From positions 28,088-92,087 of the forward strand of contig JAPLGD010000089.1 of the NCBI GenBank assembly GCA_026390345.1: 64,000 nt of DNA. Reading direction: 5' to 3'. The position numbers were made by a program, and so were the translations under genes. Positions 1 to 64,000 of the stretch are shown here, piece after piece; position 1 is the stretch's first letter; each line of letters opens with the position of its first letter. Source of the DNA: Candidatus Bipolaricaulota bacterium (GTDB lineage: Bacteria; Bipolaricaulota; Bipolaricaulia; UBA7950; UBA9294). The notes under the pieces were generated by a model. The model was not told the DNA's origin. It was given only the letters and a program-made list of their open reading frames with translations, and made no database searches.

Positions 1-993
1 GAACTCCTCAAACACGACCTGGTCGAGCTTGCTCCCCGTGTCGACGAGGGCCGTGGCGATGATCGTGAGGCTTCCTCCCTCCTCGATGTTCCGCGCCGCT
101 CCGAAGAACTCCTTCGGCTTGTAGAGCGCCGTCGGGTCCATTCCGCCCGACAACAGCTTCCCGGACGCCGGGATCGAGAGGTTGTAGGCACGAGCGAGCC
201 GGGTGATCGAATCCATCAGGATCACGACGTCGTGCCCCAGCTCGACGAGTCGCTTCGCGCGGTCCGTCACCAGCTCCGCGATCCGCGTGTGGTGCTTCGG
301 CTCCTGGTCGAACGTCGCCGCGACGACCTCGCCGTTCTTGATCGACCGCGTGAAGTCCGTGACTTCCTCCGGACGCTCGTCGACGAGGAGGACGAACAGC
401 TTGATGTCAGGATAGTTGGCGTTGATCCCGTTCGCGATCTTCTTGAGCAGCGTCGTCTTCCCCGCCTTTGGAGGGGACACGATCAGTCCGCGCTGCCCTT
501 TGCCGATCGGGCAGAACAGGTCGATCATCCGGGTCGAGATCTCCTCCGGATCGTGCTCCAGCTTGAGGTGCTGATTCGGGTGCAGGGGCGTCAGCTCCTG
601 GAACTGCACGCGGCGGCGAGAGTCCTCCGGATCGCCCCCGTTCACGGAGTCCGCCTTCAGGAGCGCGAAGTATCGCTCGTCGTTCTTGGGTCCGCGGATC
701 GGGCCGGACACGAGATCGCCGTCCCGGAGTGCGAACCGCTTGATCTGCGAAGGCGACACGTAGATGTCGGCCTTCCCGGGAAGGCAGCTGTCGCTTCGGA
801 GAAAGCCATACCCGTCCGGGTGAAGCTCCAGGATGCCGTCGATGAACTGAAGATCCTTGTTCCGCGCGAGGTGGGCCATCACCATGCGCGTGAGGTCGTC
901 CTTCCCGATTTGCCTGGAGTTCTTGATGTCGATCGTCTCGGCGAACTGCTCCAGCTCGTCGATCGTCTTCCGTCGCAGTTCTCGGATTTCCAT
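1..993 (-). CDS. rho: Transcription termination factor Rho. The C-terminus runs off the window start; the N-terminus [23 protein letters not shown] is at 993.
   Basis: The reverse-strand translation gives, in order, the Rho N-terminal domain, the RNA-binding region ([24 protein letters not shown]), Walker A ([20 protein letters not shown]), the Q and R loops and ITRLARAYN. The reading frame stays open to nt 1. A GAGGTGA Shine-Dalgarno sits upstream of the ATG. Confidence 0.9.
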
Positions 994-1069
994 GCCCGCT
1001 CACCTCAAATCGTCTGTCGTCAGTTCGCCATGTCGAGGGAGGTCGAGGTCGAAGGCACAAGCCCGACCC

Positions 1070-1516
1070 TCAGTGTATTTCGCCGCCCGCTCGATCTTCG
1101 AGTTTGCCTACCCGCGTCGCGTGCCGCCCTCCCTCGAACGGCGCCGCGAGCCACACGCGCACGATGTGCTCGGCGAGTCCCGCCCCGAGAACCCGACCTC
1201 CCAGACAGAGGACGTTCGCGTCGTTGTGCCGTCGGCTCAGCTCCGCCGAGAACGATTCCGTGCACGTCGCCGCGCGAATCCCAGGGTACTTCCCCGCCGC
1301 CATCGCCATCCCGATGCCGGTTCCGCAGATCAGAATCCCTCGATCCGCCTCGCCGTGCCGAATCAGCTTCACGACAGCGCGAGCAACGTCCGGGTAGTCC
1401 ACGGGGTCCGAGGAGGTAGTCCCAACGTCGACCACCGTGTGCCCCTCGAGGGCTCGTGCCATGAGGTGGGCCTTCAGCTCCACCCCCGCGTGGTCCGCTC
1501 CGATCGCGATCTTCAT
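1070..1516 (-). CDS. rpiB: Ribose-5-phosphate isomerase B (RpiB/LacAB family)
   Basis: 148 aa, MKIAIGADHAGVELK ... ILICGTGIGMAMAANK-like core typical of RpiB. Confidence 0.85.
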   Translation of the reverse strand: MKIAIGADHAGVELKAHLMARALEGHTVVDVGTTSSDPVDYPDVARAVVKLIRHGEADRGILICGTGIGMAMAAGKYPGIRAATCTESFSAELSRRHNDANVLCLGGRVLGAGLAEHIVRVWLAAPFEGGRHATRVGKLEDRAGGEIH

Positions 1517-1517
1517 C

Positions 1518-2162
1518 CTAGAGCCTCTTAAACAGCCACTTGATCATGTCGCCGTACATCCGCAGTCGGTCCGCAATGCCCTTCTTGAACCCGCGCTTCT
1601 CCTCTTTCAGAACGTGCGTGACCCCCTCGAGCTTGACGTACGCCTTCTTCCAGCCTTCCCTGGCGGCAAGCTTCGACAGGGCGATCTCGATCCCGAAGTT
1701 CATCTCGTGCACGTTCTCGACGTTTTCCTTGGCATGTTCCCACAGGCGCCGCGGGAGAACCCGCTGTCCCGACGCGTAGGGGTTGATCTTCTGCGCCAGG
1801 TCCGTGTTCTTGCGGCCGTCGGAGAAGATCCCCACAGCCATGTCCAGATCCTGCTCGACGAAGGCATGGATCAGTCGGTCGACATGCTCCGTCCGGAGAC
1901 CGACGAGGTCGGCGTCGAGGAAGAGGAACACGTCGTGCTTCGCCGCGGCGACCCCCGCGTCGAGCGCGGCGGCCTTTCCTCGGTTCTCCGGAAGCCGAAC
2001 GACCCGAACCGGAAAGCGGCTCGCTTCCTCGGCGGTCGAGTCCTCCGAGCCGTCGTCTACGACGATGACCTCGGCGACAAGACGGCTACCGAGTACGGGT
2101 TCGAGCACCGCCCCGATCCGTCCGGCCTCGTTGTACGCGGGCACCACCACGGAAATGCTCAT
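1518..2162 (-). CDS. Family 2 glycosyltransferase (polyprenol-phosphate sugar transferase-like)
   Basis: MSISVVVPAYNE...VIVVDDGSEDST...FLDADL motifs of the GT2 (GT-A) fold. Start is taken at Met43 of the listed ORF; the longer upstream extension overlaps the helicase gene and is treated as spurious. Confidence 0.7.
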   Translation of the reverse strand: MSISVVVPAYNEAGRIGAVLEPVLGSRLVAEVIVVDDGSEDSTAEEASRFPVRVVRLPENRGKAAALDAGVAAAKHDVFLFLDADLVGLRTEHVDRLIHAFVEQDLDMAVGIFSDGRKNTDLAQKINPYASGQRVLPRRLWEHAKENVENVHEMNFGIEIALSKLAAREGWKKAYVKLEGVTHVLKEEKRGFKKGIADRLRMYGDMIKWLFKRL

Positions 2163-2239
2163 CAATTCTTGAGTTATGGATGTGGATGTTAATGCTGATC
2201 CGTTTGTCGAGGCCATTCTACCGGCTCGTTCGGCCGATG

Positions 2240-4729
2240 TCAATTCGCTTGAGACGACCCCTCCTCGCGTTGAGCCCCATGAAACCACGCCGCCGCCTCG
2301 CGGACCAGGTCGGCGGCGCTCGCCGTCTCCTCCACGGCAACCGGCAGGGCCTCAGCGAACTTCCTTCCGTATCCCTTGGTTCGGATCCGGTCGTCCGTCA
2401 CCACGACGACGCCCCGGTCGTGCTGGGTCCGGATGAGGCGCCCCACCCCCTGTCGCAGCCGCAGGACCGCCTGGGGAAGGGCGAGCTCGTAGAACGGCTC
2501 CCTTCCCGTTCTCTCGTACCGCTCCGACAGCGCGGCAAACACCGGATCGGTCGGCACGGCAAATGGAAGCCGGGTAACCACCAGGTATTCGAGCTCTTCT
2601 CCCGGAAGGTCCACGCCTTCCCAGAAGCTGTCCGCTCCGAGGAGCAGCATCCCGTCCTTCCCGCGGCGGAACCGCTCGACGAGGCTCGTCCGCGGGCCGT
2701 CGACCCCTTGAGCGAGAAGCGGGACCACGCCCACCAACCGCTCTCGCACGCGCTGCAGAAGATCGTAGGAAGTGAACAGGACGAGGCCGTTGCGGTGGAG
2801 CGCGCCGTGCAGGTTGACAAGCAGTTCGGCCAGCGCGTCGGCGTACGCCTCCGCGTCGCCCAGCACAGCGGGGAACCGGCGCGGCACAAGGATCCTCATC
2901 CGCCCTTCATAGGAGAACGGGCTCTCGGCCACCGCCCCCTGGACGTCCGAGAATGCGCCATCCAGGCCGAGCGTGCGGTGCAGGTAGGCGAAGTCCCCTC
3001 CCAACGAGAGCGTCGCCGACGTGAGCACAGCCGCTTCCAGATCGGGGTACAGACACTCGGCCAGGATCGGCGCCACGTCGAGCGGCGTGACGTGGAGGGA
3101 CAGCCGCCCCCCTTCGCGCTCGTACCAGTGGACCGAGTTCTCGCTCGGCTCTCTCGCCAGAACGCCCGCCACGCTTTCCAGTTCCTGGAGCGCCGTGAGG
3201 CCGCCTTCTCCCTCACGCGCCAAGTCCTGCTCCTCGCGCACCCGCTCGATGAGGGCCTCGACGCTCACGCCCACCCCCCGCGCCGCAACGCGGAATGCCT
3301 CGAGGTCACCCTGCACAGGCGACAGGTCGGGGAGCCGCCCTCGCCGCTCCTCGGAGAGCACCGACTCGACAGAGCGGAAGAGGCGCGACGCTTGGCCGGG
3401 TAGAACAGCGGCCGCGTCGCCCGCACGGAGCGCCTCCTCGTCCTCCGGCGCCAGCGGGAGCCGCCCGACCCATCCCCCGCGGCGGTTGCGGGGCGGCGCA
3501 AGCTGCTCCACGACGCGCTCGATCATCGACTGCGACAGGCTCGCCGTGAACGCAGACCTCGCCGCGGCTTCGAACGCGTGGGCCTCGTCGATCACGAGGT
3601 GGCTGTACTTTCCGAGCACAACCCCGTGCGTCGCGGCGTCGGCGAGAAGCAGAGAGTGGTTGACGACCACGAGATCCGCCTTCCGCGCCCGTCGCCGCCC
3701 CTGGATCGAGAAACACCCCTCCATGTGGGGGCAGAAGGCGCCCACACAATGGTGCGGCGAGTCGTAGAGCCGCCCCCACAGCTCGCGTGAGTTCGGGTCG
3801 GCGAGGAACGCGCAGTTCTCTTCGATGTCCCCGGTCTCGGTGTCGGACAACCACCGCACGAGCGGAGCCAGCGAGGCCAGCCGGTCCCGCTCCAGGCCGT
3901 TCACGAGTTCCTGCAGGAGGATCTCCCACCGCCGGAGACACAGGTAGTTCTCCCGCCCCTTGAGCATCGCGGTCGACACCTCCGGCGCGATTCGCTCCAC
4001 GAGGAACGGCAAGTCCTCTCGGTAGAGCTGTTCTTGGAGCTGCTTCGTCCGCGTGCACACGACGACCCGCGCTGTCTTGTCATCCCGGAGCTTAAGAATC
4101 GCCGGCACCAGGTAGGCGAAGGTCTTGCCCGTCCCCGGACCCGCCTCGACGGACAGCGCGCCACCCGTACGGAAGATCTCCCCCACACGACGCGCCATGT
4201 CGAGCTGGCCTGCCCGCACTTCGTACTGCGACAGGGCCGCAGCGACGACCCCGTTGGGCCCGAGGACCTCTTCCGCTCCTCCCACCGCGTCGCTTGGGGG
4301 TTCGGCTTTCGGAGGCACCGTCTCCAACTCCTCGGGCGACGCCGAAACCGGGAGAAGCGCAACGAGGAGTCGCGCCAAGGGAGGAGAAAGGAGCTCGGCG
4401 AGGAGGGCCACGACGTCGCGATCGAGGACCGGAATCTCCTCAAGGGTGCGGACGAAGATCCGCCCGACCTTCTCCGCCGGCGCCGTGTCCGGCAGCTCGA
4501 GGTAGTGGGCAATCGCCGCCATCCCGTGATCGGCCGCACAGGGGAAGACGGCTCGAACGAGCGGCGCGACGTCGAGAGCCTCGCCCGCCCGCTCGCCGTA
4601 GCCAACCCGCGGGGCATCGCCCGCCACGCCGGACCCCGACTCGGGCACGCCCTCCACGAACAGGACGCGCTCCCCGGCCGCTACGGCGGCGAATTGCTCA
4701 AGGCCGAGCGCCTTCCACGGGAGGCTCAT
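2240..4729 (-). CDS. DinG/Rad3-family ATP-dependent DNA helicase
   Basis: 829 aa with GTGKT Walker A, a DEAH box (VIDEAH), a four-Cys FeS-cluster insertion ([14 protein letters not shown]) and C-terminal helicase motifs. Its start overlaps the miaB stop (ATGA). Confidence 0.8.
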
Positions 4730-6024
4730 CCGCCGCGGACAGCACCGACCAGCGCCGCCGCCGCCGCACCCTCCACGTGCACCGGCACGAGGTCCCCGAC
4801 CTGTGCATCGCCGCGGACGACCACCGTCCGATGGTCGTCCATGCGGCCGTAGTGGACGCCGTCTCGCGTCTTCCCCTCGATCAGCACGACGACCTCCTTC
4901 CCAACGAAGCGCTGGTTCTCCTCCAGGGCAATCCGCCGCTCCGCGTCAAGGAGGCGCCGAAGCCTTTCTTCCTTCTCCTCCGCCGGCACGTCGTCGGGCT
5001 CTAGGGCCGAACGGGTCAGCGGCCGTGGCGAGTACTTGGCCGCATAGATCGAACCGAACCGCATCTCTTCGACCAGCGCGAGGGTGTCCTCGAACTCCGC
5101 GTCGGTCTCTCTGGGGTACCCGACGATCATGTCGGTCGTGACGTTGAGTCCAGGCATCGCACGCCTCGCCCCTCCTACGAGTCCCTTGTACCGCTCCCGG
5201 GTGTAGCCGCGGTTCATCGCCGCGAGGACGCGGTCGTTCCCCGATTGACACGCCAGATGGAGGTGCCGGCAAACGGTCGGCTCGCTCGCCATGACCGACA
5301 GCACGTCGTTCGTCAGGTCGCGTGGGTGCGAGCTCGTGAACCGGACCCGGCCGATCCCTGTATGCGCAACCCGCCGGAGGAGCTCGGCAAAGACACCGTA
5401 CGACGGCCGATCTCGTCCGTAGGAGTTCACGTTCTGGCCCAGGAGAAGCACCTCCCGATACCCGTCCTCGACGGCCTTCTCGACCTCGCCGACGATCCGC
5501 TCCGGCGGACGGCTGCGCATCGGTCCCCGCGCGTACGGCACGATGCAGTAGGAGCAGAAGTTCGAGCAGCCCTCGGTGATCGTGATCATCGCCGACACGG
5601 AGGACGCGCGAACGGACGCCGACTCCTCGTGCTCCTCCGCGCCGCCCACGTCGACCGGTCGCTCCCCTGCGCGAGCGACCCGGTCGACCAACGCCGGAAT
5701 CGCCGAGTGACCCCGCGTCCCGAAGACGAAGTCGACGGCCGTAGACCGTGCCAGCAGCTTCGTGCCATGGACCTGACCGAAGCAGCCACCCACCCCCAGG
5801 ATGACGGGCCTTCGCCGCTTCTCCTCGACGACGGCGCCCAGCCTCCCGAGAAGCTTCTCCTCGGCCTTCTGGCGCACCATGCACCCGTTGAAGAGAACGA
5901 CGTCGGCGCCGTCCAGGCGATCGACGAGCTCGTACCCCGCCGCGCGCATCGCGCCGGCCAGCTCCTCCGACTGGTGGAGGTTCATCTGGCAGCCCCAGGT
6001 CTCGATGTAGACTCGCTTCGTCAT
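4726..6024 (-). CDS. miaB: tRNA methylthiotransferase (MiaB-like radical SAM with TRAM domain)
   Basis: Begins MTKRVYIETWGCQMN, which matches the MTTase N-terminal domain. A CxxxCxxC radical-SAM region (CSNFCSYC) and a C-terminal TRAM domain follow. Start is placed at Met15 of the listed ORF. Confidence 0.8.
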   Translation of the reverse strand: MTKRVYIETWGCQMNLHQSEELAGAMRAAGYELVDRLDGADVVLFNGCMVRQKAEEKLLGRLGAVVEEKRRRPVILGVGGCFGQVHGTKLLARSTAVDFVFGTRGHSAIPALVDRVARAGERPVDVGGAEEHEESASVRASSVSAMITITEGCSNFCSYCIVPYARGPMRSRPPERIVGEVEKAVEDGYREVLLLGQNVNSYGRDRPSYGVFAELLRRVAHTGIGRVRFTSSHPRDLTNDVLSVMASEPTVCRHLHLACQSGNDRVLAAMNRGYTRERYKGLVGGARRAMPGLNVTTDMIVGYPRETDAEFEDTLALVEEMRFGSIYAAKYSPRPLTRSALEPDDVPAEEKEERLRRLLDAERRIALEENQRFVGKEVVVLIEGKTRDGVHYGRMDDHRTVVVRGDAQVGDLVPVHVEGAAAAALVGAVRGG

Positions 6025-6149
6025 TGTTCGAATCGGCCAACTATATCCAACGGAGCGAGAGTCCATCCAACCGCGTAGGGAACTCGCGAAGCCGATCCGG
6101 ACATCCGACCTAGCTCGACGATCCGCCTGTCCGGTAAGATCGAGGCGTC

Positions 6150-9100
6150 ATGCTGCGCCGTTGCGATCGCTACATCCTTCGGGAGGCCCTGGGCCCGTTT
6201 CTCCTCGCCCTCGCAGGACTCGTTCTGTTCATCCTTCTGAACGTTATCCTGTCTCTGTCCGACCTGATGGTCGATCGCGGAGTGAGCATGACGACCCTCC
6301 TCCGGCTCGTCCTGCTCAAGATTCCCAGCCTCCTGGTCGTCGCCGTCCCGATGAGCGCACTGTTCGCGACGTTCCTCGGCCTGGGGCGGATGGGCCACGA
6401 CCGCGAAGTCCTGGCCCTCGAGTCCCTCGGAATCCCGCTGCGACGCATCCTCCTTCCCCTGCTCCTCGCCGCCGCGTTCGTCGGGGTCGCGGACTTCGCC
6501 CTGTACAACTGGCTCGTCCCGGCCTCCGAGGCCGCCTACCAGGACGCGCTGCGCCAAGTCATCTATCGACAGGGAACGCCGCGCATTACGCCGAACGCCT
6601 TCTTCAAGGGGCAGAACGACCAGTTCTTCTACATCCGCCGCTTCGACGAATCGAGCGGGAAGCTCTACGACGTCGTCATCTACGACACGACCGGCCGTCT
6701 CTTCCCGCAGGCGGGGACTCAGGTCACGATGATCACGGCCGACGAGGGGACGTGGACCGCCGGCGCCTGGACGCTTTCCTCAGGCACGGTCTATGGGTTC
6801 GACCGCGAAGGCCAGCTTGTCTTCACGGCGACGATTGAGTCCCTGGTGATCCCGATCGAGCAAGGCGTCGCTGAACTGGTGTCGCACTCGCGGACCCCGT
6901 CGGAGATGGGACTCGCCGAGCTCCGCGAGCGGATCACCCAGGCCCGCAAGAATGGCCAGCGGGTCCATGAGTACATTGTCGAGTCGCACCTCAAGCTGGC
7001 TCTTCCGCTGGCCACCCTCGTCTTCGTCCTCCTGGGCGGCGCGCTGAGCCTCGCATTCCTTCCGGCCAATCGGGCCGTCGGCATCGTGCTCGGACTCCTT
7101 CTCGTCGCCGTGTTCCAGGGCTTCCTCTGGTGGACGCAGACCCTCGGCCGACGAGGAGCAATGGACCCGGCGTGGGCGGCGTGGCTGCCCGACCTCGTGT
7201 TCGGTGTGATCGGCGTGTACCTGTACGCGCGGGTGGATCGACTCGCAACGCGCGACACGCGCGGCCGGTGGTGGAGGCGGCTGCCCCTGACGCTCATCCT
7301 CCTCCTGGCGGTCTCCCTCTCCGTCCTGGGCACCGACGCGTTCGGGCCGAGCGTCGACTCCGACGCACCGGAGGATGGCATCGGCTCCGGCGTCCGAGAA
7401 GACAACGTCGGCAGCGTCCCCGTGCACCTTGAGTGCGACGAGCTCTTCGTCGCCGATGACGGCTCAACGCTCCACGCTGTTGGCTCCGTCCGCGCGACCT
7501 TTGCGGATTCGCAACTCGAGGCCGACGACCTCCTCGTCGAGCGCGTCCAGTCGTCGAGTTGGCGCCTCTCCGCGTCCGGCTCCGTGGCACTCCTGGTCCC
7601 CGGCACGACGGAGCTTGCGGGAGACTCGATGATCGTCGAGATCAACGGCCAGAGCGGCGAAGTTAGGCCTCGTTGGGCCGAAGCGGACGGCCTGCGCGGG
7701 GAGGTCGTCTTCACAAACTCCGAGGGGAAGGAGAAGGAGCTTTTTTTTCGCGCCCGTCGAGGTGAGGTCTCGTTTGACGACAAGGGTGAGGTGAGTCTTC
7801 TCACCGCCGAGCAGGCGGAGGTCACGACGTGCGACTGCTGCGGCCTGGCCCTCGACCGCCAGCCGTACAGCCTCAAGGCCGACCGGCTCCGCCTGTATCC
7901 CGATCGACTGCTCGTCGCCTATGGGCTGACCGCCCGTGTCAGCGCGGTGAGGGTCTTCTGGCTCCCTCTCTACGTCCAGCCGCTCGAGGAGACACTCGAC
8001 TCCCCCCTCTTCCCGGCGTTCGGCTCGAGTTCTTCGCGGGGTTGGTTCGTCAAGTGGAACGTGCCCTTCTTCCTGAGCGAAGCCGTCTACGGGACCATCC
8101 TCCTCGACTACTACAGCAAGTACAGCGAGATAGGAGTCGGAGCCACTCTGCGGTACGCCGCTGGCGGGCACGAGGGCCGCGCCTCGGCGTACATCCTCCC
8201 GAGCGAGGTCAATGATACCAAGGTCGAGGTCAGCGCCACCGACACGGTCACTCTGGGCGCGAACTGGCAGGGCGTCGGCCGCCTCGAGTACAAGATGGAC
8301 GGCGACGACGAGGAGCTTTCGTTCTCGGCGAAGCTCCGCGGAACGATCGGCCGCGCCGATGTTTCGCTTCTCGTCTCGCGCATCATCGACACCACCACCA
8401 CAACAACGATCGAGGAGAAACTCCCCGAGCTGTCGTTCTCCCTGCCGTCCCAGGAAGTGGGCCCTCTTTCGTTCCGCCCGACGTTCTTCGCCGGGTGGTA
8501 CCGGGAGGAGAAGGAGGGTGAGTCTCCAGAGGGGCGGTTCAGGTTTCGTAGCCAACTCGAGTCGACCGTCGATGCCATGACGTTCGCCGGGTTCCGGATC
8601 CAACCGTCAGCGACGCTTCAGACGTCGCTCTACGCCGACGCGATCGGCTGGGAAGACGTGGAGAGCATCGAAGTGGGCGCGTCGGCCACCCGCAGCGGGC
8701 TCGAGCTCACTTGGACCACTACGTTCGCCCGCGGATCGAGCCCGTTCGAGTTCGACGAGACGACGACCGAGCACGAGCTAACGTGGACTACGAAGCGCTC
8801 CGGGCCCGTCGACCTGACGATCTCAGGAAGCTTCAACTCCGTAGACGGCCCAGGGCTCGTTCGGGCCACCGCCGACTGGGACGACTGGGCCACATGGAAG
8901 GTGACCGCGAACTACAACCTGACCCTCGCCCGCCTCTCGACCCTCGTGGTCCGCGGGAATTGGCGCGACGAGCACCGCAAGGTCGCCTGGAGGATCCCAT
9001 ACGACGCCCTCGACGGCGAGTTTTCGACCGCGTCGCTCGACGTGTCCACCCAGTGGAAGGCCCTATCTCTCTCCCTGGAGAACGACCTCAATCTCAACAC

Positions 9101-9362
9101 CCTTGCGCTCACCGCGGCGGACATCACGGCGGACCTCGCCGTCGGAAACGGGTGGGGCCTCGAGCTCGAGATCGACTACTCCTCCAACTCCTTCGATCTG
9201 GGCGACGTCTCGTACGGCGTGTTCAAGGACATCGCCGACTGCGTGCGCGTCGGCATCGAGCGGTCGTCAGGCGACGTCTGGCTCTACGTTTCCATCCTCG
9301 CCTTCCCCGAAGCCGTGCTCCGCTACGCGCCGACCAGCGCAAGCTTCGAGATCGGGGAGTGA
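6150..9362 (+). CDS. Single ORF fusing an LptF/LptG-family LPS export permease (aa 1-~375) to a complete LptD/OstA outer-membrane LPS-assembly protein (aa ~400-1070).
   Basis: The N-terminus MLRRCDRYILREALGPF has the LptF/G signature. Six TM helices follow, with a periplasmic beta-jellyroll between TM3 and TM4. After the last permease helix comes RGRWWRR + LPLTLILLLAVSLSVLG|TDA, which looks like a signal peptide with n, h and c regions. Next is an LptA/OstA-N jellyroll (VHLECDELFVADDGSTLHAVGSVRATF...). The LptD barrel follows: the conserved TTCDCC Cys pair, then SPLFPAFGSSSSRGWFVKWNVPFF...LDYYSKYSE, and a C-terminal Cys motif IADCVRVGIERS (compare E. coli SCCYAIRVGYERK). Confidence 0.75.
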   Translation: MLRRCDRYILREALGPFLLALAGLVLFILLNVILSLSDLMVDRGVSMTTLLRLVLLKIPSLLVVAVPMSALFATFLGLGRMGHDREVLALESLGIPLRRILLPLLLAAAFVGVADFALYNWLVPASEAAYQDALRQVIYRQGTPRITPNAFFKGQNDQFFYIRRFDESSGKLYDVVIYDTTGRLFPQAGTQVTMITADEGTWTAGAWTLSSGTVYGFDREGQLVFTATIESLVIPIEQGVAELVSHSRTPSEMGLAELRERITQARKNGQRVHEYIVESHLKLALPLATLVFVLLGGALSLAFLPANRAVGIVLGLLLVAVFQGFLWWTQTLGRRGAMDPAWAAWLPDLVFGVIGVYLYARVDRLATRDTRGRWWRRLPLTLILLLAVSLSVLGTDAFGPSVDSDAPEDGIGSGVREDNVGSVPVHLECDELFVADDGSTLHAVGSVRATFADSQLEADDLLVERVQSSSWRLSASGSVALLVPGTTELAGDSMIVEINGQSGEVRPRWAEADGLRGEVVFTNSEGKEKELFFRARRGEVSFDDKGEVSLLTAEQAEVTTCDCCGLALDRQPYSLKADRLRLYPDRLLVAYGLTARVSAVRVFWLPLYVQPLEETLDSPLFPAFGSSSSRGWFVKWNVPFFLSEAVYGTILLDYYSKYSEIGVGATLRYAAGGHEGRASAYILPSEVNDTKVEVSATDTVTLGANWQGVGRLEYKMDGDDEELSFSAKLRGTIGRADVSLLVSRIIDTTTTTTIEEKLPELSFSLPSQEVGPLSFRPTFFAGWYREEKEGESPEGRFRFRSQLESTVDAMTFAGFRIQPSATLQTSLYADAIGWEDVESIEVGASATRSGLELTWTTTFARGSSPFEFDETTTEHELTWTTKRSGPVDLTISGSFNSVDGPGLVRATADWDDWATWKVTANYNLTLARLSTLVVRGNWRDEHRKVAWRIPYDALDGEFSTASLDVSTQWKALSLSLENDLNLNTLALTAADITADLAVGNGWGLELEIDYSSNSFDLGDVSYGVFKDIADCVRVGIERSSGDVWLYVSILAFPEAVLRYAPTSASFEIGE

Positions 9363-9417
9363 TGGGGTAGAATCACGACGGCGTCGCGAGGCCGTGCCTT
9401 CGGCGCGAGGGGGAGCC

Positions 9418-9507
9418 ATGGACTTGTCCTACCTTGTGTATCTGGTCATCGCCTGCATCCTGATCGGGAAGTTCCTCGTCGGGGGCTGTGGCGGGACCTG
9501 CGGCTGA
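9418..9507 (+). CDS. Candidate 29-aa single-pass membrane peptide, MDLSYLVYLVIACILIGKFLVGGCGGTCG
   Basis: An ATG with an AGGGGGAG Shine-Dalgarno about 7 nt upstream, in the gap between lptFG-D and the nitrilase gene. One strongly hydrophobic helix followed by a Gly/Cys-rich tail. No homology evidence. Confidence 0.3.
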   Translation: MDLSYLVYLVIACILIGKFLVGGCGGTCG

Positions 9508-9547
9508 CCCACGCGGAACCCGATCCGGAAGCGGGTACGATCCGACC

Positions 9548-10339
9548 ATGAGAATTGGGATTGCGCAGACTCGCCCAGAGTTCGGTGAGCGAGACCGGAA
9601 CCTGAACGACACGTTCGCCCTCCTGTCCCGGGAGGCGGCGGACCTGTGGGTGATCCCCGAGTTCTTCGCGTCCGGATACCAATTCGCGCGCGCCGAGGAG
9701 GTCCGCGACTTGGCGGAGCCCGTGCCCGACGGCTCCACGGTGCGCGCCCTCGCATCGTTCTGCCGGGATCGCAACTGCTTCGTTGCCGCCGGGCTCCCCG
9801 AGGCCGCCGACGGTGTCGTGTACAACTCCGCTGTCCTTGTCGGACCTCGCGGGTTCGTGTCGGTGTACCGCAAGATCCACCTGTTTGGAGACGAGACGCG
9901 CTGGTTCGCTCCGGGGAACCTGCCGTTCTCCGTCCAGGACATCGGCGTCGCGCGCGTCGGGATCATGATCTGCTTCGACCACTTCTTCCCTGAAGCAGCC
10001 CGCACCTTGGCCCTTCTCGGCGCCGACATCCTCGCACACCCCGCGAACCTCATCATCCCCGGCCTCGCGCAACGGACGATGACGGTCCGCGCGCTCGAGA
10101 ACGGCGTATTCGCCGCGACCGCAAACCGTGTGGGCGAGGAGTCCCGCGCGGAGAAGACGCTGCGCTACACAGGCCAGAGCCAGATCGTCGCTCCGGACGG
10201 CACCGCGCTCGCCCGGCTCTCGTCCGACCGCGTCGAGGCCGCCGTCGCCGAGATCAATCCTGCGGAGGCTCGAAACAAGCGCCTCACGTCACGCAACGAC
10301 AAGCTCGGAGACCGCCGGCCCGAGTTCTACCGGACCTAG
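9548..10339 (+). CDS. Carbon-nitrogen hydrolase family protein (nitrilase/amidase superfamily)
   Basis: MRIGIAQTRPEFGERDRNL ... E-K-C catalytic-triad context (WVIPEFF; RKIHLF; MICFDHFFPE). Start is placed at Met21 of the listed ORF. Confidence 0.8.
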   Translation: MRIGIAQTRPEFGERDRNLNDTFALLSREAADLWVIPEFFASGYQFARAEEVRDLAEPVPDGSTVRALASFCRDRNCFVAAGLPEAADGVVYNSAVLVGPRGFVSVYRKIHLFGDETRWFAPGNLPFSVQDIGVARVGIMICFDHFFPEAARTLALLGADILAHPANLIIPGLAQRTMTVRALENGVFAATANRVGEESRAEKTLRYTGQSQIVAPDGTALARLSSDRVEAAVAEINPAEARNKRLTSRNDKLGDRRPEFYRT

Positions 10340-10405
10340 CAGGGCGCAGGACGTGCCTGTATCCCAAGGAGAAGGGCGCCCCGCGCCCAGGGAAAGGAAT
10401 GTGTC

Positions 10406-10927
10406 ATGATCGATGTCGGAAGCGCAAGAGAGCAGGCGTGGACCGTGGAGCGAACTCACCTGGCCAGCGCGTTCGGAAGCGGCCTCGTTGAGGTCCTGGC
10501 AACCCCCGTCCTCGTCGGATTCTGCGAGGAGTGCGCCCGCCGGCTCGTCGATCCCGAATTGGCACCCGGCCAGAAGACCGTCGGGGCCTCCATTGCCCTC
10601 GAACACCTCGCGGCAACGCCTCCGGGGATGACCGTGACCGTCCGCGCCGAGCTGACCCACATCGACGGCCGGCGCCTTACGTTCCAGATCGAAGCCCGCG
10701 ACGACGTCGAGGTGGTCGGCCGCGCGACGCACATGCGCTACATCATCGACGCCGCGAGGTTCGAGACCCGGGTCGCGGAGAAGGTGGCGCAAGCCCGTAC
10801 CGCGGGCGCGGCGCAAGCGCGAACGGTGGGCGCGGCGCAAGCGCGAACGGCGGGCGCGACGCAAGCCTGTACAGCGGGCGTGGCGCAAGCGCGGACGGAC
10901 GGCACGGCACAAGCACGCAACGCCTGA
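10406..10927 (+). CDS. Hotdog-fold thioesterase (FlK/fluoroacetyl-CoA thioesterase-like family) with a C-terminal tandem octapeptide-repeat tail
   Basis: The core GSGLVEVLATP...TPPGMTVTVRAELTHIDGRRLTFQIEA aligns closely with the FlK-like thioesterase region TAATPPGLTVTV...EGRRL. The last 46 aa are AQARTxGA repeats. Confidence 0.65.
   Translation: MIDVGSAREQAWTVERTHLASAFGSGLVEVLATPVLVGFCEECARRLVDPELAPGQKTVGASIALEHLAATPPGMTVTVRAELTHIDGRRLTFQIEARDDVEVVGRATHMRYIIDAARFETRVAEKVAQARTAGAAQARTVGAAQARTAGATQACTAGVAQARTDGTAQARNA
10787..10924 (+). repeat. About 5.75 tandem copies of a 24-nt unit (gcgcaagcgcgaacggcgggcgcg and variants) encoding AQART[AVD]G[AT] octapeptides inside the thioesterase 3' end
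   Basis: Direct reading of the nucleotide and protein sequence. Confidence 0.85.
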
Positions 10928-11016
10928 GGCAGCGGCCGTAGCGTCTGCCTGAGAATCGACACGCTTCGACCATCCCCTCTTCACACGGCATTCACAGCCC
11001 GCGGGCATTCTACGGT

Positions 11017-11100
11017 CAGCAGCCTGAGGCTGCTCTTCCGCTAAACCTCCTTGCGGATAGCCACCACACCGATCGGGGAGCATCCTTCGGGAGCTCCCCG
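11017..11100. terminator. Two GC-rich hairpins between convergent genes: agcagcc-tgag-ggctgct at about 11017-11035 and cggggagc-N11-gctccccg at about 11074-11100, the second followed by ATTGCCTTTCTT
   Basis: Inverted repeats seen in sequence. Positioned downstream of the + strand thioesterase and the - strand moaD-like gene. Confidence 0.4.
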
Positions 11101-11117
11101 ATTGCCTTTCTTGAGGG

Positions 11118-11399
11118 TCATCCTCCGCCGACCGGCGGGAGAAGCGTGAGGCGGTCTCCGTCGTGCAGCGCGGTGCGCAGGCCGTCCTTCCACGCGACGT
11201 TGCCCCCGTTGATCAACGCCGCGACGTGGCTCCGCACCCGGCCAGCGTCGTCGAGCAGACGAGACCGCGCCGCGGGATGCTGTGACGCCAAGGCACGCAC
11301 GGCCGTCTCGACGTCCGCCCCCTCCGGAAGCTCCAACTCGCGGTAGCCCTCGCTCAAATCCTTCTTGAACGAGAAACCGAGCTCGACGGAGATTCGCAT
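11118..11399 (-). CDS. MoaD/ThiS-family small sulfur-carrier-like protein, ending ...LLPPVGGG
   Basis: 93 aa with a beta-grasp-like pattern, INGGNVAWKDGLRTALHDGDRLTLLPPVGG and a C-terminal Gly-Gly. Confidence 0.55.
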   Translation of the reverse strand: MRISVELGFSFKKDLSEGYRELELPEGADVETAVRALASQHPAARSRLLDDAGRVRSHVAALINGGNVAWKDGLRTALHDGDRLTLLPPVGGG

Positions 11400-11403
11400 C
11401 CTC

Positions 11404-12771
11404 TCATCGCCCGACGAGGCGCGCCGAGATGGCGTTCTGCACGGGCACGAGATCGTAGAGCGTCTCGTCGACGAGCCGCCCGTCCCGAACGCGCCACTCC
11501 CCGTTCACCATGGCGAAGTCGACCCGATCCGCCGCGCAGTGGACGAGAGCGGCGACGGGATCGGCCTGCGCGCCGGCAAAGGCCACATCGTTCAAGTCGA
11601 ACGCGATGAGATCGGCCGCCTTGCCCACCTCGATCGACCCAATTTCCGCCTCCCTGTGGAGGACGCGCGCGCCGCCAATCGTTGCCATGGAGAGCGCGTC
11701 GCGGGCGGAGAGCGCGTCGGCCCCGTAGCGCACGCGCTGCAGGAGCATTGCCTGTCGAACCTCCCGGATCATGTTCGACGAGTCGTTGCTCGCCGATCCA
11801 TCGACAGCGAGGCCAATCTTGATCCCGGTGTCGATCATCTTCGCCACGGGGGCGATCCCCGATCCGAGCGTCATGTTTGACGTGGGGCAGTGGGCCATTC
11901 CGACGCGGGCGCGGGCGAGCTTGTCGATGTCCGCCTCGCTGAGGACAACGAGATGGGCAAACCAGGCGTCGTCCCGCAGCCAGCCAAGATCCTCCATCAG
12001 GTCCACCGGCCGCCGCCCGAAGCGCTCGAGGCAGTAGGCCTCCTCGTCTTGGGTCTCTGCAAGATGGGTGTGGACGAGCACCCGGTACTCGTCGGCCAGC
12101 CGGAGCGTCTCCCGCATCAACTCCGGCGTCACGGAGAACGGAGAGCACGGAGCAAGCGCGATCCGCAGCATCGCCAGGGGCTCCGGGTCGTGGTACCGCT
12201 CGATCACGCGGCGGCAGTCGGCGAGGATCTCGTCCTCCGTCTGGACCACGCTGTCAGGCGGCAGCCCCCCGTTCTTCTTCGAGAGCGACATGGACCCACG
12301 ACAGGGGTGGAACCGAATGCCCGCCAGCTCCGCCCCTTCGATGTCCGCGGCAAGGATGTCCCCGCCGCCGCGCGGATAGAGGTAGCAGTGGTCGCTCGTC
12401 GTCGTCGCTCCCGAGAGAAGCAGCTCGCTCGACGCGACGGCCGCCGCCGTGCGCATCGCCTCCTCGCCGATCCCCTTCCAGCGGTCGTAGAGGAAGATGA
12501 GCCAGTCGAACAACTTCGCGTCGGATGCCCCCGGGACGTTCCGGAAGAGCGATTGATACAGATGATGGTGCGTGTTCACGAACCCGGGCAGAAGAACCTT
12601 CCCGTTGCCGCGTATGGTTTCGTCGGCCCGGACGCCGGTCGGAGTCTCGCCCACGGCCGCAATCCGGTTGCCGTCGACAAGCACGAATCCGCCCCGGATC
12701 TCTCGCCCGGAGCCGTCCATCGTCGCGATGACGTCGAACCCCATGAATAGCGTCCGCTTCACCGCTCTCAT
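11404..12771 (-). CDS. Amidohydrolase-superfamily nucleobase/nucleoside deaminase (MtaD / 8-oxoguanine deaminase / chlorohydrolase-like)
   Basis: PGFVNTHHHLYQS (HxH metal motif), HTHLAET, AHCPTSNM and a VDGSASND aspartate motif. Start overlaps the upstream stop (ATGA). Confidence 0.8.
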   Translation of the reverse strand: MRAVKRTLFMGFDVIATMDGSGREIRGGFVLVDGNRIAAVGETPTGVRADETIRGNGKVLLPGFVNTHHHLYQSLFRNVPGASDAKLFDWLIFLYDRWKGIGEEAMRTAAAVASSELLLSGATTTSDHCYLYPRGGGDILAADIEGAELAGIRFHPCRGSMSLSKKNGGLPPDSVVQTEDEILADCRRVIERYHDPEPLAMLRIALAPCSPFSVTPELMRETLRLADEYRVLVHTHLAETQDEEAYCLERFGRRPVDLMEDLGWLRDDAWFAHLVVLSEADIDKLARARVGMAHCPTSNMTLGSGIAPVAKMIDTGIKIGLAVDGSASNDSSNMIREVRQAMLLQRVRYGADALSARDALSMATIGGARVLHREAEIGSIEVGKAADLIAFDLNDVAFAGAQADPVAALVHCAADRVDFAMVNGEWRVRDGRLVDETLYDLVPVQNAISARLVGR

Positions 12772-13799
12772 CCTGCGAGATTCACCTTGTTCGCCGTCTC
12801 GAGGAACGCCGCGACGAGGGCGATCGCCGACTCGATCGCGTCGACGTGCACGGTCTCGACGACGGAGTGCACGTAGCGCGTCGGGATCGATAGGGTGATC
12901 GCCGCGGAGCCGTCACCCGCACGCTGGAGTCCGCCAGCGTCCGTGCCGCCCTTCGATGCCAAGGTGATCTGATACGGGATCTTGCGCTTCTCGGCAAGTT
13001 CTCGGAATGCGCGCACGAGCGCGGGGTGCGAGATCGAGCCCGCATCCTTGAGTGAGATCGCAACACCACCGCGGAACTGCGATAGCCGGTCCTTCTCCGG
13101 GACGCCCGGCATATCGGCGGCAATGCAGACGTCAAGCGCAATTGCGATATCCGGCGCGATCCGATGCCCGGCCACCTGGGCGCCCCGCACCCCGACTTCC
13201 TCTTGGGACGTGGCCAGGACATAGAGATCGCACGCGACCTTCTTGGCGCGCCTGAGGGCCTCGATCGCCACGTACACGCCGACGCGGTCGTCGATCGCCT
13301 TGCTGGATACGACATCACCGTAGGCCACGTAATCCTGGCGCATCGTCACGACATCCCCGACGGCGACCTTCCTCTTCACATCCTCGGCCGGCATGCCAAC
13401 GTCCACGAAGAGGTCGGCCATGTCGATCGGCTTCTTCTTCTCGTCGTCCGTCAGGATGTGGATCGGCTTCCGGCCGATACACCCCGGGAGGTCGCCGCCC
13501 ACCGCGTGCACGACGACGCGCTGGGCAACAAGCGTCACGGGGTCGAACCCCCCGAGCGGGTGGATTCGCAAGAACCCCGATTCGTCCTCGATGTGGCTGA
13601 CGAGGAAGCCGATCTCGTCCATGTGTCCGGCAATTGCGACGACGGGACCCTTGCCCGCCTTGTGCGCGATGACGTTCCCCAGGGCGTCCACGTCCACCGA
13701 GTCGACGAGTGGCGATAGCGCATCCACGATCACCCGTCGCACCGGCCCCTCGTACCCTGGAACTCCCGTCGCCTGCGTGAGTTGCTTCAGCAGCTTCAT
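12768..13799 (-). CDS. M42-family metallopeptidase (FrvX/CelM-like aminopeptidase)
   Basis: MKLLKQLTQATGVPGYE start, HMDEIGF and QEEVGVRGA motifs. Start is chosen at Met18, which has a GGGGGAGG Shine-Dalgarno. Confidence 0.8.
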   Translation of the reverse strand: MKLLKQLTQATGVPGYEGPVRRVIVDALSPLVDSVDVDALGNVIAHKAGKGPVVAIAGHMDEIGFLVSHIEDESGFLRIHPLGGFDPVTLVAQRVVVHAVGGDLPGCIGRKPIHILTDDEKKKPIDMADLFVDVGMPAEDVKRKVAVGDVVTMRQDYVAYGDVVSSKAIDDRVGVYVAIEALRRAKKVACDLYVLATSQEEVGVRGAQVAGHRIAPDIAIALDVCIAADMPGVPEKDRLSQFRGGVAISLKDAGSISHPALVRAFRELAEKRKIPYQITLASKGGTDAGGLQRAGDGSAAITLSIPTRYVHSVVETVHVDAIESAIALVAAFLETANKVNLAG

Positions 13800-13888
13800 G
13801 CCGCCTCCTTCCGCCATCGTAGAGTGTAGTCGCGGCCTGGACGAGATCAACCGTTGTCCTCTCCGACCCGCCCCGCTACCATCGCGGC

Positions 13889-14728
13889 ATGATTCCGCTT
13901 CGCGACACGCTGCGCAGCCGCCGCTTCCCGGTCGTCACCGTGTCGCTGATTCTCATCAACCTGCTTGTCTTCCTCTACCAGGGGTATCTCCAGACGCAAC
14001 CGTCTACCCTAAACAGCCTTGCGCCCTGGCGCGACGCCCGACTGCTTCCCCCTCCCGCGTACAGTGAGCAGACCTACCGGCTCCATCTCGCAGACGGCGG
14101 GGATCCGTCGCAGTACCCGATCTCGGCCGCCAACAAGCTGATCGCGCAGTTCGCCCTTATCCCCGGCGAGCTCCTCGCTGGGCGCGACCTGCCCCCCACG
14201 ATTTCCGTTCCTCTCTGGCTCACGCTCCTGACGTCCGTCTTCCTCCACGGAGGCCTGCTCCACCTGCTCGGAAACATGCTGTACCTCTGGATCTTCGGCG
14301 ACAACGTCGAAGGCGCGATGGGACCCCTCCGGTTCCTCATCTTCTACCTGGTGTGCGCGGTGGCGGCCGCCGGCGCCCAGATCGCCGTCGACCCCAGAAG
14401 CGCGCTGCCCATGATCGGCGCATCCGGTGCGATCGCCGGCGTGCTCGCCGCGTACCTCATGCTGTTCCCGTTCTCGCGAATCGTCACGCTGATTCCGATC
14501 TTCTTCTTCGTGCGCGTTGTCGCCGTGCCCGCCGTGTTCCTCCTCGGCCTCTGGTTTGTTCTCCAGATCTTGAGCGGCCTGGGCTCGACGGGCGGCGCAG
14601 GGGGTACAGCCTGGTTTGCCCACATCGGCGGGTTTGCCGCCGGCCTTCTTCTCGTCTCCCTCTTCCGCCGGAAAGACGTTCCGGTCACGCTTTGGCAGGT
14701 TGTCCGTCGTCGTCGGCCCGGAGTGTGA
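13889..14728 (+). CDS. Rhomboid-family intramembrane serine protease
   Basis: Multi-TM protein with HLLGNMLYLWIFG, the catalytic GASGAIAGV (GxSG) and a downstream AHIGGF histidine. Confidence 0.85.
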   Translation: MIPLRDTLRSRRFPVVTVSLILINLLVFLYQGYLQTQPSTLNSLAPWRDARLLPPPAYSEQTYRLHLADGGDPSQYPISAANKLIAQFALIPGELLAGRDLPPTISVPLWLTLLTSVFLHGGLLHLLGNMLYLWIFGDNVEGAMGPLRFLIFYLVCAVAAAGAQIAVDPRSALPMIGASGAIAGVLAAYLMLFPFSRIVTLIPIFFFVRVVAVPAVFLLGLWFVLQILSGLGSTGGAGGTAWFAHIGGFAAGLLLVSLFRRKDVPVTLWQVVRRRRPGV

Positions 14729-14836
14729 CGGGAAAAAGGTCGCCTCACCGACGTACGATTGGCTTCAACCCTGAGGTTCGAGCTGCTAAGATGAACCTGC
14801 ACGTTGAGGGAAGATCGTCCAAAGGAGTGATGGGTT

Positions 14837-15658
14837 ATGAAGCAGGGTGTAGCCCTTGTTGGTGTGCTAATTCTCCTCGTCGGAGTCGGCCTGTCCTGCG
14901 TCGCTGGCGCGGAGCGGGCGGAGCACACGGCGATCGTGATCACGAACGACTACGAGTTCACACCATCGAACGGTGTCTGCTCAGGATCCGGCACCGCCGA
15001 AGACCCGTACGTCATCCAGGGCTGGAAGATTGATGCGGGGTACGACGACTATGGCGTCCGCGTTCACGGAACGACCCGCTACTTCATCGTCCGCGACGTG
15101 GAAGTCGCGGGCGCGGCCAAGGCTGGCATGTCACTCAGCTACGTCCGCAACGGCCGCATCGAGGGGTGTCTGCTCGACGCAAACTGGGTCGGCGTCGTCC
15201 TCAGCTACTCCACCTTCGTGCGGATCTCGGACTGCGTGTTCGAAACCAACACGGACGGCGTACACCTGTTCTACTCGGGCGAGAACCAGATCCTCTACAA
15301 TGTCTTCGACCGAAACGACACGTCGATCTGGCTTGACGCCTCCAACCGGAACGAGATCACGGGCAACCTGATCCACGGCTCGCACATGGGCGCCTACCTG
15401 AACCTCGGATCAACCGGAAACCGCGTCCTGATGAACGCGTTCGTTGCCAACCTGCACAACGCGTACTCGGATGAGCCAAACGTCTGGAATAGCGATCGCC
15501 AGGGCAACTACTGGAACGAATTCGATGCGATCGATGCGAATGAGGACGGGATCTGGGACTCTCCGTACCTGATCAATAGCGACGGCGACCAAGACAGCTA
15601 CCCGCTCGTGACCCACCCGCTCGTCCCGACGCCCGAACCGGAAACGTGCGACAGCTAG
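14837..15658 (+). CDS. Secreted right-handed parallel beta-helix (NosD/pectate-lyase fold) repeat protein
   Basis: Signal peptide followed by repeated ~22-aa beta-helix rungs (GxxIxxNxI, NxxxxN patterns). A hairpin lies downstream. Confidence 0.65.
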   Translation: MKQGVALVGVLILLVGVGLSCVAGAERAEHTAIVITNDYEFTPSNGVCSGSGTAEDPYVIQGWKIDAGYDDYGVRVHGTTRYFIVRDVEVAGAAKAGMSLSYVRNGRIEGCLLDANWVGVVLSYSTFVRISDCVFETNTDGVHLFYSGENQILYNVFDRNDTSIWLDASNRNEITGNLIHGSHMGAYLNLGSTGNRVLMNAFVANLHNAYSDEPNVWNSDRQGNYWNEFDAIDANEDGIWDSPYLINSDGDQDSYPLVTHPLVPTPEPETCDS

Positions 15659-15693
15659 TTCCCTGTTGAGCGGCGGACGCTTCCCGAATCCGT

Positions 15694-15725
15694 GCCGCGG
15701 CGACCCCAGCGACGGGGTCGCCGCG
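15694..15725 (+). terminator. Strong GC hairpin gccgcggcgacccc-agcgac-ggggtcgccgcg downstream of the beta-helix gene
   Basis: A 12-bp perfect inverted repeat seen in sequence. The U-tract is weak (TTCCTGAATC). Confidence 0.45.
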
Positions 15726-15828
15726 TTCCTGAATCGGCCGCGACGCAGCCCGAGCGACCTCTCTCCAGTTGATTTTCTGCGCCAATCGTCCTTACACTTC
15801 TGCGATTCCAGCGAACGGAAAGGACACC

Positions 15829-16863
15829 ATGTCAACCGAGCGCTTCTCCGACCGGGTCCGGGGTGACATCCCCTACAACCTCCTTCACGTCCCGGTGTCT
15901 GACCTGCGCGAGGGAGCCCGCGTCGGCCAGTGCTTCCTCGTCAAGAAGAAGGCCCAACGTTCGACTCGAACCGGAGACCCCTACTTGGAGATTCTCCTCG
16001 CCGATCGGACGGCGGCCGTTCAAGCGCGCGCCTGGGCCGATGCGACGCAGCGCTATGCAAGCCAGTTCGAGGAGGGCGACTTCGTTTTCGTTCAAGGACG
16101 GGTGGAGACGTACCGCAATGCCCTCCAATTGATCGTCGAGTCGATCCGCCGTCTGACGCAAGAGGAGCAGGAGGGCGGAAAGCTGCCGGGCTTCGACCCG
16201 ACGCTCCTGGTGCCGACATCCGAGCACAACATCGACGACATGTGGGCTCGACTCCTTGCCCTGGCCGCAACCATTGAGCCGGAACCACTTCGCGCTCTCA
16301 CGGAGTCCCTGCTTCGCGACCACGCGCAGGCCTTTCGCGAGGCGCCGGCCGCGGTATCGAACCATCACGCCTACATCGGCGGCCTTCTCGAGCACACGCT
16401 GGAGGTTGCGCAGGGCATCGCCCGCTTCGCCGACGACGAACCGTCGCTCGGACTGCGGCGTGGGCTTGCCGTCGCCGGCGCCATCCTGCACGACGTCGGG
16501 AAGCTCCTCGAACTCGAGAACCCGATCGCCCCGCGGTACAGCCTGGAGGGACAACTGATCGGCCACCTTCTTCTCGGACGCGACATGGTGCGCCAGGCCG
16601 CCGCGTCCCTGACGTGGCCCGACCCGCGAACCCCTCTCCTCCTCGAGCACATCCTGATCTCACACCACGGAGAGCTCGAGTACGCCGCCGCTATGGTGCC
16701 GAAAACCCCGGAGGCTGTCGCCGTCTACCACTTCGACAACCTCTCGGCCAAACTGAACATGATCAAGACTCACATCGCTTCCGACGCTGAGGAAGGGGAC
16801 TTCACGGACTGGGAGCGGAACATGGAGCGACGTTTCTTCAAAGGAACTCTCATCGACACCTGA
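15829..16863 (+). CDS. YhaM-like OB-fold + HD-domain 3'-5' exoribonuclease / phosphohydrolase
   Basis: N-terminal OB fold (GQCFLVKKKAQRSTRTGDPYLEILLADRTAAVQARAW), then an HD domain with HHAYIGGLLEHTLEV and a later ILHDVGK. AAAGGA Shine-Dalgarno. Confidence 0.7.
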   Translation: MSTERFSDRVRGDIPYNLLHVPVSDLREGARVGQCFLVKKKAQRSTRTGDPYLEILLADRTAAVQARAWADATQRYASQFEEGDFVFVQGRVETYRNALQLIVESIRRLTQEEQEGGKLPGFDPTLLVPTSEHNIDDMWARLLALAATIEPEPLRALTESLLRDHAQAFREAPAAVSNHHAYIGGLLEHTLEVAQGIARFADDEPSLGLRRGLAVAGAILHDVGKLLELENPIAPRYSLEGQLIGHLLLGRDMVRQAAASLTWPDPRTPLLLEHILISHHGELEYAAAMVPKTPEAVAVYHFDNLSAKLNMIKTHIASDAEEGDFTDWERNMERRFFKGTLIDT

Positions 16864-16877
16864 CCTTCGTGCGCGAC

Positions 16878-16911
16878 GTTCGTGGCGCGCCTGAGCCCCC
16901 GGTCTATAATC
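16878..16911 (+). promoter_or_regulatory. Candidate sigma70-type promoter for aspS: a TATAAT -10 hexamer at about 16905-16910, with a TTCGTG-like upstream element
   Basis: Exact TATAAT about 35 nt upstream of the aspS start. The -35 and its spacing are non-ideal. Confidence 0.35.
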
Positions 16912-16942
16912 ACGCCATCTCGAGAGGCTTCGGAGGTTTGCG

Positions 16943-18691
16943 ATGATGCGCACAGCGTATTGCGGCCGCTTGACCGCGGCGAACGTCGGAGAGTCGGTTC
17001 GGTTGGCTGGATGGGTCAACCGTCGACGGGATCTCGGCAAGATCACGTTCGTCGACCTTCGCGACCGCACCGGCCTCGTTCAACTCCTCTTCAGAAGCGA
17101 CGACGCCAACCTCCGAGACGCGCACACCCTGAATCGCGAGGACGTCATCGCCGTCCGCGGAACGGTCGCGAGACGGTCGGGGTCGAACATCAACCCCGAG
17201 ATGCCCACCGGAGAGATCGAGGTCCACGTCGACGAGCTTCAAATCCTCAACCGCTCGAAGACCCCCCCGTTTCTGATTGAGGGAGACGGCTCGGACACCA
17301 CCGAGGACACGCGTCTCCGGTATCGCTACGTCGACCTGCGGCGCGAGCGCGTTCAGAAGGCGCTTGAGCTGCGCCACCGCACGTTCCAGGCGACGCGGAG
17401 CTTCTTCGCGGAGCGCGGGTTCCTGGAAATCGACACGCCGTTCCTGACGAAGTCCACGCCTGAGGGCGCGCGCGACTTCCTGGTCCCGAGCCGGATGCAT
17501 CTGGGCTCCTTCTACGCGCTCCCGCAGTCGCCGCAGCTCTTCAAACAGCTGTTCATGGTGGGCGGCGTCGACCGCTACTTCCAGGTCGTGAAGTGCTTCC
17601 GTGACGAGGATCTGCGCGCCGACCGGCAGCCGGAGTTCACACAGCTCGACCTCGAGATCGCCTTCCCGTCGGGGACGGACGAGATCTACGAGCTGCTCGA
17701 GGGCGCCGTGGCCCGCGTATTCCACGAGGTCCTCGGCGTGAAGCTCGACCTTCCTTTCCCGCGGATCACCCACGCCGACGCGATGGCCCGGTTCGGAATC
17801 GACAAGCCGGACATGCGGTTCGGCGTGGAGATTCTGGACATCTCATCCCACGTCCGCGGCTCCGGCTTCCGCGTCTTCTCGGAGGCCGTCCAGAGCGGAG
17901 GGAGGGTGGCCGGCATCCTCGCTAAGGGATGCTCCCACTACTCGCGCGCCGCGCTCGACAAGCTGCAGGCGCTCGCGGTCGGGGCGGGCGCGAAAGGCCT
18001 TGTGTGGCTGAAGGTCGACGAGGGTGTGGCGTCCCCGATCGCCAAGAACCTGACGGAGAAGGAACTCCACGACATCGTCTCCGCCTTCGGCGCCGCGCCC
18101 GGAGACCTGATCCTCCTCCTCGCGGGAACAGGGATCGAGAAGCCGCTCGGCGAGTTGAGGCTCGCCGTCGCGCGCGAGGAATCGCTCGCCGAAGACGCGT
18201 GGCGGTTCCTCTGGGTCACGGACTTCCCGCTCTTCGAGCTCGACGAGGAAGGACACCTGACGAGCGCCCACCACATGTTCACATCTCCGCACGAGGATGA
18301 GATCGAGCGGATGGAGGCAGATCCTCTGCACGTCGGCTCGAACGCGTACGACCTCGTGCTGAACGGGACCGAGCTCGGCAGTGGGAGCATCCGAATCCAC
18401 TCCCGCGCCCTCCAAGAGAGGATCTTCCGCCTTGTCGGGATCTCAGAGGAGGACGCTCGCCAGCGGTTCGGTTGGTTCCTCGAGGCGCTCGACTACGGTG
18501 CGCCGCCGCACGGTGGGTTTGCTCTCGGGATCGACCGTCTTGTCATGTTGATGGCGCACGAGCAGTCGCTGCGCGACGTCATTGCGTTCCCAAAGACAGC
18601 GAACGGTATGTGCCCGCTCACCGAAGCGCCGATGCCGGCGGCGGCGAAGCAGCTCGAAGAACTGGGAATCGAGGTCACTCGAAGGCCATGA
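16943..18691 (+). CDS. aspS: Aspartyl-tRNA synthetase
   Basis: 582 aa with an N-terminal OB anticodon-binding domain, class II motifs ([18 protein letters not shown]; [14 protein letters not shown]) and a bacterial-type insertion domain. Confidence 0.95.
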
Positions 18692-19623
18692 GGCGCTCCG
18701 TCCTTCTGCTCTCCCTGGGACTCGTCTCGGCGCTGATCGTGGTTGCGATCCTGTTCACCGCGAGCGTGGAGCGGGTGACGTTCACGTCAGGACGCCCATT
18801 CGACGAGGACACCTCCGTCAAGCTACACCCCGTCGGGGGGGCGGGCACGGTGCCAGCGCCGCTTCGTCCGATCGACCTTGCCATCGCGTACGGGTCCGTC
18901 GGCCTCATCGTCGTTGCGGTCATTCTTCTCCTCCGGAAGAACGCCGGCGGTGCCTCGCCACGGAAGACCAACCAGTGGGCGAACATCGTCCTCCTTGCCA
19001 CTCTCGTGGCCGCGATCACCGTCGTCTTCCTCCAAGTGAACAAGCCCGACAAGGACGAAGGGTCGACGGCCGACGCGGTAGCGGCCAACCCGGACCTGAC
19101 CAACGAGGAGGCCGGCCCGGGCAAGTACCAGAACATCGACGAGCTGATGGGAACCGGGGGACGGGACACGGGCCGGGGGATGGCTCCAGCCTTCTTCCTG
19201 ATCACGGGGATCCTCGCCGTTGTGGCCGTCGGCCTCTCCATCTTCCTCATCGTCCTGCTTCTCCGACGGAAGCCCCGCGCTCGGGAGGAAGACCTCACCG
19301 AAGAGATCCTGGCGCCGGTTCGCGCCGCCGTCGCAGAGCTTCGCCTCGGCAGGGACCCGCGCAGCGTTGTTGAACACTGCTACCGACAGATGCTCCGCGC
19401 ACTCGCCGAGCGGTCGAGGGTGGATCCGGCCTGCCTGACGCCGCGGGAGTTCGTGACCGCCCTGGCGGGTGTCGGCCTCGACGGCGCGGCCATTGGCGAG
19501 CTATCGACCCTCTTTGAAGAGGTTCACTACGGCCACCGCCCGGAGGAAGCGCTGTCCGCCCTAGCCCTCCAGTGCATGACGGCGATCACGACCTCGTACC
19601 CCGCCCCCGAGGCAACCCCGTGA
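18688..19623 (+). CDS. Membrane protein with a C-terminal DUF4129 domain (MoxR-associated)
   Basis: Start ATG overlaps the aspS stop (ATGA). Several TM helices, then a DUF4129-like C-terminal region. Confidence 0.6.
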
Positions 19624-19634
19624 GCAAGAGGAAG

Positions 19635-20162
19635 ATGGAGTTCTCCTTCGTTGTGCTGGAACTCGCGGGGCTCCTTGCCCTTGCCCTCCTCGCCCTTTCG
19701 ATTCCCATGCGGCACGGAGCACGGTTCTGGGAGGCGGTCGCCGTCCTTCCCCAGATCGTTCTATGGTTTGTCCCGATTCTGTTCGCCCTGCCCGTTCTCC
19801 TCTTCTTCGCCAATCGGCTCCGCCCGGAGTGGGCGCCTCGCGCGACTCCGCGAGTCGAAGATGCCTCCGCCGGGACCCTGGCCCATCTCGTCGACGCGAT
19901 TCGACAGTCTCGATCGAGCCAGCTCGCACGATCCCGGGTCGCGAGCCAGCTCGTCCGGCTCGCTGTACGCATCGATGCGGAGCGGTTCGAGATGCACGAG
20001 GAAGAGGCGTGGACCCTGGTCCGCGAACGCTGTCGGAAGCTGGAGCCTGACCTGGCGAGCTTTCTGGAACAGGAGGACCTCGGGGCGTTGTCCGGCGCGG
20101 CGTTTCAATCCTATGTACGGAGAACCGTCGCGTTCCTGGAACGCGAGAGCGAGGAGGCCTAG
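19635..20162 (+). CDS. Hypothetical two-TM membrane protein within the MoxR module
   Basis: MEFSFVVLELAGLLALALLALS and a second helix, followed by a charged helical cytoplasmic domain. An alternative GTG start at 19620 overlaps the upstream stop. Confidence 0.45.
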   Translation: MEFSFVVLELAGLLALALLALSIPMRHGARFWEAVAVLPQIVLWFVPILFALPVLLFFANRLRPEWAPRATPRVEDASAGTLAHLVDAIRQSRSSQLARSRVASQLVRLAVRIDAERFEMHEEEAWTLVRERCRKLEPDLASFLEQEDLGALSGAAFQSYVRRTVAFLERESEEA

Positions 20163-20165
20163 ACG

Positions 20166-21119
20166 ATGATCCCCATCCCAAAAGTGGAGAAGACGGCACG
20201 CCGGATCGTGGATGAAGTCTCGAAGGCGGTGATCGGGAAGTACGACGTCCTCACGGAGGTCATGGCGACGATCCTCGCCGGCGGGCATATCCTGTTTGAG
20301 GACAATCCCGGACTCGCGAAGACCCTCATCGCACGGAGCTTCGCCCGCGTTCTCGGCGTCGACTTCCGCCGCATCCAGTTCACCCCGGACCTCCTGCCGA
20401 GCGACATCACCGGATCCCACATCTACGACCGCAACAGGAACGAGTTCATCGTCGCTCCCGGCCCAATCTTCGCTCACGTCATCCTCGCCGACGAAGTGAA
20501 CCGAGCCACTCCCAAGACGCAGTCGGCGATGCTCGAGGCGATGCAGGAGCTCCAGGTCTCGATCACCGGGGACACGCGGCCGCTCCCGAAGCCGTTCATC
20601 GTCATGGCGACCCAGAACCCGATCGAGTACGAGGGGACGTTCCCGCTTCCCGAGGCGCAACTCGACCGGTTCATGGTTCGCCTCAGCGTCGGGTACCCCG
20701 AGCCGCCGGAGGAGGCCGAGATCCTTCGACGTCGCGCGGAGCGAAAGGAAGAGGAGGTCAGCCTCTCCGCCATCTCCTCCGCCGAGGAGCTGCTCGAGAT
20801 GCAGCGTACGGTGGAGGACGTCGTCGTCGACGAGGACGTCCGCAACTACATCGTCTCCCTCGTCGGGCGCACGAGGAAGCACACGAGCGTCTACGTCGGG
20901 GCCAGCCCCCGCGGGTCGCTGGCGCTGTTCAAGTTGTCCCGAGCCTGGGCCGCGCTCTACGGTCGCGACTACGTCCTTCCCGACGACGTCAAGCGGTTTG
21001 CCGTGCCGGCGCTCGCCCACCGCTTGATCCTTCGACCGGAGTTCTGGAGCCGCCAGGCGTCGACGAGCGACGTGGTCCAGGGAATCGTCCAGGCCACTCC
21101 CGTTCCGAAGGTCTCCTAG
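20166..21119 (+). CDS. MoxR-family AAA+ ATPase
   Basis: Walker A (NPGLAKT), Walker B (ILADEVNRA) and the characteristic MoxR sensor and arginine-finger regions. 317 aa. Confidence 0.9.
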   Translation: MIPIPKVEKTARRIVDEVSKAVIGKYDVLTEVMATILAGGHILFEDNPGLAKTLIARSFARVLGVDFRRIQFTPDLLPSDITGSHIYDRNRNEFIVAPGPIFAHVILADEVNRATPKTQSAMLEAMQELQVSITGDTRPLPKPFIVMATQNPIEYEGTFPLPEAQLDRFMVRLSVGYPEPPEEAEILRRRAERKEEEVSLSAISSAEELLEMQRTVEDVVVDEDVRNYIVSLVGRTRKHTSVYVGASPRGSLALFKLSRAWAALYGRDYVLPDDVKRFAVPALAHRLILRPEFWSRQASTSDVVQGIVQATPVPKVS

Positions 21120-21123
21120 CACG

Positions 21124-22410
21124 ATGACCGATCCTCGGTACCCGATCGCCGTGTGCATCAGCGTTGGAATCATGATCGCTGCGCTTGTGACACGCAGCGC
21201 CGGCCTCTTCATGGCCGCGATTCCGGCCCTCGCGTACGCCGCGGCGCTCCTCATAGCGCGCCTGCAGCTCCCCCGCCCGGAGCTCGACATCACGAGGACT
21301 CCGTCCTCCCGCCGAGTGAGCTCCGGCGACGACGTTCGCTACGCGGTCACCGTGAAGAACTGCGGTGAGCCCCTGCCGCTCGTCGGGGTCTTGGACGTTC
21401 TGACGACCGACGAGCCCGTCCAGGAGGGAGAGCCCTCTTTCCTCGGCCCCATCGGACGTGACGAGGACGTTCGCCTCTCCTACACGGTCCGACCGAGTCG
21501 CGGAATCCACTTCCAGGACCATGTGACCGTAGTGTCTTGGACTCGCTGTACTCTCGCGTTTCAGGAGCACGAAGTCGTCTGCTCAACGTACGTCTCCGCG
21601 ATCCCGGAGATCGAGAAGCTCCCGCCCTTGGTCCTTGCACCCCGTCGTACGCACGCCTTCGCCGGCCCCATCATGGCTCGCGCTGCGGGGCCGGGCGTCG
21701 ACTTCTTCGGATGCCGCGCCTACGCGCCCGGCGACGACGTTCGAAGGATCAACTGGCGTGCCCTCGCCCGCACCGACCGCCTCATCGTCAACGAGTACGA
21801 GCAGGAGAGGATGGCGGACGTCACCGTGATCCTCGACGTCCGCGCCCAGGCTCACGTGGAGGCCGGAGGTCGCGACACGTTCGAACCGGCGTGCCGCGCG
21901 GCCGCCAGCCTCGCCGACCACTTGATCCGTCAGGGAAACCGCGTCGGATTCCTTCTCTACGGCCAGTCGATCGACTGGATCCAGCCTGCGGGAGGGCGCT
22001 TCCACCTCGAACGCATCTTGGGCTCCATCGTCCGTGCCAAGCCGGTGCGAAGCTTTGCGTTTGAGGATCTTGCGGGCATTCCGGCCTCGATCTTCCCGTC
22101 GGGGTCGCAGCTGATCCTCCTCTCCTCCCTGCCGAGGGACGAGGACTACGAGGTGCCGATTCAGCTCGCCGCCCGGGGCTACTCCGTCCTTGCTGTCTAC
22201 ATGAACAGCGAGAGGCTGCAGGCTTCCGTCGAGCAAGCCGACGACGCGCTGGTTCTTGCGCTACGCATTCGTTCCCTGCGACGGGACACGGCCATCCGCC
22301 AGATGCGCCGTGCTGGCGTGTACGTCCTGTCGTGGGACACCGAGGAGCCCCTCTCCGTCGCCCTTCATCGGGCACGCCTGGACCGAGGCGGAAAGAGGAG
22401 GCGCTCGTGA
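21124..22410 (+). CDS. DUF58-domain protein (vWA-like partner of MoxR) with an N-terminal TM hairpin
   Basis: GxRxYxPGD motif (GCRAYAPGDDVRRINWRALART) and EYEQER, typical of DUF58. Confidence 0.8.
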   Translation: MTDPRYPIAVCISVGIMIAALVTRSAGLFMAAIPALAYAAALLIARLQLPRPELDITRTPSSRRVSSGDDVRYAVTVKNCGEPLPLVGVLDVLTTDEPVQEGEPSFLGPIGRDEDVRLSYTVRPSRGIHFQDHVTVVSWTRCTLAFQEHEVVCSTYVSAIPEIEKLPPLVLAPRRTHAFAGPIMARAAGPGVDFFGCRAYAPGDDVRRINWRALARTDRLIVNEYEQERMADVTVILDVRAQAHVEAGGRDTFEPACRAAASLADHLIRQGNRVGFLLYGQSIDWIQPAGGRFHLERILGSIVRAKPVRSFAFEDLAGIPASIFPSGSQLILLSSLPRDEDYEVPIQLAARGYSVLAVYMNSERLQASVEQADDALVLALRIRSLRRDTAIRQMRRAGVYVLSWDTEEPLSVALHRARLDRGGKRRRS

Positions 22411-23018
22411 GACTCGCTGTGCTCGTCCTCGTGACGCTCTCCGCCGGTCTCGCCGTGGCGGGGGCCGCGCTCGTCGCCCCCTGGACGTTCGCCCTCCCCG
22501 CGGGCCTCATCGCAGGACTATGGATCACCCTCGCCGCCTGGCGCCCCTCAAGCCGGCTCCACGTGATTCCGATGCTGCTCTGCGTCGGGACCTGTGCATT
22601 TCTGACCGTCGGCGTCGAGTCGCGCATTCTCGGCCTTGTCGGCCTTCCCCTCGCTCTCTTCGCCTGGGACGCGAGCTTCACGAGACGCACGATGTCGCGC
22701 TTCGCCAAAGTCGTGCAGCCCCACGTCGTCCTACGGTACGCGGCTGCCATGGCGGGGATCTGCGGAGCCGCCGTTGGCGTCGCCGTCGGCGGAAACATCC
22801 TTCAGTTGCGGCTCACCTTCCCGGTCGCGCTTGGCGCCTCCATCGGACTCCTCGGCCTCACCATCGCGGTCCTCTGGGCCGCGCGCCGATCGTCGGCCGT
22901 CGTCCCCGTCGTCCTGGAGAAGAAGGAAGGCGAAGAAGGAAAAGAGGAAGGGGACGCTGCCGCCGAGCGGGAGGCGTCCCCTTCCTACCAACCCCGAGGA
23001 TTCTCAAACCCTCACTAG
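22407..23018 (+). CDS. Hypothetical polytopic membrane protein with an acidic Glu/Lys-rich C-terminus
   Basis: GTG start overlapping the DUF58 stop (GTGA). Six hydrophobic helices. Confidence 0.45.
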   Translation: MRLAVLVLVTLSAGLAVAGAALVAPWTFALPAGLIAGLWITLAAWRPSSRLHVIPMLLCVGTCAFLTVGVESRILGLVGLPLALFAWDASFTRRTMSRFAKVVQPHVVLRYAAAMAGICGAAVGVAVGGNILQLRLTFPVALGASIGLLGLTIAVLWAARRSSAVVPVVLEKKEGEEGKEEGDAAAEREASPSYQPRGFSNPH

Positions 23019-23716
23019 GGCAAGCCTAACACGCCGCAGATGGTGGCTCGGAACCTGACGCCCGCGATGTAGCCTGCGAGCTCTCCCGCCAGTCGACTCT
23101 GCGACACAGCGTACCCCGCATACAACGACAGGCGGTACGTGAACACCAACTCCGTTCCTGCTTCCACGGCCGTCCACTGGGCAAACACGGTCCGCGTTGG
23201 GGCGTCGATACCAGAGAGAAAGGTCCCGCCTGGGTCTTCGATGGCCGCTTGCCATCCCTGGGGAATCTGTTCTTCGAAGCCGAATCCGCCTGGAATCGGT
23301 TCGACCGCACGGACAGTCACGACCACGAGGAGCGTGCCGTCGTCTTGCGCCACGACATCCCGCACGGCGAACGCGGGAACCGCTCCCACCACAACGCCCT
23401 TGCGGCAGGTCTCACGGCGCCCGGTGTCGTCCGCGATGGTGAGCTGCACTTCGTAGTAACCCGCGGCAGCGTAGGAGTACGTCGCCATGGGGTCGCGCGT
23501 CTCGACGTCCGCGACGTCGTCCCCGTTCCAGTCCCAGCGGTACGTGTACGTCCCCCCGGTCAGACAGGGCTCGCACACAGCGAAGCTGACGGCCTCCCCC
23601 ACCCCGGGGTTGTACGTAGACGGCGTGAAGTCGGCCTTCCACGCAGCCGCCGCCATCCACGGAACCGCGACGGCGATCGCCGTCGCGACAATCCATACGC
23701 GTCGTATGTTCCTCAT
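23015..23716 (-). CDS. Secreted protein with one PKD-like domain and one E-x-IP-x-GW module
   Basis: Signal peptide; YRWDWNGDD...YSYAAAGYYEVQLT (PKD-like); EEQIPQGWQAAIEDPGG...LVFTYRLSL. It is the last gene of the minus-strand operon at 23.0-29.0 kb. Confidence 0.55.
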   Translation of the reverse strand: MRNIRRVWIVATAIAVAVPWMAAAAWKADFTPSTYNPGVGEAVSFAVCEPCLTGGTYTYRWDWNGDDVADVETRDPMATYSYAAAGYYEVQLTIADDTGRRETCRKGVVVGAVPAFAVRDVVAQDDGTLLVVVTVRAVEPIPGGFGFEEQIPQGWQAAIEDPGGTFLSGIDAPTRTVFAQWTAVEAGTELVFTYRLSLYAGYAVSQSRLAGELAGYIAGVRFRATICGVLGLP

Positions 23717-23761
23717 GGCCCCCTCCCTCTTCATCACGCCCGGCGGCGACGGCCCGCTCCC

Positions 23762-25957
23762 CTACGGGAGCGGGTCGTGCACCGAGCTTCCAGTAAGCCA
23801 ATACGCAATCAAGTCATTGAGGGTCGACAGGTCGATCTTGCCGTTGTTCGTGTACGGAACCGACGCCCCGGACAGCCAGAGCGACACGGCGTACTGGATC
23901 TGGTCGAAGGTGATCACCTCTCTCAGGCACAAGTCGATCGCCGACGTCTCAACGTTCCACCGGGAGATCACGATGGGAATGGACAGGTACTTCTGGAGCC
24001 ACACCCGATCCTCGCCGGTGATCGTCTGCAGCAGACGCGGCGACGAGCTGCCGACGGAGCCCCGGATCGCCACAGGCTCGCTTTCCGCCTTCGGCGAACT
24101 CGTCGGAGCCGTCAGCGTGTACCGAATCTCCCTCTGGGAGTCCGGCCCCGTGCCGGTGAACTTTTCGACAAACAACCACTCGGCGGTCGAACCGCTCTGC
24201 CGAAGGGCCGCGCCGTCCGTCTCCACGGAGCGGAACGTCCAGCCCGCCGGCAGCGTCTCGCTCACGGCAAGCCCGTTCAGCGTCGTGTTCGCGCGGAGCG
24301 CCAGCGTGATCGTGACCGTGGCTCCCTGGACCGTTCGATCCTCGGGCAGGCACGTCTCGATCGTCCGCACCGCCGTCACGCTGGTCACAGCGGTGACCGT
24401 CCGCTCGAGGGTCGTTCGCGCGCCCATGTCGTCCGTGACGTAGAGCGTGATGTCGTAGTCCCCAGGTTTCATGAACGTGAAGGACTCATCGGGTGCGTCC
24501 GTCGCAACATCCACGACTCCATCCGACTCGAAATCCCACTCGTAGCGGACAACCCGTCCATCTAGGTCGTACGACGAGCTCGCGTCAAGGATGACCTCGA
24601 CGCCCGCACGCGGCTGGGCGACCGCGATCATGAACTCGGCCTCGAGAACAGCGAAGCTCGGCGTTGGAGCCGCGTTACCGATCACGATCTCCTGCTCGTA
24701 CGGCTTCGACACAAGCCCCCGATCATCCGCGACGACGAGCGTCACGGCATACGTGCCGCTCTCGTCGAAGCGGTGGACGGGGTCCCTAGCGTCCGCCGTC
24801 GTCCCATCTCCGAACTCCCACGCCCAGGCGGCCACAGTCTCGTCGCCATCGATGTCGCGCGATGCGTCGTAGAACTCGACGGGGTCGGCCGTGGTCGGCG
24901 CCGCCGGCTCAAACTCGAAGCCAGCCTCCGGCGCGCGGTTCGGCATCACGACGTTCAGTGAGTCCGCCGCGATGTCCACCCTATGCTCCACCTTGCGGAA
25001 GTCCCTGTAGGTCGCCGTCGAACCATCGTCCGTCAGGAGAGTTCCGCTCTCCGTCGCCCGAAGCTTCATGTCGATGCGCAGGATCTGGCCGAGCTCTATC
25101 TGTTCGAAGGCCCAGCGCACCGTCGTGCTACCGTCCATCTCCATCCGCACCTGGCTTGCGGCCGGTGCAGAGGTCATCCACTCGAGTCCTGCGGGAATGC
25201 GCTTCTCCACGACCACATCGGACGCCGCAACCTTCACAAACGCGTGGTTGACGACGGATTCAAGCGCCGCGTCCGACGGGCGAACCGCAAACGCCCCTCC
25301 CGATGTCGCGGCGAGCTCCTCCAGGAGCGCCCGATTGATCAACGTGCCGATTCCGACGCATGTGACCTGGATCCCGGTCTCGACCGCGATCTTGCCCTCC
25401 GACGCCGCGTCGGATCCGATATTGGACTGCCCGTCCGAGAAGAGGACGATGAGCATCGTCGCATCTGGACGAGCCGTCTGGGAGAGCTCCCGGCGCGCGA
25501 GCTGAAGCGCCGTGCCGAGCGCCGACTTGTCGCCGCCCGTGAGGCCTCCGATGGCCGACTTGATCTCTGCCCTGCTCTTGGAGAGCGGCAAGGCTACACG
25601 CGCCGTCGCCGCGTACGACAGCACGCCGACGCGGTCGTTCGAACCCATGCGATCGACGAGGTCGAGGGCGAAGAGCTTCGCCTCCGCCAGCTCGGCCGTG
25701 GCCGACGTATCAATGACCAGCATGCAGTCCACGGGGAAGCGTTCCCCGGTTGCGCCGATGCCCTGAAGCACGAGCGAGACGTTCGTCGTCTCCGGCGCCT
25801 GTCCCATTCCTGCTACGAAGATCTGAGACGGATCGACCGTCTGGAAGATCTGGATTGTCCCCTCACCTAGTGCCACTCCCGAACCGGCAACTAGGCCCAC
25901 GAAGAGAAGGAAGACGGCGAGGGGAACCCCCCTCGCCGTGTTGGTGGTCGTTCTCAT
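23762..25957 (-). CDS. Secreted multidomain protein: vWA domain, two PKD-like domains, an E-x-LP-x-GW module, and a novel conserved C-terminal domain ending IAYWLTGSSVHDPLP
   Basis: Signal peptide. vWA MIDAS region (DCMLVIDTSATA...SDGQSN), PKD regions (WAWEFGDGTTADARDPVHRF...; YEWDFESDG...), an E-x-LP-x-GW module, and a C-terminal domain that also occurs in the next gene. Confidence 0.7.
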   Translation of the reverse strand: MRTTTNTARGVPLAVFLLFVGLVAGSGVALGEGTIQIFQTVDPSQIFVAGMGQAPETTNVSLVLQGIGATGERFPVDCMLVIDTSATAELAEAKLFALDLVDRMGSNDRVGVLSYAATARVALPLSKSRAEIKSAIGGLTGGDKSALGTALQLARRELSQTARPDATMLIVLFSDGQSNIGSDAASEGKIAVETGIQVTCVGIGTLINRALLEELAATSGGAFAVRPSDAALESVVNHAFVKVAASDVVVEKRIPAGLEWMTSAPAASQVRMEMDGSTTVRWAFEQIELGQILRIDMKLRATESGTLLTDDGSTATYRDFRKVEHRVDIAADSLNVVMPNRAPEAGFEFEPAAPTTADPVEFYDASRDIDGDETVAAWAWEFGDGTTADARDPVHRFDESGTYAVTLVVADDRGLVSKPYEQEIVIGNAAPTPSFAVLEAEFMIAVAQPRAGVEVILDASSSYDLDGRVVRYEWDFESDGVVDVATDAPDESFTFMKPGDYDITLYVTDDMGARTTLERTVTAVTSVTAVRTIETCLPEDRTVQGATVTITLALRANTTLNGLAVSETLPAGWTFRSVETDGAALRQSGSTAEWLFVEKFTGTGPDSQREIRYTLTAPTSSPKAESEPVAIRGSVGSSSPRLLQTITGEDRVWLQKYLSIPIVISRWNVETSAIDLCLREVITFDQIQYAVSLWLSGASVPYTNNGKIDLSTLNDLIAYWLTGSSVHDPLP

Positions 25958-25995
25958 GACACATCATCTCCCTCGACGGAGTCCCCGGCGCGCGG

Positions 25996-28209
25996 CTAGC
26001 CGTCGCACACCGAGGCATCCGGATCGCACGGGCCGTCGGGGATCACGGGGAGCGGATCGCAGATGTTCGTCCCCGTGAGCCAGTAGGCGATGATCTCCTT
26101 CAGCATGTGGTACCCAACCGTCTCGCCGCACGTCCACGGCACGACCTCGTCCTCCAACCAGAAGGCAATGGCCCGCTGGACTTGCTGGAACGAGATCCTG
26201 TCGGACAGCGTAATGTCCAGACGATCGTGGTCCACATCCCAGCGGGAAATCGCCACGAGGACGGACAAGCAGTCGCTGATGTCGACACCGCTGTCTCCGG
26301 TCACCGGCGTCTCCATGCACGGCAGAGCCGAGTCCACCACGCCGTAGAGATCGTTGCTGCTCGCGTAGCACGGATCGCTCGCGGCCATCTCGATCATCTC
26401 GGTCTGCGGAACCTCGACCTGGTAGATGATGGTCTTCGTCACCCCGGCCGGCAGCTTCGTAGGCCACACCCACTCGTTGCGGGAGCGCTTGTAGGTGAGT
26501 CCGTCATTCTCGATCGGAATGACCTTCCACCCCGTCGGCAGCTCTTCCTTGAGTCCAACGCCGTAGAGGTCCTGGTCAGCCCAGATCTCGACCTTCACGG
26601 TGAAGGTGCTCCCCGCCTTGTCGCCGCCCGGCCCGTAGTAGTTGAGCAGGACGTTGTTGCACGGCACCGGGGTCGCGATCGTGCGGACGGCCGAGATGCG
26701 GGCCGGCGGCACGAGCGGCAGAGGCAGGTCGACCGGCGTGCACGTATACGCGTACGCCGACAGCTCCTTCATCTGCTCGAGGCTGATCGTCGAACCCTGC
26801 GTCCACGGCACGACCTCGTCGTTCTGCCACATCTCGAGCGCCCTCTTCAGCTGCTGAGGGTCGATCTTCTGCGACAGCCGGAGGTCGATCGTGTCCTCCG
26901 TGTCCAGACCGACACGAGGAACCAGGTGAGCGATCGCTTCCTTCAGAGGCAGGGCCGTGGAGACCTCGATCTTCGCGTCTCCTTCAACCGGCAGCTCCAT
27001 GAACGGCGTCATCGCCTGGAACGTCCCCGTGAGCGTAAAGCACACCGGGAGCGTCGTCGCGATCAGCTGATCGCTCGGCGGCACCGAGAGCTCGTAGGAG
27101 ATGATCTTCGTCGAGCCCGCTCGGATCTGGTCGACGAACACCCACTGGACCGACGCGCGCTTGAACGCAGCACCGGCGTTCTCGAGCGGTTTGATCTTCC
27201 AGCCCACCGGGAGGTTCTCCTGCAGGCCGACGCCGGCCACATCCATCTGCGGCTCCATCCGCACGACAACCAGGAATGTGCTCCCGGGGAGGGCGGCCGA
27301 GGTGGAGATCGTCCGGGTGACCTTCACCGCAAGATCTCCGATCGACACGGAGAGCGTCGATCGCGCCGTCGCACCCTCATTGTCCGTCGCGCGGACCGTT
27401 ACGCTCTTCGCGCCGCTCGTCGCGTACGTGTAACTGACCGTAGGCTCCGTGGTCGTCGAGTCGAACAGGCCGTCGCCGTTGAAATCCCACTCGTACTTGG
27501 CGATCTGGCCGTCCGGGTCGAACGACGAAGACGCATCGAACGTCACCGGCTGGTTGATGCGCAGATTCGACGGAGAGACCGTGAACCCCACTTGTGGAGG
27601 CTCGTTCGGCGTGCCCGCCACGATGATCGGGTCGAGCAGGTTCAGTGTGACCTCGGTCGGACTCGCCAGCTGCCCGGACAAGAACACAACCCGGGTGATG
27701 CCGGCCGAGAACTGCGGGAACAGACTCAGCGAGAACTCGGTGCCGAGCGGTCCCAGCACCATGCCGTCTCCCTTTCCCGCATTCCAGGTCCACGAGACGC
27801 TGCCCGTTGGTGGCGTGAGCTGCCACTTGTCCATCAGGTCGTTGTCGTCCTTCACGAGGAAGTTGGCCCCCGTCGGGACGCCGGACAGCGTCATCGTCGT
27901 CGAACCGGCCGTGCCGCCCGTGGCACCCAGGATGACGAACAGCGAAAGCCCCCCCCCTGCGGAGTCCTTGTACAGGAACATGACCGCGGTGTTGGGCTTC
28001 TCCAGCCCCGTTGCGGCCTGCTGGTTCGTGTACTTGTAGAACGCGACCGCGTCGGCCGCGTTGGCCAGCGGCTCGATCTGAACTTGCGTTTCCCCTTGAC
28101 TGACAGTGTAGAAGCCGTCTCCCTGTGCCAAGCCCGTCGTCGGAAGTAGGAGAACGACCACCGCCAGAAGGAGGAAAAGGCCAAGAATACTGACCTTTCG
28201 CACCTTCAT
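25996..28209 (-). CDS. Secreted multidomain protein: PKD-like domain, two E-x-LP-x-GW modules, and two copies of the novel C-terminal-type domain, the last ending IAYWLTGTNICDPLPVIPDGPCDPDASVCDG
   Basis: Start at Met60 of the listed ORF (MKVRKVSILGLFLLLAVVVLL signal peptide; perfect AAAGGAGGT Shine-Dalgarno). YEWDFNGDGLFD PKD motif. Two internal modules, each with the LP-x-GW core. The second domain copy is nearly identical in pattern to the C-terminus of the 23762..25957 protein. Confidence 0.7.
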   Translation of the reverse strand: MKVRKVSILGLFLLLAVVVLLLPTTGLAQGDGFYTVSQGETQVQIEPLANAADAVAFYKYTNQQAATGLEKPNTAVMFLYKDSAGGGLSLFVILGATGGTAGSTTMTLSGVPTGANFLVKDDNDLMDKWQLTPPTGSVSWTWNAGKGDGMVLGPLGTEFSLSLFPQFSAGITRVVFLSGQLASPTEVTLNLLDPIIVAGTPNEPPQVGFTVSPSNLRINQPVTFDASSSFDPDGQIAKYEWDFNGDGLFDSTTTEPTVSYTYATSGAKSVTVRATDNEGATARSTLSVSIGDLAVKVTRTISTSAALPGSTFLVVVRMEPQMDVAGVGLQENLPVGWKIKPLENAGAAFKRASVQWVFVDQIRAGSTKIISYELSVPPSDQLIATTLPVCFTLTGTFQAMTPFMELPVEGDAKIEVSTALPLKEAIAHLVPRVGLDTEDTIDLRLSQKIDPQQLKRALEMWQNDEVVPWTQGSTISLEQMKELSAYAYTCTPVDLPLPLVPPARISAVRTIATPVPCNNVLLNYYGPGGDKAGSTFTVKVEIWADQDLYGVGLKEELPTGWKVIPIENDGLTYKRSRNEWVWPTKLPAGVTKTIIYQVEVPQTEMIEMAASDPCYASSNDLYGVVDSALPCMETPVTGDSGVDISDCLSVLVAISRWDVDHDRLDITLSDRISFQQVQRAIAFWLEDEVVPWTCGETVGYHMLKEIIAYWLTGTNICDPLPVIPDGPCDPDASVCDG

Positions 28210-28348
28210 TGCTACCTCCTTTGTCGGCGTTTTCATCTTCCCTTCGTGTTCAAAGCAGGAATGCAACATCACTCTAGCAGATTCCCCCCCCAGTAGTCTG
28301 TAACACCGATTACGCTGCAATCTGCCTCCTTCCCTGTCTCCATCGTCA

Positions 28349-28975
28349 TTACAGTGCCACAGCGATCTGGTAGAGGGCTGCATCAATCGCTTCCTTTGCG
28401 GCTTCCACAGGGTCGGCGGTGAGGAGCGAGAACAGCGGACGATCCTCGCACGTCACCGATGTGGTGAACTCGACGTCGCCTCTCGGGCTGAAAACCGACG
28501 CGAACATCCCGACCGTGGCCACCTTGTCGATGCCAAACAGAAGACCCAGCGGTGAGATGAGGATCTGCAATGTGGTATCGAGGAACGCCGTCGCTCCCAG
28601 AAGGACGAGGGAGCGTTCGGGGCGGTATGAGATCCGACTCTCCCACTCGACGATTCGAAGGATAATCACGTGGTCCGCGTTCAGCGCCTCGGCGAGGCGC
28701 TGCATGCCTTCGACCGTCATGCTGTTGCCGACGTACGACCCCGTCAGGCGTTGGGCGAGCATCAAATCCCCTTGGGTGTTGACGTCGCACCCGGCCACGA
28801 CCGAGCAGCGCTGACTGGCGTAGTTCTTGAGGATCTCCAAGTCCGCGGTCGGCACGGCCGCCGCAGCCTGCAAGAACACGGCAACCTTCGGCCGAGCGGA
28901 GCATCCCAGAGCGACCGTCGCGACGATCACGACGGCGACGACCCACCTTGCGGTACGGCGCGTTCGATCGGACAT
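28349..28975 (-). CDS. Hypothetical lipoprotein (lipobox LGC)
   Basis: VVAVVIVATVALG|CSA signal/lipobox; ~185-aa mature protein of unknown family. It is the first gene of the minus-strand operon. Confidence 0.5.
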   Translation of the reverse strand: MSDRTRRTARWVVAVVIVATVALGCSARPKVAVFLQAAAAVPTADLEILKNYASQRCSVVAGCDVNTQGDLMLAQRLTGSYVGNSMTVEGMQRLAEALNADHVIILRIVEWESRISYRPERSLVLLGATAFLDTTLQILISPLGLLFGIDKVATVGMFASVFSPRGDVEFTTSVTCEDRPLFSLLTADPVEAAKEAIDAALYQIAVAL

Positions 28976-29136
28976 TCTCACTCCCCACCACCCATTGTGA
29001 AGCCTAGTAGCATGTGAGGGGAGTCTAGCTCTGCGAGAAACCGCGAAGAAGGAACGGTGTCGAAGCGTTCGTCCGACTTTGTCTAGGGGGTCCGGGACAG
29101 ATGTCCGGGCGACGGGCTCCGAATGCCGCGATCCGG

Positions 29137-29586
29137 TTAGATCTCCAATTCCTTCGGACCCTGCGCCGCGTGGGGATGCGCGGGACCCGCATAGATCTTG
29201 AGCTTGCGAAGCATCTGCCGGCCGAGGATCGACTTCGGAAGCATCCGGCGCACGGCCTCCCGGACGGGGAGCTCGGGGTGGCGCTCGATGAGCCGGCGGT
29301 AGGACATCGACTTCAGCCCACCCATGTACCCCGAATGTCGCTGGTAAAGCTTGTCATCCCACTTCTTCCCGGTGAGCTCAATCCGCTCGGCATTGATCAC
29401 GACAACGTAGTCCCCGGTGTCGACGTGGGGCGTGTAGATCGGCTTGTGCTTCCCTTGAAGGATGACGGCGATCTCCGAGGCGAGCCGACCCAGTCGCTTC
29501 CCGTCGGCGTTGACCACGTACCACTCGCGATCCCAGGTCTTCCCCATCTCTTCGTTCTTTGCCAGAAACGTCCGTTGCCGTTGCAT
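29137..29586 (-). CDS. rplM: 50S ribosomal protein L13
   Basis: [40 protein letters not shown] matches the L13 N-terminus. Start at Met11 of the listed ORF. Confidence 0.9.
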
Positions 29587-29647
29587 GTTGGAACTCCTCC
29601 AAGGTCTGCGGTTCAAGGGTGGATTGTAGCTCTAGGAGTCGACCCTT

Positions 29648-30913
29648 TCAAAGCGTCGTTCCGATTGTCTCTTCCGGTCGTGGACCGTACGAGACGATTC
29701 CCACCCGAATCTCAAGCTTCTTCTCGATCAGCCGCACGTAGTTCGCCGCCGCCTTGGGAAGCGACTCGACCGACGTGGGATTCCCCAGCGCCTCCCGCCA
29801 GCCGCGCACGGCCTCATACACCGGCTCACAGCGCGCCAGCCGCTCTCCCGAAAGCGGATACCGCTCCGCGCTCCGCCCGCCGATACGGTACTCGGTGCAG
29901 ACGCGGATCTCATCCAACTCGTTCAGGACGTCGAGCTTCGTCAGCGCGATCTCGGTGATTCCGTTCAGCGTCGCGGCGTAGCGCAACGCCACGAGGTCAA
30001 GCCACCCGCACCGGCGCGGACGGCCGGTCGTCGTTCCGTACTCCCCGCCGCGCTCCCGAAGGCCCGCTCCGACTGGATTCTCGAGCTCCGTCGGGAACGG
30101 ACCCTCGCCCACCCTGGTCAGGTACGCCTTCGCGACGCCCACCCGCCGGTCGATCGACGGAAGCGGGATGCCGAGGGACGGTCCGATCCCGCCGAACGTC
30201 GTCGTCGACGACGTCACGAACGGGTAGGTTCCGAAGTCGACGTCGAGGAGCGTCCCTTGCGCACCCTCGAAGAGAACCCGCTTCCCTTTCCGCAGGGCTT
30301 CGTCCACCACCGGGGACACGTCGCAGATCCCTTCGCGAAGCTCCTTCCCGGCCGCGAGCAGGAGCTCAGCCAATGCTCCGGCGGAGTACGCCTGCATCTC
30401 TTCGCTCGCCGGCCACTCGCGCTTCAAGAGGTCAAGACGCCACGCAATCCGGCTTCGCAGGGTCTCCGGATCGAGGAGGTCCCCGGCGCGCACTCCGACG
30501 TGGGCCACCTTGTCGCGATACGCCGGAGCGATTCCGCGCCGCGTCGTTCCAAACCGGGCGCCGCTCCCCTCGAGCTCCTCCAAGGTACGGTGGTACGGAA
30601 GGATAAGGTGTGCGTTCTCGGCGAGGAGCACCCGAGGCGTCTCGCCGATGTGGTCGGCCACGGCGCGGATCTCCTTCGAGAGGAGCTCAATGTCGACGAC
30701 CATTCCTGCTGCCAGAACGGAGGTCACGCCGGGGTAGAACGCACCGGCCGGGATCAGATGCGTGCCAAACTTGACTCCGCGATCGATCAGCGTGTGCCCG
30801 GCGTTGGGTCCGCCGTTGAAGCGGACGACCATGTCCGCCTCGCGCGCCAACAGATGCGTAATCTTGCCCTTGCCCTCATCGCCCCACTGCAGTCCGAGAA
30901 CCGCCGTCGACAT
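29648..30913 (-). CDS. purA: Adenylosuccinate synthetase
   Basis: QWGDEGKGK P-loop, GPNAGHT and the full 421-aa PurA architecture. Confidence 0.95.
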   Translation of the reverse strand: MSTAVLGLQWGDEGKGKITHLLAREADMVVRFNGGPNAGHTLIDRGVKFGTHLIPAGAFYPGVTSVLAAGMVVDIELLSKEIRAVADHIGETPRVLLAENAHLILPYHRTLEELEGSGARFGTTRRGIAPAYRDKVAHVGVRAGDLLDPETLRSRIAWRLDLLKREWPASEEMQAYSAGALAELLLAAGKELREGICDVSPVVDEALRKGKRVLFEGAQGTLLDVDFGTYPFVTSSTTTFGGIGPSLGIPLPSIDRRVGVAKAYLTRVGEGPFPTELENPVGAGLRERGGEYGTTTGRPRRCGWLDLVALRYAATLNGITEIALTKLDVLNELDEIRVCTEYRIGGRSAERYPLSGERLARCEPVYEAVRGWREALGNPTSVESLPKAAANYVRLIEKKLEIRVGIVSYGPRPEETIGTTL

Positions 30914-30922
30914 CCTGCCCTC

Positions 30923-33900
30923 CTACGCGTCCTGCATTCGAGTCAATCCGATCGCGACGCGGCGTCCCTCATCCAGCTCGATCGTCTGGCTGTACTCGTG
31001 CTTCCCCTTCATGTCGTGCTTCACGCTCACGGCGAGGACTTCGGCCGCGATCTCCTCTTCGTGTTGCGCGAGGATGGCACCGAGCGCGTCATCCGTCTCG
31101 TACGCGAGGCGGATGCGGTCCGTGACATCGAACCCTGCGTCCTTGCGCGCCACCTGGATACGATGCACGACCTCGCGGAACAACCCCTGCCGACGCAGGT
31201 CCTCGTCGATCCGGGTATCCAAAAGAAGGCGGTCCGACCCCGTCTCCGCCTGCACGTACCCCTCGGACAGGGACACGGTGTACGTCACGTCCTCGGGGCG
31301 GATTTCCACGGTCTCGCCGCCGATCGCGACTGTGACCGATCCCGTCGCCAGGGCGTTTCGGAGCGCCGACGCGCTCTGCCCCTTGATCCACGCCGCGGCC
31401 TTCGGCCCCGACGCTCCCAGCCTCGGTCCAATCGACCGGAAGTTCGGCGCCGCGGCTTCGGTCAGGTAAGCCCCGAGATCCTTCACGACGTCGACCCGTC
31501 GCACGTTCAGCTCCCGCTCGATCAGCTCCTGAACCTCGGCGCGGAGCGCGACGTCGCCCGGCGACGCAATCACGACATGGGCGAGGGGCTGCCGCACCTT
31601 GACCTGAGCCTGATTCCGCGCCTGGTGACCCAAGGCCGCGATGGAGCGGGCCAGCTGCATCTCGCTCTCGAGCGCGGAATCGACGGAGTCCTCGTCGACC
31701 GCGGGGTACGCACACAGGTGGACGCTCTCGGGGTCGCCGCCCGCCCGAAGCGGTTGGTAGACGGCCTCGGCGAGGAACGGGACGAACGGAGCAAGAAGCC
31801 TCGACAGGACGAGGAGCGCCTCACGCAGCGTCCCGTACGCCGCCGCTTTGTCCTCCCCCATCCCTCCGCGCCAGAACCGCCGGCGCGACAAGCGGACGTA
31901 CCAGTTTGAAAGGTCGTCGACGAACGCCTCGAGGGCCGCCGCCGCAGAGACGACGTCGTACGCGTCCAGCGCCGTCACGACGTCTCGGGTCGCCGTCTGG
32001 AGGCGCGACCGGATCCAGCGATCAAGGATTGAGAACGAGGCTTCTCTCGCCGGGTGCACGTCGGGGTCGTAGCCGTCAATCGTCGCGTAGAGCGCGAAGA
32101 AGTCGTACGTGTTCCGCACGGTGTCGAGGAACTTGTAGAGCGGCTCCTGAACGGCAGCCTCGCCGATCCGCTTCGACTTCCACGGAGCGCTCGAGGAGAA
32201 GAGGTACCAGCGGATGCAGTCCGCGCCGAACCGGTCGATGTAGGTCCACGGGTCGAGGACGTTGCCCTTGCTCTTCGACATCTTGAGGCCGTTCTCGTCG
32301 AGGCCGAGCCCGGTCGCCATGCAGTTCCGATACGGAGCCTCCCCGTGCAGGATCGTCGCCGTCGCGAGGAGGGTATAGAACCAGCCGCGGGTTTGCTCCA
32401 TCGCCTCGCAGATGAAATCGGCGGGGAAGCTGTCGCGGAACCGGTCCTCGTTCTCGAACGGGTAGTGCCACTGCGCGGTGTGCATGCTCCCCGAGTCGAA
32501 CCACGTGTCGATGACGTAGCGAACGCGTCGCGCCACCCCGCCGCACGCCTCGCAACGCAGCGTGATCGCGTCCACGTACGGGCGATGCAGCTCGACGGTT
32601 CGCGCTCGCTCCGGGTCGGTCGCCCGCGCGACCAAGTCGGCGCGGCTCTTCACGGCCGACACCGTTCCGCATTCCTCGCAGACCCACAGGTTGAGAGGCG
32701 TGCCCCAGTACCGGTCGCGGGAGAGCGCCCAATCCTTCAGGTTCTCGAGGAAGTCGCCCAACCGGCCCTCGCCGACATGCGACGGATACCAGGAGATGCC
32801 CTCATTCTCCTCGATCATTCGGTCCTTGAACTCGGTCGTGCGGATGTACCACGAGTCCATGGCGTAGTAGAGGAGCGGGGTGTCGCAGCGCCAGCAGAAC
32901 GGGTAGTCGTGCTCGTAGGGCATGCTCCGATAGAGAAGCCCCCGATTCTTCAGGTCCGCCACGACGACGGGGTCCGCGTCCTTGACGAACTGGCCGGCGC
33001 AGAGGGGAAACTCCTCGGTGAAGCGTCCGCCGAGGTCCACCGGCTGCACAAACGGAAGCCCCTCCTCCTGACCGAGTCGGTAGTCGTCTTCTCCGAACGC
33101 GCACGCGATGTGGACGATCCCCGTGCCGTCGTCCATGTTCACGAACCCGGCGGAGTAGACCTGATAGGCCGCAGCGTCGCTTGTCAGCCGGTATGGCGGC
33201 TCGTACAGCACACCGAGGAGGTCGCGCCCCGGCATCTCCCGCACGATGCGGGCGTCGCCGACGAGCGCCCGCTCCATAAGCGCCTTCGCGAGGACCAACC
33301 GCTCGCTGCCCTGTTCGACTTCGACGTATGCTTCATTCGCGGCCATCGCGAGCGCGACGTTCGCAGGCAGCGTCCACGGCGTCGTCGTCCAGGTCAGGAG
33401 GGACGTTCGCACGCCGCCGTCCAGCTTGTAGACCGAGGCCGCGTCCGAGACGATCGGCATTCGGAGGAACACGGACGGGTCTTCGACGACCTTGTACCCC
33501 TGAGCAACCTCGTGCGACGACAGCCCCGTGCCGCATCGCGGGCAGTACGGAAGCGTCTTGTGTCCCTGGTAAAGCAGCCCGCGCTCGAACATCGTTGCGA
33601 GCTCCCACCAGACGGACTCAATGTAGTCGTCCGTGTACGTGACGTACGCATTCTCGAGATCGATCCAGAACCCCATCCGCCGAATAAGCCGCTCCCATTC
33701 GGCCTTGTACCGCCACACGGATTCCTTGCACTTCTGGACGAACCGCTCGACTCCGTAGCTCTCGATCTCCGGCTTGCTGTTGACGCCGATCTCCTTCTCG
33801 ACCTCGAGCTCGACTGGAAGTCCGTGGGTGTCCCATCCCCCTTTGCGCACGACGTAGTGCCCCTGCATCGTCTTGTAGCGGGGGAAGAGGTCCTTGTAGA

Positions 33901-34087
33901 CGCGGGGCATCAGGTGCCCGAAGTGCGGGCGTCCGTTCGCCGTCGGCGGGCCCTCGTAGAACACGTACCGAGGTCCGTTCTCGGTTTGGCGTAGCGATTC
34001 GCCGAACGCGTCTGTCCGCTGCCAGAGCTCGAGAATCTCGAGCTCGCGGGCGACCGGATCCTTCTCCAGCTTCTCGTACCGCTTCAT
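30923..34087 (-). CDS. ileS: Isoleucyl-tRNA synthetase (long, type-2-like form, 1054 aa)
   Basis: HFGH (HIGH motif variant), KMSKS, CP1 editing domain and anticodon-binding regions. Start at Met12 of the listed ORF. Confidence 0.95.
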   Translation of the reverse strand: MKRYEKLEKDPVARELEILELWQRTDAFGESLRQTENGPRYVFYEGPPTANGRPHFGHLMPRVYKDLFPRYKTMQGHYVVRKGGWDTHGLPVELEVEKEIGVNSKPEIESYGVERFVQKCKESVWRYKAEWERLIRRMGFWIDLENAYVTYTDDYIESVWWELATMFERGLLYQGHKTLPYCPRCGTGLSSHEVAQGYKVVEDPSVFLRMPIVSDAASVYKLDGGVRTSLLTWTTTPWTLPANVALAMAANEAYVEVEQGSERLVLAKALMERALVGDARIVREMPGRDLLGVLYEPPYRLTSDAAAYQVYSAGFVNMDDGTGIVHIACAFGEDDYRLGQEEGLPFVQPVDLGGRFTEEFPLCAGQFVKDADPVVVADLKNRGLLYRSMPYEHDYPFCWRCDTPLLYYAMDSWYIRTTEFKDRMIEENEGISWYPSHVGEGRLGDFLENLKDWALSRDRYWGTPLNLWVCEECGTVSAVKSRADLVARATDPERARTVELHRPYVDAITLRCEACGGVARRVRYVIDTWFDSGSMHTAQWHYPFENEDRFRDSFPADFICEAMEQTRGWFYTLLATATILHGEAPYRNCMATGLGLDENGLKMSKSKGNVLDPWTYIDRFGADCIRWYLFSSSAPWKSKRIGEAAVQEPLYKFLDTVRNTYDFFALYATIDGYDPDVHPAREASFSILDRWIRSRLQTATRDVVTALDAYDVVSAAAALEAFVDDLSNWYVRLSRRRFWRGGMGEDKAAAYGTLREALLVLSRLLAPFVPFLAEAVYQPLRAGGDPESVHLCAYPAVDEDSVDSALESEMQLARSIAALGHQARNQAQVKVRQPLAHVVIASPGDVALRAEVQELIERELNVRRVDVVKDLGAYLTEAAAPNFRSIGPRLGASGPKAAAWIKGQSASALRNALATGSVTVAIGGETVEIRPEDVTYTVSLSEGYVQAETGSDRLLLDTRIDEDLRRQGLFREVVHRIQVARKDAGFDVTDRIRLAYETDDALGAILAQHEEEIAAEVLAVSVKHDMKGKHEYSQTIELDEGRRVAIGLTRMQDA

Positions 34088-34429
34088 GTCTCTCCTTACT
34101 CCAAAACCAGCAACATCCATCCCAAGCCACGCACACCCGAAAGCGACGAAAGACGAACCGAAGGGCGCCCCTTAGCGGGGCACAGGAATGTAGATCAGAA
34201 GAGGCATGTTGCGCTGTCGTTTCCGCACCATGGCACGATCACAGTGCATCATACGCTGCCCCCCGGCGTGGAGTCAACAACGCTTGTCCTGGACAGGTGG
34301 CCGCTCGTGCCCCCCTTCCGGTCCCGCCACGTCGAGGGACACGTGCGTCCTCGAGAGACCGGATGAGTGTCGGGCCTTCGCTGCCCAGGCGCCGTTGTGC
34401 CAGCCCCGTGCTCCGACCATGCTCGACCT

Positions 34430-35236
34430 ATGGACACCCGAGCCGTTCGTTTCGCCCGGCGGCGCCTCGTCCTTGCGCTCGCCGTCGTCGTGCTCACGGG
34501 GTGCACGGGCCGGGAGGAGCCGATCGCGGTGCTCACAGCGGCGGTCATCACCGGTGCCGCACCGCTTGAGATCGCCTTCGACCTGTCGTACTCAGTCTGT
34601 GGCGAGAACGGATCGGCGACGTACGAACTCGACTTCGGCGACGCCTCGGATTCGTCGGTGGGCTCCGACCTCGGCGTTGTCGTGCACCACACGTACGGCG
34701 CCGGAACCTACGACGCCGTGCTGATCCTGACGGATGCTCGCGGCCAGCAGGACTCGGACACCCTGACCATCACGGCGGACGCGAGCGGGCCTCCCGTCGG
34801 AACGTCGGTCGGGGACACGGCTCCCGACTTCACCGCCCACACGACGGGCGGCGGGTCACTGACCCTCTACGACCACCGCGGCGAGGTGATCCTCCTCGAC
34901 TTCTGGGGGGCGTGGTGCGCGCCGTGCCGGAAGAGCATGCCGCACCTCGACGCCCTGATTCGCGAATACGCCGACAACGGAGTCGTGGCGGTCGTTATCA
35001 GCACAGATGCCGCGGAGCAGACGTCGATCGACTTCCTCGAAGACGGCGGGTACGACGCGTTCCTCTCCGTCTGGGAACCCGGCGGCAAGAGCGGAAGCCC
35101 ACTCACCGAGCTGTACGGGTTGAACGGGACGGACGTTGGCATCCCGTGCACCTTCGTGATCGACCGCCAGGGGGTCATCCGCTACGTAGGCCACCCGCTC
35201 GACCTGACCGCCGAGATGCTCGAGGCCATCCTCTAG
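34430..35236 (+). CDS. Lipoprotein: N-terminal PKD/Ig-like beta-sandwich fused to a TlpA/ResA-like thioredoxin domain (WCAPC)
   Basis: LTGC lipobox. Beta-sandwich segment YELDFGDASDSS...YDAVLILTDARG. Thioredoxin fold with LDFWGAWCAPCR. Confidence 0.7.
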   Translation: MDTRAVRFARRRLVLALAVVVLTGCTGREEPIAVLTAAVITGAAPLEIAFDLSYSVCGENGSATYELDFGDASDSSVGSDLGVVVHHTYGAGTYDAVLILTDARGQQDSDTLTITADASGPPVGTSVGDTAPDFTAHTTGGGSLTLYDHRGEVILLDFWGAWCAPCRKSMPHLDALIREYADNGVVAVVISTDAAEQTSIDFLEDGGYDAFLSVWEPGGKSGSPLTELYGLNGTDVGIPCTFVIDRQGVIRYVGHPLDLTAEMLEAIL

Positions 35237-35401
35237 GTCTACCCATCGGAAGCCTGCCAACGCAGAGGTCGCGGAGAACGCAGAGACCGGCAAGTCCCAG
35301 CGCGGTGCGAGAAAGCCGACACGCTCTCTACCTGGATCGCCTCCGCGCCGCTCCGCGGTAAGACGCCTCAAGAGCTCCTAGAGCCACCCTGCGCTCGGCC
35401 G

Positions 35402-36832
35402 CTAGCGTCCCGCGTCTTCCTTCTCCCGACGGATGTCGTCGAGCGCCTCGCGATCGACGTGCGTAGGGTACTCGCCTGAGAAGCAGGCATCGCAGCACGA
35501 GATCTCCCCGTAAAGCGACCGGAGCGCGGAGAGCTCCTGATAGACGACGGCGTCGGCGCCGATCATGCGGCAGACGTCGTCGACGGTACGGTTCGCCGCA
35601 ATGATCTCTGCCGTCGTCGACATGTCGATCCCGTAGACACACGGCGAGACCACCGGCGGAGCGGCGCTGATCACGTAGACCTCCCGCGCCCCAGCACCCC
35701 GTAGGAGTTCGACCAACCGGCGCGACGTCGTCCCCCGGACGATCGAGTCGTCGACAACGGCCACCCTCCGCCCCTCGAGCACGCCACGGATCGGGTTCAG
35801 CTTCAACCCGACCATCCGACGGCGCTCCTCATCGGTCGGGAGGATGAAGCTCCGCCCAATGTGATGGTTCTTCGCCAGGCCGCGCCGGAAAGGAATCCCG
35901 AGCGCTTGCGCCATGCTCGAGGCGAACAGGAACCCCGACGCCGGGACGTCGATGACCACATCGGGACGGAGCCCCGCACGACGAACGACGTCGGCGAGCG
36001 CGCGCCCCATGCGTTCTCGCTCGGCCGCGACGACCCTCCCTTGCAGCACCGAATCCTCGCGGGCGAAGTAGATGTACTCAAACACGCAGAACGCCGGCTT
36101 CTCCCGAGGGCCCTGGTGCCGATGCACCGTCCCCGTAGCGTCAATGAAGACGGCCTCGCCCGCGCCGATGTCCCCCTCGACCCGGAACCCGAGGTAGTCG
36201 AGGCACGTCGTCTCCGACGCGATGGCGTACTCGGGCCCCTTCGGGGTTTGCCGAACCCCGAGGACCATCGGCCGGATCCCGTGCGGGTCGGAGAACGCTA
36301 GGAGGCCGCGCCCCGCGATCAGGCAGATCACCGCGTACGCGCCGTGGATCGCCCGCCGCGTGGCGTCGACACACGAGAAGAGGTCATCAAAGGTAAGGGC
36401 CCGGAGGTCTCGCTGCTCCAGTGCCGCGGCGAACGTGTACAGGATCAGGGCGACGTCGTTCGACGTGTCCACCAGACGGTGGTGCTCGGTGTAGAGGTTC
36501 TCGCGCACCTCGGCGAAGTTGACGACGTTGCCGTTGTGGACCATGGCGAGCCCGTACGGGTAGTTGACGTGCACCGGTTGGGCATCCTCGACGTCCGTCG
36601 ACCCCATCGTCGCGTAGCGGACGTGACCGAGGCCCCACGTCCCTCGCAGCCGTTCCTGATGACGGTCCTCAAAAACGCGGCTGACGAGCCCGCGGCCGAT
36701 CTTGACGTGGAACGAGCCGTCGAACGTGATGGCGCCGGCAGCATCCTGGCCTCGATGTTGCAGGGTCGTCAGGCCGAAGATCAGGTCGGCGGCCACCTCC
36801 GAGCGTCCCCAGATCCCTAGGACTCCGCACAT
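35402..36832 (-). CDS. purF: Amidophosphoribosyltransferase
   Basis: N-terminal MCGVLGIWG (Ntn Cys1) and a PRTase domain. Start at Met148 of the listed ORF; the long Arg-rich upstream extension is a high-GC artefact. Confidence 0.9.
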   Translation of the reverse strand: MCGVLGIWGRSEVAADLIFGLTTLQHRGQDAAGAITFDGSFHVKIGRGLVSRVFEDRHQERLRGTWGLGHVRYATMGSTDVEDAQPVHVNYPYGLAMVHNGNVVNFAEVRENLYTEHHRLVDTSNDVALILYTFAAALEQRDLRALTFDDLFSCVDATRRAIHGAYAVICLIAGRGLLAFSDPHGIRPMVLGVRQTPKGPEYAIASETTCLDYLGFRVEGDIGAGEAVFIDATGTVHRHQGPREKPAFCVFEYIYFAREDSVLQGRVVAAERERMGRALADVVRRAGLRPDVVIDVPASGFLFASSMAQALGIPFRRGLAKNHHIGRSFILPTDEERRRMVGLKLNPIRGVLEGRRVAVVDDSIVRGTTSRRLVELLRGAGAREVYVISAAPPVVSPCVYGIDMSTTAEIIAANRTVDDVCRMIGADAVVYQELSALRSLYGEISCCDACFSGEYPTHVDREALDDIRREKEDAGR

Positions 36833-37440
36833 GGTGTCCTCCCGCCAGCCGACGCGGTCCACAATCGGCCCTCGCTTTGGAACCACCTTCGCAGCGCTCG
36901 GCTGTAGAGGCCGTGTTCGACGGCGAGGCCGCGCCGCTTCACCTCGTCGAGCGTCGTCGCGCCTTGGAGCGACACCATCTCCTGCGCCAGCACGCGCCCC
37001 GTGTCGACCCTCTCGTCCACAAGGTGGACGGTGATCGTTGTCTCCGCCAGCCTGCGCTGGAACGCCCACCCGTAGCCGTCCATGCCCTGATACTCGGCCG
37101 TGTCCGCGGGGTGGATGTTGACGATCCGGCCTCGGTATCGGCCGATGACCGCCGGAGACAAGACGCGCATGAATCCCGCGAGAATGAGGGCGTCCACGCG
37201 CCACGGCTCGAGCGTCTCGAGAAGGCGCTGTCCGTACGCGTCGGCGTCCAGGCCGCGCGACGGCACGACGCACGTTGGGATCCCGGCGCGGCGTGCGATC
37301 TCGAGGCCCCCGGCCGTCGAACGGTTCGACACCACCACCACCACGTCACAGACGCCGGAGAGGCACCCGTCGCCGACCTCGGCGACGATCCGCTCGAGGT
37401 TCGACCCCCGGCCCGAGATCAAGACCGCTACGCTTCGCAT
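36817..37440 (-). CDS. purN: Phosphoribosylglycinamide formyltransferase
   Basis: AVLISGRGSNL...FMRVL...IVNIHP motifs. Overlaps the purF start. Confidence 0.85.
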   Translation of the reverse strand: MRSVAVLISGRGSNLERIVAEVGDGCLSGVCDVVVVVSNRSTAGGLEIARRAGIPTCVVPSRGLDADAYGQRLLETLEPWRVDALILAGFMRVLSPAVIGRYRGRIVNIHPADTAEYQGMDGYGWAFQRRLAETTITVHLVDERVDTGRVLAQEMVSLQGATTLDEVKRRGLAVEHGLYSRALRRWFQSEGRLWTASAGGRTPCAES

Positions 37441-38679
37441 CTAAAGCCTCCGCCCGATGTCTCGCCTTGCGTGCATCCCCGCGAAGCGGATCCGATCGAC
37501 ATTCCGGTACGCCCGGTCGATGGCCTCGTCCAGGCTGTCGGCACGGGCAACCACGTGCAGCACGCGCCCGCCGCTCGTGAGGAGCCGATCGCCGTCGCGT
37601 CGGGTCGCTCCGTGGAAGACCAGCACGTCAGGGTCGACGCTCTCGAGGCCCACGATCTCGCGGCCCGCCGTGAACGCTCCCGGGTAGCCCCCCGACGCCA
37701 GCACGACGTCCACGGCGAACCCGTCGCCTGCTGAAATCCCCATCCCGTCCCATGTCCCCTCACAGCACGCGTGCATCGCGTCGAGGAGATCGCCGCGAAG
37801 GAGCGGCAGGACGGCCTCGGCCTCCGGGTCGCCGAGCCGCGCGTTGTACTCCAGGACCTTCGGCCCTTCGTCCGTCACCATCAGCCCGAGGTAGAGGAAT
37901 CCGCAGTACTTGATCCCCTCCGACCGAAGCCCGGCGAGGGTCGGTTCGAGGATCGTTCGCCGGACAACGCCGAGGGCCTCAGCGCCGAGCGCCGGGACGG
38001 GTGCGAACGCTCCCATCCCTCCGGTGTTCGGTCCGCGGTCTCCGTCGTACACCGCCTTGTGGTCCTGCGCCGGGGGAAGGACGGCGTACGCGCGGCCGTC
38101 CGTCACACACAGCACCGAGACCTCCCAGCCGTCGAGGGGCTCCTCGACGAACACAGGCTCGTCCGCCGGGCGGGATCGCCGCATTTCATGCCACGCCTCT
38201 TGGGCACGGGCCGGCGAATCGCAGACGACGACTCCCTTCCCTGCCGCGAGCCCGTCCGCCTTCACGACGAGCCGGCCGCCCCAGCGATTCGCCGCGGCCT
38301 CGACCTCGGCGGTCGTCGCGACCTCCGCGTGCTCGGCGCACGGGATGCCGTGCCTCTCCATGAACCGCTTCGCCCACAGCTTCGAGCTTTCCACCCGCGC
38401 CGCCGCCGCCGTCGGGCCGAACGCAAGGGTTGAGGTCGTCGCAAGACGGTCCACGACCCCTGCGGCCAGCGGCTCTTCACCGCCGACAACCAGGAGATCG
38501 AGGCTCAGCCGCTCGCACGCTGCGGCGACCGCCTCCGCGTCGGTCGGACAGACCGCGACGTTCGGCGACGTCCCTCCGTTCCCGGGGAGGACGAACACGG
38601 ACTTGGCCCGGGCGCTCTGCGCCAGCTTCCACGCGAGCGCGTGCTCTCGTCCGCCGGAGCCGAGCACGCCGACGTTCAC
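37441..38679 (-). CDS. purD: Phosphoribosylamine-glycine ligase
   Basis: ATP-grasp with VNVGVLGSGGREHA start. The GTG start overlaps the purCE stop as GTGA. Confidence 0.9.
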   Translation of the reverse strand: MNVGVLGSGGREHALAWKLAQSARAKSVFVLPGNGGTSPNVAVCPTDAEAVAAACERLSLDLLVVGGEEPLAAGVVDRLATTSTLAFGPTAAAARVESSKLWAKRFMERHGIPCAEHAEVATTAEVEAAANRWGGRLVVKADGLAAGKGVVVCDSPARAQEAWHEMRRSRPADEPVFVEEPLDGWEVSVLCVTDGRAYAVLPPAQDHKAVYDGDRGPNTGGMGAFAPVPALGAEALGVVRRTILEPTLAGLRSEGIKYCGFLYLGLMVTDEGPKVLEYNARLGDPEAEAVLPLLRGDLLDAMHACCEGTWDGMGISAGDGFAVDVVLASGGYPGAFTAGREIVGLESVDPDVLVFHGATRRDGDRLLTSGGRVLHVVARADSLDEAIDRAYRNVDRIRFAGMHARRDIGRRL

Positions 38680-40106
38680 GACCCGACCTCCCCGCCGCCC
38701 GCCGAGCGCCCTTCGGCGCGACACGCCACGTCCGCCTCGTCGACCCGCTTCCGGTTTGCCTCGATCCCGCGGCGAAGCTCCTCTCGGACCCGCGGAAGCG
38801 CCAGGGCGCGCAGCGCCGCCTGCGCCGCGTTCTCCGCGCCAAGAACCGTGACCGCCGGCACGCGGGGCGGCATAAAGAGCGACGAGTTCAGGTGGAGCTT
38901 GGCCTCCGCACCATCCCGGAACGGCGGGCAGTTGATCACCGGAAGCGTGACGTTCGCCGCCAGCGCCCCGCCGAGGCCGTTTGACAGCCCTGCGACTGCG
39001 ATGATGGCTCCCGGCTCTCGCGCTTCGTCCAGTTCCGCCGCCAGGGACGCGACGCGGTCCGGCGTCCGGTGCGCTGACGCAACGCGGAGAAGCACGGCCA
39101 CTCCGTACGGGCGAAGCTCGGCGGCAATCCGCTCCGCGTGCTCGCGATCCTTCGGCGAGCCCATCACGATCGCCACGAACCCATCGCGCAGGAGGCCCGC
39201 GTCGACCAGTGCACGAAGGAGATCCCTATCTCCGCCGCCGCTCACCGAGCAGCCCTCGACGGCCGGCGTCTCTCCGGTGATCCGATCGCAGATCTCACGG
39301 TAACGCCGGGCTGTCTCCGAGATGACGTCGTCGGGAAGGGATGTTGGGCGCCGTCCCTTCGACTCTTCGGCGAGGAGCCACGCGCGGACGATCTCCTTGT
39401 CCCACCCTTCGACGCCCGCCGGGTTGCGGTCGTACTCCTCCGCGAGCCAGAACCGCGACGAGTCCGGCGTGTGCATCTCGTCGATCAGAACGACGCGATC
39501 GTCGATCAGCCCGAACTCGTACTTCGTGTCGACGAGGAGCACTCCCTTCTCGCGCAGGTAGCGGGACCCGTCGTCGAACAACGCGAGGCTCGCCTCCTCG
39601 AGGCGGCGGTAGACGTCGCGCGAGGCGATCCCGCGCTCGACGATCTCCTGCGGGGTGACGGGCTCGTCTCTTGCCGCCTTCGTCGTCGGGGTGACGATCG
39701 GCGCCGCGAGCCGCTCGTTCTTGGCCAACCCTTCCGGGAGCTTCACACCGGAGAGACTCCTCGCTCCCGCAGCGTACGCCCTCCACGCCGACCCGGTCAG
39801 GTAGGCGCGCACCACCATCTCCAGAAGGATCGGCCGAGCCTCCCGGACGAGCATCGCGCGCTCCCCGATCGTCCGGATCCAGTGGTGTGGGACCCGGTCG
39901 TGGGTTCGCTCGAACCAGAACGAGGCGAGCCGCGTGAGCGCGGCACCCTTGCCCGGAATGCAGCAGTCGAGGACGCGGTCGAACGCGGAGAGGCGGTCCG
40001 TGGCGACGATCAGCCGCGTCGTGGCATCGATGCGGAAGCTGTCGCGCACTTTCCCGCGATGAACGCACTCGAGCTGCGGCGTCGAGAAGCGGCTCACGGT
40101 CTGCAT
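38676..40106 (-). CDS. Bifunctional SAICAR synthetase (PurC, N-terminal) / AIR carboxylase-type PurE (C-terminal) fusion
   Basis: aa 1-~290 is PurC (HRGKVRDSF; ATDRLSAFD; IPGKGAALTRLASFWFE). aa ~300-476 is PurE (FVAIVMGSPKDREHAE...RVASAHRTPDR...IAVAGLSNGLGGALAANVTLPVINCPP). The SNGLG loop resembles class II PurE (as I recall it, human PAICS has RSNGLG) rather than class I (E. coli AGGAAHLPG). Confidence 0.85.
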   Translation of the reverse strand: MQTVSRFSTPQLECVHRGKVRDSFRIDATTRLIVATDRLSAFDRVLDCCIPGKGAALTRLASFWFERTHDRVPHHWIRTIGERAMLVREARPILLEMVVRAYLTGSAWRAYAAGARSLSGVKLPEGLAKNERLAAPIVTPTTKAARDEPVTPQEIVERGIASRDVYRRLEEASLALFDDGSRYLREKGVLLVDTKYEFGLIDDRVVLIDEMHTPDSSRFWLAEEYDRNPAGVEGWDKEIVRAWLLAEESKGRRPTSLPDDVISETARRYREICDRITGETPAVEGCSVSGGGDRDLLRALVDAGLLRDGFVAIVMGSPKDREHAERIAAELRPYGVAVLLRVASAHRTPDRVASLAAELDEAREPGAIIAVAGLSNGLGGALAANVTLPVINCPPFRDGAEAKLHLNSSLFMPPRVPAVTVLGAENAAQAALRALALPRVREELRRGIEANRKRVDEADVACRAEGRSAGGGEVGS

Positions 40107-40115
40107 CTCGTCCTC

Positions 40116-41729
40116 CTAGTGCTGGAAGTGCCGGATCCCGGTGAAGACCAGCGAGGCCCCGCGGCTGTCAACACACGCCAGGACCTCGCGATCGCGGATC
40201 GATCCGCCGGGCTCGACGAACGTGCGCACACCGGCGTCGGCCGCGAACTCCACGCTATCCGGGAACGGGAAGAACGCGTCCGAGACGAGCACCGCGCGCC
40301 CGAGAGCGGCGCAGATTCCCTTCTCGTCAAGACTCTCGCCCGCCAGGGTCGCGCGCGCCCGCTCCACGGCGAGGCGGGTCGACACCACGCGGTTCGGCTG
40401 TCCCGCCCCCATCCCGAGGAGACGCAACGCCCCACTCGTCTCCGCGACGATGACGATCGCGTTGCTCTTCACCTGCCGAGCGGCCACGAGCCCGAACTCG
40501 ATCAGCCGGCGAAGCGCGCCGCCGGCGCCAAGGTCTCCGTCGGGGCGGGCCTTCGAGACGACCTCCAGCTTCTCGAGGAGAACGCCGTCCGCGTCCTGGA
40601 CGAGGGCCGCGCAGCCGAGGAGCTTGATCTCCTTGGGGCGTCGGAGTCCTCGGGCGTCGAGACGCACGATCCGGAGGTTCTCGTTCTGCCTCAGGTACGC
40701 GACCGCCGTCTCGTCAAACGCCGGGGCCACCACGACTTCGACGAACTTCCGCTCCGACTTGTTCGCCGCATCGAGCCCCAGGAACTCGACCGCCGCCCGG
40801 TCGACGACCGCGTTGAACGCGATCACAGACCCGAACGCGGACACCGGGTCGGATCGCCACGCCGTCTCCAGAGCGGCACGCGCCGACGATGCCTGGCAGA
40901 GGCCGCACGGGTTCGTGTGCTTGACCACGGCGCACGCGGGAGCCACGAGGTCTCGCACAGCGGCCGCCGCGGCGTGGATGTCCACGAGGTTGTTGTACGA
41001 AAGCTCTTTCCCTCCGAGCACTTCCAGGTCGTAGAGCGACGCAGCGGCGTCCCGCTCGCGCAGGACGAACGCGCCCTGGTGCGCGTTCTCCCCATAGCGC
41101 AGCTTCCGCCCGCCGTGGAACGCCAGCCGGAGCGACGTCTCGCCGAACCGCTCGTCCAGCGCCTCGGCGATCATCGAGTCGTAGTCCGCGGTGTGGTTGA
41201 AGGCCTTCCGCATCAGCCGCGCCCGCGTCTCGAGCGAGAGCGCGCCCGTGCGCGTCTCAAGCTCCTGGATCAACTCCCCGTAGTCCGCGGGGTCGCAGAT
41301 GGCGGCCACGTAGCGGTAGTTCTTCGCCGCGGCACGGATCATCGTCGGCCCGCCGATGTCGATCTGCTCGATCAGGACATCGAGCTCTGCCTTCTCGTCG
41401 CGGTACTTGCGGAACGGGTAGAGGTTGCAGACGACAAGGTCGATGGGCACGATCCCCAGGCGCTCCGCCTCGGCTCGGTCGCGCTCGCGGTCGAAGAGGA
41501 TCGCCGACTCGATCGCGAACGAGATCGTCTTCATCCGCCCCCCGAACGCCTCGGGGTTCCCCGTCACCGACGCGATGTCGACCACCGGGATTCCGGCGTC
41601 GCGCAGCGCTTGCCCGGTGCCTCCGGTCGAGATGATCTCGCAGCTCCAACGACGAAGCGCCTTCCCAAGCTCCGCCACGCCGGTCTTGTCCGAGACGCTC
41701 ACCAAAGCCCGTCGGATCTTCCAGTCCAC
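40116..41729 (-). CDS. purH: Bifunctional AICAR transformylase / IMP cyclohydrolase
   Basis: MGS-like N-terminal domain (ALVSVSDKTG; STGGT) and an AICARFT domain (537 aa). Confidence 0.95.
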   Translation of the reverse strand: MDWKIRRALVSVSDKTGVAELGKALRRWSCEIISTGGTGQALRDAGIPVVDIASVTGNPEAFGGRMKTISFAIESAILFDRERDRAEAERLGIVPIDLVVCNLYPFRKYRDEKAELDVLIEQIDIGGPTMIRAAAKNYRYVAAICDPADYGELIQELETRTGALSLETRARLMRKAFNHTADYDSMIAEALDERFGETSLRLAFHGGRKLRYGENAHQGAFVLRERDAAASLYDLEVLGGKELSYNNLVDIHAAAAAVRDLVAPACAVVKHTNPCGLCQASSARAALETAWRSDPVSAFGSVIAFNAVVDRAAVEFLGLDAANKSERKFVEVVVAPAFDETAVAYLRQNENLRIVRLDARGLRRPKEIKLLGCAALVQDADGVLLEKLEVVSKARPDGDLGAGGALRRLIEFGLVAARQVKSNAIVIVAETSGALRLLGMGAGQPNRVVSTRLAVERARATLAGESLDEKGICAALGRAVLVSDAFFPFPDSVEFAADAGVRTFVEPGGSIRDREVLACVDSRGASLVFTGIRHFQH

Positions 41730-41771
41730 GATTCCTCCTTGAACCCCTGCCCGACCTGCACCCAGGTCGGC

Positions 41772-42593
41772 CTAGGCCGCCAAGACCGCCTTCACGACGT
41801 TCTGGAACAACACCAGCCCCGCCCCTTCCTCGCTTCGCTCCGGACGCTCCCGACGGAGGCGAGGCCAGTCGTAGTGATTGAAGAGGGAGAGGTACGCCTC
41901 GGGGTGCGGCATCACGCCAAGGATCCGCCCGCTCGGGTCGCACAGCGCGGCACACGCGAGCTCCGCGCCGTTCGGGTTCGCCGGGTACCGGTCCGTCGGC
42001 CGACCGGCCTCGTCGCAGTACGTGAGGCCGTTCAGGTGAAGCCGCGCGATCTCATCCCGCAAACTCACGTCGCGAAACACGAGTCGGCCCTGCCCGTGCC
42101 GGACCGGAAGCTCCCACTCCTCGAGCCCAGCCCACACTCGCGCCGGGCACTCGGCATCCGCTCGAACCCGCACCCACCGGTCCTCGTACTTTCCGGACGC
42201 GTTCTGCATCAGGGCCGCCTCCGCGGCGCCCTCGCCGCCAACGTCCGGGACGAGACCCAGCTCGACGAGCGCTTGGAATCCGTTGCAGAACCCGATCACC
42301 ATCCCGCCGTGGCGCGCCACGGCGCGAAGACCGTCGCCCATCGTCGTCCCTCCCGGGAGCTTTCGCGTTCGGATCCGATTCGCGAGGACCCTGCCGCCGC
42401 CGAGGTCGTCGCCGAACGAGAACCCTCCGGGGAGATGGACGACGTCGAAGGCGTCGAGCTTGATGTCGCCCCGCAGAATGCTCTCCAGGTGCACCGTCCG
42501 CGCGGTGGCGCCGGCGAGTCGGTACGCGGCCGCCGTCTCCTCTTCGCAGTTGATCCCGACCCCTGCGACAACCAGCGCCTGCACGGTCCTCAT
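41772..42593 (-). CDS. purQ: Phosphoribosylformylglycinamidine synthase, glutaminase subunit
   Basis: Class I glutamine amidotransferase with GFCNGFQ (catalytic Cys) and MPHPE. ATGA overlap with the purSL stop. Confidence 0.9.
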   Translation of the reverse strand: MRTVQALVVAGVGINCEEETAAAYRLAGATARTVHLESILRGDIKLDAFDVVHLPGGFSFGDDLGGGRVLANRIRTRKLPGGTTMGDGLRAVARHGGMVIGFCNGFQALVELGLVPDVGGEGAAEAALMQNASGKYEDRWVRVRADAECPARVWAGLEEWELPVRHGQGRLVFRDVSLRDEIARLHLNGLTYCDEAGRPTDRYPANPNGAELACAALCDPSGRILGVMPHPEAYLSLFNHYDWPRLRRERPERSEEGAGLVLFQNVVKAVLAA

Positions 42594-45589
42594 CCGTACC
42601 CCTCCAAACCGCTCCGCCACGCGGTCTCGAACCGCACAAGCGGAGCTTCGACGCAGGGGCGACCGCCCGCCGAGATCCGGACCCGCGCGTCACCCGTCAC
42701 CCGCCCGATCGGCCACGCGTCTCTGCCCAAGATCCCCTCGAACGCCCGGCGCTTCTCCTCCGGCACCGTGACCACGAACCGCGACGAGCTTTCGGAGAAG
42801 AGTGGAATCCAGGGGCGTTCGGATGGCCCGAGCCCGTCGAGCACGACGTCGAACCCGAGCCCTCCCCCGATCGCCGACTCCACGAGCGCCACGGCGAGTC
42901 CCCCGTCGGAGAGGTCGTGACACGACGCCACGAGGCCGGCGGCGATCGCCTCGCCGACGCACCGATACCGGTCACGGGCCCGCTCCGCTCTCACCTGCGG
43001 CGCCGTGCCCCCGGCAAGCCCCAGCCAGCGGAAGAACTCCGACCCTCCCAGCTCGGCCTGCGTCTCGCCGATCACGTAGATCGCGTCCCCCGGGGCCTGG
43101 AGTCCCGTCGTGACGGTCTTCCGCACGTCGGGGATCCCCGCCGTCGCCGAAAAGAGGACAGTCGGCGGAATCGAGATCGTCACCCCTCCGGCGGTGAAGT
43201 CGTTCTTCATGCTGTCCTTGCCGGACGTCAACGGCACCGCGTAGGCCACGGCGATGTCGTAGAGAGCCTGGCACATCCGGACAAGCTGCCCGAGTCTGCG
43301 GCGGCCGTCCGGGTTCGTCCGCGCGTCGTAGGCCACGTTGGGAAGGCAGAAGTTGTCGTTGACGGACCAGAACTGCGGCGCTGCTGTGTCCGGTCCGGGC
43401 AGCCGCCCCCCCACCGCAACGATCCCGCGCACCGCCTCGTCGAACGCGCATGCGCACATGGCGTAGGGATCAAGGTCTCCGTACTGAGGAGCGATCCCGT
43501 TCGACACGGCGATCCCGCGGTAGTCGGACCACGAAAGGCGAAGGACGGCGGCGTCCTGCGGGCCGCCGCCGCGACCCATGAGCGGCTTGATCACGGTGCG
43601 CCCCTTCACCTCGTGGTCGTACTGCCGAATAACGCCTTCGCGGGAGCAGACGTTCCAGCTTCCGAGCACGCCGAGAAGCGCCGACTCCAGATCGACGTCG
43701 GGGACTGCCGGCGCCTCAACCGGCGGATTCGACCACTCTGCGGCGAGGCGTTTCCGCGGCGCGCCGTGATGGAGGAAGTCGAGATCCAAGCAAGCGGCCG
43801 TGCGGCCCGAGTGTCTCACCCACAGGGCCCCGTCCTCGGTGAACCGCCCGATGTCAACAGCCTCGACGCCTCGCTCGCGCGCCAGCGCGAGGAGGTCGCC
43901 CTCCACGGCGGGGTCAACAGCGAGCGTCATTCGTTCCTGCGACTCGGAGAGGAAGATCTCCCACGGCTGAATTCCCTCGTACTTGAGCGGGACCCGCTCG
44001 AGATCCACCTCCGCGCCGCCTGTGATGCGGGCCAGCTCTCCCACCGACGACGAGAGCCCGCCGGCTCCGTTGTCCGTGGCCGCCTTCACCCACCCCCGCG
44101 CGCACGCCTCCTCAAGGAAGTCGCTCGCGAGTTTCTGCGTCAGCGGGCTGCCGATCTGGACGGCGGAGCGTGGCGACTCCTCGTCCAGGTGAACGGAGGA
44201 GAACGTCGCGCCGTGAATCCCGTCTTTGCCGACGCGCCCTCCCACGACGACGATCCGGTCCTCCGCGTCGATGCGCTTCTCCCACCACGGGGCGCCCGCC
44301 ACCCGCGCCGGGGCGATCGAGCCGGATCCGCAGAAGACGAGCGGCTTCCCCGCGAAACGATCATCGAACACGAGGGCGCCGTTCACCGTGGGAATCCCCG
44401 ACTTGTTGCCCCCATCCTCGATCCCTGCGCGCACGCCGGCGAAGACCCGCCGGGGCGCCAGCTGCCCGGGAAGAAGAGGGCGGTCGTAGGTCGGCGGCGC
44501 GAAACAGAGCACGTCGGTGTTGAAGAGCAGCCTGCCGCCGCCACGCCCTGTGCCGAGCGGATCCCGGTTGCACCCCAGGATACCGGTGATCGCGCCGCCG
44601 TACGGGTCGATGGCCGACGGGCTGTTGTGGGTTTCCACCTTCCAAACGAAGACGCTGTCGTCGTCGATGCGAACGACGCCGGCGTTGTCGTCAAAGACCC
44701 TGAGGAGCCACGCCTGCCCCCACTCGCGGAGCGCCTCCCCGACCACGCGCGTCGCAGCGACGATGTACGTTCGGAAGAGCGAGTCGATCACCACGGTCGT
44801 CCCCCGGTCGCGGTCGACGAACTCGACGAGCGCATTGAACTCCTTGTGCTTGCAGTGCTCGGACCACGTCTGGGCCACGATTTCGAGTTCGCAGTCCGTC
44901 GGATCGGCGGGGAGTCCACGCCGGCCACGACTCGCCCGAACCGCCTCGCGGTCGAAGTAGTCTCGCAGGGCCACCATCTCGGCCCGGTCGAGCGACAAGA
45001 GCCGTACCTCCGACAACCGGAGCAGGCCGGCGTCGTCGCGCGGGAGAGCAATCTCCTCGATCACCGGCTGCGTCGCGACTGCGCCGCGAGGCCTCGGATC
45101 CTCGTAGGCGTCGGCCGGTCCCGATCGGAGGACGTGGACGAGTGGGTTCCCGACGAGTTCCTCGGCGATGCGCCCAAGCTCCGCCGGGGACAGCGCGCGC
45201 TCCAGCCAGTAGACGTCACGCGATGCCGCCCGACCGGAGGCAATCTGCGGCGCACCGGAGAACAGGTCGCGGAGCACGGTCAGCACGGTTTGCCCCTCGT
45301 CGTCCGTCACGCCCGGCCGCTTGTCGACCGAGATGAACGACCGGAATCCCAGGCGGGCCGGCGCTCCGACACCCACGACACACGAGACCTCATTCCCGAG
45401 CGCGGCGAGCGCCCGATCCGTCCTCGCAAGGTCGAGCGCGGGGGACACCGAGTAGATCTTCGACGTCGTGACTCGCCCGGTATCGATCGAGAGGAAGTCG
45501 GCGGCCTGGCGGCGGACCCGTTCGCCGACCGGGTCGGCGCCGCGGTCGGGTCGGGAGGACACGTGAAGGTGCGTCCAGGTCTCAGGCAT
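42590..45589 (-). CDS. purL: PurS-PurL fusion: FGAM synthase synthetase subunit with N-terminal PurS-like domain(s)
   Basis: Start at Met184 of the listed 1182-aa ORF; the upstream part overlaps purM and is spurious. aa ~40-150 has PurS-like beta-alpha-beta repeats (FISVDKRPGVTDDEGQTVLTVLRDLF). The remainder is a PurL PurM-like tandem domain (SHCKHKEFNA...; VETHNSPSAIDPYGGAITG). Confidence 0.85.
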   Translation of the reverse strand: MPETWTHLHVSSRPDRGADPVGERVRRQAADFLSIDTGRVTTSKIYSVSPALDLARTDRALAALGNEVSCVVGVGAPARLGFRSFISVDKRPGVTDDEGQTVLTVLRDLFSGAPQIASGRAASRDVYWLERALSPAELGRIAEELVGNPLVHVLRSGPADAYEDPRPRGAVATQPVIEEIALPRDDAGLLRLSEVRLLSLDRAEMVALRDYFDREAVRASRGRRGLPADPTDCELEIVAQTWSEHCKHKEFNALVEFVDRDRGTTVVIDSLFRTYIVAATRVVGEALREWGQAWLLRVFDDNAGVVRIDDDSVFVWKVETHNSPSAIDPYGGAITGILGCNRDPLGTGRGGGRLLFNTDVLCFAPPTYDRPLLPGQLAPRRVFAGVRAGIEDGGNKSGIPTVNGALVFDDRFAGKPLVFCGSGSIAPARVAGAPWWEKRIDAEDRIVVVGGRVGKDGIHGATFSSVHLDEESPRSAVQIGSPLTQKLASDFLEEACARGWVKAATDNGAGGLSSSVGELARITGGAEVDLERVPLKYEGIQPWEIFLSESQERMTLAVDPAVEGDLLALARERGVEAVDIGRFTEDGALWVRHSGRTAACLDLDFLHHGAPRKRLAAEWSNPPVEAPAVPDVDLESALLGVLGSWNVCSREGVIRQYDHEVKGRTVIKPLMGRGGGPQDAAVLRLSWSDYRGIAVSNGIAPQYGDLDPYAMCACAFDEAVRGIVAVGGRLPGPDTAAPQFWSVNDNFCLPNVAYDARTNPDGRRRLGQLVRMCQALYDIAVAYAVPLTSGKDSMKNDFTAGGVTISIPPTVLFSATAGIPDVRKTVTTGLQAPGDAIYVIGETQAELGGSEFFRWLGLAGGTAPQVRAERARDRYRCVGEAIAAGLVASCHDLSDGGLAVALVESAIGGGLGFDVVLDGLGPSERPWIPLFSESSSRFVVTVPEEKRRAFEGILGRDAWPIGRVTGDARVRISAGGRPCVEAPLVRFETAWRSGLEGYG

Positions 45590-46727
45590 CGCCCTCCCCG
45601 TTCGCCGCGAATCGAGCAATCCCCAGGCCCCAAGCGCGAGCGTCGATCGTGATGCCGTCCTCGGGAACAACCCTCCCCGCGACCCGCGCACTCCTGCCGC
45701 AAGCCTCGAACGCTTGCACGAGTGCCCGTCCGTGCCCCTCCGGGACGACGGCGAGCATCCCGTTCCCCATGTTCCACTCTGCGTACGCTTCGCGTGCCGA
45801 CAACCCGCCCAGCTCAGCGAGGCGGAGAACCCAGCCGTGCGGAGACCAGAGATCGACGAGCTCCGCACCGAGTCCCGTCGCGCGGAGGACCCGCGGGAAG
45901 TTGCCGGGAATCCCGCCCCCCGTGATGTGCGCCAGTCCTCGAATCGGAACCCCCGAGGCGAGAGCGCTGACGACGGACGGCGCATAGATGAGCGATGGCG
46001 TGAGGAGAAGATCGCCCCACGACGTCCCTTCGTGAAGCGCGAGGTGCCACGCGTCGCCGAGGGCCTGCTCGAGAATCTTCCGAGCCAGCGTGAATCCGTT
46101 GCTGCGCAGGCCCGCGCTCCGAAGGGCGACGACCTCATCGCCCGGCACGAGACCCTTGCCGCAGAGGGCCGGCCGCTCTCCGGGGAGTACCCCGATGGCG
46201 GTCGCGCACCAGTTGACGTGGGGTCCGTCGCCCCACCCCCCGACGCGCCGGCCGAGGGCCGCGATCTCGCCTCCCGTCACGGCCACGCCGCACTCCCGTG
46301 CGGCGCGCGCGAGACCCGACATCATCGCGTCGATCGTCGCCTCGTCGAGTCGATCCGCGTCGATGATGTTCGACACCGCGACCGGCGCGGCGCCGATCGC
46401 CGCGAGATCGTCGAGAACCATGGCGAGAAGGTCGAAGCCCAGGGTGTCAAAGCGGCCAACGCGTTCTGCAACCTCGAGCTTCGTGCCGATCCCATCGGAC
46501 GTCACCGCAACGCGCGCGTCTCCGATCCGAACGACGTTGGCGAAGCTCTCCTCGTCCCCTTCGATCCGAAGCCCGTCCCGCCCTCGGAGAGCGCCGAACG
46601 TGCTCTGCGCGTAGGCATAGGCGATCGCCGAGCAACGATCCACCCCCGCCTGGTCCACGCCCTTCGCGTTTGCGTCCGGCTCGACCTGCGACCTTCCCCT
46701 GCGAACCCCCGCACTTCCTCCGCCCAC
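45582..46727 (-). CDS. purM: Phosphoribosylformylglycinamidine cyclo-ligase (AIR synthetase)
   Basis: GVDQAGVD..., SDGIGTKL and the PurM-type N- and C-domains. GTG start with AGGAGGG Shine-Dalgarno. First gene of the pur operon. Confidence 0.9.
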   Translation of the reverse strand: MGGGSAGVRRGRSQVEPDANAKGVDQAGVDRCSAIAYAYAQSTFGALRGRDGLRIEGDEESFANVVRIGDARVAVTSDGIGTKLEVAERVGRFDTLGFDLLAMVLDDLAAIGAAPVAVSNIIDADRLDEATIDAMMSGLARAARECGVAVTGGEIAALGRRVGGWGDGPHVNWCATAIGVLPGERPALCGKGLVPGDEVVALRSAGLRSNGFTLARKILEQALGDAWHLALHEGTSWGDLLLTPSLIYAPSVVSALASGVPIRGLAHITGGGIPGNFPRVLRATGLGAELVDLWSPHGWVLRLAELGGLSAREAYAEWNMGNGMLAVVPEGHGRALVQAFEACGRSARVAGRVVPEDGITIDARAWGLGIARFAANGEGDA

Positions 46728-46766
46728 GGCTTGGCCCTCCTGTTCCTCGCTCGGTTACGGGTGGCC

Positions 46767-46821
46767 GCAAAAAGCAAAGTGGGGACGAACACCAGCTGGT
46801 AGTCTTCCGATGCGTCCACCC
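46767..46821 (-). terminator. Leader hairpin plus U-tract (GGGTGGACG-N26-CGTCCCCAC-TTTGCTTTTTG) about 40 nt upstream of the purM start; candidate attenuator or riboswitch expression platform
   Basis: Seen in sequence on the minus strand between the candidate promoter and purM. Confidence 0.35.
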
Positions 46822-46866
46822 GTTCAGCCGCCGGTCCGCCGAGGGACTCGACGACCCCTCACTCAG

Positions 46867-46895
46867 TTTTTAGGTGCTGGCCGCCGAAGTGTCAA
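46867..46895 (-). promoter_or_regulatory. Candidate sigma70 promoter of the pur operon: TTGACA-N17-TAAAAA on the minus strand
   Basis: A perfect -35 hexamer with 17-nt spacing to an A-rich -10, which would give a ~130-nt leader before purM. Confidence 0.4.
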
Positions 46896-47172
46896 CGGGG
46901 ACATCGGCCGCCTGGTGAGGAAGTGTCGTTCTCGTCTGCGTTTCCGATCGTCGCCGCAATGCCCCGCCTCGTTGGGGGACACAGGTCTTGTCTGGCTGCC
47001 TGGCATCCCGGCGCCTCGCGGCGACGAACTCTAGAGCTGTACTGAAGACGGCGAACCCTTCCCGCCTCGCCACGCCAAGGGCAGACGGCCGGCGCGCCGC
47101 TTCCTGTAAGGCTTGTCCAGCCCCGACCGATCGAGTATCGTGGGCGCAGTATCGCAGGAAGCCAGGAGAGCT

Positions 47173-47796
47173 ATGCCGAACCTTCACATCATCGACCATC
47201 CCCTGATCCAGAGCAAGCTCACGCGGATGCGCGACGCGACGACAGACAGCGAGACGTTCCGGCGGCTGCTCGACGAGCTGACGGCGTTCATGGTGTACGA
47301 GATCACGCGTGCGTATCCGTTGCGCGAGGTCACGGTTCGGACGCCGCTCGAGACCATGACCGGACGCGTCCTCGGCGTCCCCGTGGTCCTCGTCCCCATC
47401 CTGCGCGCGGGAACGGGAATGCTCGGGGGCGTGCTCGATCTCATCCCCACGGCCAAGGTTGGCCACGTCGGCATCTACCGAGACCCGAAGACCCTCCAGC
47501 CGGTCGAGTACTACTGCAAGCTTCCCCCGGACCTCGCTCGTGCGCAGATCATCATCGTCGACCCGATGCTTGCGACGGGCGGGAGCGCCGTCGCCGCGAC
47601 GCGGATCATCAAGCGCGAGGGGGGGAGGGACGTTCAGTTCCTCTGTCTCGTCGCGTCGCCGGAGGGCGTGAGTGCGTATTCGGCGGAGCACCCCGACGTG
47701 CCGATCTACTGCGCGGCACTGGACCGCGAGCTGAACGCGAAGGGGTATATCCTTCCCGGTCTCGGCGACGCGGGCGACCGTCTCTTCGGAACCTAG
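47173..47796 (+). CDS. upp: Uracil phosphoribosyltransferase
   Basis: MPNLHIIDHPLIQSKLTRMRD start; PRPP-binding IIIVDPMLATGGS; YILPGLGDAGDRLFGT C-terminus. AGGAG Shine-Dalgarno. Confidence 0.9.
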   Translation: MPNLHIIDHPLIQSKLTRMRDATTDSETFRRLLDELTAFMVYEITRAYPLREVTVRTPLETMTGRVLGVPVVLVPILRAGTGMLGGVLDLIPTAKVGHVGIYRDPKTLQPVEYYCKLPPDLARAQIIIVDPMLATGGSAVAATRIIKREGGRDVQFLCLVASPEGVSAYSAEHPDVPIYCAALDRELNAKGYILPGLGDAGDRLFGT

Positions 47797-47813
47797 ACGC
47801 GAGGCGACCCGGC

Positions 47814-48491
47814 CTACGACGCCTGGCGCCGCCAATCCTCAAGAACCGCCGGCAGCTCGGCGAAGTCTCGGATCGTGCGCCACGCTGCTTCGCCTACCGC
47901 GGGGTCCTTCGGGTTCGCGGCGACGGCGAGGCCGACGATCCGCATGGCCGGCACGTCGTTGACGTGATCCCCAACGAAGCAGATCTCGTCCAGGTGGAAT
48001 CCCCTTTCCGAGGCGAGAACGCGCAGCGCTCGGTCCTTGGCCCACAAGTCGACGACCGTCTCCGCCGTTCCGGTGAATCGCCCATCGAGAACGTGGATGC
48101 GATTCGCGAGGGCAAAGTCGAGCTCGAGGTCCTCGCACACCCAGTCGGCCACGAGGTCGACCCCCGAGGAGAGAATCCCCATTCGGTAGTGCCCCCGCAG
48201 GGTCTTGACCGCGCCGACGACCCCGTCAGCGTACGGCGCCGGCAGCACCCGCGCCGCCACGTCAGCGACGGAGACACCCGCCAAGAGAGCGGCGTCTCGC
48301 GCCACCCACTCGGCGTACGCCTCGGGCCGGGAGAAGTAGTCCGCCAGGAGCGCCCGCGACTTCGCTCCCACGCCGGCGGCGGCGGCCACGGCCCCCCAAC
48401 TCGACTCGAACTCGATGCCGTGGTAGCGCACCAGCGTACCGTCGAGGTCGAAGACGATCGTCGAGATGCCGCGCCGCCGAACCCGCCCCAC
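47814..48491 (-). CDS. HAD-superfamily hydrolase (HAD-IB / phosphoserine-phosphatase-like)
   Basis: IVFDLDGTL motif I and FVGDHVNDVPAM motif IV. GTG start immediately after the upstream stop. Confidence 0.7.
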   Translation of the reverse strand: MGRVRRRGISTIVFDLDGTLVRYHGIEFESSWGAVAAAAGVGAKSRALLADYFSRPEAYAEWVARDAALLAGVSVADVAARVLPAPYADGVVGAVKTLRGHYRMGILSSGVDLVADWVCEDLELDFALANRIHVLDGRFTGTAETVVDLWAKDRALRVLASERGFHLDEICFVGDHVNDVPAMRIVGLAVAANPKDPAVGEAAWRTIRDFAELPAVLEDWRRQAS

Positions 48492-48492
48492 G

Positions 48493-50388
48493 CTACGGCA
48501 CCACGAGCGTAGATCCGGCCGCAATCCGAAGGCCTTCGATCGACCCGACCGGAAGTTCGAGCGCGAACTGGAACGGAGCGCTCGGCGCGTAGAGATCGCC
48601 GGAATTCGCCGCCATCCGCGCGGCGCCCACGAACGTCCCGTCGGCCGCGAAGAACGCGATCTCGAGGTCAAACAGCACCGTCGACATGGTGAATCGACGC
48701 TCGGCCTCGGTGTCGAACGGGAAGAGAATCCCCGAGAACGCCTCGACGTAGGCCCCCGGGAACCCTCGGAAACCCGTCCAATGCCCGACGTCGTCGGCCG
48801 CGACGCGAACAGAGATGTCCACGCTGGAGCCGTCCGCGCGCACGATCGTCACGACGTCGGAGCCCATCGCCCCGGCAACCCCGAACCCGGCCGCGGCCGC
48901 GTCCACCGAGGCAAGCGGAGCCGTATCCTGCGCCGTCGAGGGGTAGACGGTCACCGCGGATTCGCCGATGCCGTTTCCGTCCGCGTCAATGACCGGAGTC
49001 CCCTGCCAGAAGTTGCCGACTCCGTCGATCGTCCAGACGTTCCCCGTGCCGTAGTCGAGGACGCTCGCGGCGGTCACGCCGAGGAACACGTTTCGCGCAA
49101 AGCGGTTCGCCTTGGAGTCGAGGTTCACATAGACGTGGTTCCCGTTGTCCGTGAAGACGTTGTTCACAACGTCGTTCCCGGCCGCCGTGGACCGACCGTA
49201 CGCCTCGGGGAAGAGGAGCCCGCGCGACTGCTGCGCGATCAGGTTGCCTTCGATTCGGTTCTCGCTTCCGGAGAGCGCAATCCCGTACCCTCCAGACACG
49301 ATCGTGTTCGCGACGATCTCGTTCCCGGTTGCCTGAGCGGACAGGGAGATGCCGATCTCGCAATCGGACAACCCGTTTCCGACCACGCGGTTGGCCGACG
49401 CAAGCTCCAGCGTAATCCCTTGCTTCGTGTTCTTGTGGTAGAGGATGTTGCCGGAAAGCTCGTTCTCGTCCGAACCACCCGAGACGATGATCCCATTAGC
49501 GTTCGCAAAGACGACGTTGCCGGACACGTGGTTCCCATCCGCCGCGATGAGGCGAATCCCTGTGTCGTTCGCCAAGCACTGGTTGTCGAGGACCTGGTTG
49601 TCCGACGAGGTTGTCATCTGGATGCCGGCGAGCCGGTTGTTGCGCAGCGAGTTCCCTTGCAGCGTGTTTCGATCGGACTGGAAGAGGAAAATCCCGTGCT
49701 CGGTGAGGACGGGAGTCGTTCGGTACACCGCGTTCCCGGAAACGACCGAGTCCGTCACGAACGCAAGCTGGATCCCGTCACTGTTCATGAGGTCGTTCCC
49801 CGAGATGACGACGTTCCGGCTGTCGGCTACCGTCAGGTGCGCCGGAGCCTCTCCCTCGATCGTCACGCCGTCGGCGCCGTAGACGTAGAGGATCGGGCGG
49901 TTGTTCACCGTGTTGCTTCGGTCGATGTCGTGGTGGTACTCGGCGGCCTCCTCTCCGATGACGCGCAAGCCGACCCCATTCACGTACAAGACGCAGCTCG
50001 TCACGGTGATCTCGCGAGACGAGATGATCTCGATCCCGTTCATCGAGTTCGAGATCGCGCACTGCTCGATTCGACCGCCCGAGGAGAACGCGATTCGGAT
50101 CGCCGCGCCGTCCGCCGCTACCGCGCTCTGGATGATCAAACCCCGAAGGACGAAATGGGCCGTGACGTTCTCGATCTTCACCGCGTACTTCGCGCCATCG
50201 GCGGAGATTTCCCATCCCGTGATGACGTACGGATCGGCCTCCGTACCGCTTCCGGAAACGACCCCGTTCTCCGCGGTAAACTCCGCCTCTCCGAGGATCG
50301 CAATCGCGCCTCGGGATCCCCCAAGCGCGGCCACGGACACCGCAAGGGCCGCCCCCACGATCAAGAGAAAGACAAGCAACCGCTTCAT
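48493..50388 (-). CDS. Secreted parallel beta-helix (NosD-like) repeat protein fused to a C-terminal DUF192 (COG1430) domain
   Basis: Signal peptide (MKRLLVFLLIVGAALAVSVAAL) and about 20 beta-helix rungs (SGN/NxI repeats). The last ~120 aa carry the DUF192 pattern (DISVRVAADDVGHWTGFRGF...ILFPFD...RFTMSTVLFDLEIAFFAADGTFV). Confidence 0.65.
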   Translation of the reverse strand: MKRLLVFLLIVGAALAVSVAALGGSRGAIAILGEAEFTAENGVVSGSGTEADPYVITGWEISADGAKYAVKIENVTAHFVLRGLIIQSAVAADGAAIRIAFSSGGRIEQCAISNSMNGIEIISSREITVTSCVLYVNGVGLRVIGEEAAEYHHDIDRSNTVNNRPILYVYGADGVTIEGEAPAHLTVADSRNVVISGNDLMNSDGIQLAFVTDSVVSGNAVYRTTPVLTEHGIFLFQSDRNTLQGNSLRNNRLAGIQMTTSSDNQVLDNQCLANDTGIRLIAADGNHVSGNVVFANANGIIVSGGSDENELSGNILYHKNTKQGITLELASANRVVGNGLSDCEIGISLSAQATGNEIVANTIVSGGYGIALSGSENRIEGNLIAQQSRGLLFPEAYGRSTAAGNDVVNNVFTDNGNHVYVNLDSKANRFARNVFLGVTAASVLDYGTGNVWTIDGVGNFWQGTPVIDADGNGIGESAVTVYPSTAQDTAPLASVDAAAAGFGVAGAMGSDVVTIVRADGSSVDISVRVAADDVGHWTGFRGFPGAYVEAFSGILFPFDTEAERRFTMSTVLFDLEIAFFAADGTFVGAARMAANSGDLYAPSAPFQFALELPVGSIEGLRIAAGSTLVVP

Positions 50389-50649
50389 GATCTCAAGCTC
50401 CTTTTCGTTCTCTGTCCCCACCCGGATTCCAAGGGATTCTGCTCCGCATTATAGCGATGCCCCGAGACCCCAACAATCGAGATCCGAGCGGATAACCTAG
50501 ACCGAGTCTACATCATCGCGTTGTCGGGGTCGTGAGCGGGGCGTGGCAATCTTGTGAAGGATGCTCGCGAGGGCGCGACGTGCCCGACGTCCTCTCCGGC
50601 GTGAACCGGCGCGACCCCCCTCCACTGGCCCACCGCGTAGAGTCGACCC

Positions 50650-51675
50650 ATGGGACGCCGGAAATCCATTCTCTGTCTCTTCCTTGCGGCCGCACTCGTT
50701 TCCCTCTTCTTCCTTCCGTCGGATCGTGGTGCTACGTCGCAGACGACGACGGCGGCACCGCCGCGCCTCACCGGGCACGGGCGCGTCGGCGTCTACCTGA
50801 CCGCCTACGGCCTGCTCCGCGAGGACATCCTGCGCGGCGTCCTCGAGGCGCGCAAAGCGGGGAAGATCGACACGCTCGTCATCAACGTCAAGGACAACCA
50901 TGGGGACATCTCCTACACGAGCAGTGTGCCCCTTGCGAAGGTGCTCGGCGCGTCGACCGGGCTGCTCGACTTCAAGAAGCTGATCCCGATCCTTCGCGGA
51001 CAGGGGTTCTACCTCATCGCGCGCCAGGTCGTGTTCAACGACCCCATCCTCGCCAAGCACCTCGGCTACTCCAACGGCTGGGTTCCCGCCGCGGACCCCA
51101 CCGCGATCGCCTACAACCTCTCCATCGCCCAGGAGGTCGCGACCCTCGGGTTCGACGAGCTGCAGTTCGACTACATCCGCTTCGCCGACGGGGGTGGGCT
51201 GGCGTCGGGGTATGAGGCCCGCTACGCGGCCATCGACTCGTTCTTGACCAAGGTGGAGGAGAGCATCGGCGGCAAGATCGCACTCTCCGTCGACCTCTTC
51301 GGCCGGGTGATGTGGGACTGGAACGTCCGCCGAACCGATCCGATCGGCCAATCCCTCGAGGACATGTCGGCGCACGTCGACTACGTGTCCCCGATGCTCT
51401 ACCCGTCGCACTACACCGAGCAGAAGTACAAGGACGGCCCGTACCTCGTGGTCAAGGACGCCATGGTCTCGGGGAAGAAGCGCACCTCGACGGCCGTCCG
51501 TCCGTTCCTTCAGGTGTTCGACATGGCCATCCCGGCCGGCATGACGCTCGATGCCTACATCGCCGCCGAGATCCGCGCCGCCAAAGACTACGGCGCTGAC
51601 GGGTACCTCTTCTGGGAGCCGTCCAACGACTACCGCGCCCTGTACCGCGTTCTCGGCGTCCCGTACACCTACTGA
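50650..51675 (+). CDS. Secreted TIM-barrel putative glycoside hydrolase (DUF4015 / GHL-like family)
   Basis: Signal peptide. The pattern (KIDTLVINVKDNHGDISY...GFYLIARQVVFND...GFDELQFDYIRF...YVSPMLYPSHY) resembles the uncharacterised predicted-glycosidase TIM-barrel family. Family assignment is tentative. Confidence 0.5.
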   Translation: MGRRKSILCLFLAAALVSLFFLPSDRGATSQTTTAAPPRLTGHGRVGVYLTAYGLLREDILRGVLEARKAGKIDTLVINVKDNHGDISYTSSVPLAKVLGASTGLLDFKKLIPILRGQGFYLIARQVVFNDPILAKHLGYSNGWVPAADPTAIAYNLSIAQEVATLGFDELQFDYIRFADGGGLASGYEARYAAIDSFLTKVEESIGGKIALSVDLFGRVMWDWNVRRTDPIGQSLEDMSAHVDYVSPMLYPSHYTEQKYKDGPYLVVKDAMVSGKKRTSTAVRPFLQVFDMAIPAGMTLDAYIAAEIRAAKDYGADGYLFWEPSNDYRALYRVLGVPYTY

Positions 51676-51942
51676 GAACGAAGCCCCACCGCAGAGCGCG
51701 CAGAGAACGCCGAGGCGCAGAAGCCCACACCGTCCGCAGCATCTTCCATTCCAAGCTACCTCGTTTCGCCGGGCTTGAGGGGGCGGTCCTCAACTCTACC
51801 TTGCTGCTCTGCTCGTCTCTGAGTCCTCCGCGCTCTTGCGCGCCTCTGCGCCCTCTGCGGTCGACGGCTTCCCGCCGTCGTCGCGAGGCTGGCTCCGCCG
51901 AGCGGGATTCGGTAGAGTCTTCCGGCGTTGAGACCGATACCC

Positions 51943-53157
51943 ATGTTCCGGGAACTGCATCGCTCTTCTCACTCCTTCGCGCGAACGGGCGAGCTCACGA
52001 CGCCCCACGGCGTCGTCTACACCCCGGCGTTCGTCGGCGTCGCCACAAGGGCCTCGATCAAAGCGGTGGAGCCTGAGATCCTGACCGGGCTTGGGATCGA
52101 GATGGTCATCTCGAACGCCTACCACCTGCACCTACGCCCCGGCGAGGACGTCGTCGCCCAACTCGGAGGACTCCACGCGTTTTCCGGCTGGCGCGGCCCG
52201 ACGATGACCGACTCGGGAGGATTCCAGGTGTTCAGTCTCGGCGCCGGAAAGGAGCACGGAGTCGGGAAGGTCGCCTCCGTATTCCCGGGCAGCGCCCCCG
52301 AGGTCCCGCGCAGGAGCGGCGGCCGCGGGCTCGTACGACTCAGCGAGGAGGGCGCCGCATTCCGGTCGATTCTTGACGGCTCCTCCCACCTCTTCACCCC
52401 CGAGTCCGTGATGACCATCGAGCGGAAGCTCGGGGCGGACATCATCCTCCCGCTCGACGAGTGCACCTCGCCGCTCCACGACTACGCCTACACCCGCGAC
52501 GCGATGGAACGGACGCACCGGTGGGCGCGGCGCGCCACCGCGGCGTTTCGCCTGCTCGCCGACGACCCAACCTTCCCAAACCCTAGCCAGGCGCTGTTCG
52601 GCATCGTCCAGGGAGGCGCCTACGAGGATCTCCGTCGCGAGAGCGCGCGTGTCATCGGAGAGATGGGGTTTGACGGGTTCGCCGTCGGGGGATCCCTCGG
52701 CCGGTCGAAAGACGACATGGCCCACGTCCTCGACTGGACTGTCCCGCAGCTTCCGACGAACCGGCCACGCCACCTCCTCGGCATCGGCGAGATCGAGGAT
52801 ATCTTCGCATGCGTGGAGCGCGGCATCGATACGTTCGACTGCGCCGCGCCGACGCGGATGGCCCGCAACGGCACCGTGTTCCTCAAAGGAGCGCCGCGCC
52901 ACCGCATCAACCTGCGCAACGCCACGTTCCGCACCGACGACCGGCCGATCGACCCGACGTGCGACTGCCCCACTTGTCGGAGTCACTCCCGCGGGTACTT
53001 GCAGCACCTGTGTCGGTCGGGAGAACTCTCGTACTACCGCCTCGCGACGATCCACAATCTGCGGTTCCTCGTGAAACTCCTCGACGACGTCCGCGCCGCG
53101 GTCGCCTCGGAACGTCTGCCCAACCTTGCCCGAGAGTGGGACGTCACCCCCGCGTAG
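51943..53157 (+). CDS. tgt: Queuine tRNA-ribosyltransferase (tRNA-guanine transglycosylase)
   Basis: TPAFVGVATRASIKA, DSGGFQVFSLG, LGIGEIED and the zinc site CDCPTCRSHSRGYLQHL. Confidence 0.9.
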   Translation: MFRELHRSSHSFARTGELTTPHGVVYTPAFVGVATRASIKAVEPEILTGLGIEMVISNAYHLHLRPGEDVVAQLGGLHAFSGWRGPTMTDSGGFQVFSLGAGKEHGVGKVASVFPGSAPEVPRRSGGRGLVRLSEEGAAFRSILDGSSHLFTPESVMTIERKLGADIILPLDECTSPLHDYAYTRDAMERTHRWARRATAAFRLLADDPTFPNPSQALFGIVQGGAYEDLRRESARVIGEMGFDGFAVGGSLGRSKDDMAHVLDWTVPQLPTNRPRHLLGIGEIEDIFACVERGIDTFDCAAPTRMARNGTVFLKGAPRHRINLRNATFRTDDRPIDPTCDCPTCRSHSRGYLQHLCRSGELSYYRLATIHNLRFLVKLLDDVRAAVASERLPNLAREWDVTPA

Positions 53158-53189
53158 TTGGCCCGCTGTGTCTCGAGAACGAAAGAGGG

Positions 53190-53320
53190 GAGCGCTTGCG
53201 TTCCCAGCAGGAAACCAGACGCCTGCATCTCCAGCAGATAGCCGGTCGATTGCATTCCCAGCAGGAAGCCCAACGCCTGCGTTCCCGCGGAGGGCCGAAC
53301 GTCTGCGTTCCCCAGAAATG
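53190..53320. repeat. About five imperfect tandem copies of a ~27-nt unit (consensus roughly RCGCCTGCGTTCCCAGCAGGAARCC) in the convergent intergenic region between tgt and the beta-barrel gene
   Basis: Direct repeats seen in sequence, followed by the hairpin GAGGGGCAC-GGC-GTGCCCCTC at about 53324-53344. Confidence 0.7.
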
Positions 53321-53380
53321 AACGAGGGGCACGGCGTGCCCCTCTCGAATCTGCTCCGATAACCCTTCGCGCTCTCTACG

Positions 53381-54355
53381 TCACGGGAGGAATCTCCGCA
53401 GCGACCGTCCGAACGCGCCGATGTCGAGCGCCGAGAAGTCAAGCGTCAGCGACACGCGGTGTGACCCTCCGAGCGTGTTCCCCACGTACGCGTAGTCGAC
53501 GAGGAATCCCTCTACGTTCACCCCCAGGCCGGTCGTGAACGACGTCCCCGACCCGCTCATCACGCCGAGGCGGAGCGCCAGCGTCGGCACTGGCGAGTAC
53601 GAAACGCCGGCCCGGAACGCGCCTCCCAAGTACAGGTCGGTGGCCACGGTGACCTGGCCCATGAGGCGTGCCGAGGCGCCGATCCGCAGGTCCATCGCAA
53701 GGTCGTCCGAGATATCGTCGTACGACATTGCGCCGAACAGGTTGACGGCCGTGACGCCGATCGCGACGTCCGACAGCGAGACCGGGCCGAATCCGGCCAC
53801 CGGAAGCCCCATTCTGAACCCAAGGTCGAGGGTGAACCCCGAACCGCTGACGTCGCCGATCTTCGCGGTGATCGCTTTCAGCTGTACGCCGAACGCCATC
53901 GCCATCGGCAGATCGGGAATGAACGGCAGGTCGTTGGGGTCGATTCCGAACGCGAAGAGGTACGCCGAGCTCGAGTACCCGAGGAGCCCCGTCGGCTGCC
54001 CCTCGTCGTCGTACCCCTGAATGCTCCCGGAGTTCAGCAGTAGGGCGCCAATTCCGAAGTTCCGGAACGTAAGCGCAAGCGCCGAGTAGTTCGCCTCGCC
54101 CAGGTACGAAGAGAAGAACGAAGTGAAGCTGATCCCCGGCAGCGAGGCCAGACCCGCCGGGTTGTAGTAAAGCGTCTCCGCGCTGCTGACGAGCGAGATC
54201 CCGGCTCCGCCCGCACCAACTACACCCACTCCAGGAGCGATGTCAAGCACAGTTGTGGCCGTCTGTGCCATCGCCCCAAGACCCAGCCCCAGGCTGAGGA
54301 GGGCCACCCACGACATCCACTTCTCGAATCTTCTCACGGCTGTCCCCTCCCTCAT
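53381..54355 (-). CDS. Outer-membrane beta-barrel protein, PorP/SprF- or PorV/PorQ-like (T9SS-associated); family assignment uncertain
   Basis: Signal peptide, a YYNPAGLA motif near the N-terminus, and alternating amphipathic beta-strand pattern throughout. Its start overlaps (ATGA) the stop of the upstream T9SS cargo gene, as in sprB-sprF-type pairs. Confidence 0.5.
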   Translation of the reverse strand: MREGTAVRRFEKWMSWVALLSLGLGLGAMAQTATTVLDIAPGVGVVGAGGAGISLVSSAETLYYNPAGLASLPGISFTSFFSSYLGEANYSALALTFRNFGIGALLLNSGSIQGYDDEGQPTGLLGYSSSAYLFAFGIDPNDLPFIPDLPMAMAFGVQLKAITAKIGDVSGSGFTLDLGFRMGLPVAGFGPVSLSDVAIGVTAVNLFGAMSYDDISDDLAMDLRIGASARLMGQVTVATDLYLGGAFRAGVSYSPVPTLALRLGVMSGSGTSFTTGLGVNVEGFLVDYAYVGNTLGGSHRVSLTLDFSALDIGAFGRSLRRFLP

Positions 54356-57300
54356 CGTCGCGCCACCAGTAGTCTGAATGTCTCTGATCGACGCGTCTGC
54401 CCGTCGACCGTCGCTGTAACGAGCACGAAGTACATCCCATTCGCGACATCCTCACCATCGTCCGATGTGAGGTCCCACTCGTACGTTCCGTCGTGTGCCG
54501 ACATGTCCACTTCGACAATGAGCTTCCCGGCCAGGTTGTAGATCCGAAGCACGACGTCCTCCGCACCATCGGGCAGCTGGCAGACAATCTGTGCCTGTGA
54601 CGCTGCCGGGTTGGGATAGGCATACAGCGTGAGCACGTCACCACCGACCGGAACGTACCTTGTGATCGTGCCCGTGTCTCCGCCTGCAGTCCCCACGATC
54701 AGCGTGACTTCGTATCCTGCCCCCGTACTGGAGTCTTCATACGTGTGCGTGGGGTTCTGTGCCGTGCTCGTACCTCCGTCACCGAACGTCCAGCTCCACG
54801 TCGCGATGCTCCCAATCGGGGTGGAGGTGTCGGTGAACGTGACCACCTCGTTCTTGTCCGGGCCGGTCGGCGTGTACGTGAACGACGCCACAACCACCAC
54901 TGGGTTCTTCGTGACGGAGAGTGGGTGCGACACGTCGTCCGTATTTCCTTTGTTGTCCGTAACCGTGAGGGTGACCGTGTATGTCCGCGAGCTACACGCC
55001 TCATCAGCGCAGGTGTACGTGTGTGAAGGAGTCTGAATCGCGCTCGTCGTACTATCGCCGAAGTCCCAGAGCCAGGTGACGATCTCTCCATCGGAGTCTA
55101 CGGACTCATCGGTGAAGACGAGCGCAGCTCCGTAATGGGGGGCGCTTGGCACCTGGAACGCGGCAATCGGGGGCGAGTTGACTGCGACAGTTAGGATCTT
55201 CGTCGTGTAGTCCGTGACACCGTCGTCATCCGTCACAATCAGCGTAACGGGCAGGCTGCCTCCTCGGGAGAAGACGTGGTTTACGGACTGCCCTGTTGCG
55301 TCCGTCTCGCCGTCATCATCGAAGTCCCATTCGTAGAACTCCACCTCTCCGTCGCGGTCCGTCGAGCTGCTGCCGTCGAATGTGACGATCTCGTCCACCT
55401 CCGGCTGGCTCGGCGTATACGTGAAGTTCGCTTGGGGCCGCACGAACTCCACGGAGACGACGCGCGTCTTGTACCCGTACGCCGCCTCGTTGTCCGTGAC
55501 TCGGAGCGTGACGATCTTCGCTCCCCCCGCATGGTAGATGAACGAGGCGGTGCTCCCAGTGGCATCGTAGATCCCGTCGCGGTCGAAATCCCACTCGTAG
55601 GCAACGATGGATCCATCAGCGTCGCTTGACCCGTCCGCCTTGAAGGTGAGCACTTCGTTCAGGTTTGCCTCATCACCTTCCGCAGGCGTGATTGTGAAAT
55701 CGGCAACCGGAGCCTGGTTGTCCCCGCTTGTCCCACCCGCGCTGACGGGGATCCCTTTGGTCTCCGCGCCGACCTGCTGGTCGTTGTCGGTCACCGTCAG
55801 CATCACCGGGTACACACCCACGGAGGCGAAGGAGTGCGTGACGGACATGCCCGTCGCGTCGGTCGCGCCATCTCCGTTGAAGTCCCACTCGTACAGAATG
55901 ATCGTTCCGTCAGCATCGGCGGACGTGCTCGCACTGAACGAGATCACTTGACCCGTCACCGGTGCCGTCGGGGTATACGTGAATGCTGCGGTCGGCGGAG
56001 TTCCCTGCACGGGGACGACCCTGGTGACACTGTCCTCCGAGGCCGCGTTGTCGGTAACGGTCAGCATCACCGTCTTCGCGCCGACGGACGAAAACGCGCG
56101 CGTCACCGTCGTTCCAGTGGCATCCGTGATACCATCCTCGTCGAAGTCCCACTCGTAGAGCACGACGCTGCCGTCCGTGTCGCCAGATCCGGCGGCAGAG
56201 AACGTGACCATCTGGCTTACTTTGGGATTCGCCGGGCTGAACGTGAAGCTGGCATGAGGAGGCGCGTTGAGGACGGTGACCGACCGCGCCGCTGACGAGG
56301 TGGCTCCTCCACGCGTCGTCACTGTGAGCTGAACTCGGTACGTACCGGCACTCGCGAACGTGTGCACGGGGTTCTGAGAGCTGCTACCTCCCGAATCGCC
56401 GAAGTTCCAGCTCCACGAGGTGATATCGCTTGAGCCACCCGTGGACTGGTCGAAGAACTGCACGGAGTCCTGCGTCGACGGGTTCGCCGGGGAATACGTG
56501 AATGAGGCAGATGGTCCGACAACCGCGACCACGGTCGTCGCTGTGTCGGTCTTCTCGCAGTTGTCTTCGACTGTCAGCGTGACTGTGTAGCTTCCGCCGT
56601 TGGTGTACTGGTGAGTAGGATGGCGCTGGGTGCTGGTTCCGCCATCGCCGAACGTCCAACTCCACGTAAGGATGGTGCCCCCGTCCGGGTCAGTCGACGT
56701 ATCCTGGAACTGGATCGAGTTGTTGACCGTCGGGCTCGTCGGCGAGTACGTGAATGACGCGGATGGCTCCACGCACTGCACCGACACGAACTTGGTGATC
56801 TGATCGGTTTCTCCGCCGCTGTCCGTCACGGTCAACGTAACCGGGTGCTGTCCGGAAGTCGTGAAAGTGAACCGAGGCGTGCTTCCCGTAGCCGTCCCCC
56901 CGGTCCCCGGTGCGTTGTCGAAGGTCCATGCGTACTGCACGATCGTCCCGTCTGAATCCGTCGAACAGGCGCCGTCGAACTGCACGATATCCCCAGCGTT
57001 TGGGTAGGTTGGCGAGTAGGTGAAGCAGGCCACCGGAGGGTTGTTCGTCACGGCGACATTCTGTGTCACATACTGGTAGCCGCCACGATCGTCCTTGGCT
57101 CGCAGCGTTACAGGCTTGGTGCCGGCAGAGGAGAACGAGTGCGTGACGACGCGCCCGTTCGCGTCGTACGTGCCATCCTGGTTGAAGTCCCACTCGTACA
57201 GCACGAACCAGGAGGCGTCGCCTTCGGTGACGGTGGCCGTGAACGTCACCTGGACGCCAATTGCGGGGGAAGCCGGAACGAACGTGAAACTGACGGTCGC

Positions 57301-57378
57301 CTGGGACCACGCCAGATGGCCTACCCCCCACGCGAGGCCCATCGTCAAGAGCGCGGTAATCAAGCTTCTTCTCACCAT
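54352..57378 (-). CDS. Secreted protein with about 10 tandem PKD domains and a type IX secretion C-terminal sorting domain
   Basis: Signal peptide. Repeated ~90-aa units with YEWDF[ND]xDG / WxWxFGDG motifs. C-terminal LTLYAYPNPAASQAQIV...VLRIYNLAGKLIVEV...GMYFVLVTAT resembles the T9SS CTD (Por_Secre_tail). Confidence 0.8.
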   Translation of the reverse strand: MVRRSLITALLTMGLAWGVGHLAWSQATVSFTFVPASPAIGVQVTFTATVTEGDASWFVLYEWDFNQDGTYDANGRVVTHSFSSAGTKPVTLRAKDDRGGYQYVTQNVAVTNNPPVACFTYSPTYPNAGDIVQFDGACSTDSDGTIVQYAWTFDNAPGTGGTATGSTPRFTFTTSGQHPVTLTVTDSGGETDQITKFVSVQCVEPSASFTYSPTSPTVNNSIQFQDTSTDPDGGTILTWSWTFGDGGTSTQRHPTHQYTNGGSYTVTLTVEDNCEKTDTATTVVAVVGPSASFTYSPANPSTQDSVQFFDQSTGGSSDITSWSWNFGDSGGSSSQNPVHTFASAGTYRVQLTVTTRGGATSSAARSVTVLNAPPHASFTFSPANPKVSQMVTFSAAGSGDTDGSVVLYEWDFDEDGITDATGTTVTRAFSSVGAKTVMLTVTDNAASEDSVTRVVPVQGTPPTAAFTYTPTAPVTGQVISFSASTSADADGTIILYEWDFNGDGATDATGMSVTHSFASVGVYPVMLTVTDNDQQVGAETKGIPVSAGGTSGDNQAPVADFTITPAEGDEANLNEVLTFKADGSSDADGSIVAYEWDFDRDGIYDATGSTASFIYHAGGAKIVTLRVTDNEAAYGYKTRVVSVEFVRPQANFTYTPSQPEVDEIVTFDGSSSTDRDGEVEFYEWDFDDDGETDATGQSVNHVFSRGGSLPVTLIVTDDDGVTDYTTKILTVAVNSPPIAAFQVPSAPHYGAALVFTDESVDSDGEIVTWLWDFGDSTTSAIQTPSHTYTCADEACSSRTYTVTLTVTDNKGNTDDVSHPLSVTKNPVVVVASFTYTPTGPDKNEVVTFTDTSTPIGSIATWSWTFGDGGTSTAQNPTHTYEDSSTGAGYEVTLIVGTAGGDTGTITRYVPVGGDVLTLYAYPNPAASQAQIVCQLPDGAEDVVLRIYNLAGKLIVEVDMSAHDGTYEWDLTSDDGEDVANGMYFVLVTATVDGQTRRSETFRLLVARR

Positions 57379-57634
57379 TGCGTTGCCTCCTCCGCATCAC
57401 GCTGGATCGGTAGAGTATCTCTCGATGCGATCATAGCAGGAGCGACAGTCGCGCCGTTGATGTGAGTCACTGCGCCCGGGCGAATCGGTCCTTCGCGGAA
57501 GGGAAGTCCGTCCCCTCTGAAGGCGTCACGCACCTTACCTGAAAGGCATTGGCGGACCTCGTTCGGGCCCGCCAACCCTGGCCGCACCTGACAAGCGCTG
57601 CGCACCAGCCCACAGGCGCGCAGGCCGCCGCTCG

Positions 57635-58603
57635 CTAGAAAGAGAACTGCATCGACACGAAGTGGGTCGCCCCGAGCTCGCTGTTGGGAACATACGCGTA
57701 GTCGAGCCACAGCTGTCCAAACAACTCGAGGCCGACTCCGCCGGAGATTGTGCCATTCCCTGTGAAGTCGGAACTCCACCCTGCGCGCACGAAGATCCAC
57801 CGAACCGGGGTCACCTCGACTCCAACGTGAACCTTCTGCTCACTTGCAGGTCGGCCGACCGCCCAGTCGACATCGCAGGCCGCCAGCACAAGGTCCTCCC
57901 CGAAGATCGCAGACGCACCGATCTTATTGACCCACGGAACGTAGTTCACCGGCTCACCCGCGGTCCCGTACCACTGGATCCTGGTCTGACCGACGTCCAT
58001 CAGATTCGCGCCCACCGCCACGGGGATCTCCGCCACAGCGAACGTTCCAAGGAACCCCAGATCAAAGCCGAGCCCCCCGCTCCGCCCTTCGAGAATCGAG
58101 TCGTGGTAGTACTTCACCGTACAGCCCACCGACAGGTAGTCGCGCAACGTCACGCCGGCCGAGGCACAGAAGATCGAGCTGGTCGCGCTGAACGTCTCGT
58201 AGCTCCCGGGATTCTCCTCGTCCCAGACAATGATGTCGTCAACAACGGCGCCGATCCAGCCGATCGACAGGCCGAGCGCGCGTACGGATTCCGTCTGCAA
58301 TCGCAGATCGATTCTCGCGCTGAGCGAGACGTCCTGAAAGGTGATTCCAAAGTCGGCCCCGTACGGCTGCGAGTACATCGCCGACGCACTGAGGTCTGGA
58401 GCCCTCACCAGAGACGCCGGGTTGTAGTATGCGATCGGCTTGCCGAGCGTCACAGCCACAAAGGCTCCCCCCATCGCGAGCGGGCGCGCGTCGATCCCAA
58501 TCCGGGAGAACGCCGAAGCCCCTACGCCAGGGGGAACCCCGCTCGCCATCGCGAGCATGCATCCAGCCACCAGGAACACTGCCACCGGGACCAGCGTCTT
58601 CAT
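57635..58603 (-). CDS. Outer-membrane beta-barrel protein, second PorP/SprF- or PorV-like paralog
   Basis: Signal peptide (MKTLVPVAVFLVAGCMLAMA), an AYYNPASL motif, a beta-strand pattern and a C-terminal aromatic residue (SMQFSF). Confidence 0.5.
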   Translation of the reverse strand: MKTLVPVAVFLVAGCMLAMASGVPPGVGASAFSRIGIDARPLAMGGAFVAVTLGKPIAYYNPASLVRAPDLSASAMYSQPYGADFGITFQDVSLSARIDLRLQTESVRALGLSIGWIGAVVDDIIVWDEENPGSYETFSATSSIFCASAGVTLRDYLSVGCTVKYYHDSILEGRSGGLGFDLGFLGTFAVAEIPVAVGANLMDVGQTRIQWYGTAGEPVNYVPWVNKIGASAIFGEDLVLAACDVDWAVGRPASEQKVHVGVEVTPVRWIFVRAGWSSDFTGNGTISGGVGLELFGQLWLDYAYVPNSELGATHFVSMQFSF

Positions 58604-59232
58604 TCACCGACTCCTTTTCCCGAACTCCAACTCAGCTCTATTGAAACCGAGACCCCGGAGAAGTCGACGAACGGCGTCCCGCGTCCTCGATACGTCTGTC
58701 CCGAAGCGTCGGTCATCTCCCACACCGGTAACCATTCCAGACCCGCCGCAACGCCAAGCGACAGTCTCTTCCCCAGCGGGACTCGGTAGCCTGCTCGTCC
58801 TGCCACACCCAATCCCCACCCGCCGAGACCCGCATACCGGGCCTCGGCGAAGTCGAACGTGCCTCTGTACACGCCAAGGTCGGTCTGGAAGCGCCAAGAT
58901 CCGAGGCGGTACTCGCACCACGCGTAGCCTCCCACCAGGGACGCTGCTGCATCCGTCTCCCGCTCTGAGACGCGGGCTCCGAGGACTCTCCCCCCCACGC
59001 CACCGCGCAGCCGATCGGAGAAAGATGCAATCGGCATGCGAAAGTCGCCCCCGATCCCCAGCCCAAGATCGGGAATCGTCGCGCCCGCCTCCTCTTCGTA
59101 CGCGGCGAGGAGGCCATTTGCATACGCGAAGGGGGCGTAGAACGCCGAGAGCCCTCCTTCCATCTCGAAGGCAACCACCGGAATCCCAACCGCCATCATC
59201 AGGCAGAGGGCGATACCCCATTGCCGAACCAT
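58600..59232 (-). CDS. Small (~210 aa) putative outer-membrane beta-barrel protein
   Basis: Signal peptide and a Gly/aromatic-rich alternating pattern. ATGA overlap with the downstream barrel gene; located 64 nt downstream of the giant cargo gene. Confidence 0.4.
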   Translation of the reverse strand: MVRQWGIALCLMMAVGIPVVAFEMEGGLSAFYAPFAYANGLLAAYEEEAGATIPDLGLGIGGDFRMPIASFSDRLRGGVGGRVLGARVSERETDAAASLVGGYAWCEYRLGSWRFQTDLGVYRGTFDFAEARYAGLGGWGLGVAGRAGYRVPLGKRLSLGVAAGLEWLPVWEMTDASGQTYRGRGTPFVDFSGVSVSIELSWSSGKGVGE

Positions 59233-59316
59233 CTCGATCCCCTTCCACGTCACCTAGTGAAAAGGGCCCTGGAGTTCTCTCCCCAGGGCCCCGTAGCTTC
59301 GCTTCGAACCGAGGAT

Positions 59317-62300
59317 CTAGCGAAGGATGACCAGCTTCTGCACCTTCGTCTGGATCCACTCTCCATTGATCAGGACGTACGCTCGGTAGAGGTAAATCCC
59401 GTTCGCTAGGAACTCACCGTAGCTGTTTTCGGTGTGCCATACCAGCTCGTTCCCCGCGATCTCCTCTTCGTACACGAGCGTCCCGCTCAGGTCGTAAATC
59501 ACGATCCGCATCGCCTCAACTTCAGTGTTGCGGACCATGAACGTTGTCGTGTGGACGTCCTTCACCGGGTTCGGGACGTTCATGACGTCCAGACTGCCGG
59601 CGACGTCACGCGACGCCGACTTCTCCTCGGACTTCGTCGGCAGCGTCGCAGCGCCACTTGCAGACGCGCTGCGAACCTTCAGATTGTCGACGAGCCATCC
59701 GACATAGTCGTTGTACCACTTGTCGACCGAGTCGAAGAGGAACCGGATCGTCATTGTCTCGGCACCGCCTGTCAGGTAGGTGCCCGCGCTGACGTCGCGC
59801 TCCCACTCCTCGGTCGACGCCGTGCCCGAATCGGCCGTCCAGATGGTTCTCCAGTCGCCGTCGTCGAGCCTGACTTGAATCTGAGTCTTGTCGTATCCGC
59901 CGTTCGTGAAGTTCTCGACAGCGCGCCAGTAGTCGAAGACGACCTTGAACGCCTCGACTCCCGATCCGACGGTAAGGTCGATCACGGGGCTGACGAGCGT
60001 CAGCGTCCCCGTCGTCCTCGCGTCGGTGTTGTAGTCCGGCGTAGTCGTGTTGTCGTGCTGGCCGTAGTACGCGGCGTGGTTGCCGGCCCCGAGGTCATCG
60101 ACGCCGGTGACGCCGGTGTCAGCCGTGAAGTGCCACAGACCACCGAGGCCCCACGACGGGTCGTTCTCGAAGTCCTCGAACAGCAGGCTCACTTCTTGAC
60201 CGACCACGATGGTGCACGTCCTCGTTGCGACTTCATTCCAGGCTTCGTCGCGGACGCGGAGCGTGAAGGTGAAGCTACCCGAAGCCCGCGGTGTCCCTTG
60301 GATGTAGGCCGTTCTGCGGTCGGTTGAGTCGACGGTGAGACCGAGCCCCGAGGGCAACGTGCCGGAAGCAATTTCCCAGATCGGGACAATGCTGTCCGAC
60401 CCGCCCGCCGCCGTGAGCTCCTCGTCATAGTACTCGCCGACGGAGGCCTCCGCCTTCGGGCAGTTCGAAATCCCGAGCTCGGCGCTGCCGGCGTATAGCG
60501 TGACCTCATCGATCAGCCAGCCGTAGGCCTCGCCCGCCTTCGCGTTGCCCGAGCCGTCGATCGAGTCGAAGCAGAACCGCAGCTGGATCTTCACACCTTC
60601 CTTCAGCAGGATTCCAGTGTGCGCTTCCTGCCACGTCCATGCTGCTTCCGACTTGTTCGTCGACGACTTCGACCAGATCGTTCGCCACGCTCCACCTTCG
60701 AAGCGCATGTCGACCCAAGTCTTGTCGTACTCGCCGCCGGTGAAGTACTCGACATTCCTCCACGACTTGAACCCGACGATCAGCTCTTCTCCGTCGTACG
60801 CCTCCTTGATCGCGTACCAAGCCGAGAGGAGGCAGCCCTTCGCCCGGCCAACCGCGAAGTTCGGGTCCTCCGGATCCGACGTCGTACCGTCGTCGTACTG
60901 CCCGAAGTACGCCACGTGTCCGTACTCGCACTCCGCGTCTCCAGTCAACGCGTACTTAACGTGCCCGGTTTCGTGCCACAGGTTCTCCGGGTCGCTCGGC
61001 ACGGACGGAATCGGGTCACCCTCGACCGTCCACGTCGCGCTGTTCTGCCACGTGTCCCAGTTCGCGCAGCACGGAGGCTGTGCGCTCGCCGTTGGGCAGT
61101 CGTCGAAGTCCTGCGAGTAGTCGATCTCGTTGGCCGACCCGCTACCCGAGGGCGTTCGGATGTTCAGGGTCAGCGTCTTCGTCTGCGGCCGGCCCTCAAT
61201 GCACGTGAGGACGAACGTAATCTCGTACGTCCCCGACGTCCCCGGATCCGGCTCGCCATAGAGCCGTCCGATGGAGTCGAGCGCCAATCGGCGCGGCAGC
61301 GACGACCGCTCGCCGTCCTTGACGACCGACTTGATCGCCCATGACCGCGCACCCGTTGCAGCACCATCGATGACCTGTGGGCACAGATCGACGTCGTACT
61401 TCTCCCCGATCGTCGCCTGCGGCAAGTAGTCGGTGCAGATCAAACACCCGGTCGGGTCCGGCGAGTGGGTCTTCACGATGTTGTCGATCAACCAGCCGAA
61501 CGAGTCGTTGGACGCTCCGTCGACTGAGTTGAAGCCGAACCGAATCCGCATGCGCGTCGCGTGCGGCGGGACGATGACCCTGTACTCGTCGTCGGTGTAG
61601 GCTTCCTCGTCCGCGTCAAGGTAGTGGGTGATCGTCGCTTCGGCCCAGTCCCCCTCGTTCGCGTCGCTCGAGTCCTTGTACCAAACCGTCTTCCAGTCGC
61701 CGCCATTGCAGTCCTCGACGTCGCCGGGGTTCGACACCGTGAACGGGTCGTAGTCGAGGTCCGACCAGTCGTCGAACAAGACCTGGACGTAGGTCCAGTC
61801 GTAGGCGCCCATGTACTGCTCGACCTCACGGAAGTACTCGAACGAGATGCTCACGTACTGGTCGCCCGGGTTGATCTCGTTCCACGGCGAGCACACAACG
61901 CCAACCGAGGCCTCGCCCATGTCGTAGTCCCCGGTTTCTTTGTTGCCGAAGTAGAGGGCGTAGTCGGGAGACGGGAACTCATCTGCACCCGTAGGCACCC
62001 CGACACCCACGAAGTCGGACTCACTAACGAGGTTCCACAGGTTCTGATCGTCGATCTGCAGACAGTGGTCGCACAAGCACCACCTGTCCCACTCTCGTGC
62101 CGGCTCGCCCGAGCCGGGCGCCTGCGTCCAATCGTCGAATCCGCCCGCATTCTCCCAGCTGAGTCCGTCCTCAAGTTCCTTCTCATACCAGGAAGGCTCG
62201 ATGCGGTAGACACCGCCGTGCGCGATGATACCCTCGGTCCAGTTGAGCTTGACGTCGTCAACAACGGTCTTCCCGATGTGGATGTCCTGCGGGCTCGCCA

Positions 62301-62949
62301 CGTTCGAACACCCAACCTGCTCGCCCACGACACCCATGAGAACGAGGACTTCCACGACGCTGTAGGCGCCGTAGGCGGTCTGCAACTCGGCGAACGTGCC
62401 AGTATCAGCAACAGTGATGGTCGACGGGTCGACCGTGTCGCTGTCGGCCATTTCGACCGATCCCCACCACCAGTCAGCCGCGCCCGCATCAAACGGCGCA
62501 CAAGTGTGATCCGCGAGCGTCCCCGGGTTCGGCGCCGCCTCGCTGACCGCGAGGTAGTAGTTCCCCCCGCTGAACAGCAGGAACGCGAGGCTCGGGCCGC
62601 TGTCGGACTGAACTGTGCCCAGCATCACGTACTCGAACCCCAACCCGGGACCGGCCACGACGTCCTCGAGAAGGAACCGCTTCGCGCAGTCGAGGGCCAT
62701 GTATGCCCAATTGCCTTCGAAGTACGTCGCAAGTTCCATGCCCCAGTGGTCGGCGACAGCGCAGTAGTCACCGGGTGCTGTTGGGTTGTCCAGACAAACC
62801 TCGTCGTGCTTCTCACGGTACCACCACTGTGCTTCTCCGCCGTCCGCGTGGCGCGTGATCTCTGCCATCGCCACGGTCGAGAGGATCACCACGGCGGCAA
62901 GCGAGAGAACCGCCACAAGGCTTGCTCTCCTTCTACTTCTGCTGCCCAT
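59317..62949 (-). CDS. Giant (1210 aa) secreted protein with a T9SS C-terminal sorting domain, two Ig-like (He_PIG/cadherin-like) domains and three copies of a ~170-aa MAM-like or choice-of-anchor-type domain
   Basis: Perfect AAGGAGG Shine-Dalgarno; signal peptide. Repeated module ...LW[HN]...A[LY]YFG...L.SP...L.F.[YW]R.VE...G.YDKT.V..R...G.W.TIW......EW.......L..G.....RF.FDSVD......GWL[IV]DN. C-terminal VYDLSGTLVYEEE...GIYLYRAYVLINGE resembles a T9SS CTD. Confidence 0.75.
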   Translation of the reverse strand: MGSRSRRRASLVAVLSLAAVVILSTVAMAEITRHADGGEAQWWYREKHDEVCLDNPTAPGDYCAVADHWGMELATYFEGNWAYMALDCAKRFLLEDVVAGPGLGFEYVMLGTVQSDSGPSLAFLLFSGGNYYLAVSEAAPNPGTLADHTCAPFDAGAADWWWGSVEMADSDTVDPSTITVADTGTFAELQTAYGAYSVVEVLVLMGVVGEQVGCSNVASPQDIHIGKTVVDDVKLNWTEGIIAHGGVYRIEPSWYEKELEDGLSWENAGGFDDWTQAPGSGEPAREWDRWCLCDHCLQIDDQNLWNLVSESDFVGVGVPTGADEFPSPDYALYFGNKETGDYDMGEASVGVVCSPWNEINPGDQYVSISFEYFREVEQYMGAYDWTYVQVLFDDWSDLDYDPFTVSNPGDVEDCNGGDWKTVWYKDSSDANEGDWAEATITHYLDADEEAYTDDEYRVIVPPHATRMRIRFGFNSVDGASNDSFGWLIDNIVKTHSPDPTGCLICTDYLPQATIGEKYDVDLCPQVIDGAATGARSWAIKSVVKDGERSSLPRRLALDSIGRLYGEPDPGTSGTYEITFVLTCIEGRPQTKTLTLNIRTPSGSGSANEIDYSQDFDDCPTASAQPPCCANWDTWQNSATWTVEGDPIPSVPSDPENLWHETGHVKYALTGDAECEYGHVAYFGQYDDGTTSDPEDPNFAVGRAKGCLLSAWYAIKEAYDGEELIVGFKSWRNVEYFTGGEYDKTWVDMRFEGGAWRTIWSKSSTNKSEAAWTWQEAHTGILLKEGVKIQLRFCFDSIDGSGNAKAGEAYGWLIDEVTLYAGSAELGISNCPKAEASVGEYYDEELTAAGGSDSIVPIWEIASGTLPSGLGLTVDSTDRRTAYIQGTPRASGSFTFTLRVRDEAWNEVATRTCTIVVGQEVSLLFEDFENDPSWGLGGLWHFTADTGVTGVDDLGAGNHAAYYGQHDNTTTPDYNTDARTTGTLTLVSPVIDLTVGSGVEAFKVVFDYWRAVENFTNGGYDKTQIQVRLDDGDWRTIWTADSGTASTEEWERDVSAGTYLTGGAETMTIRFLFDSVDKWYNDYVGWLVDNLKVRSASASGAATLPTKSEEKSASRDVAGSLDVMNVPNPVKDVHTTTFMVRNTEVEAMRIVIYDLSGTLVYEEEIAGNELVWHTENSYGEFLANGIYLYRAYVLINGEWIQTKVQKLVILR

Positions 62950-63372
62950 TCCGCGCCTCCTTGCTTCAGTCGTCCGCACTATCGATTGAACTGAACACCA
63001 GATTCCCTGGCCTTCATCGTAAACCACCCACTGGGAGAGCGAATCCGGAACTCCTGTTCAGTCATTCTCCGCACCTCTGATCTAGTAGCTCCTCTAATGG
63101 GGTCGGGCAATTATAGGCCCCTCCGCACAAATGGTCTGTAATGCCCGTCACGCACCCGAGTGGATGCGCTCTTCCGGAAGACGCCCGACTCCACACGTGC
63201 CGCCACGGCGCGGCCGCGGGCCTCCGCCATGTCCCCGGTTGGTCCATCGCCCCTCTCCTGGGCGCGCGAAGCTCGCCCAAGACGGGAAGCTCGCCCAAGA
63301 GAGTGAGGGCGGTAACGCTTCTCCGCCGCGCGTCACCGCCCTCTTCCTCAACTGCTTCGGATGGCCTGTCTT

Positions 63373-64000
63373 CTACTCCAACGAGATGAAAACCGTCGCA
63401 AACGTCACCACGAGCCGGTCTCCGTACTGCCGCCGCCACTCTGAGAAGCCCCCGAGGAGGACGCTCACGTTGAGATACCCGGCGCGAAGCATCGCGTCTG
63501 CAATGTAGGAAGCCTCCTCCCCCGTTTCGTCGTACAGGATCACAGGAATCCCGGTCGGAATATGCGGGAGCCATGAATCGATCTCTCCAGGCTGAAGATT
63601 CACAGCGCCCACAAGGTGCCCCTGCTCGTAGTTCGCCAGAGGGCGAACGTCGATTACGAGCGCTAGGCTGCGCCCGACCTCTTCGCCCTTGACGAAGTAC
63701 GCCTGGGCGTTGACAACAGTGCCAACAAGAGACACCACGACCTCCCCGTTCTCCGGATCGTTCGTGGTGATGTGCACGGCCTTCGACACCCTCGATCCGC
63801 CGTACCCTTCCGTAGAGAGGGTTACTCCAAGTCGCACCGACTTCCCAGGGTCGACTGTCGAGGTCGACAGGTTCGTCGCCGTGCAGCCGCAACTGGCTCG
63901 CACGTCGCTGATCACGAGCGGCGCATCCCCCTGGTTCTCGATCAGGAATGCGTGTTCGACCTTGTCCCCTTCAATGGCCACGCCGAAGTCGTACTCGGGC
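63373..64000 (-). CDS. DUF1573 (ASCGCT motif) domain fused to a rhodanese-like domain; the N-terminus is probably beyond the window end
   Basis: ENQGDAPLVISDVRASCGCTA is typical of DUF1573. The C-terminal part looks like a single-domain rhodanese fold (LVIDVRPLANYEQGHLVGAVNL...PVILYDETGEEAS...AGYLNVSVLLGGFSEW), but no active-site Cys is seen in the usual loop position, so the domain may be inactive. No signal peptide appears after the in-window Met, so the true start is likely upstream. Confidence 0.55.
   Translation of the reverse strand, partial: PEYDFGVAIEGDKVEHAFLIENQGDAPLVISDVRASCGCTATNLSTSTVDPGKSVRLGVTLSTEGYGGSRVSKAVHITTNDPENGEVVVSLVGTVVNAQAYFVKGEEVGRSLALVIDVRPLANYEQGHLVGAVNLQPGEIDSWLPHIPTGIPVILYDETGEEASYIADAMLRAGYLNVSVLLGGFSEWRRQYGDRLVVTFATVFISLE

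What the first reader, a model, noticed from the sequence alone, without database searches (positions are those of the whole stretch)
23015..28975. Operon of secreted proteins sharing an unassigned C-terminal domain (ISRW...F.Q.Q.A..WL....VP[YW]T...IAYWLTG...DPLP) and a recurring E-x-LP-x-GW module
Four co-directional genes (lipoprotein, 738-aa protein, 731-aa protein, 233-aa protein) sit 25-140 nt apart. The three larger proteins combine vWA and PKD domains with a ~110-aa module bearing a strict E-x-[LI]P-x-GW core; there are four copies in total. The two big proteins end in a ~80-aa domain that is highly similar between them. It occurs twice in the 738-aa protein, where the terminal copy is followed by a Cys-rich tail (PDGPCDPDASVCDG). 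Other cargo in this genome carries the canonical T9SS CTD, so this looks like a distinct and possibly undescribed C-terminal sorting, anchoring or cell-surface-binding domain. The operon also encodes a dedicated lipoprotein.
Basis: seen in the sequence. Interest (0 to 1): 0.7.

Follow-up and report, generated by a model that had tools for sequence, protein, structure and literature searches.

The report
Dockerin-like domain in conserved Bipolaricaulota operon
Four neighbouring genes for exported proteins, conserved across the uncultured phylum Bipolaricaulota, carry a small helical domain that no public family library models; it looks like a calcium-site-degenerate relative of dockerin/EF-hand docking modules, not a new secretion or anchoring signal.

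The parts
28349..28981 (-). Gene A: 210-aa exported protein of an orphan family. It has an N-terminal signal sequence and a lipobox-like A-L-G-C. A very conserved hydrophobic segment spans about residues 121-165.
   Evidence: ORF. No Pfam, NCBIfam or PDB match. Orthologues lie upstream of B in 33 loci. The lipobox Cys is not conserved.
25996..28209 (-). Gene B: 737 aa. Domain order: signal peptide, orphan beta-rich N-domain, PKD, module 1, helical domain 1, module 2, helical domain 2, Cys tail.
   Evidence: More than 120 orthologues at 66-96% identity, named only 'PKD domain-containing protein'.
27613..28119 (-). B N-terminal domain (residues 31-199), with no family assignment.
   Evidence: No Pfam or PDB profile match. 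It is conserved in B-like proteins.
27337..27612 (-). B PKD domain (residues 200-291).
   Evidence: PKD_4 E=5.5e-15.
26962..27336 (-). B module 1 (residues 292-416): NEW3/DUF11-like beta-sandwich. The ENLPVGW motif is at 27199-27219.
26716..26961 (-). B helical domain 1 (residues 417-498). This is the internal copy and it ends in ...VDLPLP.
   Evidence: 44% identical to B CTD2, E=6e-18. Detected by an HMM hit.
26278..26715 (-). B module 2 (residues 499-644). The EELPTGW motif is at 26527-26547.
   Evidence: DUF11, 27.8 bits against a cut-off of 24.6.
26047..26277 (-). B helical domain 2 (residues 645-721). It ends in ...ICDPLP.
   Evidence: AF2 model with pLDDT above 95 in the core. Internal duplication shown.
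25999..26046 (-). B Cys-rich tail, VIPDGPCDPDASVCDG (residues 722-737).
   Evidence: Conserved pattern xxPxGPCxPxxxxC in orthologues. Low pLDDT of 54-65.
23762..25957 (-). Gene C: 731 aa. Domain order: signal peptide, VWA (MIDAS-like DxSxT), beta-sandwich, PKD, PKD, module, helical domain.
   Evidence: VWA E=2.9e-20 and PKD_4 E=3.9e-30.
25235..25726 (-). C VWA domain (residues 78-241).
   Evidence: PF00092, 73.6 bits.
23996..24385 (-). C module (residues 525-654). The ETLPAGW motif is at 24239-24259.
   Evidence: DUF11 25.8 bits; NEW3 19 bits.
23765..23995 (-). C helical domain (residues 655-731). It ends in ...IAYWLTGSSVHDPLP followed by the stop codon.
   Evidence: in alignment A1, which includes all 16 database fragments, the final PLP is invariant.
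23015..23737 (-). Gene D: signal peptide, PKD, module (EQIPQGW at 23252-23272). It has no helical domain.
   Evidence: PKD E=4e-10. Module homology to B module 1, E=5e-5. Orthologues are present in 49 loci.

Best explanation
A-B-C-D is a set of Sec-exported cell-envelope proteins. It is conserved as a syntenic block across Bipolaricaulota.

B and C are modular, adhesin- or scaffold-like proteins built from Ig-like domains. Each NEW3/DUF11-type 'LP-x-GW' beta-sandwich is followed by an ~80-aa helical domain. That domain is a tandem duplication of a 22-residue loop-helix unit. This is the construction plan of a dockerin (an EF-hand-derived module), but the calcium-ligand positions are degenerate. 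The beta-sandwich plus helical domain form a fixed dyad that resembles the X-module-dockerin dyad of type II cellulosomal dockerins.

Shown here: the conservation, the domain architecture, the internal duplication, the confident fold, the absence of a family model, and the fact that the domain is not confined to C-termini.

Inferred: the helical domain is a protein-protein docking surface. Through it B (two dyads), C (one dyad plus a VWA head), D (module only) and possibly A would assemble into one envelope or surface complex. Under this reading the domain is neither a secretion nor an anchoring signal.
For: Conservation and synteny
- The block ileS-purA-rplM-A-B-C-D recurs in 51 species-level genomes, nearly all Bipolaricaulota/Acetothermia.
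- 41 of the 51 loci hold exactly three copies of the helical domain. The other ten are mostly cut by contig ends.
- B orthologues are 66-96% identical among the 120 best hits.

Fold and duplication
- The AF2 model built on 75 sequences has mean pLDDT 87. The three helices score above 95.
- The two halves of the domain are homologous: hhalign probability 95.5%, E=1.5e-8, over 22 columns.

Resemblance to dockerin and EF-hand
- Foldseek against the PDB returns only two hits, and both are dockerins: the X-Doc of CipA (5g5d_B) and 2y3n_D.
- The family profile aligns onto the EF-hand loops of ALG-2, E about 0.08-0.16.
- Distant family members keep canonical DxNxNGxIxxxE loops, for example P0143 with DRNDNGLIDDDE.
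- Those members also give sub-threshold Pfam hits: EF-hand_7 at E=0.033 and EF-hand_6 at E=0.098.

The dyad
- The domain follows a NEW3, DUF11 or CARDB beta-sandwich in most of the proteins examined; a few distant hits have the reverse order.
- Some proteins carry four such dyads in a row (P0071, P0074).

Possible interface
- The last ~17 residues (LIAYWLTG..V.DPLP) are nearly invariant in sequences that are otherwise 52-90% identical. That is more conservation than a fold alone needs.

Other carriers
- An S8 peptidase from Acetothermia also carries the dyad.
Against: - There is no sequence match to Dockerin_1. hhalign against one true dockerin gives nothing.
- The EF-hand matches are all below threshold.
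- The calcium-ligand positions in the window's copies are not canonical, and position 12 is Gln.
- No cohesin or other partner was identified.
- The model of the dyad as a whole was poor, with pLDDT 46 from a single sequence. Cis packing versus trans binding is therefore unresolved.
- No expression or localisation data were found.
Confidence: 0.5

Rival explanations
1. One reading: the domain is a new C-terminal sorting, anchoring or cell-surface-binding signal. A dedicated machinery would recognise it, by analogy with the T9SS CTD, LPXTG or PEP-CTERM.
For: - C orthologues all end exactly at ...DPLP followed by the stop codon.
- B orthologues all carry a conserved Cys-rich tail after DPLP.
- B, C and D have signal peptides but no recognisable anchor.
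- No family model covers the domain.
Against: - An internal copy in B is followed by another module, and the same ...PLP ending occurs there.
- Only B-like, C-like and S8-peptidase-type architectures carry the full domain among 1.84 billion representatives, as far as the visible part shows.
- The loci hold three copies each and no extra cargo.
- In other phyla the domain lies upstream of sub-threshold T9SS CTD matches.
- There is no transmembrane or basic tail.
- The neighbouring genes examined are housekeeping genes or belong to a MoxR operon. None encodes a processing enzyme.
Confidence: 0.08
2. The helical domain is only a cis-acting structural cap or stabiliser of the preceding beta-sandwich. 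It would be a degenerate Ca-binding EF-hand remnant with no binding partner. B, C and D would then be independent adhesins.
For: - The domain is immediately adjacent to a beta-sandwich in most of the proteins examined.
- X-modules and dockerins are known to pack tightly against each other. This is established knowledge of type II X-Doc structures such as 5G5D, which is the top Foldseek hit.
- No partner was found.
Against: - The C-terminal helix and the DPLP end are nearly invariant across divergent orthologues.
- The numbers of dyads are conserved across the phylum: two in B, one in C, none in D.
- D keeps the module but never the helical domain. The module therefore does not need the helical domain in order to fold.
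Confidence: 0.27
3. The locus encodes ligand-binding adhesins. The VWA MIDAS site, the PKD domains and the NEW3 module (a glycosidase-associated domain) would bind polysaccharide or host or particle surfaces. The helical domain would be the ligand-binding element.
For: - VWA with a DxSxT...T...D pattern, plus PKD domains.
- The NEW3 family is named after its association with alpha-galactosidases (Pfam description).
- Distant carriers include glycosidase-like and peptidase proteins.
Against: - B is unusually conserved for an adhesin, at 60-96% identity across species-level genomes.
- No carbohydrate-binding family matched.
- The helical domain has no similarity to known carbohydrate-binding modules.
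Confidence: 0.15

Closest known systems
Type II X-module-dockerin dyad of cellulosomes (e.g. C. thermocellum CipA X-Doc, PDB 5G5D; B. cellulosolvens 2Y3N)
   Same: - An Ig-like beta-sandwich is followed directly by a small helical domain.
- That domain is built from a tandem duplication of a ~22-residue loop-helix unit.
- These entries are the only Foldseek PDB hits.
- The setting is extracellular, in modular proteins that also include peptidases.
   Different: - There is no significant sequence or structure score.
- The Ca-binding ligands are degenerate.
- An extra N-terminal short helix and a beta-hairpin are present.
- No cohesin is encoded in the operon.
- The organism is not cellulolytic, and the carrier proteins are not glycoside hydrolases.
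EF-hand pair (e.g. ALG-2/PDCD6)
   Same: - A helix-loop-helix with a 12-residue loop.
- An Ile/Val sits at loop position 8.
- The profile aligns exactly on the EF loops.
- Distant members have canonical DxNxNGxIxxxE loops.
   Different: - All matches are sub-threshold.
- In the window's copies position 12 is Gln, and positions 3 and 5 are Thr/Ser or Cys/Arg.
- The second loop (VP-x-T-x-G-x-x-[IV]) is not an EF loop.
NEW3 / NPCBM_assoc (PF10633), DUF11 (PF01345), CARDB (PF07705) beta-sandwich domains
   Same: - The LP-x-GW module matches DUF11 above Pfam's threshold in B and C.
- 15 of 45 module-family members match NEW3, best E=1.7e-9, and 12 of 45 match DUF11.
   Different: - This is a divergent subfamily with a strict G-x-G-[LV]-x-E-x-[LI]-P-x-G-W core.
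- It has an obligatory downstream helical domain, except in D.
- The window's own modules are at or below threshold for NEW3.
T9SS C-terminal sorting domains (Por_Secre_tail, CHU_C)
   Same: Both are located at the C-terminus of large, PKD-rich exported proteins. T9SS-type CTDs occur in the same window.
   Different: - The T9SS CTD is a beta-sandwich that is strictly terminal and found on many cargo proteins.
- This domain is helical, can be internal, and is carried by two or three protein families.
- In other phyla it lies upstream of sub-threshold T9SS CTD matches.
MoxR-DUF58-VWA (Bat-like) systems
   Same: A MoxR AAA+ gene and a DUF58 gene lie next to a VWA protein (C).
   Different: - The MoxR operon is convergent with A-D, not co-transcribed.
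- C is exported.
- The adjacency is lost in several genomes (L006, L015, L026, L030).
- The VWA match to BatA scores 34.5 bits against a cut-off of 380.

Membership tests
Dockerin (PF00404-type, cellulosomal) | Tandem duplication of a ~22-residue loop-helix (F-hand) segment | tested here: met
   hhalign of the first half against the second half of the family alignment gives probability 95.5%, E=1.5e-8, over 22 aligned columns.
Dockerin (PF00404-type, cellulosomal) | Canonical Ca2+-binding loop (D-x-[DN]-x-[DN]-G-x-[IV]-x-x-x-[DE]) in both segments | tested here: not met
   The window's first loops read D-I-T-L-S-D-R-I-S-F-Q-Q (B CTD2) and D-L-C-L-R-E-V-I-T-F-D-Q (C). The second loop of B CTD2 reads P-W-T-C-G-E-T-V-G-Y-H-M. 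Only distant family members have canonical first loops.
Dockerin (PF00404-type, cellulosomal) | Significant match to the Dockerin_1 profile or to a dockerin sequence | tested here: not met
   No Pfam hit even at E up to 10. hhalign against a true dockerin gives probability 0.14%.
Dockerin (PF00404-type, cellulosomal) | Significant structural superposition on solved dockerins | tested here: inconclusive
Dockerin (PF00404-type, cellulosomal) | A cohesin partner that binds it | not testable with these tools
   No Cohesin Pfam match in A-D. No multimer prediction or binding assay was available.
EF-hand | Match to EF-hand profiles above the curated threshold | tested here: not met
   EF-hand_7 scores 15.0 bits against 30, and EF-hand_6 scores 12-13 bits against 25, in distant members only. 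PDB EF-hand proteins match at E=0.08-0.16.
NEW3/DUF11/CARDB beta-sandwich (for the LP-x-GW module) | Pfam match above the gathering threshold | tested here: met
   DUF11 scores 27.8 bits (B) and 25.8 bits (C) against a cut-off of 24.6. Across the module family, 15 of 45 members hit NEW3 (best E=1.7e-9) and 12 of 45 hit DUF11. The match is marginal for the window's own copies.
T9SS C-terminal sorting domain | Match to Por_Secre_tail or CHU_C models at the extreme C-terminus | tested here: not met
   No such hit in A-D. Two other window proteins have these hits.
T9SS C-terminal sorting domain | Carried by many unrelated cargo proteins of one genome, always in terminal position | tested here: not met
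   One copy is internal in B. The strong matches seen among 1.84 billion representatives are B-like, C-like or of the S8-peptidase-type group (output was cut in the middle). Each locus holds three copies. Whole genomes could not be scanned.
Sortase/exosortase-type signals (LPXTG, PEP-CTERM, PGF-CTERM) | Short motif followed by a hydrophobic helix and a basic tail; a processing enzyme encoded nearby | tested here: not met
   The proteins end in ...HDPLP and ...SVCDG, with no hydrophobic stretch. The window neighbours examined are L13, PurA, IleRS, the MoxR operon and AspRS.
Bacterial lipoprotein (protein A) | Lipobox with an invariant Cys at +1 | tested here: not met
   The window has A-L-G-C. 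In the aligned orthologues that retain the N-terminus this column holds other residues (for example, cleavage-region sequences read ...VFGQRQK and ...GAVGQR), so the Cys is not conserved.
MoxR-VWA (Bat-like) system | The VWA protein is co-transcribed and strictly co-occurs with MoxR and DUF58 | tested here: not met
   The orientation is convergent. The adjacency is missing in L006, L015, L026 and L030.

The most novel reading that the evidence does not exclude
The dyad of a NEW3-type beta-sandwich and a duplicated loop-helix domain could be a calcium-independent, non-cellulosomal docking system of the cohesin-dockerin kind. Through it B, C, D and dyad-bearing peptidases would self-assemble into the outer sheath or surface layer of Bipolaricaulota, a phylum whose envelope architecture is unresolved. 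The same un-modelled domain would serve as a general docking module in haloarchaea, Aerophobetes and other lineages.
Probability: 0.2. Interest if true: 0.65.

Novelty: new variant of a known kind. Interest (0 to 1): 0.4.

Why it matters
Bipolaricaulota/Acetothermia are uncultured and widespread. The one closed genome left the cell-envelope type undecided, and no adhesins were reported for it (PMC6092417).

This operon is among the better-conserved exported-protein loci of the phylum, yet it is annotated only as "PKD domain-containing protein". Defining the helical domain would achieve three things:
- It would give databases a missing family model. The domain also occurs in haloarchaeal, Aerophobetes and other secreted proteins.
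- It would point to candidate envelope building blocks for this phylum.
- If docking is confirmed, it would add a small Ca-independent dockerin-like module to the protein-assembly toolbox.

It does not reveal a new secretion pathway.

Tried and rejected
Searches and predictions that gave nothing useful
- Direct Pfam and NCBIfam scans of the isolated helical domains found nothing, even at E up to 10.
- phmmer of module plus domain against PDB sequences found nothing.
- Single-sequence AF2 of the C module plus domain gave pLDDT 46 and was unusable.
- Word-indexed homologue searches with the short domain, or with a 53-sequence profile, returned only fragments. The exhaustive representative search and a full-length B+C query were needed instead.
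- The afdb50 fold library was unavailable.
- hhalign against a single true dockerin gave no signal.
- Protein A had no Pfam or PDB match, individually or as a profile. My impression that its N-terminal half resembles LpoB/CsgG-type lipoprotein domains comes from memory only and is untested.
- The B N-terminal domain had no match.
- An Rfam scan of 22800-29700 found nothing.
- The promoter/terminator scan was at background level. The one strong hairpin lies inside the C coding region.
- Literature searches found no paper on these proteins.

Readings rejected
- WW-domain hits of the module profile (E=0.03-1) come from the LP-x-GW...W pattern only and are treated as spurious.
- A functional link to the adjacent MoxR operon is rejected. 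The orientation is convergent, the adjacency is not universal, and C is exported.
- DPLP as a terminal recognition motif is rejected. The same ...PLP ending closes the internal copy.
Full report
**What is there**

Four minus-strand ORFs lie head to tail:
- A, 28349-28981, 210 aa.
- B, 25996-28209, 737 aa from MKVRKV.
- C, 23762-25957, 731 aa.
- D, 23015-23737, 240 aa.

The gaps between them are 139, 38 and 24 nt. Each protein starts with a signal-peptide-like hydrophobic segment.

Pfam assigns the following:
- B: one PKD domain, plus a marginal DUF11 match (27.8 bits against a cut-off of 24.6).
- C: a VWA domain, two PKD domains and a marginal DUF11 match (25.8 bits).
- D: one PKD domain.
- A: nothing.

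NCBIfam adds nothing specific.

The motif E-x-[LI]P-x-GW occurs four times in the six-frame translation of the whole window. All four are in B, C and D. Codon-shuffled windows give a mean of 0.07.

The ~80-aa domain is present three times. B CTD2 and C CTD are 40% identical (E=1.5e-21). The internal copy B CTD1 and B CTD2 are 44% identical (E=6e-18).

Minor corrections apply. B is 737 aa, not 738. Only C has a VWA domain.

**Organism and conservation**

Short database fragments that match the C-terminal domain come from Candidatus Bipolaricaulia/Acetothermia. In the alignment of these with the window's copies, the final PLP is invariant.

A scan of one genome per GTDB species found 51 loci. 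Almost all are titled Bipolaricaulota or Acetothermia, or carry placeholder names such as 'uncultured Thermotogae'.

tblastn of the window's proteins against these loci shows one conserved block. It runs ileS-purA-rplM-A-B-C-D. The convergent genes (TM protein)-DUF58-MoxR-X-DUF4129 and then aspS usually follow. The identities of the neighbouring genes were confirmed with Pfam.

B is the best-conserved member, at 60-96% identity. Its 120 best orthologues are 66-96% identical and are named only 'PKD domain-containing protein'. C is more variable, at 31-89%.

41 of the 51 loci contain exactly three copies of the helical domain. The other ten are mostly cut by contig ends.

The MoxR cluster is absent between D and aspS in several genomes (L006, L015, L026, L030), and it is convergent with A-D. 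I do not treat it as part of the system.

**The LP-x-GW module**

Isolated module sequences from the window score just under threshold for NEW3/NPCBM_assoc and DUF11.

I collected 45 diverse modules from related proteins. Of these, 15 match NEW3 (best E=1.7e-9), 12 match DUF11 and 5 match bMG10. The module is therefore a divergent member of the well-known NEW3/DUF11/CARDB Ig-like beta-sandwich group.

Weak hits of its profile to WW domains reflect the LP-x-GW...W pattern only.

**The helical domain**

No Pfam or NCBIfam model covers it. This holds for the window's proteins and for distant carriers.

An exhaustive HMMER search of 1.84 billion representative proteins with a 19-sequence profile found only 139 proteins at E of 1e-3 or better. 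I compared the domain order of these hits by BLASTP; the middle of that output (about P0060-P0068) was cut off.
- The strong, full-length matches seen are mostly of two architectures. One is B-like (N-domain, PKD, module, domain, module, domain). The other is C-like (VWA, beta-sandwich, one to three PKD, module, domain).
- A third group of about 920-990-aa proteins has the order module, domain, module. One of them is named an S8 peptidase of Acetothermia.
- The weak matches cover only the second half of the profile. They reveal a wider ~50-residue motif, I..EIQ.AI.WW..G..VP.TGG.TI.L..IQ.LI..W..G..V. From their composition I judge many of its carriers to be haloarchaeal. It also occurs in an Aerophobetes S8 peptidase and in other secreted proteins.
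- In those proteins it again follows a CARDB- or NEW3-type beta-sandwich. In several of them it is followed by sub-threshold matches to T9SS sorting-domain models (P0095, P0147, P0152, P0145, P0149).
- Two proteins carry four module-domain dyads in a row.

**Fold and relationships**

With a 75-sequence alignment, AlphaFold2 gave a confident model of B CTD2 plus tail. Mean pLDDT is 87, and it exceeds 95 across the core.

The model contains a short helix, a beta-hairpin-containing loop and a 12-residue helix. A second loop and a 13-residue helix follow. The Cys tail is poorly defined.

The structure searches gave no significant match:
- Foldseek against the PDB returns only two hits, both dockerins. 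One is the X-Doc dyad of CipA. Their E-values of 3 and 8 are not significant.

The sequence comparisons are all sub-threshold:
- The family profile picks EF-hand proteins (ALG-2) at E about 0.1, and the alignment falls exactly on the EF loops.
- Distant family members have canonical loops such as DRNDNGLIDDDE.
- Those members give sub-threshold EF-hand_6/7 hits.
- A comparison with one true dockerin sequence shows nothing.

The two halves of the domain are homologous to each other: hhalign probability 95.5%, E=1.5e-8, over 22 columns. This tandem 22-residue loop-helix duplication is the defining construction of dockerins.

In the window's copies the calcium-ligand positions are degenerate, and position 12 is an invariant Gln.

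I conclude that the domain is a remote, calcium-site-degenerate relative or analogue of the dockerin/EF-hand-pair fold. The resemblance is consistent across independent tests. None of those tests is significant on its own.

**Why it is not a sorting signal**

1. One copy is internal, and it ends with the same ...PLP sequence.
2. Only two or three protein architectures carry it.
3. Elsewhere it lies upstream of sub-threshold T9SS sorting-domain matches.
4. There is no hydrophobic or basic tail.
5. The neighbouring genes examined include no sortase-, rhomboid- or exosortase-like gene.

D keeps the module but never the helical domain.

**Protein A**

The window's A has a lipobox-like A-L-G-C. The Cys is missing from most orthologues, so lipidation is not a conserved property.

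A has no detectable relatives outside this synteny. It contains a strikingly conserved hydrophobic stretch, PERSL.LLGAT.FL...LQ.L.SPLGLLFG, whose meaning is unknown.

**Mechanism (inferred)**

The dyad of a beta-sandwich and a duplicated loop-helix domain resembles the X-module-dockerin dyad. The last helix and the DPLP end are nearly invariant. The numbers of dyads are conserved: two in B, one in C, a module only in D. Together these features fit a docking role that assembles B, C, D and perhaps A into one envelope complex, with the VWA domain of C as an adhesive head.

The published closed genome of this phylum left open whether the envelope is monoderm or diderm. It reported no adhesins (PMC6092417).

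The main rival is that the helical domain is only a cis cap on its beta-sandwich.

**Verdict**

This is a real, conserved, phylum-typical operon. The 'module' is a known kind of domain. The 'C-terminal domain' is un-modelled in Pfam-A and NCBIfam, but it is best seen as a new variant of the dockerin/EF-hand kind, not a new sorting system. Interest is moderate.

Noticed in passing
window 54352-57378 (-) and 59317-63027 (-): Two very large exported proteins. One is 1008 aa, with about 10 PKD repeats and a Por_Secre_tail T9SS-type CTD (29.9 bits against a cut-off of 27). The other is 1236 aa, with a He_PIG domain and a sub-threshold CHU_C match (22.1 bits against 27). T9SS-type sorting domains are unexpected in a phylum reported to lack LPS genes and to have an undecided envelope type (PMC6092417).
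   Followed up: partly
window 6150-9362 (+): A 1070-aa ORF whose first 361 residues are a full LptF/LptG permease domain (E=9.6e-85). The remaining ~700 residues are unassigned. The published Acetothermia genome was reported to lack LPS genes.
   Followed up: no
window 28349-28981 (-), residues ~121-165 of protein A: An almost invariant hydrophobic segment, PERSL.LLGAT.FL...LQ.L.SPLGLLFG, in an orphan protein found only upstream of B. It could be membrane-embedded. No family or PDB match was found.
   Followed up: partly
window 18472-23018 (+): An operon of DUF4129, an unassigned 196-aa protein, a MoxR AAA+ ATPase, DUF58 and a 228-aa membrane protein. It is convergent with gene D, and the stop codons overlap at 23015-23018. 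The 196-aa and 228-aa proteins are detectable in only 7 and 4 of the 51 related loci.
   Followed up: partly
window 28982-29616 (-): rplM (ribosomal protein L13) is followed directly by gene A. rpsI, its usual operon partner, is not there, and the 155-nt gap is too short for it. The same arrangement recurs across the related loci.
   Followed up: no
window 25914-25939 (-): An 11-bp GC-rich hairpin with a 4-nt loop lies inside the signal-peptide coding region of gene C, 18 nt after its start codon. The terminator scan flagged it, but no proper T tract follows.
   Followed up: no
proteins P0071 and P0074 (search hits, unknown organism): Proteins of ~1130 aa with four consecutive LP-x-GW module plus helical-domain dyads. 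In these the first loop is Cys-rich (IAHI.GDGCG....C.VDP).
   Followed up: no
proteins P0073 (Acetothermia) and P0147/P0275 (Aerophobetes): S8 subtilases carry the same module plus helical-domain dyads. The Aerophobetes protein also has sub-threshold matches to T9SS sorting-domain models at its C-terminus.
   Followed up: partly
module profile A6 (window modules at 26962-27336, 26278-26715, 23996-24385, 23018-23383): The module profile gives sub-threshold hits to WW domains (E=0.03-1) through the shared LP-x-GW...W pattern. I regard this as chance resemblance within a beta-sandwich strand pair.
   Followed up: partly

Follow-up and report, generated by a model that had tools for sequence, protein, structure and literature searches.

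In prokaryotes, the carboxylation of AIR is described as the work of PurK together with class I PurE (PMC9376930, PMC10484210), and AIR carboxylase is described as almost exclusive to eukaryotes (PMC4177761). This difference between eukaryotic and prokaryotic routes has also served as an argument for targeting PurE and PurK with antibacterials. In animals, PAICS (2H31, 4JA0) carries a PurC domain followed by a class II PurE domain and catalyzes two consecutive reactions. A bacterial class II enzyme, Treponema denticola PurE (TdPurE; 3RG8/3RGG), is a free-standing protein of 159 aa that Tranchimand et al. (2011; cited in PMC9376930) showed to be an AIR carboxylase. In the literature searched, we found no report of a PurC-PurE fusion in bacteria.

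PurL likewise occurs in several forms. In the Thermotoga maritima PurL-PurQ-PurS2 complex (3D54), the PurS units form a free homodimer, whereas in lgPurL (Salmonella 1T3T, human PFAS) a PurS-like double domain, a linker, the core and a C-terminal glutaminase domain lie on one chain. The PurS-PurL form was published in 2011 as mdPurL by Brown et al. (PMC3261824): methanogen mdPurL has an smPurL-type core and ~200 N-terminal residues at the position of the PurS-like domain of lgPurL, the PurS-like nature of which was only suspected, and its purQ is separate with no purS nearby. In that study, purS was missing from five of six archaea with mdPurL, and one methanogen had both mdPurL and purS.

Here we analyzed a 64,000-nucleotide stretch of DNA from Candidatus Bipolaricaulota bacterium (GCA_026390345.1, JAPLGD010000089.1:28088-92087), hereafter the window, in which positions are counted from the first letter.

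Results

A purine operon of eight ORFs

Searches with Pfam and NCBIfam identified a pur operon of eight contiguous ORFs on the minus strand at 35402-46727, in the order purM, purL, purQ, purH, purC-purE, purD, purN and purF. Gene coordinates were set by inspection of start codons and ribosome-binding sites (RBS).

45582..46727, minus strand: purM (AIR synthetase), 381 aa; Pfam AIRS and AIRS_C, TIGR00878 E=1e-57
42590..45589, minus strand: purL (mdPurL/PurSL type), 999 aa; Pfam linker, AIRS and AIRS_C, TIGR01736 best
41772..42593, minus strand: purQ (separate glutaminase subunit), 273 aa; Pfam GATase_5 E=6e-67, PurQ NCBIfam models
40116..41729, minus strand: purH (AICAR transformylase/IMP cyclohydrolase), 537 aa; Pfam AICARFT_IMPCHas E=5.6e-86 and MGS
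38676..40106, minus strand: purC-purE fusion, 476 aa; Pfam SAICAR_synt and AIRC
37441..38679, minus strand: purD (GAR synthetase), 412 aa; Pfam GARS_N, GARS_A and GARS_C
36817..37440, minus strand: purN (GAR transformylase), 207 aa; Pfam Formyl_trans_N E=2e-37
35402..36832, minus strand: purF (amidophosphoribosyltransferase), 476 aa; TIGR01134 418 bits against a cutoff of 350

The eight ORFs represent ten canonical gene equivalents. The original prediction, made from the window's sequence, had described a nine-gene operon; every gene that it named was found on the minus strand where it had been placed, but the ORF count is eight, not nine. The tight packing with ATGA and GTGA overlaps that it had reported was seen: there are four overlaps (8, 4, 4 and 16 nt), and the widest gap is 42 nt. 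Thus, purM and purL overlap by 8 nt, purL and purQ share ATGA, purQ and purH are 42 nt apart, purH and purCE are 9 nt apart, purCE and purD share GTGA, purD and purN abut, and purN and purF overlap by 16 nt. purM has a GTG start with a GGAGG RBS, the GTG start of purD lies within the GTGA shared with the purCE stop, and the purF protein begins MCGV, in which Cys is the N-terminal nucleophile. The purC-purE gene is a single uninterrupted ORF with zero internal stops, and its 476-aa product is identical to NCBI MCX6094866.1; the 999-aa PurL is identical to MCX6094869.1. The operon and both gene fusions are genuine.

The operon contains neither purB nor a second purE. Promoter and terminator scans gave nothing above shuffled expectation, with three terminator-like matches against 4.3 expected in shuffled sequence. 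Rfam gave no match across the whole window, so that neither a known purine riboswitch nor any other curated RNA element is indicated. Two plus-strand ORFs (39138-42920 and 42917-45652) were rejected as high-GC antisense artefacts because strongly supported minus-strand genes cover the entire stretch.

No purK was found in the operon, as originally predicted, or in the 64-kb window, which was searched by tblastn using three PurK sequences and with a PurK mini-HMM, the latter of which matched only PurD. purK was also absent from the 13 other fetched loci with the fused class II gene, most of which contain a near-complete pur operon. In two loci with a class I purE (L028 and L040), purK directly adjoins purE.

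The PurE domain is class II-like

The PurE domain occupies the C-terminal part of the fusion protein.

38727..39179, minus strand: class II-like PurE (AIR carboxylase-type) domain, aa 310-460; phmmer, TIGR01162, NJ tree and Foldseek
38967..38993, minus strand: class-diagnostic '70s loop', AGLSNGLGG; from translation
39069..39077, minus strand: catalytic Ser-Ala-His, S344-A345-H346; from translation

The PurE fold was recognized by PF00731 (E=1.9e-33), and Foldseek aligned the domain with T. denticola PurE at TMt 0.85-0.87 and rmsd 2.2 A. From human and Bombyx PAICS and TdPurE, we defined the class II signature as G-x-S-N-G/A-L-G/S plus a downstream C-P-P, and from E. coli PurE the class I signature as G-G-A-A-H-L-P-G plus V/I-P-V. 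The domain reads AGLSNGLGG in the loop and PVINCPP downstream of it. The original prediction had called the SNGLG loop class II-like by comparison with RSNGLG of human PAICS and AGGAAHLPG of E. coli PurE; both motifs proved right, the human PAICS loop reading AGRSNGLGP.

Similarity to reference enzymes of the two classes pointed the same way. In phmmer searches, the best match was T. denticola PurE 3rg8 (79 bits), followed by PAICS (70-73 bits) and M. jannaschii PurE, which has a class I-type loop (63 bits), whereas bacterial class I enzymes scored at most 54 bits. The class I model TIGR01162 gave 98.9 against a cutoff of 149.6. In a midpoint-rooted NJ tree, the domain was placed with TdPurE and PAICS, apart from the E. 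coli and archaeal class I enzymes; the fused PurE family formed its own clade, the nearest neighbours of which were stand-alone PurEs of Peregrinibacteria/Peribacteria, not TdPurE. The motif, the similarity to proven class II enzymes and the position in the tree thus all mark the PurE domain as class II-like.

The catalytic S344-A345-H346 is equivalent to S301-A302-H303 of human PAICS. A gap-free alignment further equates A345 with Ala302 and G377 with Gly334, the human residues whose backbone amides contact CO2 (PMC9376930, which also describes the roles of His303, Ser301, Ala302 and the catalytic motifs). In an alignment of 23 diverse family members (A1), AGLSNGLGG, PVINCPP and SAH show little or no variation, and Ser-Ala-His, the GSxxD P-loop (G316-S317-x-x-D320) and the CO2/AIR loop are invariant. 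Two positions depart from the class II pattern: Ser-Ala-His is followed by Arg (SAHR), as in class I, whereas Lys stands there in the proven class II enzymes and in most of the family, and the first loop residue is Leu, compared with Arg in PAICS and TdPurE.

The fusion resembles PAICS in domain order but not in its PurC domain

Pfam placed SAICAR_synt at aa 15-250 (E=5e-63) and AIRC at aa 311-453 (E=2e-33) of PurCE, in agreement with the predicted PAICS-like order of PurC N-terminal to PurE. The AlphaFold model of PurCE has a pLDDT of 91.8.

39267..40106, minus strand: PurC (SAICAR synthetase) domain, aa 1-280; long yeast/mycobacterial type
39180..39266, minus strand: inter-domain junction, aa 281-309; low-confidence loop, then family-conserved helix

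The likeness to animal PAICS extends to the order of PurC and class II PurE, to the two consecutive reactions assigned to them and to the PurE domains, which align without gaps through the catalytic loops. It does not extend to the PurC domain, the best solved relatives of which are yeast Ade1 (1a48, 189 bits) and M. abscessus PurC (3r9r) by phmmer; Foldseek aligned it with yeast Ade1 at TMt 0.85 and rmsd 2.2 A. phmmer gave no alignment between this domain and the PurC domain of PAICS, and the PAICS chains 2h31 and 4ja0 aligned to PurCE residues 311-438 only. Since the PurC domain is of the yeast/mycobacterial subtype and not of the PAICS type, the fusion is best read as having arisen independently of the animal one, by convergence.

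The junction between the domains also differs from that of PAICS, having a family-specific helix. In the PurCE model, aa 285-289 have pLDDT <50 and a helix spans 292-302, its motif RxLxxLVxAGLxxDG being conserved across the family alignment A1. When both domains were aligned with PAICS, the modelled PurCE monomer gave an rmsd of ~23 A and TMq 0.46. The model does not reproduce the PAICS arrangement, which makes PAICS-like channelling speculative. The resemblance to animal PAICS holds for the domain order and the PurE class, both named in the original prediction; the PurC subtype and the modelled inter-domain geometry differ. Compared with TdPurE, the PurE domain is likewise bacterial and class II, with the SNxLxG loop and CPP motif and a place in the same half of the NJ tree, but it is fused behind PurC and only ~36% identical.

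PurL carries two tandem PurS-like repeats

PurL consists of tandem PurS-like repeats, an FGAR-AT linker and an FGAM-synthetase core, without a glutaminase domain. The core was best matched by the smPurL family TIGR01736 (479 bits, E=2.5e-143, under the full-length cutoff of 525.75), compared with 224 bits for lgPurL. The additional ~190 N-terminal residues correspond to the two repeats.

45362..45577, minus strand: PurS-like repeat 1, PurL aa 5-76; A2 profile and model
45110..45343, minus strand: PurS-like repeat 2, PurL aa 83-160; A2 profile, single sequence and model; invariant PGVxD motif

Pfam gave no PF02700 match in the PurL of the window, and we therefore used a family profile and fold comparison. 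Many PurL relatives have a precomputed PF02700 match, and some bear the JGI label 'PurSL'. A homolog search with only the N-terminal 212 aa of PurL returned one match, since this part of the protein evolves too quickly to be picked up by the word index. The profile (A2) was built from 18 N-terminal PurL extensions taken from fetched loci. At its positions 5-76, the best PDB match was T. maritima PurS 3d54_B (E=1.1e-4), and B. subtilis PurS 1t4a matched as well (E=7e-4); its positions 82-161 matched M. jannaschii PurS 2yx5 (E=1.2e-3) as well as MTH169, 2cuw and STS178; the top eight PDB matches were all PurS and together covered both repeats. As a single sequence, repeat 2 matched T. thermophilus PurS 2cuw with E=0.21.

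In the AlphaFold model of PurL (pLDDT 82.4), repeat 1 forms a beta-alpha-beta-alpha-beta unit (E6-12, H20-33, E40-49, H54-64, E70-74) and repeat 2 forms a second one (E84-158). The whole chain superposed on Salmonella lgPurL with TMq 0.79-0.80, compared with 0.62 for T. thermophilus smPurL. Both halves of the extension are PurS-like by profile and fold. The PurS-like N-terminus ahead of an smPurL-type core agrees with the original prediction, which, however, had described one PurS unit, not two repeats. PurQ is separate, as predicted, with its own ORF (41772..42593) and the catalytic motifs GFCNGFQ and HPE. No free purS was found in the 64-kb window, and none was detected with a single PurS query in any mapped mdPurL locus.

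These features relate PurL to each of the known forms. As in methanogen mdPurL, an smPurL-type core is preceded by a PurS-like extension, with purQ separate and no purS nearby; here, however, the protein is bacterial and its PurS-like nature is shown by profile and fold. The PurS-like double domain, linker and core superpose on those of lgPurL over 999 residues, but the C-terminal glutaminase domain of lgPurL is missing and supplied by PurQ, and the core sequence is closer to smPurL. With the T. maritima complex, it shares three functional modules in a ratio of one PurL to one PurQ to two PurS units, but in place of a free homodimer the PurS units are diverged tandem repeats joined covalently to PurL.

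Both fusions recur across bacterial phyla

Among the best 120 database matches of PurCE, all 120 have the same fusion, and each of the 120 best-matching PurL relatives is likewise of the ~1000-aa form. This operon is present in at least eight phylum-level lineages, and both fusions, mostly in the same gene order, were found in Atribacteria, Cloacimonadota, Calditrichota, a Deltaproteobacteria MAG and Bacteroidota, including Hymenobacter. Uninterrupted fused ORFs are present in 13 independently assembled loci, among them that of the cultured isolate Hymenobacter jeongseonensis. The fusions thus belong to large bacterial families already in the databases and are not rarities, so that 'rare' and 'atypical' in the original prediction were overstated.

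In some Hymenobacter species, the PurE domain has been lost and PurC with the linker helix kept, indicating that the fused PurE is dispensable in some backgrounds. These deletions, together with the presence of the family in aerobic Hymenobacter, argue against reading the fused PurE simply as an adaptation to anoxic niches rich in CO2. In one further locus (L057), PurC is fused to a class I PurE. Current pipelines label PurCE only 'SAICAR synthase' and PurL only 'AIR synthase-related protein', and JGI names some PurCE relatives 'PurCD'. Given the recurrence of both fusions across phyla, the locus is under-annotated rather than novel.

Discussion

Taken as a whole, the locus is very probably one co-transcribed operon with a class II PurC-PurE and a PurL whose PurS-like repeats replace PurS. 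Such an operon would cover nine of the ten reactions between PRPP and IMP, lacking only purB, by the animal-type route with one-step AIR carboxylation. The PurE domain most likely converts AIR and CO2 to CAIR with no need for ATP, bicarbonate or PurK, a direct carboxylation that we infer from sequence; CO2 and AIR would sit in a pocket built from the universal Ser-Ala-His and the SNGLG loop typical of class II. The fused PurC domain would then condense CAIR with aspartate at the expense of ATP. By analogy with every solved PurE, PurCE probably has an octameric PurE core with the PurC domains outside, which would hold two consecutive active sites together. The tandem repeats of PurL would do, on one chain, what a free PurS dimer does in the PurL:PurQ:PurS2 complex, and PurQ, as a separate glutaminase, would deliver ammonia. 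Co-transcription, enzymatic activity, PurK independence, octamer formation and any channelling are what we infer for the products of this operon.

Four other explanations were weighed. An assembly or frameshift artefact could be suspected as the source of the fusions, the source genome being a MAG, but the same fused ORFs occur in the 13 independent loci, including the cultured Hymenobacter, and the fused forms in all of the best 120 relatives of each protein; this explanation was rejected as having a negligible chance of being right. It is unlikely, though the least so of the four, that the PurE domain functions as an N5-CAIR mutase in the manner of class I, with substrate coming from a PurK encoded elsewhere or from non-enzymatic carbamate at high CO2. 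The class I-like SAHR would suit such a mutase, and the purK search covered the 64-kb window of the genome; however, the loop is SNGLG, not GAAHLPG, the domain groups with class II enzymes of proven activity and does not reach the cutoff of the class I NCBIfam model, and purK was found in none of the fetched fused class II loci but adjacent in two class I loci.

The fused PurE might instead serve mainly as an oligomerization scaffold or a redundant copy, with CAIR made by a separate purE elsewhere. The loss of exactly this domain in some Hymenobacter, with PurC and the linker helix kept, and the existence of a PurC fused to class I PurE are in its favor, but the invariance of Ser-Ala-His, the GSxxD P-loop and the CO2/AIR loop in 23 members is unexpected for a decaying or structural domain, and the operon holds every step but purB and no other purE, making this explanation highly improbable. 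We give equally little weight to the view that the N-terminal extension of PurL is not a working PurS equivalent and that a free purS elsewhere is still required. The weak similarity (a single-sequence E-value of 0.21 and no PF02700 match in this PurL) and the methanogen with both mdPurL and purS (PMC3261824) fit that view; against it, the profile's leading PDB matches were PurS for both repeats, the model superposes along its full length on lgPurL, in which the N-domain takes the PurS role, five of six archaea with mdPurL lack purS (PMC3261824), and no purS was found in the window or detected with the single PurS query in the mapped mdPurL loci. The class II PurC-PurE together with a PurS-replacing PurL is thus preferred.

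A broader proposal is more tentative and somewhat doubtful: class II, PurK-independent AIR carboxylation may be widespread in bacteria, and not a peculiarity of animals shared by a few microbes, by way of a compact operon of mdPurL, PurQ and class II PurC-PurE shared across phyla, probably through horizontal transfer, with PurCE as an independently evolved, bifunctional PAICS-like octamer that would pass CAIR straight from one active site to the other.

Because of the current labels ('SAICAR synthase', 'AIR synthase-related protein' and 'PurCD'), automated metabolic reconstructions can be expected to score purE, purK and purS as missing in such genomes and may wrongly infer purine auxotrophy. 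The PurCE family is a natural independent replicate of the PAICS fusion and could be used to test fusion-driven substrate channelling. The bacterial family to which the locus belongs is well conserved, and its chemistry is most likely of the animal type.

The operon contains eight open reading frames, two of them fusions

We examined the minus-strand pur cluster by ORF listing and by Pfam and NCBIfam searches, with start codons picked by RBS context and homology and verified by translation. The results showed that the cluster, in a window of ~66% G+C, consists of eight uninterrupted ORFs: purM, purL, purQ, purH, a purC-purE fusion (purCE), purD, purN and purF. The nine genes of the original prediction were a miscount, the eight ORFs being equal to ten canonical gene equivalents; its reading of PurC-PurE and PurS-PurL fusions with a separate PurQ was essentially correct. 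PurCE is identical to NCBI MCX6094866.1, from a Candidatus Bipolaricaulota bacterium MAG, and the 999 residues from the predicted purL start match MCX6094869.1 exactly in length and identity.

35402-46727, minus: pur operon, eight ORFs
42590-45589, minus: purL, 999 aa
38676-40106, minus: purCE, 476 aa

Junctions between adjacent pur ORFs
purM/purL: 8-nt overlap
purL/purQ: ATGA overlap
purQ/purH: 42-nt gap
purH/purCE: 9-nt gap
purCE/purD: GTGA overlap
purD/purN: abutting
purN/purF: 16-nt overlap

Two plus-strand ORFs antisense to the pur genes, 39138-42920 (1260 aa) and 42917-45652 (911 aa), were unsupported and represent the usual artefact of ~70% G+C coding sequence. The operon-flanking minus-strand ORFs 46870-47835 and 34856-35371 had no Pfam match; the latter lies downstream of the operon, overlapping the plus-strand AhpC/TSA-PKD gene at 34367-35236, and is unlikely to be a real gene. 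Located 4.5 kb downstream of the operon, past ileS, is purA, which likewise lies ~4.5 kb downstream of purF in a related locus (L002). purB was found neither in the operon nor in the scanned ORFs of the window.

Rfam families had zero matches across the whole window, and consensus promoter and terminator scans yielded nothing exceeding shuffled expectation. A perfect TTGACA followed by a 17-nt spacer and TAAAAA was observed at 46867-46895 (minus), where the preceding unassigned ORF has its 3' end, ~140 nt upstream of the start codon of purM. This pair is a possible operon promoter, though it was not called by the consensus scan.

Other ORFs of the window were recorded as follows.

6150-9362, plus: 1070 aa, LptF/LptG permease match at residues 7-361 only, the remaining ~700 residues without Pfam assignment
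54352-57378, 23762-25957 and 25996-28386, all minus: large surface-type proteins built of PKD repeats, among them one with ten PKD domains, FlgD-Ig and Por_Secre_tail (type IX secretion sorting) and one with a VWA domain; DUF11 is matched weakly in two
48493-50421, minus: 642 aa, NosD-like right-handed beta-helix repeats and a C-terminal DUF192, two genes upstream of the pur operon

The PurE domain belongs to class II

PurCE is a single 476-aa chain in which Pfam recognizes SAICAR_synt (residues 15-250) and AIRC (residues 311-453). Searched whole against solved structures, it matched Bombyx PAICS (85 bits), human PAICS (80) and Treponema denticola PurE (TdPurE, 76), and the isolated PurE domain matched TdPurE (79 bits), PAICS (70-73), M. 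jannaschii PurE (63) and bacterial class I enzymes (at most 54). The class I equivalog model TIGR01162 scored 98.9 bits, below its cutoff of 149.6. In a midpoint-rooted neighbor-joining tree of 32 PurE domains, the class I half held the E. coli, M. jannaschii, archaeal and Caldilineaceae sequences, and the window PurE fell in the class II half, together with TdPurE and PAICS. In the comparison with class I and class II references, both the best scores and the clustering were with class II, in agreement with the SNGLG loop on which the class II assignment was originally made.

The domain aligns with human PAICS without gaps across the catalytic region. Its motifs are SAH (344-346), AGLSNGLGG (372-380) and then PVINCPP, to be compared with AGRSNGLGP/CPP in PAICS, AGRSNALSG/CPP in TdPurE and AGGAAHLPG/VPV in E. 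coli. In human PAICS the universal base is His303, and Ala302 and Gly334 hold CO2 through their backbone amides (PMC9376930). The counterparts H346, A345 and G377 were invariant in 23 diverse family members. There are two small departures from canonical class II sequence, an Arg after SAH (Lys in most relatives) and a Leu replacing the loop Arg, and both positions are variable within the family.

We investigated whether purK is present. No purK was detected in the 64 kb by tblastn when the queries were the E. coli PurK and two PurKs from Caldilineaceae, and an HMM built on three PurK sequences, applied to every six-frame segment of the window, matched only the ATP-grasp of PurD; the operon lacks purK, as originally noted. 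Of the loci retrieved from species-representative genomes, 13 had the fused class II gene, most with a near-complete pur operon, and none of the 13 had purK within the available flanks. In the two loci L028 and L040, whose purE is clearly class I (52-60% identity to the E. coli protein), purK follows purE directly. The window and the related loci support, short of proof, a PurE that would be independent of PurK.

PurCE resembles PAICS in domain order, not in its PurC subtype

The best solved relatives of the PurC domain were yeast Ade1 (189 bits) and Mycobacterium abscessus PurC, and PAICS chains aligned solely to PurCE residues 311-438. In a confident AlphaFold model (pLDDT 91.8, pTM 0.87), the domains individually fitted yeast Ade1 (rmsd 2.2 A) and TdPurE (rmsd 2.2-2.5 A), and the whole chain fitted PAICS poorly (rmsd ~23 A, TMq 0.46). 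The predicted PAICS-like order, PurC then PurE, stands, but the likeness does not extend to the PurC domain, which belongs to another subtype. Since the PurC subtype differs and the modeled whole chain does not superimpose on PAICS, the fusion is best explained as independent of the animal one; PurCE would work like PAICS yet lies outside the PAICS family.

PurL carries a tandem PurS-like N-terminus

TIGR01736 (small PurL) was the best family for PurL, from about residue 216 onward, with the FGAR-AT linker domain at ~194-249 and no Pfam match in the first ~190 residues. As a single sequence, this N-terminus matched T. thermophilus PurS weakly (E=0.21). When N-termini from 17 fetched loci were aligned with the window sequence, the top eight PDB matches of the resulting profile were all PurS proteins: repeat 1 (profile positions 5-76) matched T. 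maritima and B. subtilis PurS (E=1e-4 to 7e-4), and repeat 2 (positions 82-161) matched PurS of M. jannaschii, M. thermautotrophicus, T. thermophilus and S. tokodaii. The AlphaFold model (pLDDT 82.4, pTM 0.84) contained two successive beta-alpha-beta-alpha-beta units, and its whole chain gave TMq 0.78-0.80 against Salmonella and human large PurL, versus 0.62 (T. thermophilus) and 0.45-0.49 (T. maritima) against small PurL. The next gene is purQ, with its Cys and His-Pro-Glu motifs, and no free purS was found in the 64-kb window. Profile, fold and adjacent purQ bear out the proposed PurS-like extension on a small-type PurL with PurQ separate.

The whole-chain fit and the PurS-like repeats argue that this protein is a large PurL without the glutaminase domain that large PurL has in its chain or, equally, a small PurL with a covalent PurS pseudo-dimer. 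Such a PurL with its PurS pair, plus PurQ, matches the T. maritima complex (PDB 3D54), in which PurL:PurQ:PurS = 1:1:2. Methanogens have the same architecture, already published as "mdPurL"; purS is missing from five of the six (PMC3261824).

Both fusions are common and occur together

Although originally called atypical, both fusions are common and are found together. In a collection of 5.8 billion proteins, each of the 120 best PurCE relatives had both Pfam domains in ~460 aa. Each of the 120 best PurL relatives was ~1000 aa long. Genome scanning followed by tblastn mapping of gene order showed purM-mdpurL-purQ-purH-purCE-purD-purN-purF in Bipolaricaulis and in one MAG each of Atribacteria, Deltaproteobacteria and Cloacimonadota; partial operons ending at contig edges in another Cloacimonadota MAG and in MAGs of Bacteroidetes, Calditrichota and Chlorobiota; and a rearranged operon in Hymenobacter, including cultured H. 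jeongseonensis. Protein identity across these lineages was ~40-64%. In the fetched Bacteroidales loci purC stood alone, without other pur genes close by, and the patchy distribution within Bacteroidota suggests horizontal movement of the whole pur module. When the PurE-domain query was run against 50%-identity representatives, E-value limits of 1e-30, 1e-10 and 1e-3 gave 9, 341 and 2418 clusters, respectively; the family shows tight conservation, not diversity.

Variants of this arrangement were also observed. In several Hymenobacter species (L014:10001-10960, L016:10001-10930, L018:196-1150 and L019:10001-10940), the purC ORF ends directly after the linker helix conserved in the fusion family (NLVxAGxxKD*), the class II PurE domain being cleanly deleted; H. 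jeongseonensis (L004) retains it. Some aerobic backgrounds can therefore do without the fused PurE. An unclassified bacterial MAG (L057:10001-11500) encodes PurC and a class I-type PurE in a single ORF, the PurE having the loop GGAAHLPG and 51% identity to that of E. coli, so PurC-PurE fusion has happened with both PurE classes. Two Caldilineaceae genomes (Chloroflexota; L028:6098-12590 and L040:6101-14153) combine mdPurL bearing the tandem PurS-like N-terminus with a separate class I purE and adjacent purK; thus, the PurS-PurL fusion is not tied to class II PurE.

Proposed function of the operon

It is quite probable that the PurE domain converts AIR and CO2 directly to CAIR, that the attached PurC domain takes CAIR onward, and that PurL, with its internal PurS pair, acts together with the separate PurQ. 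The evidence of sequence and fold is direct; catalytic activity, PurK-independence, an octamer and channelling are inferred. For human PAICS, a 13C-bicarbonate isotope-dilution time course has been run (PMC8988938).

Despite its two departures from canonical class II sequence, a domain that scores and clusters with class II is, on present evidence, unlikely to function in a class I-like manner, served by a distant purK or by spontaneous N5-CAIR formation. The PurE domain might instead be redundant or structural, as its loss in some Hymenobacter could be read; with its catalytic residues invariant in the 23 family members, this too is unlikely. Weak as its single-sequence match to PurS is, the N-terminal extension of PurL is improbable as a non-functional appendage, both of its repeats being recognized as PurS by the profile. 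We thus favor direct carboxylation with a built-in PurS pair.

Both fusion proteins are under-annotated in public databases. At NCBI, PurCE is simply phosphoribosylaminoimidazolesuccinocarboxamide synthase ("SAICAR synthase") and PurL simply "AIR synthase-related protein." Some relatives of PurCE bear the misnomer "fusion protein PurCD" at JGI, which names PurL relatives "subunit PurSL"; a precomputed PF02700 hit is present in many PurL relatives. Both proteins are poorly annotated members of existing families, with predicted activity. The main yields are better annotation and a clear route to experiments on a bacterial, independently evolved PAICS analogue.

Follow-up and report, generated by a model that had tools for sequence, protein, structure and literature searches.

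According to reviews, type IX secretion system (T9SS) genes and the proteins carrying its C-terminal domain (CTD) do not occur beyond the FCB superphylum (PMC11285876). The locus considered here encodes two large proteins that end in such a domain, each with the gene for a β-barrel behind it, and comes from Candidatus Bipolaricaulota, a source which, judged from sequence, lies outside that superphylum. What, then, could such proteins and barrels be doing in this phylum? A search for literature tying Bipolaricaulota, Acetothermia or Thermotogota to T9SS found nothing relevant. The locus is part of a stretch of 64 kb that was analysed as a whole (the window), and the initial annotation had read it as a cluster of T9SS cargos and adaptors in a high-GC genome; the overall GC is ~0.65, and the genome belongs to Bipolaricaulota and not to a relative of the flavobacteria.

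According to the ORF calls, five genes, all on the minus strand and in the order A–B–C–D–E, fill positions 53381–62949, the range that had been annotated. Gene A (59317..62949) encodes 1210 amino acids in public records, and its longest ORF extends to 63027; B (58600..59232) encodes 210 amino acids, C (57635..58603) 322, D (54352..57378) 1008, and E (53381..54355) 324. The GC3 of these genes is 0.77–0.84 compared with ~0.65 for GC overall, A to D have exact matches among NCBI/Logan protein records, and all five are syntenic in other genomes at 40–60% identity. Thus, the five ORFs are real genes. The 4-nt start/stop overlaps noted earlier are seen at B/C (ATGA, in the sequence ‘gtgaATGAag’) and at D/E (ATGA, in ‘cgacgATGAgg’), and couple the two genes of each of these pairs translationally. 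The gap between A and B is 84 nt and that between C and D is 256 nt (57379..57634, minus strand); within the latter, 8 nt upstream of the start codon of D, lies a GGAGG ribosome-binding site, and a consensus scan of this spacer gave no terminator-like site. Directly after E, the scan marked a hairpin (53324..53344, minus strand) with a 9-bp stem, 7 G–C pairs and a T-rich tail, which is only suggestive of a terminator, as sites of this kind are no more numerous across the region than is expected from shuffling.

Could the contig truly be from an organism of the FCB superphylum, and its placement in Bipolaricaulota be an artefact of binning? The sources are all MAGs or metagenome contigs, and one homolog of E, 91% identical, is labelled Thermotogota; nevertheless, such an artefact is exceedingly improbable. 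The genes around the cluster are housekeeping ones (IleRS, L13, pur genes, TGT, SmpB), the contigs that carry it are 98–258 kb long, it is syntenic in several independent MAGs, and base composition is uniform across the 64 kb window. Apart from the one Thermotogota label, those barrel and cargo homologs that have a name come from Candidatus Bipolaricaulota/Bipolaricaulia, and this includes the named ones among the more than 230 homologs of gene E. The search for the barrel in GTDB species-representative genomes gave two matches, both in Bipolaricaulota.

Both large proteins appear to be Sec-exported: the N-terminus of A contains a signal peptide as read by eye (MGSRSRRRASLVAVLSLAAVVILSTVAMA), and that of D also reads as one by eye. 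Protein A has He_PIG Ig domains (40.2 bits), three modules ending in the motif GWL[IV]D[NE] (at residues 485, 810 and 1084) and a CTD of about 91 residues (59320..59592, minus strand; VPNPVKDVHTTTF...WHT...LANGIYLY...QKLVILR); it is identical to NCBI MCX6094880.1, which PGAP named ‘T9SS type A sorting domain-containing protein’. Protein D, identical to NCBI MCX6094877.1 (‘PKD domain-containing protein’), matches PKD_4 with 454 bits in 10 stretches, which are followed by a CTD at residues ~921–1008 (54355..54618, minus strand; YPNPA...LRIYNLAGKLI...ANGMYFVLVTA...FRLLVARR). Both CTDs run to the last residue of the protein. The comparison of the two C-termini with T9SS CTD models (TIGR04183/PF18962), a check set beforehand, found matches for A and for D. 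The CTD of D is above the curated cut-offs (PF18962, 29.9 against 27; TIGR04183, 32.1 against 23; FlgD_ig, 31.7 against 27), whereas that of A is just short of them (TIGR04183, 22.1 against 23; CHU_C, 22.1 against 27; PF18962, 16.6 against 27). Taken with the type A name that NCBI gives to A, the view that a T9SS-type CTD closes each of the large proteins holds. The CTD of A aligns with the PorZ and PorU models at their C-terminal ends, and the CTDs of A and D fit these ends better than they fit most other models.

The CTD is the best-conserved part of A, at 77% compared with 58% for the remainder of the protein, and it is not confined to A: in a profile search, many unrelated Bipolaricaulota proteins carry the same variant as their extreme C-terminus. 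The profile has 617 representatives at E ≤ 1e-10; among the matches listed, the top ones are mostly A-type CTDs, and in nearly all of the best 150 the domain occupies the exact C-terminal position. When 63 proteins sharing A's variant were scanned with Pfam and NCBIfam, 47 matched TIGR04183 (type A) and 55 matched CHU_C (the type B Pfam model) at E ≤ 1e-3, and the NCBIfam type B model was not among the top families. Thus, a T9SS-type CTD is found on hundreds of protein clusters in a phylum outside the FCB superphylum, against the range given in the reviews (PMC11285876).

The genes behind A and D both encode barrels carrying YYNPA, as described initially (AYYNPA in C, LYYNPA in E), and the two are paralogous, as had also been said: they share 26% identity by BLASTP, and a family-to-family hhalign comparison gives 99.8% probability (E 5e-28). 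C, which NCBI annotates as hypothetical, scores 78.0 bits against NF033709, the PorV/PorQ family (E-value 1e-21), and gene E scores 69.2 bits (E-value 5e-19); both are under the curated cut-off of 90 bits and the homology is still significant. The best equivalog match of gene E is PorQ (46.9 bits), and those of C are PorV2 and PorV. When the PDB was searched with the C-family profile, PorV was the sole match at E < 0.1. AlphaFold models (pLDDT 93 for C and 89 for E, the latter by AF2) have the 14 strands of a FadL-type barrel, which answers the earlier call for a predicted strand number, and the solved structure nearest to both is PorV of F. johnsoniae; it is the top Foldseek match of the E model (TM 0.67), which also has a conserved C-terminal helix at 312–322. 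The predicted FadL fold of C and E is accompanied by an NPA-bearing N-terminal segment, and WNPA stands at the position in PorV that is aligned with YYNPA. From profiles and models, C and E are best regarded as distant paralogs of the PorV/PorQ family.

The likeness to PorV (F. johnsoniae, 6H3I and chain F of 8GL6; P. gingivalis PorV) thus extends over the 14-stranded FadL-type barrel and the NPA motif of the N-terminal segment to gene order, as C or E comes right after a CTD gene in the way that porV comes after porU. The differences are that C and E are ~15–20% shorter, with 16% identity and scores below the family cut-off; that here each genome has two or more divergent families of paralogs, every one beside its own cargo; and that the host is outside the FCB superphylum, with no SprA partner known here. 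The signal peptide of C contains a lipobox-like LVAGC, which is not kept in the orthologs, and C is therefore probably not a lipoprotein.

The initial annotation had likened the cluster to sprB–sprF, in which case the barrels would be PorP/SprF adaptors for cargos with type B CTDs. There is a real resemblance to the SprB–SprF type B pairs (the Fjoh pairs; PMC12618676; PMC9143113), in that a cargo gene is followed by that of a dedicated outer membrane barrel, that several such pairs occur per genome and that some ‘orphan’ cargos share a shuttle, and the CHU_C matches in 55 of the 63 relatives of A's CTD could be read in the same sense. However, B, C and E have no match to PF11751 or the NCBIfam PorP model at E ≤ 0.1, which contradicts this reading at the level of the family, as C and E match PorV/PorQ significantly and have PorV as their best structural match; and the CTDs, although A's variant also resembles CHU_C, come out as type A in NCBIfam, with TIGR04183 matched by 47 of those 63 and the type B model missing from the top families. 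Membership of C and E in PorP/SprF was rejected on these grounds and a pairing of this type is very unlikely. The closer analogy, as the PorV/PorQ profile matches and the models fitting PorV best indicate, is porU–porV or PorZ–PorQ.

By analogy with PorU–PorV and PorZ–PorQ, where the surface protein retains its CTD, a CTD protein here stands beside a barrel of the PorV/PorQ family, and PorQ itself is the best equivalog of gene E. The analogy has its bounds, as A and D have neither a C25 peptidase domain nor a PorZ-type match outside the CTD, and resemble proteins of the adhesin or surface-layer type. A related barrel on a contig of candidate division KSB1 lies directly after a PorU-like gene, which is the classic porU–porV order.

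The association of CTD genes with these barrels recurs with other cargos. An A-type He_PIG protein and a 10×PKD protein are encoded ahead of related barrels in the window and in three further loci (L003, L005 and L015), and in GCA_028278555.1 the same chromosomal site has D–E without the other module. In L011, a beta-helix/NosD protein of 1626 amino acids is followed by B-like and C-like genes, and a CTD protein of 1022 amino acids by a barrel of 301; in L012, a Peptidase_S8 is followed by a barrel. Wherever the upstream gene is visible, a CTD-bearing gene precedes every barrel that is at least 33% identical to C or E, with at least five cargo architectures and often with a start/stop overlap; remoter barrel homologs (26–29% identity) do not adjoin CTD genes. 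A phylum outside the FCB superphylum has PorV-like barrels of at least two families, encoded immediately after CTD cargos.

These observations bear on another explanation, according to which C and E would be channels of the FadL type, serving hydrophobic compounds and adjoining adhesin-like genes by chance, and the CTDs generic FlgD-like Ig domains that play no part in sorting. The NPA motif is conserved in FadL as well (a ‘delta NPA’ mutant of FadL is deposited as PDB 2r4o), FlgD_ig also matches the CTDs, and respiration with alkanes has been reported for a Bipolaricaulota strain in culture. Chance would nevertheless have to account for the presence of a CTD gene ahead of each of the closer barrels, and the exact C-terminal position of the domain in nearly all of the best 150 matches is that expected of a sorting tag. 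Moreover, the sequence profiles choose PorV/PorQ over FadL: the FadL-family Pfam and NCBIfam models have no match in C or E, and their neighbours are CTD cargos. This explanation is unlikely. FadL/TodX and BamG differ from C and E in the same respects, C and E being without a FadL match in sequence and in a context of CTD cargos, not of lipid-metabolism or BAM genes; BamG of the Bacteroidota BAM complex is alike in that its extended extracellular strands hold a surface protein, BamH (PMC12611786).

With each large CTD protein followed by a barrel gene, the cargo/carrier relationship proposed initially is the most sensible reading. The further proposal, that the barrels are cargo-specific adaptors, has fared unevenly. 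A-type CTDs go with C-type barrels, D-type CTDs with E-type barrels, and distinct CTDs with distinct barrels, and CTD class correlates with barrel class (Spearman rho 0.69 over 55 pairs, a value confounded by orthology). Specificity is plausible for D–E. As a strict rule of one cargo and one barrel it is doubtful for A–C, since A's CTD variant is widespread and at least two loci (L014 and L016) have a cargo with an A-type CTD and no neighbouring barrel. As this variant is found throughout the phylum and some of its cargos are without an adjacent barrel, C may be a shared carrier, not the private partner of A.

Altogether, it is rather likely that this is a conserved envelope locus of Bipolaricaulota, made up of two tandem modules of CTD cargo and PorV-like barrel, for CTD-directed surface display. 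In the first module, the small protein B would go with cargo A and barrel C; the second would consist of the 10×PKD cargo D and barrel E. The tag would be the T9SS-type C-terminal β-sandwich on a large Sec-exported protein, A and D would be exposed on the outside of a toga-like outer membrane, and the neighbouring barrel would act as carrier or anchor by binding the CTD non-covalently from the extracellular side. Binding of this kind is modelled on PorV with type A CTDs, and on PorV and PorQ, which are proposed to hold PorU and PorZ. Glew et al. reportedly found in 2017 that PorU and PorZ are held via PorV and PorQ. The loops of PorV wrap the CTD (PMC10994853), and PorU, PorZ and PorA retain their CTDs (PMC11285876).

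How would the cargos cross the outer membrane? A serious possibility is that the phylum has a complete, ordinary T9SS, with SprA/Sov, the PorK/L/M/N motor and ring and a PorU sortase encoded in other parts of the genome, C and E as its PorV/PorQ-type parts, and A and D as substrates whose CTDs are cleaved. CTDs and PorV-family barrels accompany a full system in all cases studied (PMC11285876), the finding that hundreds of protein clusters bear the A-type CTD points to a single export machine common to them, and the best equivalogs, PorQ for E and PorV2 and PorV for C, are themselves parts of such a system. Against it, reviews confine T9SS genes to the FCB superphylum (PMC11285876), and LPS is the acceptor for PorU and PorZ, whereas the one closed Acetothermia genome is reported to have no LPS genes. 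SprA/Sov, PorK/L/M/N (GldK–N) and PorU are not found within the 64 kb window, and there are no T9SS core genes among those called in the Bipolaricaulota-type loci L001–L008, L011, L012 and L014–L016 (~180 kb, partly redundant); as the window and these loci are only a fraction of a genome, the lack of a translocon, motor and sortase there is a weak objection. Peptidase_C25 is likewise not among the Pfam families shown for the 63 CTD proteins. In a batch scan of CTD proteins, NF033707 reached a best E of 1e-45; a PorU-like sortase was not accepted on this basis, as the score most likely comes from many tandem FlgD_ig repeats and no Peptidase_C25 is shown. The complete system overlaps with surface display by the two modules, and differs from it solely in claiming the canonical machine in full.

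Possible but doubtful is, in this deep-branching phylum, a reduced form of CTD sorting, in which cargos and PorV-like barrels, with partners such as B, would operate without SprA, PorKLMN or PorU. If this were so, the CTD–barrel pair would be a self-standing module for surface anchoring, which may predate T9SS or have been gained separately from it, and a hitherto undescribed route would take the cargo across the outer membrane. Either outcome is of consequence. Should the core machine be present, the known range of T9SS would reach a distant phylum; should it be absent, the CTD–carrier pair would work alone, which bears on the evolutionary assembly of T9SS and on the delivery of proteins to the surface of toga-like outer membranes. 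The locus also supplies candidate surface proteins and anchors for Bipolaricaulota, the first isolate of which was described only in 2025.

The remaining member of the first module is B, which had been described as a small outer membrane protein between the giant cargo and the barrel. The gene is present, and the protein, of 210 amino acids, is glycine-rich and secreted. Its barrel-like character is weak: the matches to Autotransporter (22.3 bits), OMP_b-brl and DUF3575 are below threshold, the NCBIfam and PDB profile searches gave no match, and a word-based homolog search with B returned B alone. Considering its sequence, B is probably a small outer membrane β-barrel, and it may have a role beside C in the first module. 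Orthologs of B precede C-type barrels in L003, L005, L011 and L015.

Five genes lie on the minus strand at 53381-62949: A (59317..62949; 1210 aa) and D (54352..57378; 1008 aa) encode large cargos with a type IX secretion system (T9SS)-style C-terminal domain (CTD), C (57635..58603; 322 aa) and E (53381..54355; 324 aa) encode barrels, and B (58600..59232; 210 aa) encodes a small protein. The third-position GC of these frames is 0.77-0.84, and A, B, C and D exactly match public protein records (from an NCBI MAG labelled Candidatus Bipolaricaulota). As stated in the initial annotation, start and stop codons overlap: B/C and D/E each share ATGA. The A-B spacer is 84 nt and the C-D spacer 256 nt, the latter with GGAGG ahead of the start of D, and a terminator-like hairpin lies 3′ of E. 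Read by eye, all five proteins have N-terminal Sec signal peptides; that of C contains a lipobox-like LVAGC, which is not kept among orthologs. Directly upstream of A is a DUF1573 (OS_HP2 family)-rhodanese fusion (63373-63999, minus strand), kept in the related loci L001, L002 and L005 and missing from L007 and L015.

A and D are the only CTD genes within the window, and the T9SS CTD-like ends first noticed by eye were recovered by the models. D, which has ten PKD domains (PKD_4, 454 bits), has a CTD above the curated cut-offs (PF18962, 29.9 > 27; TIGR04183, 32.1 > 23; FlgD_ig, 31.7 > 27). A comprises He_PIG Ig domains and three modules with terminal GWL[IV]D[NE], and its CTD falls slightly below the cut-offs (TIGR04183, 22.1 vs 23; CHU_C, 22.1 vs 27); the NCBI record names A “T9SS type A sorting domain-containing protein”. 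The CTD is the most conserved part of A (77% identity to orthologs, vs 58% for the remainder), and the CTDs of both proteins align with the PorZ and PorU models at the C-terminal ends of the latter.

The barrels had been proposed as PorP/SprF-type adaptors, an assignment that did not hold: at E ≤ 0.1 no PorP model, PF11751 included, matched C or E. Both match the NCBIfam PorV/PorQ family, C with 78 bits (E-value 1e-21) and E with 69 bits (E-value 5e-19), each short of the curated cut-off of 90. They are indeed paralogous, albeit distantly (26% identity; family-versus-family hhalign probability 99.8%, E 5e-28). Among PDB sequences the C-family profile matched only F. johnsoniae PorV at E < 0.1 (E 9e-5), in an alignment spanning the N-terminal “DAR...G..NPA” segment, and the fold is therefore that of the FadL superfamily. 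The YYNPA motif noticed in the initial annotation aligns with WNPA of PorV; an NPA is conserved in FadL as well, and a FadL mutant in the PDB is named “delta NPA” (2r4o). Placement of C and E in the PorV/PorQ branch rests mainly on sequence profiles, with which the structure ranking agrees. The E family has an extra conserved C-terminal helix beyond the last strand, so that E-type barrels lack the usual aromatic terminal residue; this helix of about 17 residues (LDIxALSRSLRRLLP) is encoded at 53381-53450 in E and recurs in its homologs. B is glycine-rich, and its barrel-model matches are all sub-threshold.

The whole cluster, with the same neighbours, is found in L003, L005/L006 and L015 at 40-60% identity, and in GCA_028278555.1 the D-E pair stands alone at the same site. 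Pairing is modular, and barrels that are more distant stand behind other CTD cargos: in L011 a 1626-aa beta-helix/NosD protein is followed by a B-like and then a C-like gene, and a 1022-aa CTD protein by a 301-aa PorV-family barrel; in L012 a Peptidase_S8 protein with an A-like CTD precedes a barrel. CTD class tracks barrel class, a correlation inflated by common ancestry. A relative of C from candidate division KSB1 lies directly behind a PorU-like gene (C25 peptidase and CTD), which is the classic porU-porV arrangement. Barrels at 26-29% identity have no adjacent CTD genes. NosD/beta-helix proteins are also encoded at 14837-15658 (plus strand) and 48493-50421 (minus strand) of the window; the latter is fused to DUF192 and its position near the cluster is kept in L005, L007 and L016. 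On the other flank, L005, L007 and L015 have an ABC transporter and a NosD-like gene. Two small proteins (L011:10358-11044 and L014:3615-4286, both minus strand), 44% identical, start with a signal peptide and have “GLPWW” plus a transmembrane segment at the C-terminus; next to each, on the opposite strand, is an A-type CTD gene, and they may be a further recurring partner.

Searched against 1.84 billion representative proteins, a profile built from both CTDs of the window gave 24,618 matches at E ≤ 1e-3, of which 617 reached E ≤ 1e-10; the named carriers are Bipolaricaulota. The domain is at the exact C-terminus in nearly all of the best 150 matches (proteins of 97 to 1800 aa), and most of the best 60 whose C-termini were inspected have the variant of A (...PNPVRDVHTTTF...WHT...LANGVYLY...KLVILR). 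Cargo domains in 63 CTD matches include He_PIG, beta-helix/NosD, cadherin-like, Big_9, dockerin, BACON, Peptidase_S8 and Peptidase_C10; of the same 63, CHU_C matched 55, TIGR04183 47 and Por_Secre_tail 21. A-type cargos without an adjacent barrel occur in L014 (which shares its sample with the window) and in L016, where three tandem genes (650-8971, plus strand; 1169, 463 and 1090 aa) each end in an A-type CTD. The L016 trio shares a region upstream of the CTD, with no PorV-like barrel nearby and toxin-antitoxin genes after it. Another A-type CTD ORF (L001:3-548, plus strand) lies about 3 kb past the right end of the window in the same genome, beyond SmpB, and the organism has at least three A-type CTD proteins (A, the L001 ORF and P0232 on L014). 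The variant tags many proteins, some without a neighbouring barrel, which makes the CTD of A a general sorting signal; C may have other cargos besides A. Elsewhere in the window, at 20166-28386, genes for a MoxR AAA ATPase and a DUF58 protein precede three for secreted PKD/VWA/DUF11 proteins on the minus strand. The two large ones of these three have a common C-terminal motif (..AYWLTG..DPLP) that differs from the T9SS-type CTD, so that another type of C-terminal module may be at work.

In T9SS, type A CTDs are wrapped by extracellular loops of PorV (PMC10994853), PorU, PorZ and PorA retain their CTDs after secretion (PMC11285876), and type B cargos are shuttled by a neighbouring PorP/SprF (PMC12618676). 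BamG, also a FadL-type barrel, holds a surface protein with extended strands (PMC12611786). By analogy, A and D would most plausibly be surface proteins whose CTDs would be bound by the adjacent PorV-like barrels, as carriers or anchors; we infer this binding, as well as where the cargos reside and what B does. Homologs of SprA/Sov, PorK/L/M/N and PorU were not found in the window or among the called genes of the related loci, which together cover only a fraction of a genome. A more novel reading, in which a CTD-barrel system would operate without the T9SS core, is less likely than not.

The components are from known families, T9SS-type CTDs and PorV/PorQ-related barrels, and this is not a categorically new system. 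Three aspects are new. The phylum lies outside the FCB superphylum, and there reviews describe both T9SS genes and CTD proteins as absent (PMC11285876); the PorV-like barrels form a branch of their own that is compact and scores sub-threshold; and these barrels repeatedly stand right behind individual CTD cargos. A literature search did not link T9SS to Bipolaricaulota, Acetothermia or Thermotogota. A binning error, with an FCB organism concealed under the Bipolaricaulota label, is unlikely, as the cluster is embedded in housekeeping DNA (rho, AspRS, IleRS, L13, a purine biosynthesis cluster, TGT and UPRTase) and base composition is uniform throughout the window. Of the GTDB species representatives, only two Bipolaricaulota/Bipolaricaulia MAGs were found to have the C family, and the named E-family members are Bipolaricaulota with one exception, P0093, an E homolog (91% identity) labelled “Thermotogota bacterium” at NCBI, where the taxonomic label of one MAG is probably at fault. 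Bipolaricaulota have been described as diderms of an atypical kind, which have an S-layer and whose outer membrane is toga-like, and the single closed genome of the phylum reportedly lacks LPS genes. Given that report, a 1070-aa protein in the window (6150-9362, plus strand) is odd: it matches LptG (185 bits) and LptF (174 bits), each under the cut-off, over residues 5-361 only, with about 700 unassigned residues beyond.
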